DNA of 32,000 nucleotides, from NCBI RefSeq assembly GCF_023273875.1, contig NZ_CP096882.1:1209495-1241494 (forward strand), read 5' to 3'. Position numbers and translations under genes: made by a program. Shown here piece by piece: positions 1-32,000 of the stretch (position 1 is the stretch's first letter; each line of letters begins with the position of its first letter). Below the pieces are notes generated by a model that saw only the letters and a program-made list of their open reading frames with translations, ran no database searches and was not told where the DNA came from. The stretch is from Pseudarthrobacter sp. SSS035. Lineage in GTDB: Bacteria > Actinomycetota > Actinomycetes > Actinomycetales > Micrococcaceae.

Positions 1-1
1 A

Positions 2-478
2 GCCGGCCGGCCCGTGGTGCAGATCAATACGGGAGCGGGCTGCCACCTGGACGCCGATATGCTCCGCCGCGGACTCGACGCGCTCGATCCCCAGATGGGT
101 TCCACCGTTTTTATCGAGAACGTGGGAAACCTCGTCTGCCCGGCCCTGTTTGATCTGGGCGAAGCAGCGAAAGTAGTAGTTGTCTCAGTAACGGAAGGTG
201 ATGACAAACCGCAGAAATACCCGCACATGTTCATGGCAGCTGACCTGGTGATCATCAACAAGTCGGACCTGCTCCCCTACGTCGAGTTCGACGTCGACGC
301 CTGCGTTCGCCGCATCCGTCGCCTGAATGCCCACGCGCAATTCCTGGTCCTCTCGGCCACTACCGGCGACGGCCTTGCCGCCTGGTATGACTGGCTGGAC
401 GGCCGCCCCTCCCGGACAGAGACCCGCGCAGGGTCTTTGGCAGGGCCTCTCGAAGAGTCCCTGACAGACGCACACTGA
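2..478 (+). CDS. hypB: HypB hydrogenase nickel-incorporation GTPase, C-terminal part (5' end lies outside the window)
   Basis: The reading frame is open to the window edge. The translation (VFIENVGNLVCPALFDLGE...VIINKSDLLPYVEFD...) matches the HypB/UreG-type GTPase core, including the NKxD box (INKSDL). It ends 31 nt upstream of the hydrogenase structural genes. Confidence 0.9.
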   Translation, partial: AGRPVVQINTGAGCHLDADMLRRGLDALDPQMGSTVFIENVGNLVCPALFDLGEAAKVVVVSVTEGDDKPQKYPHMFMAADLVIINKSDLLPYVEFDVDACVRRIRRLNAHAQFLVLSATTGDGLAAWYDWLDGRPSRTETRAGSLAGPLEESLTDAH

Positions 479-509
479 GCCCCCTCACGGGCCGCGGAAA
501 GAGGCACCG

Positions 510-1568
510 ATGCCTACCGAAACTTCCCTCAGGGCCGAAGAAACCCTGATTCACGTGCTCTGGATCAACGCAGGGCTGAGCTGCGACGGCGATTCCGTCG
601 CCCTGACAGCGGCTACCCAGCCCAGCGTGGAGGAGATCGCGCTCGGTGCCCTGCCCGGCCTGCCCCGCATTGCCATGCACTGGCCCCTGATCGATTTCGA
701 ATGCGGCCCCCAGGAAGGCGCGGACGACTTCCTCGAGTGGTTCCGCAAGGCGGACCGCGGCGAGCTGGAGCCGTTCGTACTCGTGGTGGAGGGCTCCATC
801 CCCAACGAGAAACTCCATGATCCCGGCGGCTACTGGTGCGGCTTCGGCAACGATCTGGCTACCGGCCAGCCGATCACCACAAGCGAGTGGCTGGACCGGC
901 TGGCACCCAAGGCCACGGCCATCATCGCCGCAGGCACGTGCGCAACGTACGGCGGCATCCATGCAATGGCGGGAAACCCCACCGGCGCCATGGGCGTCCC
1001 CGACTACCTGGGCTATGACTGGAAGTCCAAGGCCGGCATTCCGATCGTCTGCGTGCCCGGGTGCCCCATCCAGCCGGACAACCTCTCCGAAACCATGACC
1101 TACCTGCTGTACCAGGCCACCGGACAGGCCCCGATGATCCCGCTGGATGATGCGCTGCGGCCCACCTGGCTGTTCGGCAAGACGGTCCATGAAGGCTGTG
1201 ACCGGGCAGGCTATTACGAGCAGGGAGACTTCGCCACCGAGTACGGCTCCCCCAAGTGCATCGTCAAGCTCGGATGCTGGGGCCCGGTGGTCAAGTGCAA
1301 CGTGCCCAAGCGCGGCTGGATGAACGGGATCGGCGGCTGCCCCAACGTTGGCGGCATCTGCATCGGCTGCACCATGCCGGGCTTCCCGGACAAGTTCATG
1401 CCGTTTATGGACGAGCCACCCGGCGGCAAGCTCTCAACCAGCACCATCCGCCCTTACGGCGCCGCCATCAGGGCGCTGCGCGGCATCACGACCCACACGC
1501 TGGACCAGGAGCCCAAGTGGCGCCGGCCCGGCACCGAACTGCTGACCGGCGCACGGCGCACGTGGTAA
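510..1568 (+). CDS. hhyS: [NiFe]-hydrogenase small subunit, group 1h/5 (actinobacterial high-affinity type)
   Basis: ATG start with GAAAGAGG upstream; 352 aa. Cys-rich FeS-ligand pattern (GTCATYGG, CVPGCP, GCWGPVVKCNVP, GGCPNVGGICIGC). The N-terminus has no twin-arginine signal. The proximal-cluster motif reads LSCDGDS instead of the canonical CxGC. It lies immediately upstream of the large subunit. Confidence 0.92.
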   Translation: MPTETSLRAEETLIHVLWINAGLSCDGDSVALTAATQPSVEEIALGALPGLPRIAMHWPLIDFECGPQEGADDFLEWFRKADRGELEPFVLVVEGSIPNEKLHDPGGYWCGFGNDLATGQPITTSEWLDRLAPKATAIIAAGTCATYGGIHAMAGNPTGAMGVPDYLGYDWKSKAGIPIVCVPGCPIQPDNLSETMTYLLYQATGQAPMIPLDDALRPTWLFGKTVHEGCDRAGYYEQGDFATEYGSPKCIVKLGCWGPVVKCNVPKRGWMNGIGGCPNVGGICIGCTMPGFPDKFMPFMDEPPGGKLSTSTIRPYGAAIRALRGITTHTLDQEPKWRRPGTELLTGARRTW

Positions 1569-1595
1569 TCCCCTCTTTCCAGACAGGTGAAGAAC

Positions 1596-3389
1596 ATGAC
1601 TTCAACGATTCCTATGCCGTCCGGGAGCGGGACGGACAACAGCAACCTGGTGGAGATGGCCTGGGATCCCATCACCAGGATTGTGGGCAGCCTGGGCATC
1701 TATACCAAAATCGATTTTGCGAACAACCAGGTGGTGGAGTGCAAGAGCACGTCCTCGATCTTCCGCGGATACTCCATCTTTATGAAGGGCAAGGACCCGC
1801 GGGACGCCCACTTCATCACCAGCCGCATCTGCGGAATCTGCGGCGACAACCACGCCACCTGTTCCTGCTACACGCAGAACATGGCCTACGGCGTGAAGCC
1901 ACCGAACCTGGGCGAATGGATCGTCAACCTGGGCGAGGCCGCCGAGTACATGTTTGATCACAACATCTTCCAGGAAAACCTGGTGGGCGTGGACTACTGC
2001 GAAAGGATGGTCTCCGAGACCAACCCCGGCGTCCTGGCCAAGGCAGAAAATACCCGGGCCCCGCATGAAGGCGACCACGGCTACCGAACCATCGCGGACA
2101 TCATGCGCTCGCTGAATCCGTTCACTGGCGAGTTCTACCGCGAGGCCCTGCAGGTCAGCCGGGCCACCCGCGAGATGTTCTGCCTGATGGAAGGCCGCCA
2201 CGTGCACCCGTCCACGCTCTACCCCGGCGGCGTGGGGACCGTGGCTACCATCCAGCTCATGACGGACTACATCACCCGGCTCATGCGGTACGTGGAGTTC
2301 ATGAAGAAGGTCGTGCCGATGCATGACGACCTCTTCGATTTCTTCTACGAGGCGCTCCCTGGCTACGAACAGGTAGGCCTGCGCCGGACCCTGCTTGGCT
2401 GCTGGGGTTCCCTCCAGGACCCTGACTACTGCAACTTCGAGTACAAGGACATGACCCAGTGGGGCCGGAAGATGTTCGTCACCCCGGGCGTGGTGGTGGA
2501 CGGCAAGCTCGTCACCACGGACCTGGTCCGCATCAACCTGGGCATCCGGATCATGCTGGGTTCCTCCTACTACGAGGACTGGGAAGACCAGGAGATGTTT
2601 GTGACCCGCGATCCGCTGGGCAACCCGGTGGACCGCCGCCATCCCTGGAACCAGCACACCAATCCGCGGCCGCAGAAGAGGGACCTGAAGGAGAAGTACA
2701 GCTGGGTGATGTCCCCGCGCTGGTTCGACGGCGAGAACAACCTGGCGCTGGACACCGGCGGCGGCCCGCTGGCGCGGCTCTGGGCCACGTCACTGGCCGG
2801 GCTGGTGGACATCGGCTACATCAAGGCAACCGGCAAGAGCGTCCAGATCAACCTCCCCAAGACCGCCCTCAAAGGTCCTGTTTCCTTTGAATGGAACATC
2901 CCGCAGTGGAGCAACACCCTGGAACGCAACCGCGCCCGTACGTACTTCCAGGCCTATGCGGCTGCGGCGGCGCTGCACTTCGCCGAGAAGGCGCTGGAGG
3001 AAATCCGGGCCGGCCGGACCAAGACCTGGGAGTCGTTCACCGTTCCGGACGAGGCCATCGGCTGCGGCTTCACCGAAGCGGTCCGCGGCGTCCTGTCGCA
3101 CCACATGGTGATCCGGGACGGCAAGATCGCCAACTACCACCCGTACCCTCCGACACCCTGGAACGCCAGCCCCACAGACTCGTCCGGGACCCCCGGCCCC
3201 TACGAGGATGCGGTGCAGGGCCAGCCGATCTTCGAAGAGAACGACCGCGAGCACTTCAAGGGGATCGACATCATGCGGACTGTCCGGAGCTTCGACCCGT
3301 GCCTGCCGTGCGGTGTCCACATGTATCTGGGCAACGGCCAGACCCTGGAAATGCTGCACTCACCCACCCAGACCCTAACCGGCGAGTAA
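1596..3389 (+). CDS. hhyL: [NiFe]-hydrogenase large subunit, group 1h/5
   Basis: N-terminal Ni-binding motif TSRICGICGDNH and C-terminal SFDPCLPCGVH, which are the signatures I recall for group 5/1h. The ORF track starts at GTG 1587. I prefer ATG 1596, which has AGGTGA 5 nt upstream. Confidence 0.93.
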   Translation: MTSTIPMPSGSGTDNSNLVEMAWDPITRIVGSLGIYTKIDFANNQVVECKSTSSIFRGYSIFMKGKDPRDAHFITSRICGICGDNHATCSCYTQNMAYGVKPPNLGEWIVNLGEAAEYMFDHNIFQENLVGVDYCERMVSETNPGVLAKAENTRAPHEGDHGYRTIADIMRSLNPFTGEFYREALQVSRATREMFCLMEGRHVHPSTLYPGGVGTVATIQLMTDYITRLMRYVEFMKKVVPMHDDLFDFFYEALPGYEQVGLRRTLLGCWGSLQDPDYCNFEYKDMTQWGRKMFVTPGVVVDGKLVTTDLVRINLGIRIMLGSSYYEDWEDQEMFVTRDPLGNPVDRRHPWNQHTNPRPQKRDLKEKYSWVMSPRWFDGENNLALDTGGGPLARLWATSLAGLVDIGYIKATGKSVQINLPKTALKGPVSFEWNIPQWSNTLERNRARTYFQAYAAAAALHFAEKALEEIRAGRTKTWESFTVPDEAIGCGFTEAVRGVLSHHMVIRDGKIANYHPYPPTPWNASPTDSSGTPGPYEDAVQGQPIFEENDREHFKGIDIMRTVRSFDPCLPCGVHMYLGNGQTLEMLHSPTQTLTGE

Positions 3390-3395
3390 CCTGCC

Positions 3396-4328
3396 ATGCC
3401 CGGCGCGGACCGGCCGCTGCAGACCGGCGAACTGCAGCCCGGCGAACGGATCGGCACGCTCCTCGACGCCCTCGGCGCCGGCGGGGCGGTGGCCCGCGGC
3501 CGTGCCGAAGACCTGGTACGCCAGGTCACCGACATGTACGGCTCGGGGCTGGAACGCATCCTGGAAATCCTCGATGAGCAGGGAAAGCTCGACGACGGGA
3601 CGCTGGCGGCGCTCGCCTCCGACGAGCTGGTGTCCGGTCTGCTGATCATCCACGGCCTGCATCCCGAGTCGATGGAGACGAGGGTGGCCGGCGCCCTGGA
3701 CAGCGTCCGGCCGTACCTGGGCTCCCACGGCGGGGACGTGGAACTGCTGGGCATCAGCCCGGAGGGCGTGGTGCGGTTGAAGCTCCTCGGCACCTGCCAG
3801 GGCTGCCCGTCGTCGTCCGTCACCTTGAAGTTCGCCGTCGAAGAGGCGATTGAAACAGCGGCCCCGGAGGTGACGGCCATCGAAGTGGTGGAAGCGGAAA
3901 AGCACGCCGCCACCCCTGCCTTCATCCCCCTGGACTCCCTGCTGGTCCGGCTGGACAGCAGAGACCAGCCGGAAGGGTCTTGGGAGCCGGTCCCCGGCGT
4001 GGCCGACCTGGAACCCGGCGAGGTGGCCGGGTTCCAGGTGGGCGGCTATTCGCTGCTGGCCTGCCGGACCGGGCAGGACGTCTACGCCTACCGGGACCAC
4101 TGCCCGCGCTGCGACGGGTCCATGGCGGGCGCCGCCCTGCAGCGCGCCCTCGCCGCCCCCACCGGCGGCGGTCTGCTCCGCTGCCCCACGTGCCGCGCAC
4201 ACTTCGACGTCCGCCAGGCCGGCTCCTGCCTTGAAGACCGGAGCCTGCACCTGGACCCGCTCCCGCTGCTCGTGCGGAGCGGCGTGATGTCCGTGGCCGT
4301 GCCGGTTGCGGCCGGAAAGGGCGGCTGA
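3396..4328 (+). CDS. Hydrogenase-cluster protein: NifU-like (Nfu C-terminal type) domain fused to a Rieske-like/zinc-ribbon Cys4 domain
   Basis: ATG 6 nt after the hhyL stop. The central region (VRPYLGSHGGDVELLGI...LLGTCQGCPSS) is the classic NifU C-terminal CxxC motif. The C-terminal part carries HCPRC...(about 35 aa)...CPTCRAHF, arranged like a Rieske site but with Cys replacing His. Confidence 0.75.
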   Translation: MPGADRPLQTGELQPGERIGTLLDALGAGGAVARGRAEDLVRQVTDMYGSGLERILEILDEQGKLDDGTLAALASDELVSGLLIIHGLHPESMETRVAGALDSVRPYLGSHGGDVELLGISPEGVVRLKLLGTCQGCPSSSVTLKFAVEEAIETAAPEVTAIEVVEAEKHAATPAFIPLDSLLVRLDSRDQPEGSWEPVPGVADLEPGEVAGFQVGGYSLLACRTGQDVYAYRDHCPRCDGSMAGAALQRALAAPTGGGLLRCPTCRAHFDVRQAGSCLEDRSLHLDPLPLLVRSGVMSVAVPVAAGKGG

Positions 4329-4329
4329 C

Positions 4330-5001
4330 GTGGAGGGGCCCGGCCTGCCCGTTGCGCTGCTGCGCCGGATCGCCGCCGCACGGCCGGCGGCGCCCGCCGG
4401 CGAGCGCTGCGAAATGTGCGGGGAGCCCATCGCGGCCGAACACCAGCACGTGGTGGACCTGGACAGCCACGCCATGATGTGCACGTGCCGGCCGTGCTAC
4501 CTGCTTTTCACGGACAGCAACGCCCACCTCCGGTACCGCTCGGTGCCGGACCGGTACCTGTCCTTCCCCGATTTTGAGCTTGGCCCCGGCCAATGGGACG
4601 AGCTGGAGATACCCGTGGGACTGGCATTCTTCTTCCGCAGTTCCAGGATGGAGCGGACGGTTGCGTTTTATCCCGGCCCCGCCGGCGCCACCGAATCCGA
4701 GCTGCCCCTGGACGCGTGGGATGCCGTTATGGTGCAGAATCCCGCCCTGTCCCTTGCAGCTCCGGACACCGAGGCGCTCCTGATCCGTGGACCAGGCAAC
4801 GACCGTCCCGAGGCCGATTGCCACTTGGTCCCCGTGGACGCCTGCTATGAACTGGTAGGCCACCTGCGGCGGCTGTGGCGGGGGTTCGACGGCGGCCAGG
4901 AGGCCCGCAACCAGCTCACCGCGTTCTTCGACAAGGTCAGCGGCCGCAGCAAGCCGGTCCACGAAACCACGCGCAAGTCAGCGTCCGGAGGCCCGCAGTG
5001 A
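4330..5001 (+). CDS. Conserved hydrogenase-cluster hypothetical protein with a CxxC...CxCxxC motif (I recall the label DUF5947 but cannot verify it here)
   Basis: Same-frame ORF 4306-5001. Position 4306 is TTG, while GTG 4330 has GGAAAGGG 6-15 nt upstream and sits 1 nt after the previous stop. Motif: CEMCGEPIAAEHQHVVDLDSHAMMCTCRPCYLLF. Amino-acid composition looks like a real gene. Confidence 0.75.
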   Translation: MEGPGLPVALLRRIAAARPAAPAGERCEMCGEPIAAEHQHVVDLDSHAMMCTCRPCYLLFTDSNAHLRYRSVPDRYLSFPDFELGPGQWDELEIPVGLAFFFRSSRMERTVAFYPGPAGATESELPLDAWDAVMVQNPALSLAAPDTEALLIRGPGNDRPEADCHLVPVDACYELVGHLRRLWRGFDGGQEARNQLTAFFDKVSGRSKPVHETTRKSASGGPQ

Positions 5002-5741
5002 TTGCGCTGGCGTTCGAGGTCCTGGACATCCAGCCCGAACCGTACGCGGCGGCACCCCAGCTCACGGCGACCTTGCGGGTGACCGAGTCCACCGGCGCCG
5101 CTGTGCACGCGATCGCCCTGCGCTGCCAGGTCCGGATCCTGCCCCAGCGCCGCGGCTACTCGCCTGGTGAAGAGGCCGGCCTGCTGGACCTCTTCGGCGA
5201 GCGCAGGCGGTGGCCCACCACGCTGAAGTCCTTCCTCTGGCTGCAATGCAGCACCATGGTCCAGGGCTTCACCGGGGAAACCGAGGTGCGGCTGCCGCTG
5301 CCCTGCACCTTTGATTTCGACGTGTCCGCGGCCAAATACCTGCAGTCCCTGCGTGACGGAATTGTCCCGCTGGAGCTGCTGTTCTCCGGCACGGTCTTTA
5401 CCCGGGGCGAGGCCGGCTTCGGCGTGGAACAGGTGCCCTGGGACCTCGAAGCTCCGTACCGGCTTCCCGTGGACGCCTGGCGCCGGCTGATGGACCAGTA
5501 CTTCCCCAACACCGGTTGGCTCCGCCTGGACCGGGACGTACTGGCCGCCCTGTCGCACTACAAGGCGGCCCGCGGCCTGACGTCGTGGGACGCCACGGTG
5601 GAGAGCCTGCTGGCGGACGCCGCAGCTGTGTCCCCCGCCGCGGTATCCCGGGCAGCGGCAGTCCCGGCGGCGGCAGTCCCGGCGGCGGCAGCCCGGGCAG
5701 CGGCGTCCCAGCCAGCCCTGTCAGGAGACGCTCTGCCATGA
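4998..5741 (+). CDS. Conserved hydrogenase-cluster hypothetical protein (I recall the label DUF6084, unverified) with an Ala-rich pentapeptide-repeat tail
   Basis: GTG 4998 overlaps the upstream stop as GTGA. The translation (VIALAFEVLDIQPEPYAAAPQLTATLRV...) has normal composition. The tracked ORF start at 4875 would overlap the previous gene by 127 nt and adds an Arg/Pro-rich extension, so I rejected it. Confidence 0.7.
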   Translation: MIALAFEVLDIQPEPYAAAPQLTATLRVTESTGAAVHAIALRCQVRILPQRRGYSPGEEAGLLDLFGERRRWPTTLKSFLWLQCSTMVQGFTGETEVRLPLPCTFDFDVSAAKYLQSLRDGIVPLELLFSGTVFTRGEAGFGVEQVPWDLEAPYRLPVDAWRRLMDQYFPNTGWLRLDRDVLAALSHYKAARGLTSWDATVESLLADAAAVSPAAVSRAAAVPAAAVPAAAARAAASQPALSGDALP

Positions 5742-7159
5742 ACATGAGCCTGAGCCTGGCCCGCGCCGTGGCCGATGCCGTCCTTTACGAGGGCTACCTG
5801 CTCTACCCGTACCGCGCGTCCTCGCAGAAGAACCAGGCCCGCTGGCAGTTCGGCATCCTCGGCCCGCCAGGCGCTGCCGCGGCCGGCACCGGCGAGGAAC
5901 CGGATATGTTCGCGGACTGCCTGCTCACCCCGGGCCAGCACGCCGCCATCGAAATCCATCTGCGCTTCCTGCAGCTCCAGAGCCGGTCCGCCGAGAAAAT
6001 GGACGACGACGGCGGGTTCACGGCGGTTGATGAACTTACGGTCGGCGCCTCCCGCTGGCTGAGCTGGGACGAGGCAGCCGAACGGGAAGTCACGCTGGGA
6101 CCGTTCCCCGTCGCAGGGCTCAGCGAGCCTGGGACCGTTCTGCCCGTGGAGGTGCCCGGCGGCGAGGACATCGAGGAACTCCGTGACGCCTCGGGGCGGC
6201 TGGCTGGGAGACTGGTCCGCCGTCGTCGTCCGCTGCAGGGTGAGGTGAGGCTGGCAGCTTCGCCTGCCGGCGGGCCACTGGTCAGGCTGCGCGTCGGGGC
6301 CGCCAATGGGGCTGCGAATGGCTGGACGGATAGCTGGACCAGACAGCACGCCATCGCGGAATCCTTCATCGGCACGCACCTGCTGCTGAGCCTCCAAGAC
6401 GCGGACTTTGTTTCCCTGCTTGAGCCGCCACCGAGCGCCCAGGCCGCTGCGGCCACCTGCACGCAGCACCGGTGCTGGCCCGTCCTGGCCGGTCCGGACG
6501 GGCAGTCGGACGTGCTGCTGGTATCCCCGATCATCCTCTACGACCATCCGGCGGTGGCCCAGGAAAGTTCGGTGGCGCTGTACGACTCCACCGAAATCGA
6601 CGAGATCCTCACACTGCGCGTGCTGACCCTCACCGAGGAGGAGAAGGCCGAAGCCCGCGCCACGGATCCACGGGCCGCAGCCATCATCGACCGGTGCGAG
6701 GCCATGTCCCCGGCGGAGCTGCAGCAGCTGCACGGCATCCTGCGCAACCCGCGTGCCATGGACGGGGCTGAATTGGATGCCGCGTTGGACGAGGTCCCCC
6801 GCGTTGGGGAACTCCAATCCGGACGCCCCGGAGAGGAAGCCGCGTGGTGGACACCCGAAGCCGAAGCCCTGGTCCAGCCGCACCTGGATGCCGTCCTGAT
6901 CAACGGGGTTCCGGTGGCCCGGGGCAGCAGGGTCAGGGTGAATCCAAGCCGGCGCGCCGATGCCCAGGACCTGTTCTTCGCGGGGCAGACGGGACGCGTC
7001 ACCAACGTCCACTTCGATGTTGACGGCAGCACCCATGTGGGCCTGGTCCTCGACCAGGACCCCGCCGCGGACCTCCACGAGGGCTACGGCCGGTCCTTCT
7101 ATTACTCACCGGAAGAGCTCGAACCCCTGGGGCAGGATGGAAAGGAAAGCCCGCCATGA
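5738..7159 (+). CDS. Conserved hydrogenase-cluster hypothetical protein, 473 aa, no recognisable catalytic motif
   Basis: ATG 5738 overlaps the upstream stop as ATGA, with AGGAGA 10 nt upstream. The translation starts MNMSLSLARAVADAVLYEGYLLYPYRASSQKNQARWQFGILGP. The C-terminal 70 aa looks like a small beta domain (RVRVNPSRRADAQDLFFAGQTGRVTNVHFDVDG). Confidence 0.75.
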   Translation: MNMSLSLARAVADAVLYEGYLLYPYRASSQKNQARWQFGILGPPGAAAAGTGEEPDMFADCLLTPGQHAAIEIHLRFLQLQSRSAEKMDDDGGFTAVDELTVGASRWLSWDEAAEREVTLGPFPVAGLSEPGTVLPVEVPGGEDIEELRDASGRLAGRLVRRRRPLQGEVRLAASPAGGPLVRLRVGAANGAANGWTDSWTRQHAIAESFIGTHLLLSLQDADFVSLLEPPPSAQAAAATCTQHRCWPVLAGPDGQSDVLLVSPIILYDHPAVAQESSVALYDSTEIDEILTLRVLTLTEEEKAEARATDPRAAAIIDRCEAMSPAELQQLHGILRNPRAMDGAELDAALDEVPRVGELQSGRPGEEAAWWTPEAEALVQPHLDAVLINGVPVARGSRVRVNPSRRADAQDLFFAGQTGRVTNVHFDVDGSTHVGLVLDQDPAADLHEGYGRSFYYSPEELEPLGQDGKESPP

Positions 7160-7275
7160 GAATCATAGGAATGGCCACCGTAGCGTTGCTGGCGGCGTTG
7201 GCACTCGGCGCCGTGTACGTGGGGATCCGCTCGGTCCCGGATGTCCAGCGCTACCTAAAAGCGCGGCGCATGTGA
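7156..7275 (+). CDS. Small predicted single-pass membrane peptide (39 aa), absent from the supplied ORF track
   Basis: I translated it by hand: MRIIGMATVALLAALALGAVYVGIRSVPDVQRYLKARRM. ATG 7156 overlaps the upstream stop as ATGA, and the ORF ends 7 nt before the endopeptidase ATG. It has one hydrophobic helix followed by a basic tail. The track appears to omit ORFs under about 60 aa. Confidence 0.55.
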   Translation: MRIIGMATVALLAALALGAVYVGIRSVPDVQRYLKARRM

Positions 7276-7282
7276 GCCCGGA

Positions 7283-7783
7283 ATGACTGTGCTGGTGGCC
7301 GGCGTGGGCAACATGTTCATGCGCGACGACGGCTTCGGCCCGGAAGTCGCCCGCCGGCTGGCGTCGGAGGGGGGACTGCCGCCCGGCGTCGAGGTGGCTG
7401 ACTACGGCATCCGCGGCATGCACCTGGCGTACGACCTCCTGACCGGAGTGGACCTGCTGATCCTCGTGGATGCCGTCCCGCCCGAGCGGACCGAGCAAGA
7501 CGGGGCCCCCGGCAACCTCCGCGTGCTCCGGATCCGCAGCGAGGATCTCGACGCCGGCGCCGCCCTGGACCCGCACGGCATGGACCCTGCAGCCGTCCTG
7601 GGGAAGCTCCGATCGCTGGGCGGCGAAGTCCCCGTGACCTACGTGGTGGGCTGCGTTCCGGCCGACGTCACCGAGGGCATCGGCCTGACACCGTCCGTGT
7701 CCGCCGCCGTCCCGGCGGCGATGGTCGCCGTCGTCGATCTCCTCACCCAGCACACCTCCCAGCAGCCCCCCAAGCAGACCTAA
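7283..7783 (+). CDS. Hydrogenase maturation endopeptidase (HyaD/HupD/HybD family)
   Basis: The N-terminal sequence VLVAGVGNMFMRDDGFGPEVARRL is the family signature (GxGNxxxxDDGxG). 166 aa. Located within the hydrogenase operon. Confidence 0.9.
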   Translation: MTVLVAGVGNMFMRDDGFGPEVARRLASEGGLPPGVEVADYGIRGMHLAYDLLTGVDLLILVDAVPPERTEQDGAPGNLRVLRIRSEDLDAGAALDPHGMDPAAVLGKLRSLGGEVPVTYVVGCVPADVTEGIGLTPSVSAAVPAAMVAVVDLLTQHTSQQPPKQT

Positions 7784-7795
7784 GGCGGACCAACC

Positions 7796-8059
7796 ATGTG
7801 CCTCGGAATCCCCGGCCAGGTCATCGGCCCGATCGACGGCTACGGCGACCAGCTGGCCCTGGTGGACGTGGCCGGCGTACAGCGCAAGATCAACATCGGA
7901 CTCCTGGACGAAGGACCACTGCCTCCGGGCAGCTGGGTCCTGATCCACATGGGCTTCGCGCTCGAGCGGGTGGATCCTGCGGGCGCCGAACGGGCCATGA
8001 GCGGCCTGGAACTGATGGGCCAGCCACGGCAACCCGGCGACGACAGCCAAGGCGGTTAG
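7796..8059 (+). CDS. hypC: HypC/HybG/HupF hydrogenase assembly chaperone
   Basis: It starts MCLGIPGQV, with the essential Cys at position 2. 87 aa. It contains the ...GSWVLIHMGFAL... OB-fold motif. Confidence 0.92.
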   Translation: MCLGIPGQVIGPIDGYGDQLALVDVAGVQRKINIGLLDEGPLPPGSWVLIHMGFALERVDPAGAERAMSGLELMGQPRQPGDDSQGG

Positions 8060-8069
8060 GCGGATGGGC

Positions 8070-8098
8070 CGGCGTCCAGAGCGCCGCTCTTTATCGTT
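8070..8098 (+). terminator. Weak candidate intrinsic terminator after hypC
   Basis: A 5-bp GC stem (CGGCG 8070-8074 / CGCCG 8082-8086) with a 7-nt loop, followed by CTCTTTATCGTT. The stem is short, so confidence is low. Confidence 0.25.
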
Positions 8099-8108
8099 CG
8101 AAGGCGAC

Positions 8109-8882
8109 TTAGCGTTCGAGGGCGATGGCGGCGCCGCGATGCTCCACGCCGCTGTTGGCGATCTTGAGGTGCCTGCCGGTGAAGAGCTTGAGTTGCTGCA
8201 GCTGGTGGGGTGTCAGCCGGTCACAGACCCAGTCCCAGTGGAGCGAAACCACGTCACCGGCCGCCAGCCCGGCAATGAAGCCGGTTCCGTTCACGGCATA
8301 CTTGGCGGTCTCCACCACGGGCTCCCCCACCGCCAGGGATATGCCATCCCAGGTCAGGGGCCGCGATTTCACCACGGCTTCGTCCCCGGTGATGGCGAGG
8401 ACCTCACCCCACCGGATCCGGCAGCGGTCCAGGACGTTCAGTGCGGTGGCATACCGGCGGTCATCTCGCAGCAGGCCCAGCCAGGGATAGATTTCGAAGA
8501 CGTGGAAGCTGTGGTGCGGGACGCCGCCGGCGAGGACGCCTTCCACGAGGTGCGGAAACTGCCGGCCGGTGCGTGCCCGGAACCGGTCTTCCATCGAGTT
8601 GCCCATGGTGCTGATGCCCACGGTGTCCAGGAGGCTGTTGCCCACCCAGTACGCCTCCACCACGCGGGCGTCGAGCGGATCGTGGATGCCGTGGGAACCG
8701 GCAATCAGTTCCAGGTAGGGAAAGGCGCCGGCAAAGCCCTTCGCGAGTTCCCGCAGGCCTTGGTCCGTGACTCCGGACTGGCCGTAGTGCAGGAGGGCGT
8801 CACTGTCGGGAGGGCCGCAACTGCCTCGGGAATTGGGCGGGTACGCGTACCGGACAAACAACTGGGCACCATCGACAACCAT
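8109..8882 (-). CDS. Conserved hypothetical protein (I recall the label DUF6390, unverified), convergent on the hydrogenase operon
   Basis: ATG with a strong GGAGAAGGTGG RBS upstream. 257 aa: MVVDGAQLFVRYAYPPNSRGSCGPPDS.... Composition looks like a real gene. The 329-aa + strand ORF 8064-9053 is its antisense shadow. Confidence 0.75.
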   Translation of the reverse strand: MVVDGAQLFVRYAYPPNSRGSCGPPDSDALLHYGQSGVTDQGLRELAKGFAGAFPYLELIAGSHGIHDPLDARVVEAYWVGNSLLDTVGISTMGNSMEDRFRARTGRQFPHLVEGVLAGGVPHHSFHVFEIYPWLGLLRDDRRYATALNVLDRCRIRWGEVLAITGDEAVVKSRPLTWDGISLAVGEPVVETAKYAVNGTGFIAGLAAGDVVSLHWDWVCDRLTPHQLQQLKLFTGRHLKIANSGVEHRGAAIALER

Positions 8883-9034
8883 GGCGTGGCCACCTTCTCC
8901 GCAGGTCTTTTGAACGTAGCACCGCAGTCGGCCCCGGACAAGAGTGGGTTAGCGGCCGCGGAACCACAAGAATCCATCGGCAGCCTCCGCCCACGTACGG
9001 ACGCTGCGCCAACCGAAAGCAGGGGTCACGCACC

Positions 9035-10189
9035 ATGGCAACCACTGATCTGAACCGCCGCGCTGCCCTTCAACTTCTGGTGGCGGGAGGCTCTGCCGCC
9101 CTGCTGGCCGGATGCGCCGGCACCGCTGGTTCCCCGCCGTCGTCGGGCCCTGCAACGAACGGCGGGAACGGTGGCAGCGGCGCGATCAGCATCACCGATC
9201 AGCGCGGCAAAACCCTTACCTTCGCCCGGCCCGTGACCCGGGTGGTGACCATCCCCATGCCGGCGGCGTCTCTGCTGGTGGCGGTGGACCGCACGGCTGA
9301 CCATCTCGCCGCCATGCACAACGCCTCTTGGGTGGCCATGCGCGACGGCATCATGGGCACCATCTTTCCCAAGGCCCTGGAGCTGCCGCACGAGATCGCC
9401 ACCCAGGACTTCACGGCCAACGTGGAGAGCGTGCGGGCCCTGGACCCGGACGTGGTGATCCAGTGGTCCGACGCCCAGCTCATCGACCCGCTGGAAAAGG
9501 CCGGCCTGAACGTCATCGGGCTGACCAACAACGGCAAGCAGGAGGACGTAGATGCGTGGGTGGCCATGTTCGCCGCGATGCTGGGGAAGCCCGAACGCGC
9601 CGCGGATATCAAGACCCGCAGCGACCTGGAACTTGCCGCCGTCAAGAAGCTGGCGGCCGGCCGCAATTCCGCCGGGCCCAGCATCCTGTACTTCAACCGG
9701 TTCACCGGCGGCCTGAAGGTGGCTGCCGCCAATAGCTACAACGATTTCTACATCAAGCTTGTGGGCGGCACAAATCCCGCCACCGGGCCTGACCCGCTGC
9801 AGGGCTCGGGGATGGTGGGCCTGGACGTGGAGCAGGTGCTGCGGTGGGATCCCGAGATCATCCTGCTGGGAAATTTCGACGCCGCTATGCCCCAGGATCT
9901 CTACTCCGACCCCGTCTGGCAGACCGTGTCCGCGGTAAAGAACCGGCGCGTGTACAAGGTGCCGCTGGGTGGATACCGGTGGGATCCCCCCGGGCAGGAA
10001 TCACCGCTGATGTGGCACTGGCTCAGCGACATCGCCTTCCCGCAGCAGCGCTCCCTTCTCCGGAACAAAGTCACCGAGTACTTCGATTTCCTGTACAGCC
10101 ACAAGCCGACGGCGGCGGAACTGGACAAGGTCCTGTGGACTGCGGCCAACGCCGACTCTGACCACTACCGGCAGTTCAATGCTGCATGA
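9035..10189 (+). CDS. ABC transporter substrate-binding lipoprotein, TroA/FecB/BtuF-like (metal-chelate, type II importer class)
   Basis: The N-terminus (NRRAALQLLVAGGSAALLAGCAG) has a twin-arginine motif plus a lipobox Cys. The body resembles periplasmic-binding-protein family 2 (iron-siderophore/cobalamin type). It is followed by a FecCD permease and an ATPase. Confidence 0.8.
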   Translation: MATTDLNRRAALQLLVAGGSAALLAGCAGTAGSPPSSGPATNGGNGGSGAISITDQRGKTLTFARPVTRVVTIPMPAASLLVAVDRTADHLAAMHNASWVAMRDGIMGTIFPKALELPHEIATQDFTANVESVRALDPDVVIQWSDAQLIDPLEKAGLNVIGLTNNGKQEDVDAWVAMFAAMLGKPERAADIKTRSDLELAAVKKLAAGRNSAGPSILYFNRFTGGLKVAAANSYNDFYIKLVGGTNPATGPDPLQGSGMVGLDVEQVLRWDPEIILLGNFDAAMPQDLYSDPVWQTVSAVKNRRVYKVPLGGYRWDPPGQESPLMWHWLSDIAFPQQRSLLRNKVTEYFDFLYSHKPTAAELDKVLWTAANADSDHYRQFNAA

Positions 10190-11315
10190 CGCCAGCGACG
10201 AACGGCTTGAGGCCAGCCGCGCCCGTGCGCCCGGAGAGCCGGACACCGAATCCGCCGGGTCTTACGACGACCGGGACCGTGCGCGGGACGGGCCGCCTGG
10301 ACCATCGGCCCTGAAGCCCATCGCCATCAGCACCATGTTCCTGGTCGCCGTGACCTTGGTGGCCCTGGCCGTGGGCCGCTACAACGTTCCGCTCTGGCAC
10401 GTGGTGCAGATCCTGGTGGGGCAAGTTGTCCCGATCCCCTCCGAGGCCACCGCCACGGAGGAGAATGTGGTGCTCCTGGTCAGGTTGCCGCGCGTGCTGC
10501 TGGCGCTGCTGGTGGGCGGCGGACTGGCGATCGGCGGCGCCGCGCTGCAGGCCATCTTCCACAATCCGCTGGTCAGCCCGGACATCATCGGTGTTTCCGC
10601 GGGCGCATCCTTCGGCGGCTCGCTGGCCATACTCCTGGGGCTGGGGACGTTCGCGCTGATCACCAGTTCCTTCACTTTCGGACTGGTTGCCCTGGCCATG
10701 CTGTTCCTCATCACCTCGGGGCGCGGCGGGACTCCCCTGCTGATGATCGTGCTGGGCGGCGTGGTCACGGGATCGTTCTTCTCCGCGCTGGTAGCCCTGG
10801 TCACCTACATCGCGGATCCCAACACCACGTTGCCGGCCATCGTGTTCTGGCTTCTGGGGAGCGTAGCCACCGCCACCTTCGCCAAGGTGGGAGTGGCGCT
10901 GATTCCCGTGGTCGGGGGCGCCTTGGTGCTCCTGGCATTGCGGTGGCGCATCAACGTGCTCTCGCTGGGCGACGACGACGCCGCCGCGCTGGGGATCCGG
11001 CCGCGGCCGCTGCGGTGGGTGGTCCTCGTTTCGGTGGCACTGATCGTGGCCGGGGCGGTTGCCGTCAGCGGAGCAGTCAGCTGGGTGGGCCTGGTGGTCC
11101 CGCACCTGGCAAGGATGTGGGTGGGACCGGACCATCGGGTCCTGCTGCCGGTGTCCTTCCTCCTGGGCGGCGCGTACATCATGCTCGTGGACACCGTGGC
11201 ACGCACCGCGACGGCGGGCGAGATCCCGCTCGGTGTGCTGACGGCGCTGATCGGCGCGCCCGTGTTTTTTGTGCTGCTGCGCCGGAACCGGGACAGGATC
11301 TGGGAAAGTGCTTGA
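10179..11315 (+). CDS. FecCD/BtuC-family ABC permease
   Basis: Multi-pass hydrophobic protein with typical FecCD segments (LLVGGGLAIGGAALQAIFHNPLVSPDIIGVS, LGDDDAAALGIRP, GAVSWVGLVVPHLAR, PLGVLTALIGAPVFFVLL). The start is uncertain: ATG 10179 overlaps the upstream gene by 11 nt and adds a 52-aa charged N-terminus, and ATG 10335 is an alternative. Confidence 0.85.
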   Translation: MLHDASDERLEASRARAPGEPDTESAGSYDDRDRARDGPPGPSALKPIAISTMFLVAVTLVALAVGRYNVPLWHVVQILVGQVVPIPSEATATEENVVLLVRLPRVLLALLVGGGLAIGGAALQAIFHNPLVSPDIIGVSAGASFGGSLAILLGLGTFALITSSFTFGLVALAMLFLITSGRGGTPLLMIVLGGVVTGSFFSALVALVTYIADPNTTLPAIVFWLLGSVATATFAKVGVALIPVVGGALVLLALRWRINVLSLGDDDAAALGIRPRPLRWVVLVSVALIVAGAVAVSGAVSWVGLVVPHLARMWVGPDHRVLLPVSFLLGGAYIMLVDTVARTATAGEIPLGVLTALIGAPVFFVLLRRNRDRIWESA

Positions 11316-12051
11316 GCTCAACGGTGTGGGCTTCGGCTACGGCCGGGCGGGCTGGGTCTTCCGGGACGTCAGCTTCCAGGTCCTGCCGGGAACCGCCACC
11401 GCAGTCCTGGGTCCCAACGGCAGCGGCAAGACCACGCTGGTGCGCTGCGCCGCCGGGCTGCTGAACCCCGTGGAGGGAAGCGTCACCCGGGCGGCCAGGG
11501 CCGGCTACGTCCCGCAGGCCCATGGCAGTACCTTCGCCTACCGGGCCCTCGATATGGTGCTGATGGGACGAGCCCGGCAGATCGGTCTCTTCCGGTCGCC
11601 CGGCGCCGCGGACCGGGCTGCTTCCCTGGAGGCCATGGACAGGGTGGGCATCGCCGGCCTCAGCAGCAGGTTCTTCCCCACCCTCAGCGGCGGCGAGCAA
11701 CAGCTTGTCCTGATCGCCCGTGCCATCGCCGCCGGCTGCCCCGTCCTGGTGCTGGACGAGCCCGCCACCGGCCTGGACCTGAAGAACCAGGTCCGCGTCC
11801 TGCGGCTGCTGCGCGAACTCATGACGGACGGCATGGCGGTGCTCCTTAGCACGCACCATCCGGACCACGCCCTGTATCTTGCCGACCGGGCCGTTCTGCT
11901 CACTGCCAGCGGACCGCGGACCGGTGATGCTTTGCAGCTCCTGAGCGAGAAGGAACTCACTGCTCTGTACGGCGTGGGCGTCAGCACAATGGCATACGCC
12001 GACGGCCGCAACACCCGCCGGAGCGTAGTAGTGCACTACGGCGGCGAGTGA
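11308..12051 (+). CDS. ABC transporter ATP-binding protein (FecE/FhuC/BtuD-like)
   Basis: Walker [10 protein letters not shown], signature LSGGEQQ, Walker B VLVLDEP. GTG 11308 has AGGA 9 nt upstream and overlaps the permease stop. The tracked start at 11269 would add a Cys/Gly-rich extension. Confidence 0.9.
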
Positions 12052-12073
12052 GTGAGCGTCCGAGGGGGTGGGG

Positions 12074-14896
12074 TTAGCCCGTGTTGCGCAGGCCGGCCGC
12101 CACCCCGTTGACCGTGATCAGCATGGCCCGCTGGAGGCGTTCGTCGATCTCGGCTCCGCTGATGCTCCCGCTTTCGGCGTTCTGGGCAGCCCGCACGCGG
12201 CGAAGCAACTCCACCTGCAGGTAGCTGATGGGGTCCAGGTACTGGTCCCGGATCTCCAGCGACCGCTTGAGCGTCGGCTGCGCGTCCAGGAGCACGTTCT
12301 CGCCCGTCAGGTTCTGGATCTCGGTGACCGTGAGTTCGTACTCTTCACGGATGGCCCGGAAAATGTGGTGCAGGTCCTCGGGAACCAGGGTGGCCACGTA
12401 GTACCCGGCGATGTCCATGTCCGTCTTGGCCAGCGTCATCTCCACGTTGGAGATGACCGACCGGAAGAAGTGCCAGTTCTCCATCATCTCCACCAGCTGC
12501 GCGGAGTTTCCGGCCTCGCGGGCAGCCTTCAGGCCCGAGCCCACACCGAACCAGCCCGGGACGATCTGCCGGGACTGGGTCCAGCCGAACACCCAGGGGA
12601 TGGCACGCAGGCCGCCAAGCCCCGCCCCGGAATCCGGGCGTTTGGACGGGCGTGAGCCGATGTTCAGCGAGCCCAACTGCTCCACCGGTGTGGAGGCCAG
12701 GAAGTACGCGGGCAGGTCAGGATGGTCGATCAGATTCCGGTACCGGTCGAAGGCGCCGTCGGAGATGATTTCCATAACGTGCCCGTACCGTTCGCGCTGG
12801 TCGTCCGACGTGCGCGGATCCCTGTGCAGGGCCGAGCCCTGGAGCACTGCCGCGAGGGACAGCTCCAGGTTTTCCCGGGCCAGCTCCGGCAGCGAGTACT
12901 TGTCCGAGATGACCTCGCCCTGCTCAGTGAACTTAATCTCGCCTTCCAGCACGCCGTTGGGCTGGGCCATGATGGCGTCGTAGGTGGGTCCGCCGCCGCG
13001 GCCCACGGAACCGCCGCGGCCGTGGAACAACCGGACACGGACGCCATGCTTGGCCGCAACGTCGCGCAGGTTGCGCTGGGTCTTGTGGATCTCCCACTGG
13101 CTTGTCATCACGCCGGATTCCTTGTTGGAGTCCGAGTAGCCCAGCATGATTTCCTGGACGTCGCCGCGCAACCGGACCAAGTCGCGGTAGGACGGAACAG
13201 ACAGCAGCTGGTCCACGATCTCCGCCGAGGCACGCAGTTCCTCCACGGTCTCCAGCAAGGGCGCGAACCCGATCTTGGCGTAGGGGGCGTCGCCGAACAG
13301 GTTGATCAGGCCTGCCTCGCGGGCCAGCACGGCCGCGGCCAGGACGTCGTCCGCGCCGCGGGTCATGGAAATGATGTAGGTCTCGATGACGTCCGGACCG
13401 TACGTGCGCAGGGCACGGCGGATCTCACGGAAGACGTCGTACGTGCCGTCAGCGACGCCGTCGAGCTTAATCGGGTGACCGGACAGCGGCCGGCGTGAGG
13501 CGAGCTCCAAGCCGAGCACCTCGAAGCGTTCCTCGCGGCTCAGTTCGGCATAGCGGATGCCGGGGCCGCCCAGCCGGTCCATCAGCTGGCCAACGGCGTC
13601 GTGGTGGTGGTCGGCGTGCTCACGGATGTCCAGGGTGGCCAGGTGCAGGCCGAAGGACGCGACGGCGCGGCGGACACGGGCCAGGGCGCCGTCGGCAGCG
13701 AGCGACGCGGAGTGGTTGCGGAGGGACAGCTCCAGCAGTTCGAGGTCGTTGAGGAGTTCCTCGGTGGAGCTGTAGTCACGGCCGTGCTCATGGGTGGAGT
13801 CCGCGGCAACCCGCTTGCCCGTGTTGATGAGCTTGGCCTTGATGCACGTGAGCTTCAGGCGGTACGGCTCCTGGGCGTTGAGCTCCAGGACACGCCGGTC
13901 CAGGCCCGGCAGCTTCTTCAGGTCCGCGTCGATGGAGTCCAGCAGGGTCTGGTCCGCGCCGGACAAGGCGGTGGAGTTGGACAGGATGGAGATCAGCTCG
14001 TCCATCATCGCGATGCTGATGCGGACGGCGTGCTGGTTCTGGATCTGCAGAATTTCCCGGGTGACCGCCGCAGTGACGTTGGGATTGCCGTCCCGGTCGC
14101 CGCCGATCCAGGACCCAAACCGGATGGGTGCGTCCTGGGACGAAAGGCTGACCCCGTGCTCGCCGAGCAGTTCCGAGAAATCCGAGAGCATCTCGGGCAT
14201 GGCGTCCGTCAGGATGCCGCCGAGGTAGTAGATCGCGTTGCGGGCCTCGTCCACAGGGGTGGGGCGTACCTGGCGCAGTTCGTCGGTCTGCCACATCTGG
14301 TCGATGACCTCCGAAAGCTGGCGGTCCTGGCGGCGGCGCGCGGTGGTGCCTTCTTTCGTGGGCTCGGCCAGGACATCGGAGAGCTTGCGGATCTTGTCCA
14401 GCACGGAACGGCGCGAGGCTTCGGTGGGGTGGGCGGTGAAGATGGGGCGGACGTCCAGCCCGTTGACCACTTCCTGCAGGACTTCGGGCCCCGCCTTAGC
14501 GGCGATTTCGGTGACGGCCTTGGCCAGCCACCCGTCCTTCTCCTGCCGGGTCCGCAGGCCGCGGACCCGATGGACCTGCTCGGCCGCGTTGGCAAGGTGG
14601 AAGTAGAACGCGAACGCACGCACCAGGTCGGTGGCCTGCTCGATCGGCAGGGAGCCGAGCAGTTCGCGGACCTGTTCGACGACGTCGTGCGCGCTCCATG
14701 GTCCGGTGGCATCGGCACCGCCGCGTGCGGCTTCCTTGGACTCCTTGGTGAGGAGGCGGACCTGCTCCACCAGGGCAAGGAGTTCGGGGCCGTGCTGGCG
14801 GACCAGGGACTCACCCAGCAGCGTGGAGACGCGCCGGACGTCGGCCCTCAGTTCAGAGGCAAGGTCGGTTGAGGAGTTCATTGCAGTGTTAGCCAT
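12074..14896 (-). CDS. ppc: Phosphoenolpyruvate carboxylase
   Basis: About 940 aa with PEPC hallmarks: [30 protein letters not shown], and the canonical C-terminal ...LRNTG. The start is either ATG 14896 (MANTAMNSS...) or GTG 14935. Neither has a strong RBS. Confidence 0.95.
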
Positions 14897-15048
14897 GGAA
14901 ACTGTCTTTCGAGGGTTCGGACTTGGCTCGTACACTGCGCTGGATACTGTGAGCCACGTTACTAGCTATCGATGCTACCTGCACGGGATGGCGAAGGCGG
15001 AATCCGTCTCAGATATTGCGCCGGTCGCCGCCCCTGCCGCGCTGGACT

Positions 15049-15729
15049 TCAGCGGACGATCTTGAAATTGAAATCCGGAGTCCCCAACACCGACCACAGG
15101 CGCAGCCACACCGGGAGCATCATCTCCGCTCCGCGGGCGGTGGTGATGTCTCCGAGGTCAATAATATCGCGGTGGCCCAGCTCCTGCAGGAGCGCCGTCA
15201 CGGTGTTCTTGGCACCGGCGTCGTCGCCGGAGACAAACACCGAGTGGTCCCCGCCGCTCAGCCGTCCGGGGTCAACCATCAGCCCGGCGTTCATGGTGTT
15301 GAGGGTTTTGACCACCCGCGCCTCCGGGAACGCGTGCTGGATCCGTTCGGCATTGCTGTCCGTGTTGACCGGGTTCAGGACCGGCGGCATGCCCTGGGAG
15401 AAGTCGAGCGGGTTGGAAACGTCCACCACAACTTTCCCCGACAGGTTGGCCGAACCCGCGGCACCGAGGGCGCTGAGTGCGCCCGCTCCGTTCGTTGCAT
15501 TGAGTACCAGTTCCGCCCCGGCTGCGGCCTCCGCAAACGTTTCCAGGGCTATGTGCTGGTTGGCTACGTGCCATTCGCTGAAAGGTGGCGTGCCCATGGC
15601 GTCCGGCGCGCTGCGGGCGAGAGTCCCTCCCGGGTCGCGGGTGCCCACCACCACGTCGTGTCCCAGCGCGGACAACGCGCCCGCGAGGGTCCGGCCTGCG
15701 AAACCCGTGCCCAGGACCGCGATTTTCAT
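15049..15729 (-). CDS. NAD(P)-binding oxidoreductase, NADPH-dependent F420 reductase (NpdG)-like family
   Basis: ATG 15729 is preceded by TTGGAGGAACC. The N-terminal sequence MKIAVLGTGFAGRTLAGAL is a Rossmann GxGxxG motif. 226 aa. The tracked ORF extends to 15936 but that part lacks coding character. Confidence 0.75.
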   Translation of the reverse strand: MKIAVLGTGFAGRTLAGALSALGHDVVVGTRDPGGTLARSAPDAMGTPPFSEWHVANQHIALETFAEAAAGAELVLNATNGAGALSALGAAGSANLSGKVVVDVSNPLDFSQGMPPVLNPVNTDSNAERIQHAFPEARVVKTLNTMNAGLMVDPGRLSGGDHSVFVSGDDAGAKNTVTALLQELGHRDIIDLGDITTARGAEMMLPVWLRLWSVLGTPDFNFKIVR

Positions 15730-15855
15730 GGTTCCTCCAAGGTCAGCCGTGGGAGTCCGGAACGAGGTTCCGTCGCCTCCGACGTTACTCTCCGCCGCCT
15801 GCAAGACAAGGTCTGCTGCAGCAACGCGGCGCGAGGTCCGTGGTGGAATGGACAC

Positions 15856-16680
15856 ATGGACACCACCGCAACCGCGCAGCTGGAACGCTGGCAGCGTTTC
15901 CGCACGAACCGGAACAAGGCCCTCGCCACCCGCCACGGCTGGCTGACGCTCACCTCCTTCCAGTGGCTGGAATCCCGACCCACGGCCGTCGACCTCGCCC
16001 CCGGCCTCTGGTCAACGGACGGCACGACGGCGGCGCTCACCGCTGCGGCGCAGGACGGCCTGACGCTGGTGGAAACGGGCGAGCCCGTTGACGGGACCAT
16101 TACCGCCGCCCTCGCCAACGAGGAATCCCTGATGTGGGTGCAGTTCGGCGGCGCGGACGGGCAGCAGGTAGTGGTGGAACTCGCCATGCGCGCGGACCGG
16201 TACGCCATCCGGACCCGCGATTCCGGCTCGCCGGTGCTGACGGAGTTCGACGGCGTGCCGACCTTCGATTACAACCCGGACCTCGTGATTGAGGCCGCCT
16301 ACGAGGCGTATCCGGAACCGGTGGCCGTCCCGATCGGAACGGCCAATCCGTTGGTGGACGGCGTCCATTATTCGGTGGGCGAGGTCGTTTTCCGGCTGCC
16401 GGGCATCGACCACGAGTTCCACCTGCAGGCGGAGGAGGAGAAGCTCGGCGCGCTCACCGTCACGTTCCACGACGAGACCAATGGCGACTCGACTGACGAC
16501 TGGCGGAAGGTTTCCACGGCACGGCCCAGGCCGGATGGCTCCGTGGTTCTGGACTTCAACCGCGCCATCAACTACCCCAGCGCCTTCTCCCCGTTCGGGA
16601 CCTGCCCTATGCCCGTGAAGAACAACAGCATGGACTACCGGATCGAAGCCGGCGAGAAGGACCCGATGCTCACCGACTGA
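15856..16680 (+). CDS. DUF1684-like domain protein
   Basis: ATG 15856 with GGTGGAA upstream. The translation (...RNKALATRHGWLTLTSFQWL...DLVIEAAYE...FHLQAEEE...LDFNRAINYPSAFSPFGTCPMP) fits my memory of the DUF1684 family. The upstream part of tracked ORF 15016-16680 is antisense to the oxidoreductase. Confidence 0.7.
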   Translation: MDTTATAQLERWQRFRTNRNKALATRHGWLTLTSFQWLESRPTAVDLAPGLWSTDGTTAALTAAAQDGLTLVETGEPVDGTITAALANEESLMWVQFGGADGQQVVVELAMRADRYAIRTRDSGSPVLTEFDGVPTFDYNPDLVIEAAYEAYPEPVAVPIGTANPLVDGVHYSVGEVVFRLPGIDHEFHLQAEEEKLGALTVTFHDETNGDSTDDWRKVSTARPRPDGSVVLDFNRAINYPSAFSPFGTCPMPVKNNSMDYRIEAGEKDPMLTD

Positions 16681-16743
16681 GCGCGAACTGGCAAGTAATA
16701 CCCTCAAAGTCGCGTTTTGAGGGTATTACCTGCCAGTTCGCGC
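16681..16743. terminator. Long near-perfect inverted repeat (28-bp arms, 7-nt loop), a candidate bidirectional terminator between convergent genes
   Basis: Left arm GCGCGAACTGGCAAGTAATACCCTCAAA (16681-16708). Right arm TTTGAGGGTATTACCTGCCAGTTCGCGC (16716-16743). There is one mismatch in 28. It starts immediately after the DUF1684 stop and ends 18 nt before the acyl-CoA dehydrogenase stop. Confidence 0.6.
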
Positions 16744-16760
16744 TGCCTGCGGGGCCGGGG

Positions 16761-17966
16761 TCAGACGATCGCGGAGACGCCGGTGACCGCCCGGCCCACA
16801 ATGAGCGTGTTGATTTCGAACGAGCCCTCGTAGGTGTAGATGGCCTCGGCGTCGGCGAAGATCTTGGCCATCCTGTAGTCGGTCACGATGCCGTTGCCGC
16901 CCAGGAGGGACCGGCCCAGCGCCACTGTCTCGCGCATCCGGGCGCTGGTGTAGGACTTGGCGAGGGCCACCTGCGGCATGTCCGCCACGCCGTCGTCCTG
17001 CAGCTGGGCAATGCGCGCCATCATGGCCATGCTGGCTACGGCGTTGCCCAGCATGGTGACCAGCTGCTGCTGGATGAGCTGGAATTTCGCCAGCGGCCGG
17101 CCGAACTGGTGGCGTTCGACGGCGTACTGCCGGGCGACGTCGAACGCCGCCAGCTGCTGCCCAACCGCCTGCCACCCCACCATGATCCGCGAGCCGCGCA
17201 GGAGCTGGTTGGTGTCCTCGAAACTGCTGATGCCGGCGAATCGGTCGGCCTCGGCGACCTGGACATCCTTAAGCACAATGTCCGCGTTCTGCACGGTCCG
17301 GAGCGCAATCTTGTTCTCGATCCGGCTCCGGCTCACGCCCGGCAAGGAAGCATCAACGATGAACCCTCGGACCGTGCCCTGCCCGTTGGCAGCCACGGCC
17401 TCGTCCTTGGCCCAGACGAGCATGTAGTCGCAGAACGTCCCGTTCCCGATCCAGCGCTTGGCGCCGTTGAGCACCCACGCGTCGCCGTCGTCGTCGGGCT
17501 CTCCCGTTGCGCTGGAGATGCGCCGGGCACTCGTTTCCATCCCGCCGGCAACGTCGGAACCGTGGCCGGGTTCGGTGAGCGCGAAGGCGCCCGTGATGCG
17601 CAGGCTTGAGGCGTCCGCAAGCAGCCGCTCTTTCTGGCCGGCCGAACCGAAACCGTAGAGCGACTCCACAAAAAGGTCGTGGTGGACCAGGAAAAATGTG
17701 GCGATCGAGGTGTCCACGCGCGTCATCTCTGCGATGACCAGTCCGGCGAAGAGGTTGCTGTAGCCGCGCTGCGCCGGCGTGCTCAGCTCCAGCGCGGCGA
17801 GCTTGGGCAGGATGTGCGCCGGGAACTCCGCCTTGTTCCACCAGTCCGACGCGTAGGGGGCGATCTCCGTGGCCAGGAACTCCCGCAGCTCGGCCAGTTT
17901 GGCCCGCTCCTTCGAGCTGAGGAGGGACTCGAACGCGAAAAAATCGGCGGTGGGCAACTCCGTCAT
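16761..17966 (-). CDS. Acyl-CoA dehydrogenase (glutaryl-CoA dehydrogenase-like)
   Basis: 401 aa with typical ACAD architecture and motifs ([36 protein letters not shown]). It overlaps the upstream SDR gene by 4 nt. Confidence 0.88.
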
Positions 17967-18784
17967 TTCGGCCCCATTCGGATGGCACCGTCGAGCCGGA
18001 TGGTTTCGCCGTTGATCATCGCATTTTCCACGATGTGGGCCACCAGACTGGCGTATTCGGCGGGCCGGCCAAGGCGCGACGGGTGCGGGACCTGCCGGCC
18101 CAGCGAATCCTGCGCGTCCTGCGGGAGGGTTGCCATCATGGGTGTTTCGAAGATGCCCGGGGCGATGGTCACCACCCGCACCAAGGAGCGGGCCAGCTCA
18201 CGAGCCAGCGGCAGCGTCATGGCGGCGACGGCGCCCTTGGAAGCGGCGTAGGCGGGCTGGCCGATCTGCCCGTCGAAAGCTGCCACGGAGGCGGTGTTGA
18301 TAATGACGCCGCGCTCGGGGCCGCCCAACTCAGTGCTGACCGGTTCGGTGGCAACCATGGCCGCGGCGGCCAGGCGCAGCACGTTGAAAGTCCCGATGAG
18401 GTTGACCTGTATGACGCGGTTGAACGTGTCCAGCGGAAGGACGCCGTCCCGGCCCAGGACCTTGCCCGGGGTGGCGACGCCGGCGCAGTTCACAACAATG
18501 CGCAGGGGTCCCAGCGCCACAGCGGTGTCGACGGCGGCCTGCACCTCAGCTTCGTTGGTGACGTCTGCGGGGACAAAGGCCGCTTGTGCCCCCGACCCGC
18601 CGCCCGAACCGCCGGCGGCGTTCAGCGCCGAGGCGTTGAGCTCGGCGGCGTAGGCCTCCCCGGCAGAGGACGGCAGGTCGATCAGCACCACCGAGGCGCC
18701 GGCGTCGAACAGGCGCTTCGCTGTGGCAGCGCCCAGCCCGGAAGCCCCACCCGTAATCAGCGCGACAGTACCCAAGACGTCCAT
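17963..18784 (-). CDS. Short-chain dehydrogenase/reductase, 3-hydroxyacyl-CoA dehydrogenase type (HSD17B10-like)
   Basis: ATG 18784 is preceded by AAGGAGGATG. Cofactor motif TGGASGLG, catalytic YAASKGAV (YxxxK). It has a Gly/Ser-rich insertion ([12 protein letters not shown]). It is translationally coupled to the acyl-CoA dehydrogenase. Confidence 0.85.
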
Positions 18785-18875
18785 ACATCCTCCTTGATGC
18801 GGCCCCAACACCATAAGACCGGCGCGGAACATTAGTTAGTGCATGTTAACTGAAAATCCTGCGGGCCGCACCCAC

Positions 18876-18890
18876 TAGGCTGAACGGATG
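18876..18890 (+). promoter_or_regulatory. Candidate -10 box (TAGGCT) placed for a leaderless start of the GH76-like gene
   Basis: TAGGCT (18876-18881) fits the actinobacterial TANNNT pattern. ATG 18888 follows after 6 nt, and there is no Shine-Dalgarno sequence in between. Confidence 0.3.
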
Positions 18891-20051
18891 ACCATGCCGG
18901 ATGCAGAACCTGCCCACTGGCAGGACCGGGCCAACGTGGCAGCCCGCTCCGTCACCGGACTCTTCGGCCGGCGGCTGCTGTTCCTGCCGGGAACACACCT
19001 GGCCGCCGTGCAATGGCCGTCACACCACGTGAAGAACCTCCTCCACCCGTGGCACTACTGGTGGCAGGCGCACTACGTGGACTGCCTGGTGGATGCCGGA
19101 CGCCGCGAACTGGGCAACGGAGCCACCCCCGCCGCAAGGTTCAACAGCCCGCACCACCCCAGCGCCGGCAGGCTCGCGTCCAGGCTGGTCACGGGCATCC
19201 GGCTGCGCAACGCCTTCACCCTCGTCAACAACTACTACGACGACATGGCCTGGCTGGCGCTTGCGACGCACCGCCTGCAAAGCCTTGCCGAGGAGACGCG
19301 CAAACCCGGACACCGCCGCAACGCCAGAGTCCGCAAGACGCTGACCCTGCAGTTCGATTCCGCCTCCACCGATGACCTGGGCGGCGGGACCTTCTGGAGC
19401 AAAAACCGCGACTTCAAGAACACGCCGGCCACCGCCCCCGTGGCGCTCTACTACGCCCGGACAGGCCAGCAAGCCAAGGCGCAGCGGTTGGTGGACTGGC
19501 TCAATGCCGTGCTGTTTGACGAGGCCCGGGGCCTCTATGTTGACGGGGCGCGGCTCAGCCCGGCCGGCGAATTGATGGTGGAGAACACCCTCTACACCTA
19601 CAACCAAGGCCCCGTACTGGGAGCCTTCCTGGAGCTCGGCGGCGACGCCAACTTCGCCAGGGCCGCGGCACTGGTGGACGCGGTCGCCAACCGGCTCACC
19701 GTACCGGGGCAGCGCATCCTCCGCTGCGATGGAACGGGCGACGGCGGACTCTTCACCGGGATTCTCTGCCGGTACCTGGCACTCGCGGCCGTCGATGCCC
19801 GGCTCCCGGAGTCCGCCCGGAACACCGCGAAGGAGCTCGTGACAGCTACTGCCGAAGCCTTCTGGGCGGGCCGCCGGCCGGCCGGCCGCGGAGCGGCATC
19901 AGCCACGGCTGAGAGCGTCCTGTTCTCCATCCACGCGGCACAACCGGCGGACACAACCTACCCGCCAGGTGCCGCCGTCGAACTTTCCACCCAGCTGCAG
20001 GCCTGGATGGCGCTGGAGGCCGCAGCGGCCATCCACAAAAGCCACGAATGA
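18888..20051 (+). CDS. Glycoside hydrolase family 76-like protein (alpha-1,6-mannanase fold), no signal peptide
   Basis: HPWHYWWQAHYVDCLVDAG and NNYYDDMAWLALA (a catalytic Asp-Asp pair followed by Trp) are GH76-type motifs. 387 aa. The N-terminus is not hydrophobic. Confidence 0.65.
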   Translation: MTMPDAEPAHWQDRANVAARSVTGLFGRRLLFLPGTHLAAVQWPSHHVKNLLHPWHYWWQAHYVDCLVDAGRRELGNGATPAARFNSPHHPSAGRLASRLVTGIRLRNAFTLVNNYYDDMAWLALATHRLQSLAEETRKPGHRRNARVRKTLTLQFDSASTDDLGGGTFWSKNRDFKNTPATAPVALYYARTGQQAKAQRLVDWLNAVLFDEARGLYVDGARLSPAGELMVENTLYTYNQGPVLGAFLELGGDANFARAAALVDAVANRLTVPGQRILRCDGTGDGGLFTGILCRYLALAAVDARLPESARNTAKELVTATAEAFWAGRRPAGRGAASATAESVLFSIHAAQPADTTYPPGAAVELSTQLQAWMALEAAAAIHKSHE

Positions 20052-20111
20052 ATTAGGGCACGCAACAGTTCCGTAATGCATGTGATCCTGATCACTTAAG
20101 GGCCGTGCCGC

Positions 20112-20141
20112 TTGGTGTCTTAGGTTTGGCTAACCTACAGT
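20112..20141 (+). promoter_or_regulatory. Candidate sigma-A promoter of the Fe(III) ABC operon (-35 TTGGTG, 18-nt spacer, -10 TACAGT)
   Basis: TTGGTG at 20112-20117 and TACAGT at 20136-20141 (TANNNT), about 80 nt upstream of ATG 20220. The spacer and the -10 box are covered by the iron box. Confidence 0.4.
20120..20138 (+). promoter_or_regulatory. IdeR/DtxR-type iron box (operator)
   Basis: TTAGGTTTGGCTAACCTAC compared with the recalled IdeR consensus TTAGGTTAGGCTAACCTAA gives 17 of 19 identical. It is a 19-bp dyad located upstream of an iron-uptake operon. Confidence 0.75.
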
Positions 20142-20219
20142 TTCACGAGTGAGCCAACCCTAACTCCGGGCTCGCCGGGACCGACGGTCCGCCAGACTTT
20201 TTCCCAGAAAGTAGCCCCG

Positions 20220-21278
20220 ATGAAGATCCGCAACAGCGCCCTGGCCGGCATCGCACTCGCCGCCACCGCAGCCCTCGGACTGACCGCCTGTGGCGGCAGC
20301 ACGTCCCCTGCAGCCACCGTCTCCCCGTCCGCAGACGGCCAGGTTTCCGGCGATGGCATCACGGTCTACAACGCGCAGCACGAGAGCCTGACCAAAGAAT
20401 GGATCGAGGCCTTCACCAAGGAGACCGGCATCAAGGTCACCATGCGCCAGGGATCGGACACCGAACTGTCCAACCAGATCGTCCAGGAAGGCGCAGCCTC
20501 CCCGGCTGACGTTTTCCTCACCGAAAACTCCCCTGCAATGGCGCAGGTTGAGAACGCCGGCCTGTTTGCCGACGTCGACAAGGCCACCGTCGAGCAGGTT
20601 CCGGCCGAGTTCCGCCCGAGCACCAACAAGTGGACGGGCATCGCCGCCCGCTCCACCGTCTTGGTGTACGACAAGAACAAGATCAGCGAAGACAAGCTGC
20701 CCAAGTCCATGCTGGACCTGGCCACGCCGGAGTGGAAGGGCAAGTGGGCTGCATCGCCGTCCGGTGCCGACTTCCAGGCCATCGTCGCCGCGCTGCTCGA
20801 GCTCAAGGGCGAGGCAGCTACCGAGGAATGGCTCAAGGGCATGAAGGAAAACTTCAAGGCTTACAAAGGCAACAGCACCGCCATGAAGGCAGTCAACGCC
20901 GGTGAAATCGACGCCGCGCTGATCTACCACTACTACTACTACGGCGACCAGGCCAAGACCGGCGAGAACTCCAAGAACGTGGCCAGCCACTACTTCAAGA
21001 ACCAGGATCCGGGCGCGTTTGTCTCCGTATCCGGCGGTGGCGTGCTGAAGTCCTCCAAGAAGGCAGCAGATGCGCAGGCCTTCCTGAAGTTCATCACCGG
21101 CAAGCAGGGTCAGGAAGTCCTCAAGGACGGCACCTCCTTCGAATACGCCATAGCTTCCGACGTCCCGGCCAACGACAAGCTGGTTCCGCTCAAGGAACTC
21201 CAGGCGCCCACCGTTGACCCGGCCAAGCTGAACTCCACGACGGTCAGCGAGCTGATGACCAAGGCAGGACTCCTGTAA
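20220..21278 (+). CDS. Fe(III) ABC transporter substrate-binding lipoprotein (FbpA/AfuA/SfuA-like)
   Basis: Sec-type lipoprotein signal MKIRNSALAGIALAATAALGLTACGG. The body matches solute-binding family 1 iron-binding proteins (ITVYNAQHE, VFLTENSPAM, tyrosine-rich LIYHYYYYG). The operon has an iron box upstream. Confidence 0.85.
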   Translation: MKIRNSALAGIALAATAALGLTACGGSTSPAATVSPSADGQVSGDGITVYNAQHESLTKEWIEAFTKETGIKVTMRQGSDTELSNQIVQEGAASPADVFLTENSPAMAQVENAGLFADVDKATVEQVPAEFRPSTNKWTGIAARSTVLVYDKNKISEDKLPKSMLDLATPEWKGKWAASPSGADFQAIVAALLELKGEAATEEWLKGMKENFKAYKGNSTAMKAVNAGEIDAALIYHYYYYGDQAKTGENSKNVASHYFKNQDPGAFVSVSGGGVLKSSKKAADAQAFLKFITGKQGQEVLKDGTSFEYAIASDVPANDKLVPLKELQAPTVDPAKLNSTTVSELMTKAGLL

Positions 21279-21282
21279 TTCA

Positions 21283-22875
21283 GTGACCACTGATCTATCG
21301 GCTCCCCCGGCAGCGGGGGGCACGACGACGGCGGGCCGGGGCACCAGCCCCCGCCCGCCTTTCGGCGTTCCTGCGGTGTCCATCCTGGCAGTGCTGATCG
21401 CCTTGTTTTCCCTGGTACCCCTGGGCTACGTCGTGTACATGACGGCGACAACCGGGTGGGACGCCGCCGTCGAACTGATCTTCCGGCCGCGGGTGGGCGA
21501 GCTCCTGCTCAACACCGTGCTGCTGGTGGTGTTCACTGTTCCGCTGAGCCTCGTCCTGGGCGTGGGCGGTGCTTGGCTGGTGGAGCGGACCAAACTCCGC
21601 GGCCACAAAATCTGGGCAGTGCTGCTGGCGGCACCGCTGGCCATCCCCGCGTTTGTGAACAGTTACGCGTGGGTCTCGGCGGTCCCGTCCCTGGCCGGGC
21701 TGGGCTCCGGGGTCCTCATCGCCACGCTTTCGTATTTCCCGCTGGTGTACATCCCCGCCGCGGCAACCCTCGGCCGCCTGGACCCTGCCATCGAACAGTC
21801 GGCTGCCTCACTGGGCCTCGGCAACTGGCGGGTCTTTTTCCGGGTTGTTCTCCCCCAGCTCAGGGTCGCCATGACCGGCGGCGCCCTCCTGGTGTCCCTG
21901 CACCTGCTCGCTGAATACGGTGCGTTCGCGATGATCCGGTTCGACACGTTCACCACCGCGATCATGGTCCAGTACCAGTCCACGTTCAACGGCACCGCCG
22001 GCAACATGCTGGCCAGTGTTCTGGTGTTTTTCTGTCTGATCCTGCTGGTGGTGGAGGTCCGCGGCCGGGGCACGGCCCGCTATGCCCGCGTTGGATCCGG
22101 CGCCCAGGCCAGGGCCCTGCGCCTGCCGCTGCACGCGTACCAGGTCCCGGCGCAGCTGTCCCTGCTGGTCCTGACGGGACTGGCCTTCGGGTTGCCGGTG
22201 TTCTTCGTCCTGCGCTGGATCGTCGCGGGCGGTTCTGCAATCTGGGCGGCTGACGAGTTCGCTCCGGCCCTCCTGACCACGCTCGGCTACGGCCTGGCCG
22301 GCGCGGTGGTGACAACCGCCGTCGCATTCCCCATGGCATTCCTTGCCGTGCGGCACCCCAGCTGGTTCAGCAAGTCCCTGGAACTCTCCAACTACGTCAC
22401 CAGTTCCCTGCCCGGGATTGTGGTGGGCCTCGCGTTCGTCACCGTCAGCATCCGGCTGGTCCCCGGTGTCTATCAAACAGCCGGAGTCCTGGTGGCCGCC
22501 TACGTCCTGCTGTTCCTGCCGCGGGCGCTGGTCACCCTCCGCGCCGGCCTGTCCCAAGCCCCCAAGGAACTCGACGAAGCTGCACAGTCCCTGGGCAAAC
22601 CGCCGTTGCTGGCCTTCATCCGCGTCACGCTGCGGCTGACCGCTCCGGCGGCGGCGGGTGGCGCGGCCCTGGTGTTCCTGGCCATAGCCAACGAGCTCAC
22701 CGCCACGCTCCTGCTCTCCCCGAACGGGACCCGCACGCTTGCCACCGAGTTCTGGAGCAAGAGCAGCGAGATCGACTACGCCGGCGCCGCCCCCTACGCC
22801 TTGCTGATGATCCTGCTCTCTGCACCCATGACTTATCTTCTCTTCCAGCAGTCCAAGAAAGTGGCCGGACAGTGA
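21283..22875 (+). CDS. Fe(III) ABC transporter permease, duplicated-domain type (FbpB-like)
   Basis: 530 aa and strongly hydrophobic. It has two EAA-loop-like segments (EQSAASLGLGNWRVFFRVVLPQL and DEAAQSLGKPPLLAFIRVTLRL), indicating two fused MalFG-type domains. GTG start 4 nt after the upstream stop. Confidence 0.88.
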   Translation: MTTDLSAPPAAGGTTTAGRGTSPRPPFGVPAVSILAVLIALFSLVPLGYVVYMTATTGWDAAVELIFRPRVGELLLNTVLLVVFTVPLSLVLGVGGAWLVERTKLRGHKIWAVLLAAPLAIPAFVNSYAWVSAVPSLAGLGSGVLIATLSYFPLVYIPAAATLGRLDPAIEQSAASLGLGNWRVFFRVVLPQLRVAMTGGALLVSLHLLAEYGAFAMIRFDTFTTAIMVQYQSTFNGTAGNMLASVLVFFCLILLVVEVRGRGTARYARVGSGAQARALRLPLHAYQVPAQLSLLVLTGLAFGLPVFFVLRWIVAGGSAIWAADEFAPALLTTLGYGLAGAVVTTAVAFPMAFLAVRHPSWFSKSLELSNYVTSSLPGIVVGLAFVTVSIRLVPGVYQTAGVLVAAYVLLFLPRALVTLRAGLSQAPKELDEAAQSLGKPPLLAFIRVTLRLTAPAAAGGAALVFLAIANELTATLLLSPNGTRTLATEFWSKSSEIDYAGAAPYALLMILLSAPMTYLLFQQSKKVAGQ

Positions 22876-24038
22876 CCGAACAATCCCCCTCCAGGCTTCC
22901 GGAACCGCGGATCGCGCCGTCCGTGGCTCCCTCCACCAACAGCCACCTGCAGATTGCAGACGTCACCAAGAACTTTGCGTCCCAGGCCGTCCTCAGAGGC
23001 GTCAACCTGTCCGTGGCCAAGGGGGGCACCACCGCCATTGTGGGGCCCTCCGGCTCGGGCAAAACCACCCTGCTGCGGCTGATCGCGGGCTTTGAACACC
23101 CAGCCACCGGCAGCATCTCGCTCAACGGCACCAAGGTGGCGGGCGACGGCGTATGGTTGCCTGCGCACAGGCGCCAGGTGGGGTACGTGGCCCAGGACGG
23201 GGCGCTTTTCCCGCATCTGACGGTGGGCCAGAACATCGCGTTCGGCCTGGACACGGCCAAGCTGGCGGGTGGCCGCCGCGGGGCGGCGGGCCGGATCAGC
23301 GAGCTGCTGGACATGGTCTCGCTGGACGCCGCCATGGCCAAGCGGCGGCCACACCAGCTCTCCGGCGGTCAACAGCAACGTGTGGCCCTGGCCCGCGCCC
23401 TGGCCCGCGAGCCTGAACTGATGCTGCTGGACGAGCCCTTTTCCGCCTTGGACGCTGGCCTGCGCGTGGCCACCCGGAGGGCCGTGGCCAAGGTTCTCAA
23501 CAAAGCCGGCGTCACCACCATCCTGGTCACCCACGACCAGGCCGAGGCCCTGTCCTTCGCGGACCAGGTGGCCGTGATGCGCGGCGGCAAGCTGGCCCAG
23601 ATCGGCAACCCGTTTGTGGTTTACACCCGCCCCGCCGACCGCGCCACAGCGGAATTCCTGGGCGACGCCGTCATCCTGGACGCCTGGATGGAAGGCTCGC
23701 TGGCCACGTGCTCACTGGGCGGAATTCCGGTGCGCCGCCCGCCTGCCCAGGGCCGGGTCCAGCTGATGCTGCGTCCGGAACAGATCCGCATTGCCGAGGA
23801 TGGCCCCATCCGCGGCGTGGTGGTGGACACCGACTACTTCGGGCCGGAAACCACCGTGCGCCTCAAACTCTCTGTGCCACCAGAACTGGCCGACCGCACC
23901 GACCACCGCTACCCCGGCGGCGGCGAAGTCATCACCATCCGCCACTGGAACGCCTCCATTGCCCGGCCGGGCATGGAACTCTGCCTGCGGGTGGTGGGCG
24001 AAGCCGTCGCCTTCCCGGTGGACCCCGCCTGTGATTGA
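22872..24038 (+). CDS. Fe(III)/polyamine-type ABC transporter ATP-binding protein (FbpC-like) with a C-terminal regulatory/TOBE-like domain
   Basis: GTG 22872 overlaps the permease stop as GTGA. Walker A GPSGSGKTT, signature LSGGQQQRVALARAL, Walker B LMLLDEPFSALD, and a C-terminal extension of about 130 aa. Confidence 0.9.
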   Translation: MTEQSPSRLPEPRIAPSVAPSTNSHLQIADVTKNFASQAVLRGVNLSVAKGGTTAIVGPSGSGKTTLLRLIAGFEHPATGSISLNGTKVAGDGVWLPAHRRQVGYVAQDGALFPHLTVGQNIAFGLDTAKLAGGRRGAAGRISELLDMVSLDAAMAKRRPHQLSGGQQQRVALARALAREPELMLLDEPFSALDAGLRVATRRAVAKVLNKAGVTTILVTHDQAEALSFADQVAVMRGGKLAQIGNPFVVYTRPADRATAEFLGDAVILDAWMEGSLATCSLGGIPVRRPPAQGRVQLMLRPEQIRIAEDGPIRGVVVDTDYFGPETTVRLKLSVPPELADRTDHRYPGGGEVITIRHWNASIARPGMELCLRVVGEAVAFPVDPACD

Positions 24039-24112
24039 GCCCGTCCCGCACCGGTGATTGAGCCCGTCGAAATCCGCCGGCAGTTCCCGGTGATTGAGCC
24101 TGTCGAAATCCG
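24031..24112. repeat. Three direct copies of a GGTGATTGAGCC(C/T)GTC(GAAATCCG) motif between convergent genes
   Basis: Copy 1 at 24031-24045 is the 15-nt core and contains the ATPase stop codon. Copy 2 is at 24053-24076 and copy 3 at 24089-24112. Copies 2 and 3 are 24 nt each, match at 23 of 24 positions, and start 36 nt apart. Copy 3 ends in a small GTCG-AAATC-CGAC hairpin. Confidence 0.7.
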
Positions 24113-24118
24113 ACCCTA

Positions 24119-24718
24119 TTAGCCTCCGGCGGGCTTCTTCTTCTGCGGATACGGTGCCTCGCCCCGGGCCAGCATCTCCACAAAGCCGGCGATTTTCCGT
24201 TCCCTCGTGGACGCCTGCTTCACGGAATTCGTCCGGTAAATCAGGGCATACCGGTTCACGGAGGTAAGGACGTCGAACATGGCCTGGGCAGCGGGGACGG
24301 CAGCGATGGCGGCGGCCAGATCCGGCGGGACTTCCGCCGTCGCCTGCCCCACATAGGCCGCTTCCCAGCGCCCGTCCGCCTTGGCGGCGTCGACCGCCGC
24401 GCGGCCGGCTGCAGTCATCCGGCCGGCAGACTCGAGCTTCCCGATGCGGTCCACATTCCGCGCCGACCAGACGCTCTTCGGGCCGCGGCGGGTCATCCGC
24501 TGGAAGGAGCTGTCGTCGTCGCGCCGTTTGCCCTGCCCGTCGATCCAGCCAAAGCACAGCGCCTCCTGCAGCGCGGCTTCGTAGTCCAGTTCAGTGGTGT
24601 TGCCGCCCTTCTTATGCAGCACCAGCCACACGCCGGGGCTCGTGGCATGGTGCTGTTCCAGCCATAGCCGCCACTCCGCCGCGTCCGCTACCAGCAGTTC
24701 CTCGAGTTCGATGGCCAT
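24119..24718 (-). CDS. YdeI/OmpD-associated family protein (DUF1801-related)
   Basis: MAIELEELLVADAAEWRLWLEQHHATSPGVWLVLHKKGG...YEAALQEALCFGWIDGQ is the family's N-terminal signature as I recall it. Start at ATG 24718; the tracked ORF start at 24796 adds 26 implausible residues. Confidence 0.7.
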   Translation of the reverse strand: MAIELEELLVADAAEWRLWLEQHHATSPGVWLVLHKKGGNTTELDYEAALQEALCFGWIDGQGKRRDDDSSFQRMTRRGPKSVWSARNVDRIGKLESAGRMTAAGRAAVDAAKADGRWEAAYVGQATAEVPPDLAAAIAAVPAAQAMFDVLTSVNRYALIYRTNSVKQASTRERKIAGFVEMLARGEAPYPQKKKPAGG

Positions 24719-24795
24719 GGCACTATTCTGCCCGCCTTCTGCAGGAAGTGGCATGATGGCGGTAGCCGACCTGTCCTGGTTTCGAGGAGGAACCA

Positions 24796-25560
24796 ATGCT
24801 GCGTGTCAGACCCGTCCATTTCACCTCCCTGCCGGACAGTTGGGAACAGCTCCTGACTGCCCTGGGCCTGGCCAAGACCGTCGATGACGGCCCGTGGCGG
24901 GAGTTCGACGCCGGTTCCGGCCGGCTGGCCCTGCATGTGGCCGACGCCGGCGCCACGGACGACGGCACCACTGCCTTGGGCGTGGAGGTGGGCGATCTGG
25001 CGGAATTCGCCCGGCGCACCGCCCTGGCCGCGGAGGAATCCGGGAACACGGTCGCCGAGCTCATCGCCGCCGACCACGGCGAGTCGTGCCGCATCACCGG
25101 CCGGGACGGCTTCAGCTTCCTGGCGGACAAAGGCGCCCGGGAGGCGAACGCGGCTGACGCTGATCCGGCGCTGACCGTCGTCGGGGTCTGGTTTACGGAG
25201 GATCCCGGCGCCGCCGCCGTGACGCTGCAGGACATCGGCGCCAGGTTCCGCCCCGTCCCGGACGCCGACGAAACCGCCGACTTTACCGCCAAGAACGGCG
25301 GGGTGCTGATGGTGCGGCCGGCATCGGGGCCGCCGCGGTCCGGCCTGGGATTTGAGTACGACGGCGATCTGGGCGCCTTGCGCGACCGGCTCACCGCCGC
25401 CGGGCTGGACGTCAGCGAAACCGAGGAAGCCTTCGGCCGGACCCTGCACGTGGCCAACCCCGACGCCGCCTCAGGAGCCGCAAGCCCCGCCCCGGAAGAC
25501 ACCGCAGCACCGCATGTCCCGCCCACCCTGTGGATCTCACAGCGCCGCGCCGCGCCGTGA
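24796..25560 (+). CDS. Hypothetical protein, possibly a two-repeat glyoxalase/VOC-like fold
   Basis: ATG with CGAGGAGGAACC upstream. 254 aa with two similar halves (each ...G.L.LHVA/MVRPA...G.E..GDL...). I see no diagnostic catalytic motif, so the functional call is weak. Confidence 0.55.
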   Translation: MLRVRPVHFTSLPDSWEQLLTALGLAKTVDDGPWREFDAGSGRLALHVADAGATDDGTTALGVEVGDLAEFARRTALAAEESGNTVAELIAADHGESCRITGRDGFSFLADKGAREANAADADPALTVVGVWFTEDPGAAAVTLQDIGARFRPVPDADETADFTAKNGGVLMVRPASGPPRSGLGFEYDGDLGALRDRLTAAGLDVSETEEAFGRTLHVANPDAASGAASPAPEDTAAPHVPPTLWISQRRAAP

Positions 25561-25708
25561 TCCGCTCTTAAGGCGAGCCCGGTCCGGGCGTGAACTGGCC
25601 CGAATATGGGCCGGCCGAGGGGTGAGATTCCGGCGCTTTGGACGAGGCTTTACGCTGATAGCTCACCTCCCAGCGGTCCTCAGCCGTCCGATGGGGTAGA
25701 ACTTAACC

Positions 25709-26248
25709 ATGAACGTTCGCACTCCTGACCCCAATCCCGGCTGGCTCTCCGAAGAAGACCTCTTTGAGGCCCGCGGGAGGCTCCCCATGATCTATGTGGA
25801 GGCCGTGCCGGTGAGGCTGGATCCGCTGGGTTTTGTGAACGAGGTCGGCACGCTGCTCCAGGCCGACGAGGACGGGAACATGATCCGGTCGCTGGTATCG
25901 GGCCGCGTGATCTACCGCGAGACCATCCGCGCCGCACTCCTGCGCCATATGGAAAAGGACCTGGGGCCGCTCGCCTTTCCGCAGCTCCCCATCAGCCCGG
26001 TCCCCTTCACGGTGGCCGAGTACTTCCCGGCCCCGTCCCAGACCGGCTTCACCGATGACCGCCAACACGCCGTGTCCCTGGCGTATGTCATTCCCGTGAC
26101 CGGCGAATGCGAACCCCGCCAGGACGCCCTGGAACTGACCTGGATGACCCCGGCGGAAGTGCTAAGCCCCGACGTCCAGCTCGAATTCAGCGGCGGCCGC
26201 GGCGCCCTGGTCCGCCAGGCGCTGGCCTTTGCGGGCGTGGGTCACTGA
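25709..26248 (+). CDS. Nudix-fold-like protein with a degenerate Nudix box (I recall the label DUF4916, unverified)
   Basis: 179 aa. The segment GRVIYRETIRAALLRHMEKDLG aligns to GX5EX7REUXEEXGU, but REUXEE is replaced by RHMEKD. Confidence 0.65.
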   Translation: MNVRTPDPNPGWLSEEDLFEARGRLPMIYVEAVPVRLDPLGFVNEVGTLLQADEDGNMIRSLVSGRVIYRETIRAALLRHMEKDLGPLAFPQLPISPVPFTVAEYFPAPSQTGFTDDRQHAVSLAYVIPVTGECEPRQDALELTWMTPAEVLSPDVQLEFSGGRGALVRQALAFAGVGH

Positions 26249-26334
26249 CGCCCGCGGGTTCCCCGGCGTCCCCGACTTCCGGGGCCCCGCTTTGTAGACT
26301 GTAGGGCGGACCGCAAGAGAACTTAAGGACTCCC

Positions 26335-27387
26335 ATGACCGAAACCCCAGCCGCCAGGCACTACAGCGAACAGCAGGCTGGATCTCTGACCACCGGCGAT
26401 CAGCTCCTCCTCCCCGACGGTGAACGCACCGCCGAAATCCAGCACGTGGAGTTTGAACCGGATGATTTCGGGACCCCTGCGGTGGTCCTGGCAAACCTCA
26501 CCGGCGGCGGCACCCTCCGCATCGCAGCCGGCTCCACCGTAAAGATCCTGGACACAACAGTCCGGGTCATCACGGTTCCGGACACCACAGTTCAGGACAC
26601 CCCCGTTCAGGACACAACGCCCGACGCCGTCACGCAGCTTACGGTCGCGGCGCAACCCCCTGCCGAACAACCCCAGCACACCGGCGAAGCGGGGGCAGCC
26701 CCGGCGGCTCCCGCCGTCGTCGTACCTCCCCCGCCGGCCATCCCGCCCGCGGTGAGCGGCCCGTCCGCGGAAGAACTGGCGCTGATTCCGGCGCCGCAGG
26801 GCACACCCGAAGCGGTGGTGGAGGCTGCCGCGGAAGCCCACCCGGACGCCGTTGGGGTGCTGCTGCTGGCGGACAAGCTGGCCAAGGGCATCAACTTCAA
26901 GTCCGGCAGCTGCCTCAAGGACCTCAGCGACCTCGCCCACGAGCTGTTCATCACGCTCAAGGATCCGGACGGGGCGCTCACCGTGGCGGACCTGCTCAAC
27001 GTCCTCCCGTTCGACGGCAACCCGGGCCGCTGGGCGTCCGTGGAGGCGTCGCTGGCGTTGTCCAGCTTCATCTGCCGCCAGGACCGGCAGGAGGAGCGCG
27101 CCGACGTCTATGAAAAGCTGCTGCGTTTGCCGGAAAACCAGGAAACGGACCCGTTCAAGGCGCGGATGAACGCCAAGGTGCGCCAGCGTTCGCTGAACGA
27201 ACCCAACCTGTACGACAAAGAGATCTTCCGCTCGATCGACAACTCCAACCACGAGGCCGAGCGGGAGTGGCGGCTGCTGCGCCTCGAATCCCTGCTGTTC
27301 CTGCGCGCACACGGCGGGTCCGAGACGATCGGCGTCGGCGAACTCCAGCGCCGGATCAGCAACGAACTCGAGGCCGTCCGGGCCTAA
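26335..27387 (+). CDS. Hypothetical two-domain protein (N-terminal beta-rich domain, Pro/Thr/Ala-rich linker, C-terminal helical domain)
   Basis: ATG with AAGGAC upstream. 350 aa. The linker is ...VPDTTVQDTPVQDTTPDAV...AAPAAPAVVVPPPPAIPPAV.... The C-terminal 190 aa has normal, helix-prone composition. I do not recognise the family. Confidence 0.6.
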   Translation: MTETPAARHYSEQQAGSLTTGDQLLLPDGERTAEIQHVEFEPDDFGTPAVVLANLTGGGTLRIAAGSTVKILDTTVRVITVPDTTVQDTPVQDTTPDAVTQLTVAAQPPAEQPQHTGEAGAAPAAPAVVVPPPPAIPPAVSGPSAEELALIPAPQGTPEAVVEAAAEAHPDAVGVLLLADKLAKGINFKSGSCLKDLSDLAHELFITLKDPDGALTVADLLNVLPFDGNPGRWASVEASLALSSFICRQDRQEERADVYEKLLRLPENQETDPFKARMNAKVRQRSLNEPNLYDKEIFRSIDNSNHEAEREWRLLRLESLLFLRAHGGSETIGVGELQRRISNELEAVRA

Positions 27388-27436
27388 GCCGTCGGGGTGG
27401 GGGAATTGCCCCCTACCCGGGGCTGCGCCGGGGTTG

Positions 27437-27451
27437 TAGATTCGGGCTATG
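27437..27451 (+). promoter_or_regulatory. Candidate -10 box (TAGATT) placed for a leaderless start of the SRPBCC gene
   Basis: TAGATT (27437-27442) fits TANNNT. ATG 27449 follows after 6 nt with no Shine-Dalgarno sequence. A GC-rich hairpin (about 27394-27418) sits just upstream and could terminate the previous gene. Confidence 0.3.
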
Positions 27452-28174
27452 ACGAACAATCTGAGCGTGGTGATAAATGCTGATGCGCCGCAGGTCTGGA
27501 CCATGCTGCGTGAACCGGCCAAAGTTGCCCAGTGGCACGGCTGGGAGGCTGACGAACTGGCGGATGAGATTGACGGGATCTACTTCAGCAGCAACGTCGT
27601 TGAAGCCCCGGACCACACCAGCCTGACCACCAACGGCGGCGACGTTTTCGACTTGAAACCGGTGTCCGCCGGGACGCTGGTCAGTGTCACGCGGGCAGCC
27701 CTGGACCACAACTCCGAGTGGGCGGCCTGGGACGAGGACATCACCCAGGGCTGGCTGACGTTCCTGCAGCAACTCCGCTTCGCGCTGGAACACCACCCGC
27801 ACGGCAAGCGGCACACGTTGTTCTTCGAATTTCCCAACGAGCCGGCTTCCGCCATCGAAAAGCTGGGCTTGTCGGACGTGCCTGCGCCGGGTGAGACGTA
27901 CGGGCTGAAGCTGTCCACAGGGGAGGAGATCACCGGGAAGGTCTGGTTCCGCAGCAACCACCAGGTAGGGCTCACCGTCCACAGCTATGCAGAGCACGGC
28001 GACGGCCTGCTGATCGTGGCGGACCAGCCAGTCATTGAAGGTGTGAGGCCCCACGGCGGCGCCATGGCGATCGCCTCGACGTTCGATCTGGGTGCCCACA
28101 AAAAGGACTCCATCCATTCGCTCTGGGACAGTTGGCGGGCTGAGAACTACCCCACATCGGAAGCGGCCCACTGA
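27449..28174 (+). CDS. SRPBCC (START/AHSA1-like) domain protein
   Basis: The N-terminal sequence LSVVINADAPQVWTMLREPAKVAQWHGW is the typical opening of SRPBCC/AHSA1-type domains. 241 aa. The second half is unassigned. Confidence 0.6.
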   Translation: MTNNLSVVINADAPQVWTMLREPAKVAQWHGWEADELADEIDGIYFSSNVVEAPDHTSLTTNGGDVFDLKPVSAGTLVSVTRAALDHNSEWAAWDEDITQGWLTFLQQLRFALEHHPHGKRHTLFFEFPNEPASAIEKLGLSDVPAPGETYGLKLSTGEEITGKVWFRSNHQVGLTVHSYAEHGDGLLIVADQPVIEGVRPHGGAMAIASTFDLGAHKKDSIHSLWDSWRAENYPTSEAAH

Positions 28175-28207
28175 GGGATCGGCGGCGTTTGCTGGCACAC
28201 TGGAACC

Positions 28208-29554
28208 GTGCCAGCCAACCCCGCCCCCGCGCCATCCGTCTCCGTTTCGGCCGCCACAGCTGATCCCGTCGCACCGGCGGCCGGCTCCGCCGCTGCAGCC
28301 GACCAGTCGCAGTTCTCCTTCACCGTTGGCACCCGGTTTGCTGACAGCTGTGCGCCGTCGGCTGCGCAGGCAGCTGCCAACGGCGGCGAATTCCTGGGCC
28401 GCACGGGGACCATCACCACTCCGCATGGCGAGATCCGCACCCCGGCGTTCATCGCCGTCGGGACCAAGGCCACGGTGAAGTCCGTCCTGCCGGAATCCAT
28501 GGCGGACCTCGGTGCGCAGGCGCTCCTGGCCAACGCCTACCACCTATACCTCCAGCCCGGGGCGGACATCCTGGACGAGGCCGGCGGGCTGGGCGCGTTT
28601 ATGAACTGGTCCGGGCCGACGTTCACGGATTCCGGCGGGTTCCAGGTGATGAGCCTGGGGTCCGGGTTCAAGAAGGTCATCGACATGAAGTCGGTGGACA
28701 CCTCCGGACCGGACGACGCCGTGGCTCCGGGCAAGGAACGCCTGGCGCATATTGACGACGACGGTGTCTGGTTCAAATCGCATCTCAACGGCGACCGCCA
28801 CCGGTTCTCCCCCGAAATTTCGATGCAGGTCCAGCACCAGATCGGCGCGGACATCACGTTCGCGTTCGACGAGCTGACCACGCTGCAGAACTCCCGCGGC
28901 TACCAGGAGGAATCGCTCGAGCGCACGCGGCTGTGGGCCCTGCGCTGCCTGGAGGAGCATTTCCGGCTGACCACGTCCCGAGTGGGGAAGCCGTACCAGG
29001 CCCTCTTTGGCGTGATCCAGGGTGCCCAGTATGAGGACCTGCGCCGGAAAGCCTGCCGGGACCTTGGCGCCATGGACTTCGACGGCTACGGCATCGGCGG
29101 GGCGCTGGAGAAGGAAAACCTGGGCACGATTGTGCGCTGGTGCAACGAGGAGCTGCCGGAGGACAAGCCGCGGCACCTGCTGGGCATCTCCGAGCCGGAC
29201 GATATCTTCACCGCGATCGAGAACGGCGCGGATACCTTCGACTGTGTGTCCCCCACCCGCGTTGCCCGCAACTCCGCGTTCTACACGCCAGCCGGCCGCT
29301 TCAACCTCTCCGGCGCCAAGTACAAGCGCGACTTCGGCCCGCTCCAGGACGGCTGCGACTGCTACGCCTGCGCCAACTACTCGCGGGCCTACATCCACCA
29401 CCTGTTCAAGGCCAAGGAGATGGTCTCGGCCACCCTAATCTCCATCCACAACGAGCGCTTCGTAGTGAAGATGGTGGACGATGCCCGGCTGGCCATCGAG
29501 TCTGGCCGTTTCTTCGAGTTCAAGGCCGAGACCCTGGCGCAGTACTACCGCTAA
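28208..29554 (+). CDS. tgt: tRNA-guanine transglycosylase (queuine/preQ1 tRNA-ribosyltransferase)
   Basis: TPAFIAVGT, FTDSGGFQV (catalytic Asp), PRHLLGISEPDD, and the zinc site CDCYACANYSRAYIHH. GTG start. It has an N-terminal Ala/Pro-rich extension and an internal insertion relative to my memory of E. coli Tgt. Confidence 0.92.
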   Translation: MPANPAPAPSVSVSAATADPVAPAAGSAAAADQSQFSFTVGTRFADSCAPSAAQAAANGGEFLGRTGTITTPHGEIRTPAFIAVGTKATVKSVLPESMADLGAQALLANAYHLYLQPGADILDEAGGLGAFMNWSGPTFTDSGGFQVMSLGSGFKKVIDMKSVDTSGPDDAVAPGKERLAHIDDDGVWFKSHLNGDRHRFSPEISMQVQHQIGADITFAFDELTTLQNSRGYQEESLERTRLWALRCLEEHFRLTTSRVGKPYQALFGVIQGAQYEDLRRKACRDLGAMDFDGYGIGGALEKENLGTIVRWCNEELPEDKPRHLLGISEPDDIFTAIENGADTFDCVSPTRVARNSAFYTPAGRFNLSGAKYKRDFGPLQDGCDCYACANYSRAYIHHLFKAKEMVSATLISIHNERFVVKMVDDARLAIESGRFFEFKAETLAQYYR

Positions 29555-29615
29555 GCGCCGGCCCGGCTCGCTGCCCGCTCGCCTTCCCTGCGTCCCGCCG
29601 TCGTCCTCCGCGCCG

Positions 29616-29677
29616 TTTCGAGGGTTCCCTGCCCACTCGATGACTGCGAACATCGTCTGCGCAGGGAACCGTCGAAA
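29616..29677. terminator. Long inverted repeat (17-bp arms, 28-nt loop with a nested 5-bp hairpin), a candidate bidirectional terminator between tgt and yhhQ
   Basis: Left arm TTTCGAGGGTTCCCTGC (29616-29632). Right arm GCAGGGAACCGTCGAAA (29661-29677). 16 of 17 positions are complementary. The inner hairpin is CGATG (29637-29641) / CATCG (29651-29655). Confidence 0.45.
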
Positions 29678-29698
29678 TGGCGGCCCGGGGATGGCCGC

Positions 29699-30415
29699 TC
29701 AGACCCCGTAGCTCGGTTCGCGCTTCTTGATCCAGCCGATCACGAGGGACGTCACCGGCACAAACAGGAACTCCACCAGCGTCTTGTAAACAAAGCCCAC
29801 CACCACGTAGTTCAGGAACGTGCCGAAGTCCGTGATGCCGATGACGGAGGCGGCGATGCTGCAGAAAATCAGGGTGTCCACGAACTCGCCGGCGCCGGAG
29901 GAACCCATCAGCCGCGCCCAGAGGGACTTCTCCCCGGAGCGGGCCTTCATCTTCACCAGGATCCACGAGTTAATGGTCTGGCCGGCCAGGAATGCCAACA
30001 GCGAGGCGAGCACAATCTGCGGCACCGGACCAAGGGCCCCCTCAAGGGCGGCCTGCTTGGACGTGCCGAACTCGTCATCAAAGCCGGGCAGGGCGATGAT
30101 CACCCAGTAGCAAACAGAGGCGAAGACGGACAGTGCGAAGGTGGTGAAAATGGCCTTGCGCGCCACCTTGAAACCGTAGACCTCGCTGATGACGTCGCCC
30201 AGGATGTAGGCGAGCGGGAACAGGAAAAACCCGCCGTCCGTGATGATCGGACCGATCGCGACGCCCTTGGACGCCCCGATGTTGGACAGGATCAGCACCA
30301 CGGCCATAAACGCCAGCATGATGCCGAAGTACGGCGAACCGATTGATGCGAATTTCGGCGCCGTCCGGGCGGAGTCGGCGATGGGCTGGGCGTCAGGGCC
30401 TGAGGGGGAAGGCAT
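29699..30415 (-). CDS. yhhQ: Queuosine-precursor transporter (YhhQ / Vut / DUF165 family)
   Basis: Multi-pass membrane protein with the family core GGFFLFPLAYILGDVISEVYGFKVARK. The start is ATG 30415 or ATG 30427. The tracked start at 30514 adds a non-coding-looking extension. Confidence 0.85.
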   Translation of the reverse strand: MPSPSGPDAQPIADSARTAPKFASIGSPYFGIMLAFMAVVLILSNIGASKGVAIGPIITDGGFFLFPLAYILGDVISEVYGFKVARKAIFTTFALSVFASVCYWVIIALPGFDDEFGTSKQAALEGALGPVPQIVLASLLAFLAGQTINSWILVKMKARSGEKSLWARLMGSSGAGEFVDTLIFCSIAASVIGITDFGTFLNYVVVGFVYKTLVEFLFVPVTSLVIGWIKKREPSYGV

Positions 30416-30553
30416 GGGGGATTCCATTCGTAGTGGTTCGCTCGGCGTACGGTTCGCGCAACGAAAGTTGTGCGGGACGCCGGCTGTATTAGCACTGTCA
30501 CGACATTCTCCCACTGAACAATAGGGCCCGACGCCGGATGGCAGGATAGTGCC

Positions 30554-31450
30554 ATGACTTTAGCTTCAGCTGCCCTCCAGTCCCCCGTGTCCGCTCCCGC
30601 CGTCGTCCTGACCATCGCGGGATCCGAAGCCACGGGTGGCGCCGGGGCCCAGGCCGACCTGAAGACGTTCCAGGAGCTGGGCGTGTTTGGCATCGCCAAC
30701 CTGACCTGCATTGTGTCCTTCGACCCGAGCGACAACTGGAACCACCGCTTTGTGCCGATGGACCAGCAGGTCATTGCGGACCAGTTGGAAGCCACGACGG
30801 CGGCCTACGGTCCGGCGTCAGACGTCACCGCCGGCGGCGCGTCGGCCGATTCCCTGACGCCGGGCCGGCCGGTCCTGGACACCGTAAAGATCGGCATGCT
30901 GGGCAGCCCCGCCACCATCAGCACAGTTGCGGCAGCACTGGAAACGGGCCGGTTCCGCAATGTCGTGCTGGATCCGGTGCTGATCTGCAAAGGCCAAGAG
31001 CCGGGCCACGCACTGGACACGGACCAGGCCCTGAAGGCGCAGATCCTGCCGCTGGCCACATTTGTCACCCCCAACCACTTCGAAGCCGAATCACTGTCCG
31101 GCCTGGCGATCACCGACCTCGAATCCCTGAAAGCCGCAGCAGTCCGCATCCACGAGCTCAGCGGCGCCGCGGTTCTCGCCAAGGGCGGCGTGCGGCTGGC
31201 AGGCCCGGACGCCGTCGACGTTTACTACGACGGCGAGACCCTCGAAGTCCTCAGCGCTCCCAAGGTGGGCGAGGTGGCCGTGTCCGGTGCCGGCTGCTCC
31301 CTCGCCGCGGCGGTAACGGCCGAGCTGGCCAAGGGCGCCACGCCACTGGGGGCTGCCCGGGCCGCCAAGGACTTTGTCACCGCGGGCATCCGCAACCGCG
31401 TGGCCTCCGGCGCGCCGTTCGACGCCCTCTGGCAGGGTGGCCCGCGTTAG
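30554..31450 (+). CDS. ThiD-family kinase (hydroxymethylpyrimidine/phosphomethylpyrimidine kinase family), closest by eye to the PdxK pyridoxal-kinase subtype
   Basis: LTIAGSEATGGAGAQADLKTFQELGV, NWNH, VLDPVLICKG, and GAGCSLAAAVTAELAKGA closely parallel my memory of Bacillus subtilis PdxK. ATG with GGCAGGA upstream. Confidence 0.85.
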   Translation: MTLASAALQSPVSAPAVVLTIAGSEATGGAGAQADLKTFQELGVFGIANLTCIVSFDPSDNWNHRFVPMDQQVIADQLEATTAAYGPASDVTAGGASADSLTPGRPVLDTVKIGMLGSPATISTVAAALETGRFRNVVLDPVLICKGQEPGHALDTDQALKAQILPLATFVTPNHFEAESLSGLAITDLESLKAAAVRIHELSGAAVLAKGGVRLAGPDAVDVYYDGETLEVLSAPKVGEVAVSGAGCSLAAAVTAELAKGATPLGAARAAKDFVTAGIRNRVASGAPFDALWQGGPR

Positions 31451-32000
31451 CTTCTGACGCCTTCCCGCCGCGCCTTTTCCAGCCGGGCCTCTGCAAGCAA
31501 GTCGTCGGCTACCAGAGTCGCCGTCCGCACGATGAAGGCCCGACGGCGGTCCGCGCGGTCCGGAGCAGAGCCCGCCAAAAGTGCGTCGATCTGGGGCAGC
31601 ACCGTCCAGCCGTCGCACAGGGTCACGATGGTGAGGACCAGGTCGGCGGCATCGGTGCGGTGGATTCCGGGCAGAACCTTCTGGATCTGGTCCACTTTCG
31701 CGGCGCAGTGGTCCGCGCGTGCTGCCCGGTCCACGGTGTTTCTCCCGCGCTCCAGGCCTTCCCAGAACAGGAGCCGGGCCAAGGCGCCGTCGTTCGTGTG
31801 ACGGTCAAAAAGCCTTCCGGCGTAATCCCCGATGGACGCCGCGCCATAACCTTCGATGGGGACCTCGGACATCACCCGCACCAGTTCAGCGGCCAGGACG
31901 GCGTCGAACAGCTCATCCTTCTTGCCGAAGTACTGGTAGATGCGTTCCTTGTTCACACCCGCTGCGGCCGCAATGCGGTCCACCCGGGCCCCGGCAAGGC
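31447..32000 (-). CDS. TetR/AcrR-family transcriptional regulator (N-terminus runs off the window)
   Basis: HTH segment VDRIAAAAGVNKERIYQYFGKKDELF followed by a helical ligand-binding domain. The reading frame is open to position 32000. Its stop overlaps the ThiD-family gene stop by 4 nt (convergent). Confidence 0.85.
   Translation of the reverse strand, partial: LAGARVDRIAAAAGVNKERIYQYFGKKDELFDAVLAAELVRVMSEVPIEGYGAASIGDYAGRLFDRHTNDGALARLLFWEGLERGRNTVDRAARADHCAAKVDQIQKVLPGIHRTDAADLVLTIVTLCDGWTVLPQIDALLAGSAPDRADRRRAFIVRTATLVADDLLAEARLEKARREGVRS

Follow-up and report, generated by a model that had tools for sequence, protein, structure and literature searches.

A conserved gene block between hhyL and the maturation endopeptidase of a Pseudarthrobacter group 1h [NiFe]-hydrogenase cluster, with a possible role in enzyme assembly

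Introduction

The window, that is, the whole 32,000-nt stretch of Pseudarthrobacter sp. SSS035 DNA analyzed here, contains a standard group 1h (Hhy) [NiFe]-hydrogenase cluster, and the five open reading frames between its large-subunit gene, hhyL, and its maturation endopeptidase gene are, judging from their sequences, all genuine genes. With about even confidence, we read them as an Hhy-specific accessory module whose main job would be assembly of the enzyme in air and its hand-over, rather than as catalytic or electron-transfer subunits. Specialists already know these genes as an uncharacterized block. New here are the natural fusions, the divergence rates, the absence of the products from solved hydrogenase structures, and an unannotated peptide of the 39-aa type in Cupriavidus necator pHG1 and in Methylocystis.

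Group 1h hydrogenases are a major biological sink of atmospheric H2, and the block, present from Actinomycetota to Proteobacteria, comprises the operon's only unexplained genes. Heterologous production of these O2-insensitive enzymes and the interpretation of hhyL-based environmental surveys both depend on telling assembly factors apart from partners, if any, of the mature form.

The hydrogenase cluster and its gene junctions

All features described lie on the + strand. The cluster extends upstream beyond the window edge, where the 3′ part of hypB is found (14–478; CobW/HypB/UreG GTPase domain, Pfam PF02492, E 6e-14). The small-subunit gene hhyS (510–1568; Pfam Oxidored_q6 and NiFe_hyd_SSU_C) and hhyL (1587–3389, stop TAA at 3387–3389) follow. 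The best PDB matches of their products are HofK (5aa5_A, 541 bits) and HofG (5aa5_C, 1068 bits, against no more than 160 bits for all other hydrogenases), placing the subunits nearest to the group 1h enzyme rather than to other groups. Other marks of group 1h are also present. The translations of HhyS and HhyL show no Tat signal and no transmembrane segment, the HhyS N-terminus (MPTETSLRAEETLIHVLW) reads without an RRxF motif, a Pfam search of the operon products finds no cytochrome b family, and the order of accessory genes from hhyL to the endopeptidase is conserved (85 loci). HhyL carries a 22-aa extension past DPCLPCGVH, the substrate of the maturation protease.

Read directly from the sequence, the six junctions between the end of hhyL and the start codon of the protease gene measure 6, 1, −4, −4, −4, and 7 nt. 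This bears out the sequence-only reading, which had described gaps of 7 nt or less throughout and ATGA/GTGA overlaps at 4998, 5738, and 7156; the overlap is GTGA at the start of ORF3 and ATGA at the starts of ORF4 and ORF5. The HyaD/HycI-type endopeptidase gene (ATG, 7283–7783; Pfam HycI, TIGR00072 113 bits) begins 7 nt after ORF5, and the tight run ends with a gene for a hypC/hupF-type chaperone (7796–8059; Pfam HupF_HypC, E 2e-20). A consensus scan found no + strand terminator-like site in 510–8059, and its sole candidate beyond 510 is a hairpin directly 3′ of hypC (8070–8090). This hairpin does no more than match the consensus, and such sites are in total no more numerous than in shuffled controls.

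Across 85 related loci, the three internal junctions have 4-nt or 1-nt overlaps in 60/80, 72/83, and 75/85 cases (75–88%), and the ORF4-to-ORF5 junction falls within −20 to +15 nt in 76 of 79, while only 13 of 67 loci have an equally tight junction between hhyS and hhyL. Tight junctions of this kind occur far more than chance would allow. Their design would suit translational coupling, a reading that the sequence supports. The further claim that the five products are co-translated with the enzyme in fixed ratios goes too far, since overlap of stop and start codons does not imply fixed ratios.

Conservation beside hhyL

The order hhyS-hhyL-HhyE-DUF5947-DUF6084-ORF4 is collinear in 85 of the 85 related loci examined. 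These come from Actinomycetota, Betaproteobacteria, Alphaproteobacteria, and unknown lineages, and the block always lies between hhyL and the protease/hypC; in the mycobacterial loci among them, the gene order is identical to that of the window. In addition, hhyL and DUF5947 co-occur on the same 13 plasmid records. Failure of the genes to be conserved next to hhyL had been named beforehand as grounds for giving up a hydrogenase role; instead, they accompany hhyL across group 1h loci. There is some variation with lineage, the NifU CxxC being lost in locus L085 and DUF5947 being absent in L086.

In loci L012–L082, median identity to the window proteins is 87% for HhyS and 86% for HhyL, compared with 53% for HhyE, 60% for DUF5947, 56% for DUF6084, 54% for ORF4, 53% for the protease, and 62% for HypC. 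The accessory proteins are as divergent as the protease and HypC, and change faster than HhyS and HhyL; therefore, they evolve like maturation factors.

The five products

ORF1 (ATG, 3396–4328; 310 aa) lies 6 nt after hhyL and is HhyE. It consists of an N-terminal helical part, an Nfu-type NifU domain with C134xxC137, and a C-terminal Rieske-fold domain with cysteines at C223, C236xxC239, and C263xxC266. The NifU match is clear (PF01106, 77 bits, E 1e-21; PDB Nfu proteins, E 7e-17 to 1e-9), with the Nfu motif G-x-C-x-G-C-P-S-S intact as GTCQGCPSS; the Rieske match is weak, at 21 bits (PF00355, 21.2 against a cut-off of 20.3; PF13806, 22 against a cut-off of 27). The published description of HhyE, with a NifU-like CxxC domain and two C-terminal CxxC motifs (PMC6883350), fits ORF1, in which these two motifs replace the Rieske CxH...CxxH. 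All seven cysteines are kept in 71–73 of 77 loci (C134xxC137 in 72–73, C236PRC239 and C263PTC266 in 71–73). Since both boxes are CxxC and lack ligand histidines, the protein has a Rieske fold without a Rieske center, and we rejected it as a canonical Rieske [2Fe-2S] protein.

ORF2 (GTG, 4330–5001; 223 aa) begins 1 nt after ORF1; an alternative TTG start at 4306 would run into that gene. It belongs to DUF5947, the family of PHG067/MSMEG_2717 (PF19372, E 7e-73, 244.5 bits against a cut-off of 25, near full-length). An N-terminal Cys/His knuckle precedes an alpha/beta domain (AF2 model, pLDDT ~90), and residues C27, C30, H38, H40, C51, C53, C56, and C172 are invariant, in the pattern C27xxC30...C51xC53xxC56. 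ORF3 (GTG, 4998–5741; 247 aa), which overlaps ORF2, belongs to DUF6084 (PF19562, E 6e-94, 314 bits against a cut-off of 25, near full-length). Its Ig-like beta-sandwich, for which Foldseek returns Ig-like/E-set sandwiches, is followed by C-terminal helices and a lineage-specific Ala/Pro repeat tail, encoded by 4.3 copies of a 15-nt repeat (5646–5709); most homologues, of 213–218 aa, are without this tail. A model of concatenated DUF5947 and DUF6084 reached a pTM of only 0.53, so no confident interface is seen.

ORF4 (ATG, 5738–7159; 473 aa) overlaps ORF3 and has no match in Pfam or NCBIfam, and its family comprises 3849 clusters (50% identity) at E ≤ 1e-3. The AF2 model (pLDDT 87, pTM 0.72) shows a conserved N-terminal motif, a large beta-sandwich (residues 56–263), a helical bundle (288–333), a disordered linker, and an SH3-like C-terminal barrel (385–465). 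This barrel is shared with PetP, a peripheral subunit of cytochrome b6f, with the C-terminus of nitrile hydratase beta, and with CarS (Foldseek TM 0.64–0.76 normalized to PetP; phmmer to CarS, E 0.012), a resemblance of fold only, at 15–22% identity and with ORF4 six times larger. Outside this domain, Foldseek gave no convincing PDB structural neighbor.

ORF5 (ATG, 7156–7275; 39 aa) overlaps ORF4 and belongs to DUF6893 (PF21833, E 5e-11, 42.9 bits against a cut-off of 24.6, near full-length). It is predicted to form a single hydrophobic transmembrane helix with a basic tail (RSVPDVQRYLKARRM). The peptide is found in all 79 actinobacterial loci that reach this point, with D29, R32, Y33, and the terminal Met invariant and the stop codon variable. 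Because HhyS and HhyL have neither Tat signal nor transmembrane segment, ORF5 is the operon's only membrane element.

The sequence-only description of the products as a NifU/Rieske-like fusion, a CxxC...CxCxxC protein, a protein with a repeat tail, a 473-aa protein, and a 39-aa membrane peptide agrees in each case with the domain, motif, and repeat data. Its statement that none has an assigned biochemical role agrees, as far as biochemistry goes, with the literature up to 2026 (PMC13332983), but it overlooks that deletion of hhyE abolishes Hhy activity in Mycobacterium smegmatis, the one species for which this has been shown (PMC6883350), and that PHG067, the ORF2 homologue, was earlier proposed as an electron acceptor.

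Natural fusions tie several of these proteins to one another and to the protease. In other lineages, ORF4 is fused to a HycI protease in 7 of the 10 longest representatives of its family; four of the seven clusters have 2–3 independent full-length members, one of them from an Acidimicrobiaceae MAG. DUF6084 is fused to ORF4 in a 28-member cluster found in JGI, NCBI, Logan, and ENA, and the N-terminal half of HhyE is fused to DUF5947 in L085. Sequence and profile searches of PDB hydrogenase entries, including the group 1h entry 5aa5, found no chain homologous to ORF1–4, and the crystallized C. necator enzyme consists of HofK and HofG only.

Comparison with known systems

The closest described arrangement is the group 1h hhy cluster of M. 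smegmatis, where hhyE (MSMEG_2718) directly follows hhyL and is followed by the PHG067/MSMEG_2717 homologue (PMC6883350). The window differs in its Micrococcaceae host and in the extra Ala/Pro tail of ORF3. Moreover, published assignments for M. smegmatis put hhyE in the structural operon and the other genes in a maturation operon, whereas in the window all the junctions are 7 nt or less and no terminator-like site intervenes. The actinobacterial-type hydrogenase (AH) cluster on pHG1 of C. necator H16 has hofK, hofG, NifU, DUF5947, DUF6084, a 476-aa protein, and the protease (PHG066-070 by position, with ORF4 at the PHG069 position), in the same order and with overlapping junctions as in the window. 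Identity to the window is 78.5% for HhyL, 42.6% for DUF5947, and about 37–41% for DUF6084 and ORF4. The pHG1 NifU protein, however, is truncated to 192 aa, with no Rieske-fold domain, and the DUF6893 peptide, unannotated there, lies 3′ of the protease.

The O2-tolerant membrane-bound hydrogenase (MBH) of C. necator (hoxMLOQRTV, hypX) also has a run of enzyme-specific helpers after its structural genes, including a protease and a HypC-like chaperone, and some of these helpers, such as the rubredoxin HoxR, are required for maturation in air only (cited in PMC6883350). The MBH operon has a cytochrome b anchor, HoxZ; the window operon has none. Homology of the ORFs to MBH-type maturation factors was considered and rejected: searched with hmmsearch --max, HMMs of the five families gave ~0 bits against pHG1 HoxL/O/Q/R/T/V/HypX, and no Pfam or NCBIfam match links them either.

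In the group 2a enzyme Huc, HucE is a paralogue of HhyE (~27% identical) and is also essential (PMC6883350); HucE has a true Rieske CxH...CxxH, whereas HhyE has cysteines only. Huc purifies as HucS/L/M, with HucE absent though required, and in this state it is able to reduce menaquinone analogues; HucM, a small accessory protein, gives the enzyme contact with the membrane and access to quinone (PMC10017518). We found no HucM-like stalk in the block, none of the five products being predicted as a long coiled coil; ORF5 is a 39-aa transmembrane peptide, HucM a coiled-coil tube.

Assembly, electron transfer, or protection?

What, then, does the block do? Several observations lead us to favor assembly: the collinear order, the fusions, the maturation-like divergence, and the absence of the products from hydrogenase structures. 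With hhyE deleted, zymograms show no activity although NBT is supplied as an artificial acceptor (PMC6883350), HucE is essential yet absent from purified Huc, the Nfu motif is intact, the HhyL extension needs removal by the protease, and ORF5 is the sole membrane element. We propose that the module would be co-transcribed and translationally coupled with hhySL, the endopeptidase gene, and hypC. The Nfu-type CxxC domain of HhyE, aided by its Cys-rich Rieske-fold domain, would supply or repair the Fe-S clusters of HhyS, with DUF5947 as a putative metal-knuckle partner. DUF6084 and ORF4, with their sandwich and SH3-like folds, may act as an adaptor or chaperone that holds pre-HhyL and brings the 22 residues at its C-terminus that are to be removed to the endopeptidase. 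The DUF6893 peptide would span the membrane, its basic tail presumably cytoplasmic, and there receive the finished enzyme or an assembly complex as a dock.

Against assembly count the co-migration of HhyE with HhyS/L on native gels of M. smegmatis (PMC6883350) and the assignment of hhyE to the structural operon of that species, as well as the lack of sequence relation to HoxL/O/Q/R/T/V/HypX, the low pTM of the DUF5947–DUF6084 model, and the lineage-variable composition. Nor can the module be a universal requirement, since Methylacidiphilum fumariolicum SolV matures an active, membrane-associated, high-affinity group 1h enzyme in the absence of these genes (PMC7174314) and HhyE/HucE are missing from 9.5% of surveyed species (PMC6883350).

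The sequence-only reading, like the original hypothesis for HhyE and PHG067 (PMC6883350), looked to the block for the missing electron acceptor. On this rival view, HhyE and DUF5947 would carry redox Fe-S or Fe(Cys)4 centers that take electrons from the distal HhyS cluster, ORF4 and DUF6084 would be a scaffold, and DUF6893 would anchor the enzyme beside menaquinone. The cysteines conserved in HhyE and invariant in DUF5947 (five, with two histidines, plus C172), the lack of a cytochrome b or other acceptor gene in the operon, and the conserved single-pass peptide are consistent with such a path, as are the co-migration of HhyE, the likeness of the ORF4 barrel to PetP of a membrane redox complex, and the raised apparent affinity of group 1h enzymes upon membrane association (PMC7174314). 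Nevertheless, we consider it unlikely and the weaker reading. NBT does not rescue the hhyE deletion; Huc without HucE still reduces menaquinone analogues; and crystallized and purified group 1h enzymes contain HhyS/L only. In addition, several lineages carry ORF4 as a fusion with the maturation protease, the block proteins diverge at the pace of maturation factors, the lineage with the HhyE–DUF5947 fusion has lost the NifU CxxC, L086 does without DUF5947, and SolV manages without the whole module.

It is less probable still, and in our view quite doubtful, that the block serves neither first maturation nor electron transfer but protection or repair in dormant aerated cells, through Fe-S re-insertion, weeks-long stability in spores and starved cells, or control of oligomers. 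Hhy is expressed during long-term persistence and in spores (PMC6883350), an Nfu-type domain suits cluster repair, the adaptor-like folds of DUF6084 and ORF4 bear no catalytic signature, and some group 1h lineages dispense with the module; yet the hhyE deletion leaves zero activity rather than a gradual loss (PMC6883350), and fusion to the endopeptidase indicates the first maturation step. Finally, although the region has a G+C content of 68–71%, at which long spurious reading frames commonly turn up in all six frames, there is virtually no chance that any of the ORFs, the 39-aa one in particular, or any choice of start codon is an artifact of composition, as each ORF matches a Pfam family or a family with thousands of homologues and the peptide is kept in 79 of 79 loci with its invariant residues while stop codons vary.

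The protease fusions, the maturation-like divergence, and the universal mini-protein offer handles for cheap genetic and biochemical tests.

The DUF6893 peptide and the membrane

As a predicted membrane peptide, ORF5 is a plausible basis for membrane association. [quoted passage not shown] It is tempting to propose, though only tentatively and with the chances rather against it, that DUF6084 and ORF4 form an unrecognized adaptor that couples endopeptidase processing of the large subunit to delivery of the finished enzyme to a dedicated membrane peptide of 33–45 residues, DUF6893. A [NiFe]-hydrogenase that is cytoplasmic, membrane-associated, and Tat-independent would then be matured and targeted by a new route, which would explain the enzyme's access to the menaquinone pool. 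In some lineages, a gene for a YceI-like isoprenoid-binding protein adjoins that of the DUF6893 peptide, and the route would be extended there.

Arrangement of the block and of the hydrogenase genes

The window sequence, its ORF list and Pfam/NCBIfam matches delineate a same-strand run at 14–8059, which comprises the 3′ end of hypB (from 14), hhyS (510–1568, + strand), hhyL (1587–3389, +), five ORFs (3396–7275, +), a HyaD/HycI-type endopeptidase gene (7283–7783, +) and hypC (7796–8059, +). The junctions read from the sequence agree in every coordinate, gap and overlap with the sequence-only reading: hhyL and ORF1 are separated by 6 nt and ORF1 and ORF2 by 1 nt (GTG at 4330), ORF2 overlaps ORF3 in a GTGA at 4998, ORF3 overlaps ORF4 and ORF4 overlaps ORF5 in ATGA sequences at 5738 and 7156, respectively, and 7 nt lie between ORF5 and the protease gene. 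Purine runs resembling Shine–Dalgarno sequences are located upstream of ORF2 to ORF5, within the preceding genes. No terminator-like hairpin was found on the + strand within 510–8059; the first, at 8070–8090, is directly 3′ of hypC. The five ORFs had been taken for genuine genes, and indeed each product belongs to a real family, four having Pfam matches and ORF4 thousands of homologues. It had also been supposed that the products are made in fixed ratios; this does not follow, as coupling does not imply fixed ratios.

Among PDB sequences, the best solved relatives of HhyL and HhyS are, by a wide margin, HofG (1068 bits) and HofK (541 bits) of the C. necator actinobacterial-type hydrogenase (5aa5), and both subunits are assigned to group 1h by their sequences. 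Neither a Tat motif nor a transmembrane segment was found in the HhyS translation. HhyL ends in DPCLPCGVH plus a 22-residue extension, which is the usual endopeptidase substrate.

The longest hhyL ORF begins at GTG 1587, upstream of which there is no purine-rich Shine–Dalgarno-like run; since the HofG alignment begins only at residue 19 of this ORF, the true start may be downstream. In RefSeq, the group 1h small subunits of C. necator pHG1 (L001 5423–6478) and of the Methylocystis plasmid (L002 5505–6584) are labelled “hydrogenase expression protein HypE”. This is a mis-annotation, and the same one has been pointed out for R. equi (PMC13332983).

Conservation of the block and its limits

A genome scan with one genome per species and ORF4 as anchor returned 80 loci, nearly all from Actinomycetota. 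The sequence-only reading would have been undone had the ORFs not been kept beside hhyL; instead, tblastn places hhyS, hhyL, HhyE (ORF1), DUF5947 (ORF2), DUF6084 (ORF3), ORF4, the 39-aa ORF5, the protease and hypC on the same strand and in the same order in these loci wherever the contig extends. The annotated order is the same on C. necator pHG1 and the Methylocystis parvus plasmid, the small ORF excepted, and it is kept even around ORF4 homologues of only 37–38% identity. In a plasmid collection, hhyL and DUF5947 were found in the same 13 records. These records and the literature cover the converse question, that of hhyL without the module, the sole genome scan being ORF4-anchored.

The coupling architecture is conserved along with the gene order. 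Overlaps of 4 nt or 1 nt occur at the HhyE–DUF5947 junction in 60 of 80 loci, at DUF5947–DUF6084 in 72 of 83, and at DUF6084–ORF4 in 75 of 85, besides two fusions. ORF4 and ORF5 lie within −20 to +15 nt of each other in 76 of 79 loci, an interval into which the hhyS–hhyL junction falls in only 13 of 67.

[quoted passage not shown] The block is thus a recognised, conserved and uncharacterised part of group 1h hhy clusters, and the window is one more example rather than a discovery; in a comparative paper of July 2026, the remaining block genes are still given as hypothetical proteins of a conserved cluster (PMC13332983).

Proteins encoded by the block

HhyE combines a NifU domain (77 bits, Pfam) with a weakly matched Rieske fold. 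The Nfu-type motif GTCQGCPSS (C134, C137) and the five Cys of the Rieske-fold domain (C223, C236xxC239, C263xxC266) are retained in 71–73 of 77 loci. Judged by this motif, the NifU domain is of the Nfu type. A Rieske protein was considered and rejected: the fold is present, but the defining histidine ligands are absent from the alignment of 77 loci.

In DUF5947 (244 bits, Pfam), C27, C30, H38, H40, C51, C53, C56 and C172 are invariant in the alignment of loci. In an AlphaFold model, the invariant Cys and His sit on short hairpins ahead of a helix, with an alpha/beta domain beyond; the predicted arrangement is laid out like a zinc ribbon or a rubredoxin-like knuckle. According to the M. smegmatis study, MSMEG_2717, the next gene after hhyE, is homologous to PHG067 of C. 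necator, which had earlier been proposed as an electron acceptor (PMC6883350).

DUF6084 (314 bits, Pfam) is modelled as an Ig-like beta-sandwich with helices at the C-terminus, and its Foldseek matches include Kir-channel cytoplasmic domains, transglutaminase sandwiches, GH3 FnIII-like domains, TMEM106B, LEA14 and ApaG. When a concatenated DUF5947+DUF6084 model was searched, the Ig-like sandwiches dominating the 50 matches listed were assigned to DUF6084, and no structural neighbour of DUF5947 was found among them. An unpaired block-alignment model of the two proteins reached a pTM of only 0.53 and therefore gives no evidence for an interface between them. The repeat tail of ORF3 (a 15-nt unit in 4.3 copies, 5646–5709) is lineage-specific, as most DUF6084 proteins have only 213–218 aa.

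A protein of the Pseudarthrobacter sp. SSS035 genome matches ORF4 at 100% identity, which places the window in that organism. No Pfam or NCBIfam model covers ORF4, although clustering at 90% leaves at least 8000 homologues and clustering at 50% identity 3849 clusters (E ≤ 1e-3). Near its N-terminus, the motif EGYxLYPYRxSxxKNQxRWQFG is strongly conserved. The structure model (pLDDT 87, pTM 0.72) continues from there with a large sandwich, a helical bundle of acidic character, a disordered linker and an SH3-like barrel; the barrel is similar to PetP, CarS and the C-terminus of nitrile hydratase beta. In a 64-sequence alignment, the bundle residues D283, E286, D288 and E289 are invariant, as is H332. 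Three Cys, C241, C246 and C320 (window 6458–6475, 6695–6697), are conserved in 78–83 of 85 loci, and together with the acidic cluster and H332 they could form a candidate metal site. The top fold match, DrmA (7s9w_A, E 5e-5), was rejected on its TM score of 0.25 and rmsd of 22 Å. Neither sequence nor profile searches of ORF2 to ORF4 against the PDB gave a match.

ORF5 (DUF6893, 43 bits, Pfam) consists of one hydrophobic helix followed by RS(I/V/L)PDxxRY(L/M)(K/R)xRxM. Across 79 loci, D29, R32, Y33 and the final Met never vary, although the stop codon does (TGA 38, TAG 35, TAA 6). In the window, the ATG of the terminal Met codon (7270–7275) is not the start of the following gene. The peptide is widespread. 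Two unannotated DUF6893-like mini-ORFs share the terminal Met with the actinobacterial ones: one stands between the protease and hypF on pHG1 (L001 12214–12315, NC_005241.1 about 66753–66854; MKGFLKYLVLPALVVALLANIKDIRRYIRIRSM), the other, on the plasmid of Methylocystis parvus, between the protease and hypC (L002 11950–12048; MGLFEIILGLLILALIAFNFRDIVRYIKITMM). Similar ORFs are found 3′ of the protease in loci L084 and L086–L089.

In non-actinobacterial hhy clusters, the DUF6893 peptide comes after the protease, and next to it stands a YceI-like protein (PF04264, E 2e-11; L084 4361–4873, L086 10121–10651, L087 6660–7190) of lipid/isoprenoid-binding fold, encoded 3′ of the peptide. It is a possible candidate for a quinone-handling partner; no link between YceI and hydrogenases was found in the papers searched. 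In about 16 loci (L012, L013, L017, L023–L025, L034, L052, L058, L063, L065, L070, L073, L078–L080), the interval between ORF5 and the protease contains 0.25–0.64 kb of extra DNA with one or two ORFs of 74–108 aa, which have no Pfam match.

Gene fusions and divergence

Among the 10 longest homologues of ORF4, seven end in a HycI endopeptidase domain. Four of these seven clusters each contain two or three full-length members that are independent and come from differing sources, one of them an Acidimicrobiaceae MAG, and in L083, a locus with this fusion, there is no separate protease gene. A DUF6893-like ORF (L083 2423–2545, …LTSGPDLLRYLRIRNM) lies there out of frame within the linker-coding part of the fusion gene; it is a relic or else a gene overlapping the fusion.

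DUF6084 and ORF4 are fused in a 765-aa protein whose cluster has 28 members across JGI, NCBI, Logan and ENA. In L085, a locus of this lineage, the gene 3′ of hhyL joins an HhyE N-half (33% identity, E 6e-15), in which the NifU CxxC is lost, to DUF5947. About 38 proteins contain both DUF5947 and DUF6084 (P0390–P0426, P0494). Nearly all are single ENA records from long contigs, and the near-identical cluster-mates of one of them, P0391, are unfused. A one-base error at the ATGA junction would produce an apparent fusion, so these may be real or may be single-base errors of long-read assemblies, and we set them aside as evidence.

In non-Micrococcaceae loci, HhyS and HhyL are 86–87% identical to those of the window, the five accessory proteins 46–60%, the protease 53% and HypC 62%. 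The accessory proteins thus resemble the protease and HypC in their divergence. Homologues of ORF1 to ORF4 were not found among the chains of solved hydrogenases in the PDB.

Role of the block

The reading best supported, and to us a reasonably plausible one, takes the block for an assembly module specific to Hhy. It draws on the fusions, the divergence, the absence from solved hydrogenases, the wide occurrence of the small peptide and two published observations. Deletion of hhyE in M. smegmatis abolishes Hhy activity in amperometric and zymographic assays alike, and the loss is not rescued by the artificial acceptor NBT (PMC6883350). HucE, the HhyE paralogue of the group 2a hydrogenase Huc, is essential, yet it is missing from purified Huc, which consists of HucS/L/M only and as isolated reduces menaquinone analogues (PMC10017518). 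In such a module, HhyE and DUF5947 would act in the supply of metal or Fe–S to the small subunit, a putative Fe–S carrier role, DUF6084 and ORF4 may together be the adaptor serving pre-HhyL and the endopeptidase, and DUF6893, the only membrane element, would be a candidate docking site and anchor. The sequences show real genes with their synteny, coupling architecture, fusions, folds and motifs; the carrier, adaptor and anchor roles are inferred. In its way of working, the block would then compare with the helper genes of the O2-tolerant membrane-bound hydrogenase (MBH), hoxMLOQRTV/hypX; it is not homologous to these genes, and the block family HMMs gave no match to MBH accessory proteins.

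In the classical alternative, the block would constitute an electron relay and anchor. The Cys motifs are conserved, HhyE co-migrates with HhyS/L, no other acceptor gene is present, and membrane association matters for affinity (PMC7174314); the study reporting the co-migration left HhyE between electron relay and assembly (PMC6883350). A relay is, however, difficult to reconcile with the failure of NBT to rescue the deletion and with a Huc that reduces menaquinone analogues without HucE, and we regard it as rather unlikely. A repair or stability role would be compatible with the evidence and seems improbable.

The sequence-only reading had looked to this block for the electron acceptor, the membrane association and the maturation steps of group 1h enzymes. 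This reading is partly borne out: the block is where such parts should be sought, and its membrane peptide remains a fair anchor candidate, but the balance of evidence favours maturation and assembly over an electron acceptor. Specialists will find no surprise here; still, an old question becomes open to direct tests through the protease fusions, the mini-protein that is universal and always ends in Met, and a family that Pfam does not model.

Region downstream of hypC

A 329-aa ORF (8064–9053), whose start falls within the terminator-like hairpin 3′ of hypC, matches no Pfam or NCBIfam family. Similar sequence (43–58% identity) is found 3′ of hypC only in Micrococcaceae loci, weak matches of 25–39% in other loci being on the opposite strand; the ORF may be either a gene particular to this lineage or a spurious frame that happens to be conserved. 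The hydrogenase cluster is immediately followed by an ABC importer with overlapping junctions (9035–12051; Peripla_BP_2 periplasmic binding protein, FecCD permease and ATPase), which possibly takes up iron chelate or another metal for the hydrogenase. The hydrogenase region ends at a phosphoenolpyruvate carboxylase gene (12074–14935, − strand; PF00311, 1078 bits), beyond which lies a gene for a DUF1684 protein (15016–16680, +).

Follow-up and report, generated by a model that had tools for sequence, protein, structure and literature searches.

HhyE, a putative iron-sulfur protein of a group 1h [NiFe] hydrogenase operon in Pseudarthrobacter, joins an Nfu/NifU-type domain to a Cys4 Rieske-fold domain

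Introduction

Group 1h [NiFe] hydrogenases, which are used by soil bacteria, are the main biological sink of atmospheric H2, and the role of the HhyE protein encoded in their operons bears on how these enzymes are built in the presence of air and connected to the respiratory chain. HhyE was described by Islam et al. (2019; PMC6883350), who reported its motifs, its tie to hydrogenase, both hypotheses for its role (electron transfer and assembly) and the phenotype of a knockout. The genetic demonstration that HhyE is needed for Hhy activity comes from Mycolicibacterium smegmatis only, and the HhyE clade shares ~27% identity with the clade of HucE (PMC6883350). For the biochemistry of HhyE and HucE and for the structure of Hhy, the literature after 2019 yielded only PMC6883350, the Cordero 2019 preprint and the Huc structure paper.

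Here, we analyse a hydrogenase operon within a 32,000-nt stretch of the Pseudarthrobacter sp. SSS035 genome (the window). An earlier reading of these letters, which we call the original prediction, had put forward the gene directly after hhyL as a candidate redox partner or dedicated Fe-S scaffold. The gene is not a new candidate but an ordinary Micrococcaceae orthologue from a family already described in PMC6883350, and the window brings no new kind of system.

Results

Operon and identity of HhyE

The features of the locus are collected in Table 1. HhyL contains the motifs TSRICGICGDNH and SFDPCLPCGVH, and the next-best solved relatives of HhyL and HhyS score ~160 and ~142 bits, respectively, compared with 1068 bits for HofG and 541 bits for HofK. 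The start of hhyE lies 6 nt beyond the hhyL stop codon, and a GTG follows 1 nt past the hhyE stop. The gene order hhyS-hhyL-hhyE-DUF5947-DUF6084-orf-protease-hypC is kept across 80 fetched loci that include Mycolicibacterium, apart from the few loci without the DUF6084 gene or the orf (Table 1). The DUF5947 gene directly follows hhyE in all 80 loci and also on pHG1 of C. necator, and the gene at the matching operon position is 52-92% identical to hhyE in each of the 80.

Table 1. Features of the hhy operon and of the HhyE protein (positions in the window)
Feature	Position (nt)	Strand	Basis or remark
hhyS, group 1h [NiFe] hydrogenase small subunit	510..1568	+	Pfam NiFe_hyd_SSU_C and Oxidored_q6; 541 bits to HofK of 5AA5
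hhyL, group 1h [NiFe] hydrogenase large subunit	1587..3389	+	Pfam NiFeSe_Hases; 1068 bits to HofG of 5AA5
hhyE, 310-aa NifU-like / Cys4 Rieske-fold protein (P0001)	3396..4328	+	Open ORF, ATG to TGA; Pfam NifU and weak Rieske
N-terminal four-helix domain, residues 15-90	3438..3665	+	AF2 model; ends in near-invariant H86-G-L-H89-P90
H86-G-L-H89-P90 motif	3651-3665	+	H86 and H89 at least 90% conserved
Nfu/NifU-type domain, residues 93-165	3672..3890	+	Pfam PF01106, PDB matches
H111	3726-3728	+	Replaces usual Asp of DGG motif
C134-Q-G-C137	3795-3806	+	Within canonical G-x-C134-x-x-C137-P-S-S motif
Flexible linker, residues 166-193	3891..3974	+	pLDDT 62-69; median identity 15%
Rieske-fold beta domain, residues 194-303	3975..4304	+	Foldseek, profile alignment
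C236-P-R-C239	4101-4112	+	First CxxC of Rieske-fold domain
C263-P-T-C266	4182-4193	+	Second CxxC of Rieske-fold domain
DUF5947 gene	4330..5001	+	Pfam DUF5947, E 8e-73; listed ORF from TTG 4306, GTG at 4330
DUF6084 gene, start uncertain	4875..5741	+	Pfam DUF6084, E 2e-93; in 79/80 loci
Conserved hypothetical operon gene (orf), start uncertain	5516..7159	+	No Pfam match; in 77/80 loci
Hydrogenase maturation endopeptidase	7283..7783	+	Pfam HycI and TIGR00072, E 1e-32
hypC/hupF-type chaperone	7796..8059	+	Pfam HupF_HypC and TIGR00074

We conclude that this ORF is almost certainly the orthologue of HhyE (MSMEG_2718 class), the putative iron-sulfur protein of the group 1h 'atmospheric H2' [NiFe] hydrogenases, because its architecture and motifs agree with those of published HhyE (PMC6883350), because the operon order extends to Mycolicibacterium, and because a CxH...CxxH paralogue beside a second hydrogenase in one Mycolicibacterium genome fits the published split between HucE and HhyE. 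Judged from identities alone, with congeneric Mycolicibacterium loci as stand-ins for M. smegmatis HhyE, the protein falls within the HhyE clade, since its identity is 54-58% with the syntenic counterparts in Mycolicibacterium and Mycobacterium (55-58% with those linked to hhy in Mycolicibacterium), compared with 31-32% for the second-hydrogenase paralogue.

Domains of HhyE

The AlphaFold2 model of HhyE (mean pLDDT 88) consists of three parts, namely a helical N-terminal domain, an Nfu/NifU-type domain and a C-terminal Rieske-fold domain. Cysteines are located at positions 134, 137, 223, 236, 239, 263, 266 and 278. Among 94-107 homologues with 34-52% identity, C134, C137, C236, C239, C263 and C266 are 93-100% conserved, while C223 (~48%) and C278 (~21%) are poorly kept.

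The Pfam NifU model (PF01106) matches residues 98-163 with an E-value of 1.1e-21 (77 bits, cut-off 27), and the domain matches 2z51, 2jnv, 1xhj and the NFU1 structure 2m5o in the PDB (E 7e-17 to 1e-9, with 7e-17 for 2z51). The structure 2z51 was also matched by Foldseek. The segment LLGTCQGCPSS, which had been read as the CxxC motif of Nfu/NifU proteins, indeed pairs with LQGACGSCPSS of Arabidopsis CnfU (2z51), and the pattern GxCxxCPSS that comprises C134 and C137 occurs in 104 of 107 homologues. H111, which is invariant, stands opposite an Asp in the alignments to 2z51, 2jnv and 1xhj. With a median identity of 58%, this domain is the best conserved of HhyE. The equivalog models TIGR03341 (41.8 bits, cut-off 269) and TIGR02000 (31.1 bits, cut-off 273) score far below their cut-offs, which indicates that HhyE is neither NfuA nor NifU proper and has only the domain in common with them. 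The two-Cys site of Nfu-type proteins normally holds a labile, transferable cluster, a [4Fe-4S] that is bridged by the CxxC motifs of two monomers.

The N-terminal domain is modelled as helices at residues 15-27, 31-61, 67-75 and 77-85 (pLDDT 81-98). It had no match in Pfam, its profile found nothing below E 0.1 among PDB sequences, and a separate AlphaFold2 model of it (pLDDT 85) found no relative in a Foldseek search of the PDB (best E 4.5). In the proteins P0122, P0133 and P0146, this domain is present as a tandem duplicate.

The modelled C-terminal domain superposes on Rieske ferredoxins and NirD (target-normalised TM 0.78-0.83, rmsd 2.2-2.8 Å), and its Foldseek matches include 3c0d, 3gce, 3dqy, 2qpz and 1fqt (E 2e-7 to 8e-6, TM 0.77-0.83). 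Pfam Rieske (PF00355) matches residues 195-282 at 21.2 bits, just over its cut-off of 20.3, and Rieske_2 reaches 22 bits, under its cut-off of 27. These results bear out the original prediction of a NifU-like domain joined to a Cys4 Rieske-like module directly after hhyL, including the comparison with Rieske ferredoxins that it proposed as a check. The description of the metal site itself requires revision. In the profile alignment, C236 and C263 lie at the Cys ligands of Rieske proteins and C266 lies at the second His (CPxH), in agreement with the proposal that Cys takes the place of Rieske His; C239, however, lies one residue past the first His, which departs from that proposal. The HCPRC and CPTCRAHF motifs had been placed about 35 aa apart, yet C236 and C263 are separated by 27 residues (23 between C239 and C263), and the loop between the two motifs exceeds that of Rieske ferredoxins or the HucE-type paralogue by ~6 residues.

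The Rieske ligand set CxH...CxxH is thus replaced in HhyE by CxxC...CxxC, and no conserved His is present in the loops, as H235 and H269 are variable. Because the His ligands are absent, the sequence indicates that the domain, despite its Rieske fold, does not contain a Rieske centre. The spacing, which had been likened to that of a Rieske [2Fe-2S] site, equals that of an engineered variant of the Rieske scaffold ARF from S. solfataricus. [quoted passage not shown] The spacing in HhyE fits a rubredoxin-type site with two knuckles, and the geometry of the metal-binding loops is common to Rieske proteins, rubredoxin and zinc-ribbon knuckles. By analogy with the two ARF variants, we infer that a mononuclear site is more likely than an all-Cys [2Fe-2S] cluster, which we rank lower from the failure of H44C/H64C; ARF is one engineered archaeal protein, and the longer HhyE loop could alter the bound species. 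Weak matches of the C-terminal profile (E 3e-4 to 0.1) are to zinc fingers and to LIM and PHD domains.

We also looked for stand-alone Cys4 Rieske-like proteins. When the C-terminal 117 aa were compared with 5.8 billion proteins in a word-based search, from which distant relatives may escape, the 18 short matches were mostly HhyE fragments from short contigs, which suggests that the Cys4 Rieske-fold module is confined to HhyE.

Coupling to the hydrogenase

The 5.03-Mb genome encodes a single NifU-domain ORF and a single [NiFe] hydrogenase (one large subunit). In a family sample of 151 genomes, full-length HhyE homologues are present in all 10 that carry a hydrogenase and in none of the 141 that do not, and hhyE and the hydrogenase genes are adjacent in all 10 carriers. 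The original prediction was to be refuted if homologues proved equally common in genomes without a hydrogenase; this condition does not hold, as full-length homologues were found exclusively beside group 1h hydrogenase genes, including the 80 fetched loci, and the genomic coupling is strict. Bare NifU-domain proteins, unlike full-length HhyE, are widespread. We therefore rejected a role as a general housekeeping Nfu, because 141 of the 151 family genomes lack a full-length homologue and its presence exactly tracks the hydrogenase.

The coupling extends to a phylum sample. Of its 37 genomes that encode an HhyL-type protein, 35 carry a gene of the HhyE type immediately after that for HhyL, on one contig. 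In 11 of these 35 operons, HhyE is a short form without the Cys4 domain; for eight of these, the DNA confirmed that the ORF ends at most ~45 aa past the NifU domain and is followed by DUF5947. A short HhyE of 192 aa is likewise encoded on pHG1 of C. necator, the source of the HofKG enzyme for which the group 1h structure was solved. The Cys4 domain is optional, as it is missing from about one third of the sampled group 1h operons. Among PDB chains, including those of 5AA5, no match to HhyE was found beyond generic NifU domains.

Discussion

We propose that HhyE is, on balance, probably a hydrogenase-dedicated factor for Fe-S delivery or assembly that acts outside the electron path. The Nfu-type domain would carry a labile cluster, as a [4Fe-4S] bridging C134xxC137 of two monomers, and we infer that clusters would flow from HhyE to apo-HhyS while the enzyme is being built in the aerobic cell. 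The helical domain at the N-terminus, which is specific to the family and ends in HGLHP, may fit the carrier to this single client together with H111 beside the CxxC loop. The Rieske-fold domain would hold mononuclear Fe(Cys)4 of the rubredoxin type (or Zn) rather than a [2Fe-2S] cluster and could serve as an optional auxiliary, which either supports one-electron redox steps or protects against O2 while clusters are inserted, or else acts as a structural docking knob.

Islam et al. prefer electron transfer on two grounds: on native gels, HhyE runs together with HhyS and HhyL, and its gene belongs to the operon of the structural genes, not to that of the maturation genes (PMC6883350). HhyE would then be the physiological first electron acceptor, with electrons passing from the distal HhyS cluster to the NifU-like cluster and/or the Cys4 centre and on to menaquinone. 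The conserved Cys motifs as possible redox centres, the probable co-transcription of hhyE with the structural genes across the 6-nt gap, its strict coupling to the hydrogenase, and the lack of a cytochrome b in group 1h operons (PMC6883350) are consistent with such a path. However, several observations argue for assembly over an electron wire, and we consider the acceptor role rather unlikely. The short forms, in 11 of 35 operons and on pHG1, lack the Cys4 domain, and 5AA5 contains no HhyE-like chain; a two-Cys site of the Nfu type, for its part, normally holds a cluster that is labile. Deletion of hhyE or hucE abolishes activity even in nitroblue tetrazolium (NBT) zymograms (PMC6883350), although NBT would be expected to bypass a missing acceptor; alternatively, staining could be lost because the complex is unstable without a structural subunit. 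Huc, as purified, is made up of HucS, HucL and HucM and is able to reduce menaquinone analogues, with HucE unmentioned (Huc structure paper), which suggests by homology only (27-32% identity) that quinone reduction proceeds without a protein of this family, and Hhy may differ. The adjoining DUF5947 protein (PHG067/MSMEG_2717 class) has likewise been proposed as the acceptor (PMC6883350). Finally, HhyE (median identity 56.5%) diverges like the products of the DUF5947, DUF6084, protease and HypC genes (53-62%) and evolves much faster than the HhyS and HhyL core (86-87%) on which an acceptor would need to dock; this argument from evolutionary rate is weak by itself. Within HhyE, it is the NifU domain that is best conserved. 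Taken together, the optional Cys4 domain, the spacing of its ligands and the maturation-like rate tilt the published question toward an assembly role. The two roles offered by the original prediction fare differently as a result, with cluster delivery preferred and first electron acceptor the weaker, as the Cys4 domain is absent from about one third of the sampled operons and an artificial acceptor fails to restore activity.

Alternatively, HhyE could mainly scaffold or tether the Hhy complex through oligomerisation or membrane association, and a scaffold role is deemed possible by Islam et al. (PMC6883350). The Cys4 site would then be a structural zinc knuckle, as the loop geometry shared with rubredoxin and zinc ribbons and the weak zinc-finger, LIM and PHD matches would allow, and the modular N-terminal domain, which can be duplicated, could contribute to such a function. 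This reading supposes that the NifU-like domain has lost its carrier function, whereas the near-universal GxCxxCPSS motif in diverse homologues and the high conservation of the domain point to retained cluster chemistry. Furthermore, Pfam recognises no membrane or oligomerisation domain in HhyE, and it is not obvious why a pure scaffold should require three distinct sets of conserved metal ligands. We therefore regard a mainly structural role as quite improbable.

Within the assembly role that we prefer, a more specific version can be formulated, in which the C-terminal domain of HhyE is a natural Rieske-to-rubredoxin conversion, with mononuclear Fe(Cys)4 as the redox centre of a Rieske scaffold, and is fused to an Nfu-type carrier whose cluster gains an extra His ligand (H111, possibly H86 and H89). 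Such a self-contained 'reductive cluster insertion' device would allow O2-insensitive hydrogenases to acquire their Asp-ligated [4Fe-4S] chain in air. This version is speculative and, in our estimation, unlikely. If true, it would define a new mechanistic class, a client-specific Fe-S maturase, and a natural switch of metal sites within one fold, from Rieske-type in HucE to rubredoxin-type in HhyE.

Comparison with known systems

The closest described protein is HhyE (MSMEG_2718) of M. smegmatis, which is encoded at the same site after hhyS-hhyL, contains the NifU-like CxxC and two C-terminal CxxC motifs, and occurs only in hydrogenase-bearing genomes (PMC6883350). Between that clade and the HhyE described here, we found no difference of substance. 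HucE (MSMEG_2268 class), which belongs to the group 2a hydrogenase Huc, has the same three-domain layout, with H-G-G and CxxC in its NifU-like domain. The HucE-type paralogue in one Mycolicibacterium genome aligns with residues 3-302 of HhyE at 31% identity and is encoded a few genes downstream of the other hydrogenase, whose subunits are 25-29% identical to HhyS and HhyL. The paralogue differs in its Rieske-type ligands, C-A-H...C-P-W-H, and in a loop that is 6 residues shorter than that of HhyE; Islam et al. give the HucE motif as CxH...CxxC (PMC6883350).

More distant likenesses concern the separate domains. The Nfu carriers NfuA, NFU1 and CnfU (PF01106) have the same alpha/beta fold and GxCxxCPSS motif, but HhyE differs from them in the His that replaces the DGG Asp, in an N-terminal domain of its own, in the Rieske-fold C-terminal domain and in its dedication to one operon. 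Rieske ferredoxins and NirD (PF00355/PF13806) form the same beta-sandwich (TM ~0.8) with metal loops at the same positions, whereas HhyE lacks their His ligands. A parallel that is functional only is found in HoxR/HupI of group 1d hydrogenases, which provide a rubredoxin-like Cys4 centre from within the operon of an O2-tolerant uptake hydrogenase and have a proposed role in the aerobic maturation of the small-subunit Fe-S clusters (Fritsch et al., 2014, as cited in PMC6883350). HoxR is a true rubredoxin and contains no Nfu domain, in contrast to HhyE, which sets its four Cys on a Rieske scaffold.

The hhyE gene lies within a [NiFe] hydrogenase operon

Features of the hydrogenase operon around hhyE (window positions)
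Feature	Position	Strand	Remarks
[NiFe] hydrogenase small-subunit gene (hhyS)	510-1568	+	precedes hhyL
[NiFe] hydrogenase large-subunit gene (hhyL)	1587-3389	+	directly precedes hhyE
hhyE ORF	3396-4328	+	open, ATG to TGA, 310 aa
DUF5947 gene	4306/4330-5001	+	directly 3' of hhyE

The hhyE ATG follows the hhyL stop codon by 6 nt, and a GTG that lies 1 nt past the hhyE stop codon is a possible start of the DUF5947 gene. Farther downstream are genes for a DUF6084 protein, a conserved hypothetical protein, a maturation endopeptidase and HypC. The large subunit contains the motifs TSRICGICGDNH and SFDPCLPCGVH. When compared with 5AA5, the 'actinobacterial' hydrogenase of Cupriavidus necator, the large subunit scored 1068 bits with HofG and the small subunit 541 bits with HofK. 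Because the next solved hydrogenases reached only ~160 bits (large) and ~142 bits (small), we assign the enzyme by sequence to group 1h. The genome as a whole encodes a single NifU-domain ORF and a single [NiFe] hydrogenase. The DUF5947 gene, which was directly 3' of hhyE in 80 of 80 loci, is of the PHG067/MSMEG_2717 class, another proposed electron acceptor of the hydrogenase (PMC6883350).

On the 3' side of hypC, two ORFs overlap on opposite strands (8064-9053, + strand; 8109-8882, - strand), with no Pfam match. In many other loci, the match to the product of the + strand ORF runs in the opposite direction, which leaves the true gene orientation in the window uncertain. Just beyond the hydrogenase cluster is an ABC importer (9035-12051) composed of a Peripla_BP_2 periplasmic binding protein, a FecCD permease and an ATPase. 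At the C. necator pHG1 locus (L098:1995-3050; NC_005241.1 59962-61017), the gene immediately 5' of hofG carries the label 'hydrogenase expression protein HypE'. Given its place next to hofG and its size (1056 nt, ~351 aa, as long as the HofK chain of 5AA5), this gene most likely corresponds to hofK, which encodes the small subunit, and the public record would then be misannotated.

HhyE is a member of a described hydrogenase-linked family

HhyE (MSMEG_2718) and HucE (MSMEG_2268) have been described as putative iron-sulfur proteins of group 1h and group 2a hydrogenases, respectively (Islam, Cordero and Greening 2019, PMC6883350). According to that report, both contain a NifU-like CxxC motif, to which HhyE adds two more CxxC motifs ('e.g., rubredoxins') and HucE a Rieske-like motif; shortened forms occur in some species, homologues are absent from hydrogenase-free organisms, and their deletion eliminates all Hhy or Huc activity. 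The product of hhyE is HhyE, an orthologue of this family; in public data its nearest homologues come from Arthrobacter and Pseudarthrobacter and are labelled 'NifU family protein'.

The order hhyS-hhyL-hhyE-DUF5947-DUF6084-orf-protease-hypC is kept, as far as contigs reach, in 80 Actinomycetota loci. One Mycolicibacterium genome encodes a copy in the hhy operon that is 58% identical to the window HhyE and a second copy (31% identity) that lies downstream of a different hydrogenase and retains the Rieske ligands; these copies are the published HhyE/HucE split. Homologues are not equally common without hydrogenases, a prospect raised with the original prediction: among 151 genomes of the family, full-length HhyE and HhyL are encoded in the same 10, always as neighbours, and hydrogenase-free genomes gave three weak NifU-only matches. 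Across a 301-genome sample of the phylum, 31 genomes had a strong HhyE match (E <= 1e-30), all 31 with a [NiFe] large subunit, and short stand-alone Nfu proteins were widespread with or without hydrogenases. Taken together, the feature is real and its domain-level reading correct, yet it belongs to an already described family and is no new kind of system.

HhyE joins an Nfu domain to a Rieske-fold domain

The NifU-like domain and Rieske-like C-terminal module that had been predicted were both recovered. Pfam NifU matched residues 98-163 (E 1.1e-21), and this part aligns to plant CnfU, NFU1 and bacterial Nfu structures, with GTCQGCPSS over GACGSCPSS. Pfam Rieske matched residues 195-282 marginally (21.2 bits; cut-off 20.3). 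An AlphaFold2 model built from an alignment of 94 diverse homologues (mean pLDDT 88) divides the protein into four parts: residues 15-85 form a helical N-domain, 93-165 an alpha/beta Nfu domain and 194-303 an all-beta C-domain, the last two joined by a linker modelled with low confidence (166-193). Foldseek matches to the modelled C-domain included NirD 3c0d and the Rieske ferredoxins 3gce, 3dqy, 2qpz and 1fqt (E 2e-7 to 8e-6, target TM 0.77-0.83, rmsd 2.2-2.8 A), which firmly places the predicted structure in the Rieske fold. Searches by sequence and by fold found no PDB relatives of the N-terminal domain. This domain is present as two tandem copies, each ending in an H-x-L-H-P-like motif, in some homologues (P0122, P0133 and P0146), which suggests a self-contained module for interactions.

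A Pro/Ala-rich low-complexity tail of ~120 aa extends past the Rieske-fold domain in several HhyE proteins of Arthrobacter (431-448 aa; L010:6001-7294, P0036, P0053, P0054) and is absent from the window HhyE. In one genome of the family sample (G042:C114:10840-11792), the HhyE match is in two pieces (residues 15-247 and 255-307), which may reflect a frameshift, an assembly error or a split gene; genome G306 likewise has two pieces (18-107 and 105-307).

The six cysteines of the motifs are conserved in 93-100% of 94-107 homologues (34-52% identity), unlike C223 and C278, and H86 and H89 (HGLHP) and H111 are near-invariant. In three alignments, H111 stands at the Asp of the usual Nfu 'DGG' motif. 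One short HhyE (L090:144-704, from the 9.2-Mb genome G206) has G-C-G-C-G (CxC) at the expected Nfu CxxC and is missing the PYLGSHGG stretch; because of this CxC variant, the Nfu carrier motif is not universally intact among short forms.

Evidence points to a role in assembly

The published question is whether HhyE is an electron acceptor or an assembly factor. The original prediction offered the same two functions, which are both already debated in the literature (PMC6883350) and are not new. Five arguments favour assembly. In the phylum sample, hhyE lies directly downstream of the HhyL-type gene on the same contig in 35 of the 37 genomes with such a gene. Because 11 of these 35 operons have a short hhyE without the Cys4 domain (C236xxC239, C263xxC266), this domain is optional and is dispensable in many lineages. 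Eight short forms read at the DNA level end at most ~45 aa past the NifU domain, followed by DUF5947. A short hhyE (192 aa) is also encoded on pHG1 of C. necator, the source of the solved group 1h enzyme, HofKG, and no PDB chain matches HhyE in sequence other than in generic NifU domains.

The hhyE and hucE deletion mutants are inactive even with nitroblue tetrazolium as acceptor (PMC6883350), which the loss of a downstream acceptor alone would not readily explain. Purified Huc comprises HucS, HucL and HucM and reduces menaquinone analogues, and HucE is unmentioned in the Huc structure paper. Over 65 loci outside the family, with window proteins as reference, median identity was 56.5% for HhyE and 86-87% for HhyS and HhyL; DUF5947, DUF6084, the protease and HypC ranged from 53-62%. 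The NifU domain is the best-conserved part of HhyE (58% versus ~39% for the other two domains). As established for Nfu proteins, two-Cys Nfu motifs hold a labile cluster that bridges two monomers, which suits delivery, not steady electron transfer. We regard an electron relay, in which HhyE would accept electrons from the hydrogenase, as unlikely and a mainly structural role as quite improbable, and somewhat favour HhyE as a client-specific carrier that would deliver Fe-S clusters to HhyS. In this reading, the Cys4 domain would be an auxiliary module for redox chemistry or docking, for which HoxR, a rubredoxin-like protein of group 1d hydrogenases, is a functional precedent (PMC6883350).

The Cys4 motif spacing matches that of an engineered Rieske-type ferredoxin

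When Rieske ferredoxins are aligned with a profile built from 41 C-domains, C236 and C263 coincide with the first and second Rieske Cys, respectively, C266 coincides with the second His, and C239 lies one residue past the first His. The register was identical against the HucE-type paralogue with C-A-H ... C-P-W-H. The distance from C236 to C263 is 27 residues, rather than the ~35 aa originally estimated between the motifs, and the corresponding loop of Rieske ferredoxins is 6 residues shorter.

The original prediction for the Cys4 site was either a cluster of lowered potential or a zinc ribbon. [quoted passage not shown] The longer loop of HhyE is a caveat on this analogy, as is the fact that ARF is one engineered protein. 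Together with the dispensability of the Cys4 domain, the useful product of this analysis is a specific, testable metal-site prediction. Because the natural HhyE motifs share the exact spacing of the third ARF variant (H44I/K45C/H64C, CxxC...CxxC), including the second ligand shifted by one residue, we infer by analogy that a mononuclear Fe or Zn site would rank above an all-Cys [2Fe-2S] cluster in HhyE, as in the rubredoxin-like Fe(Cys)4 site of that variant.
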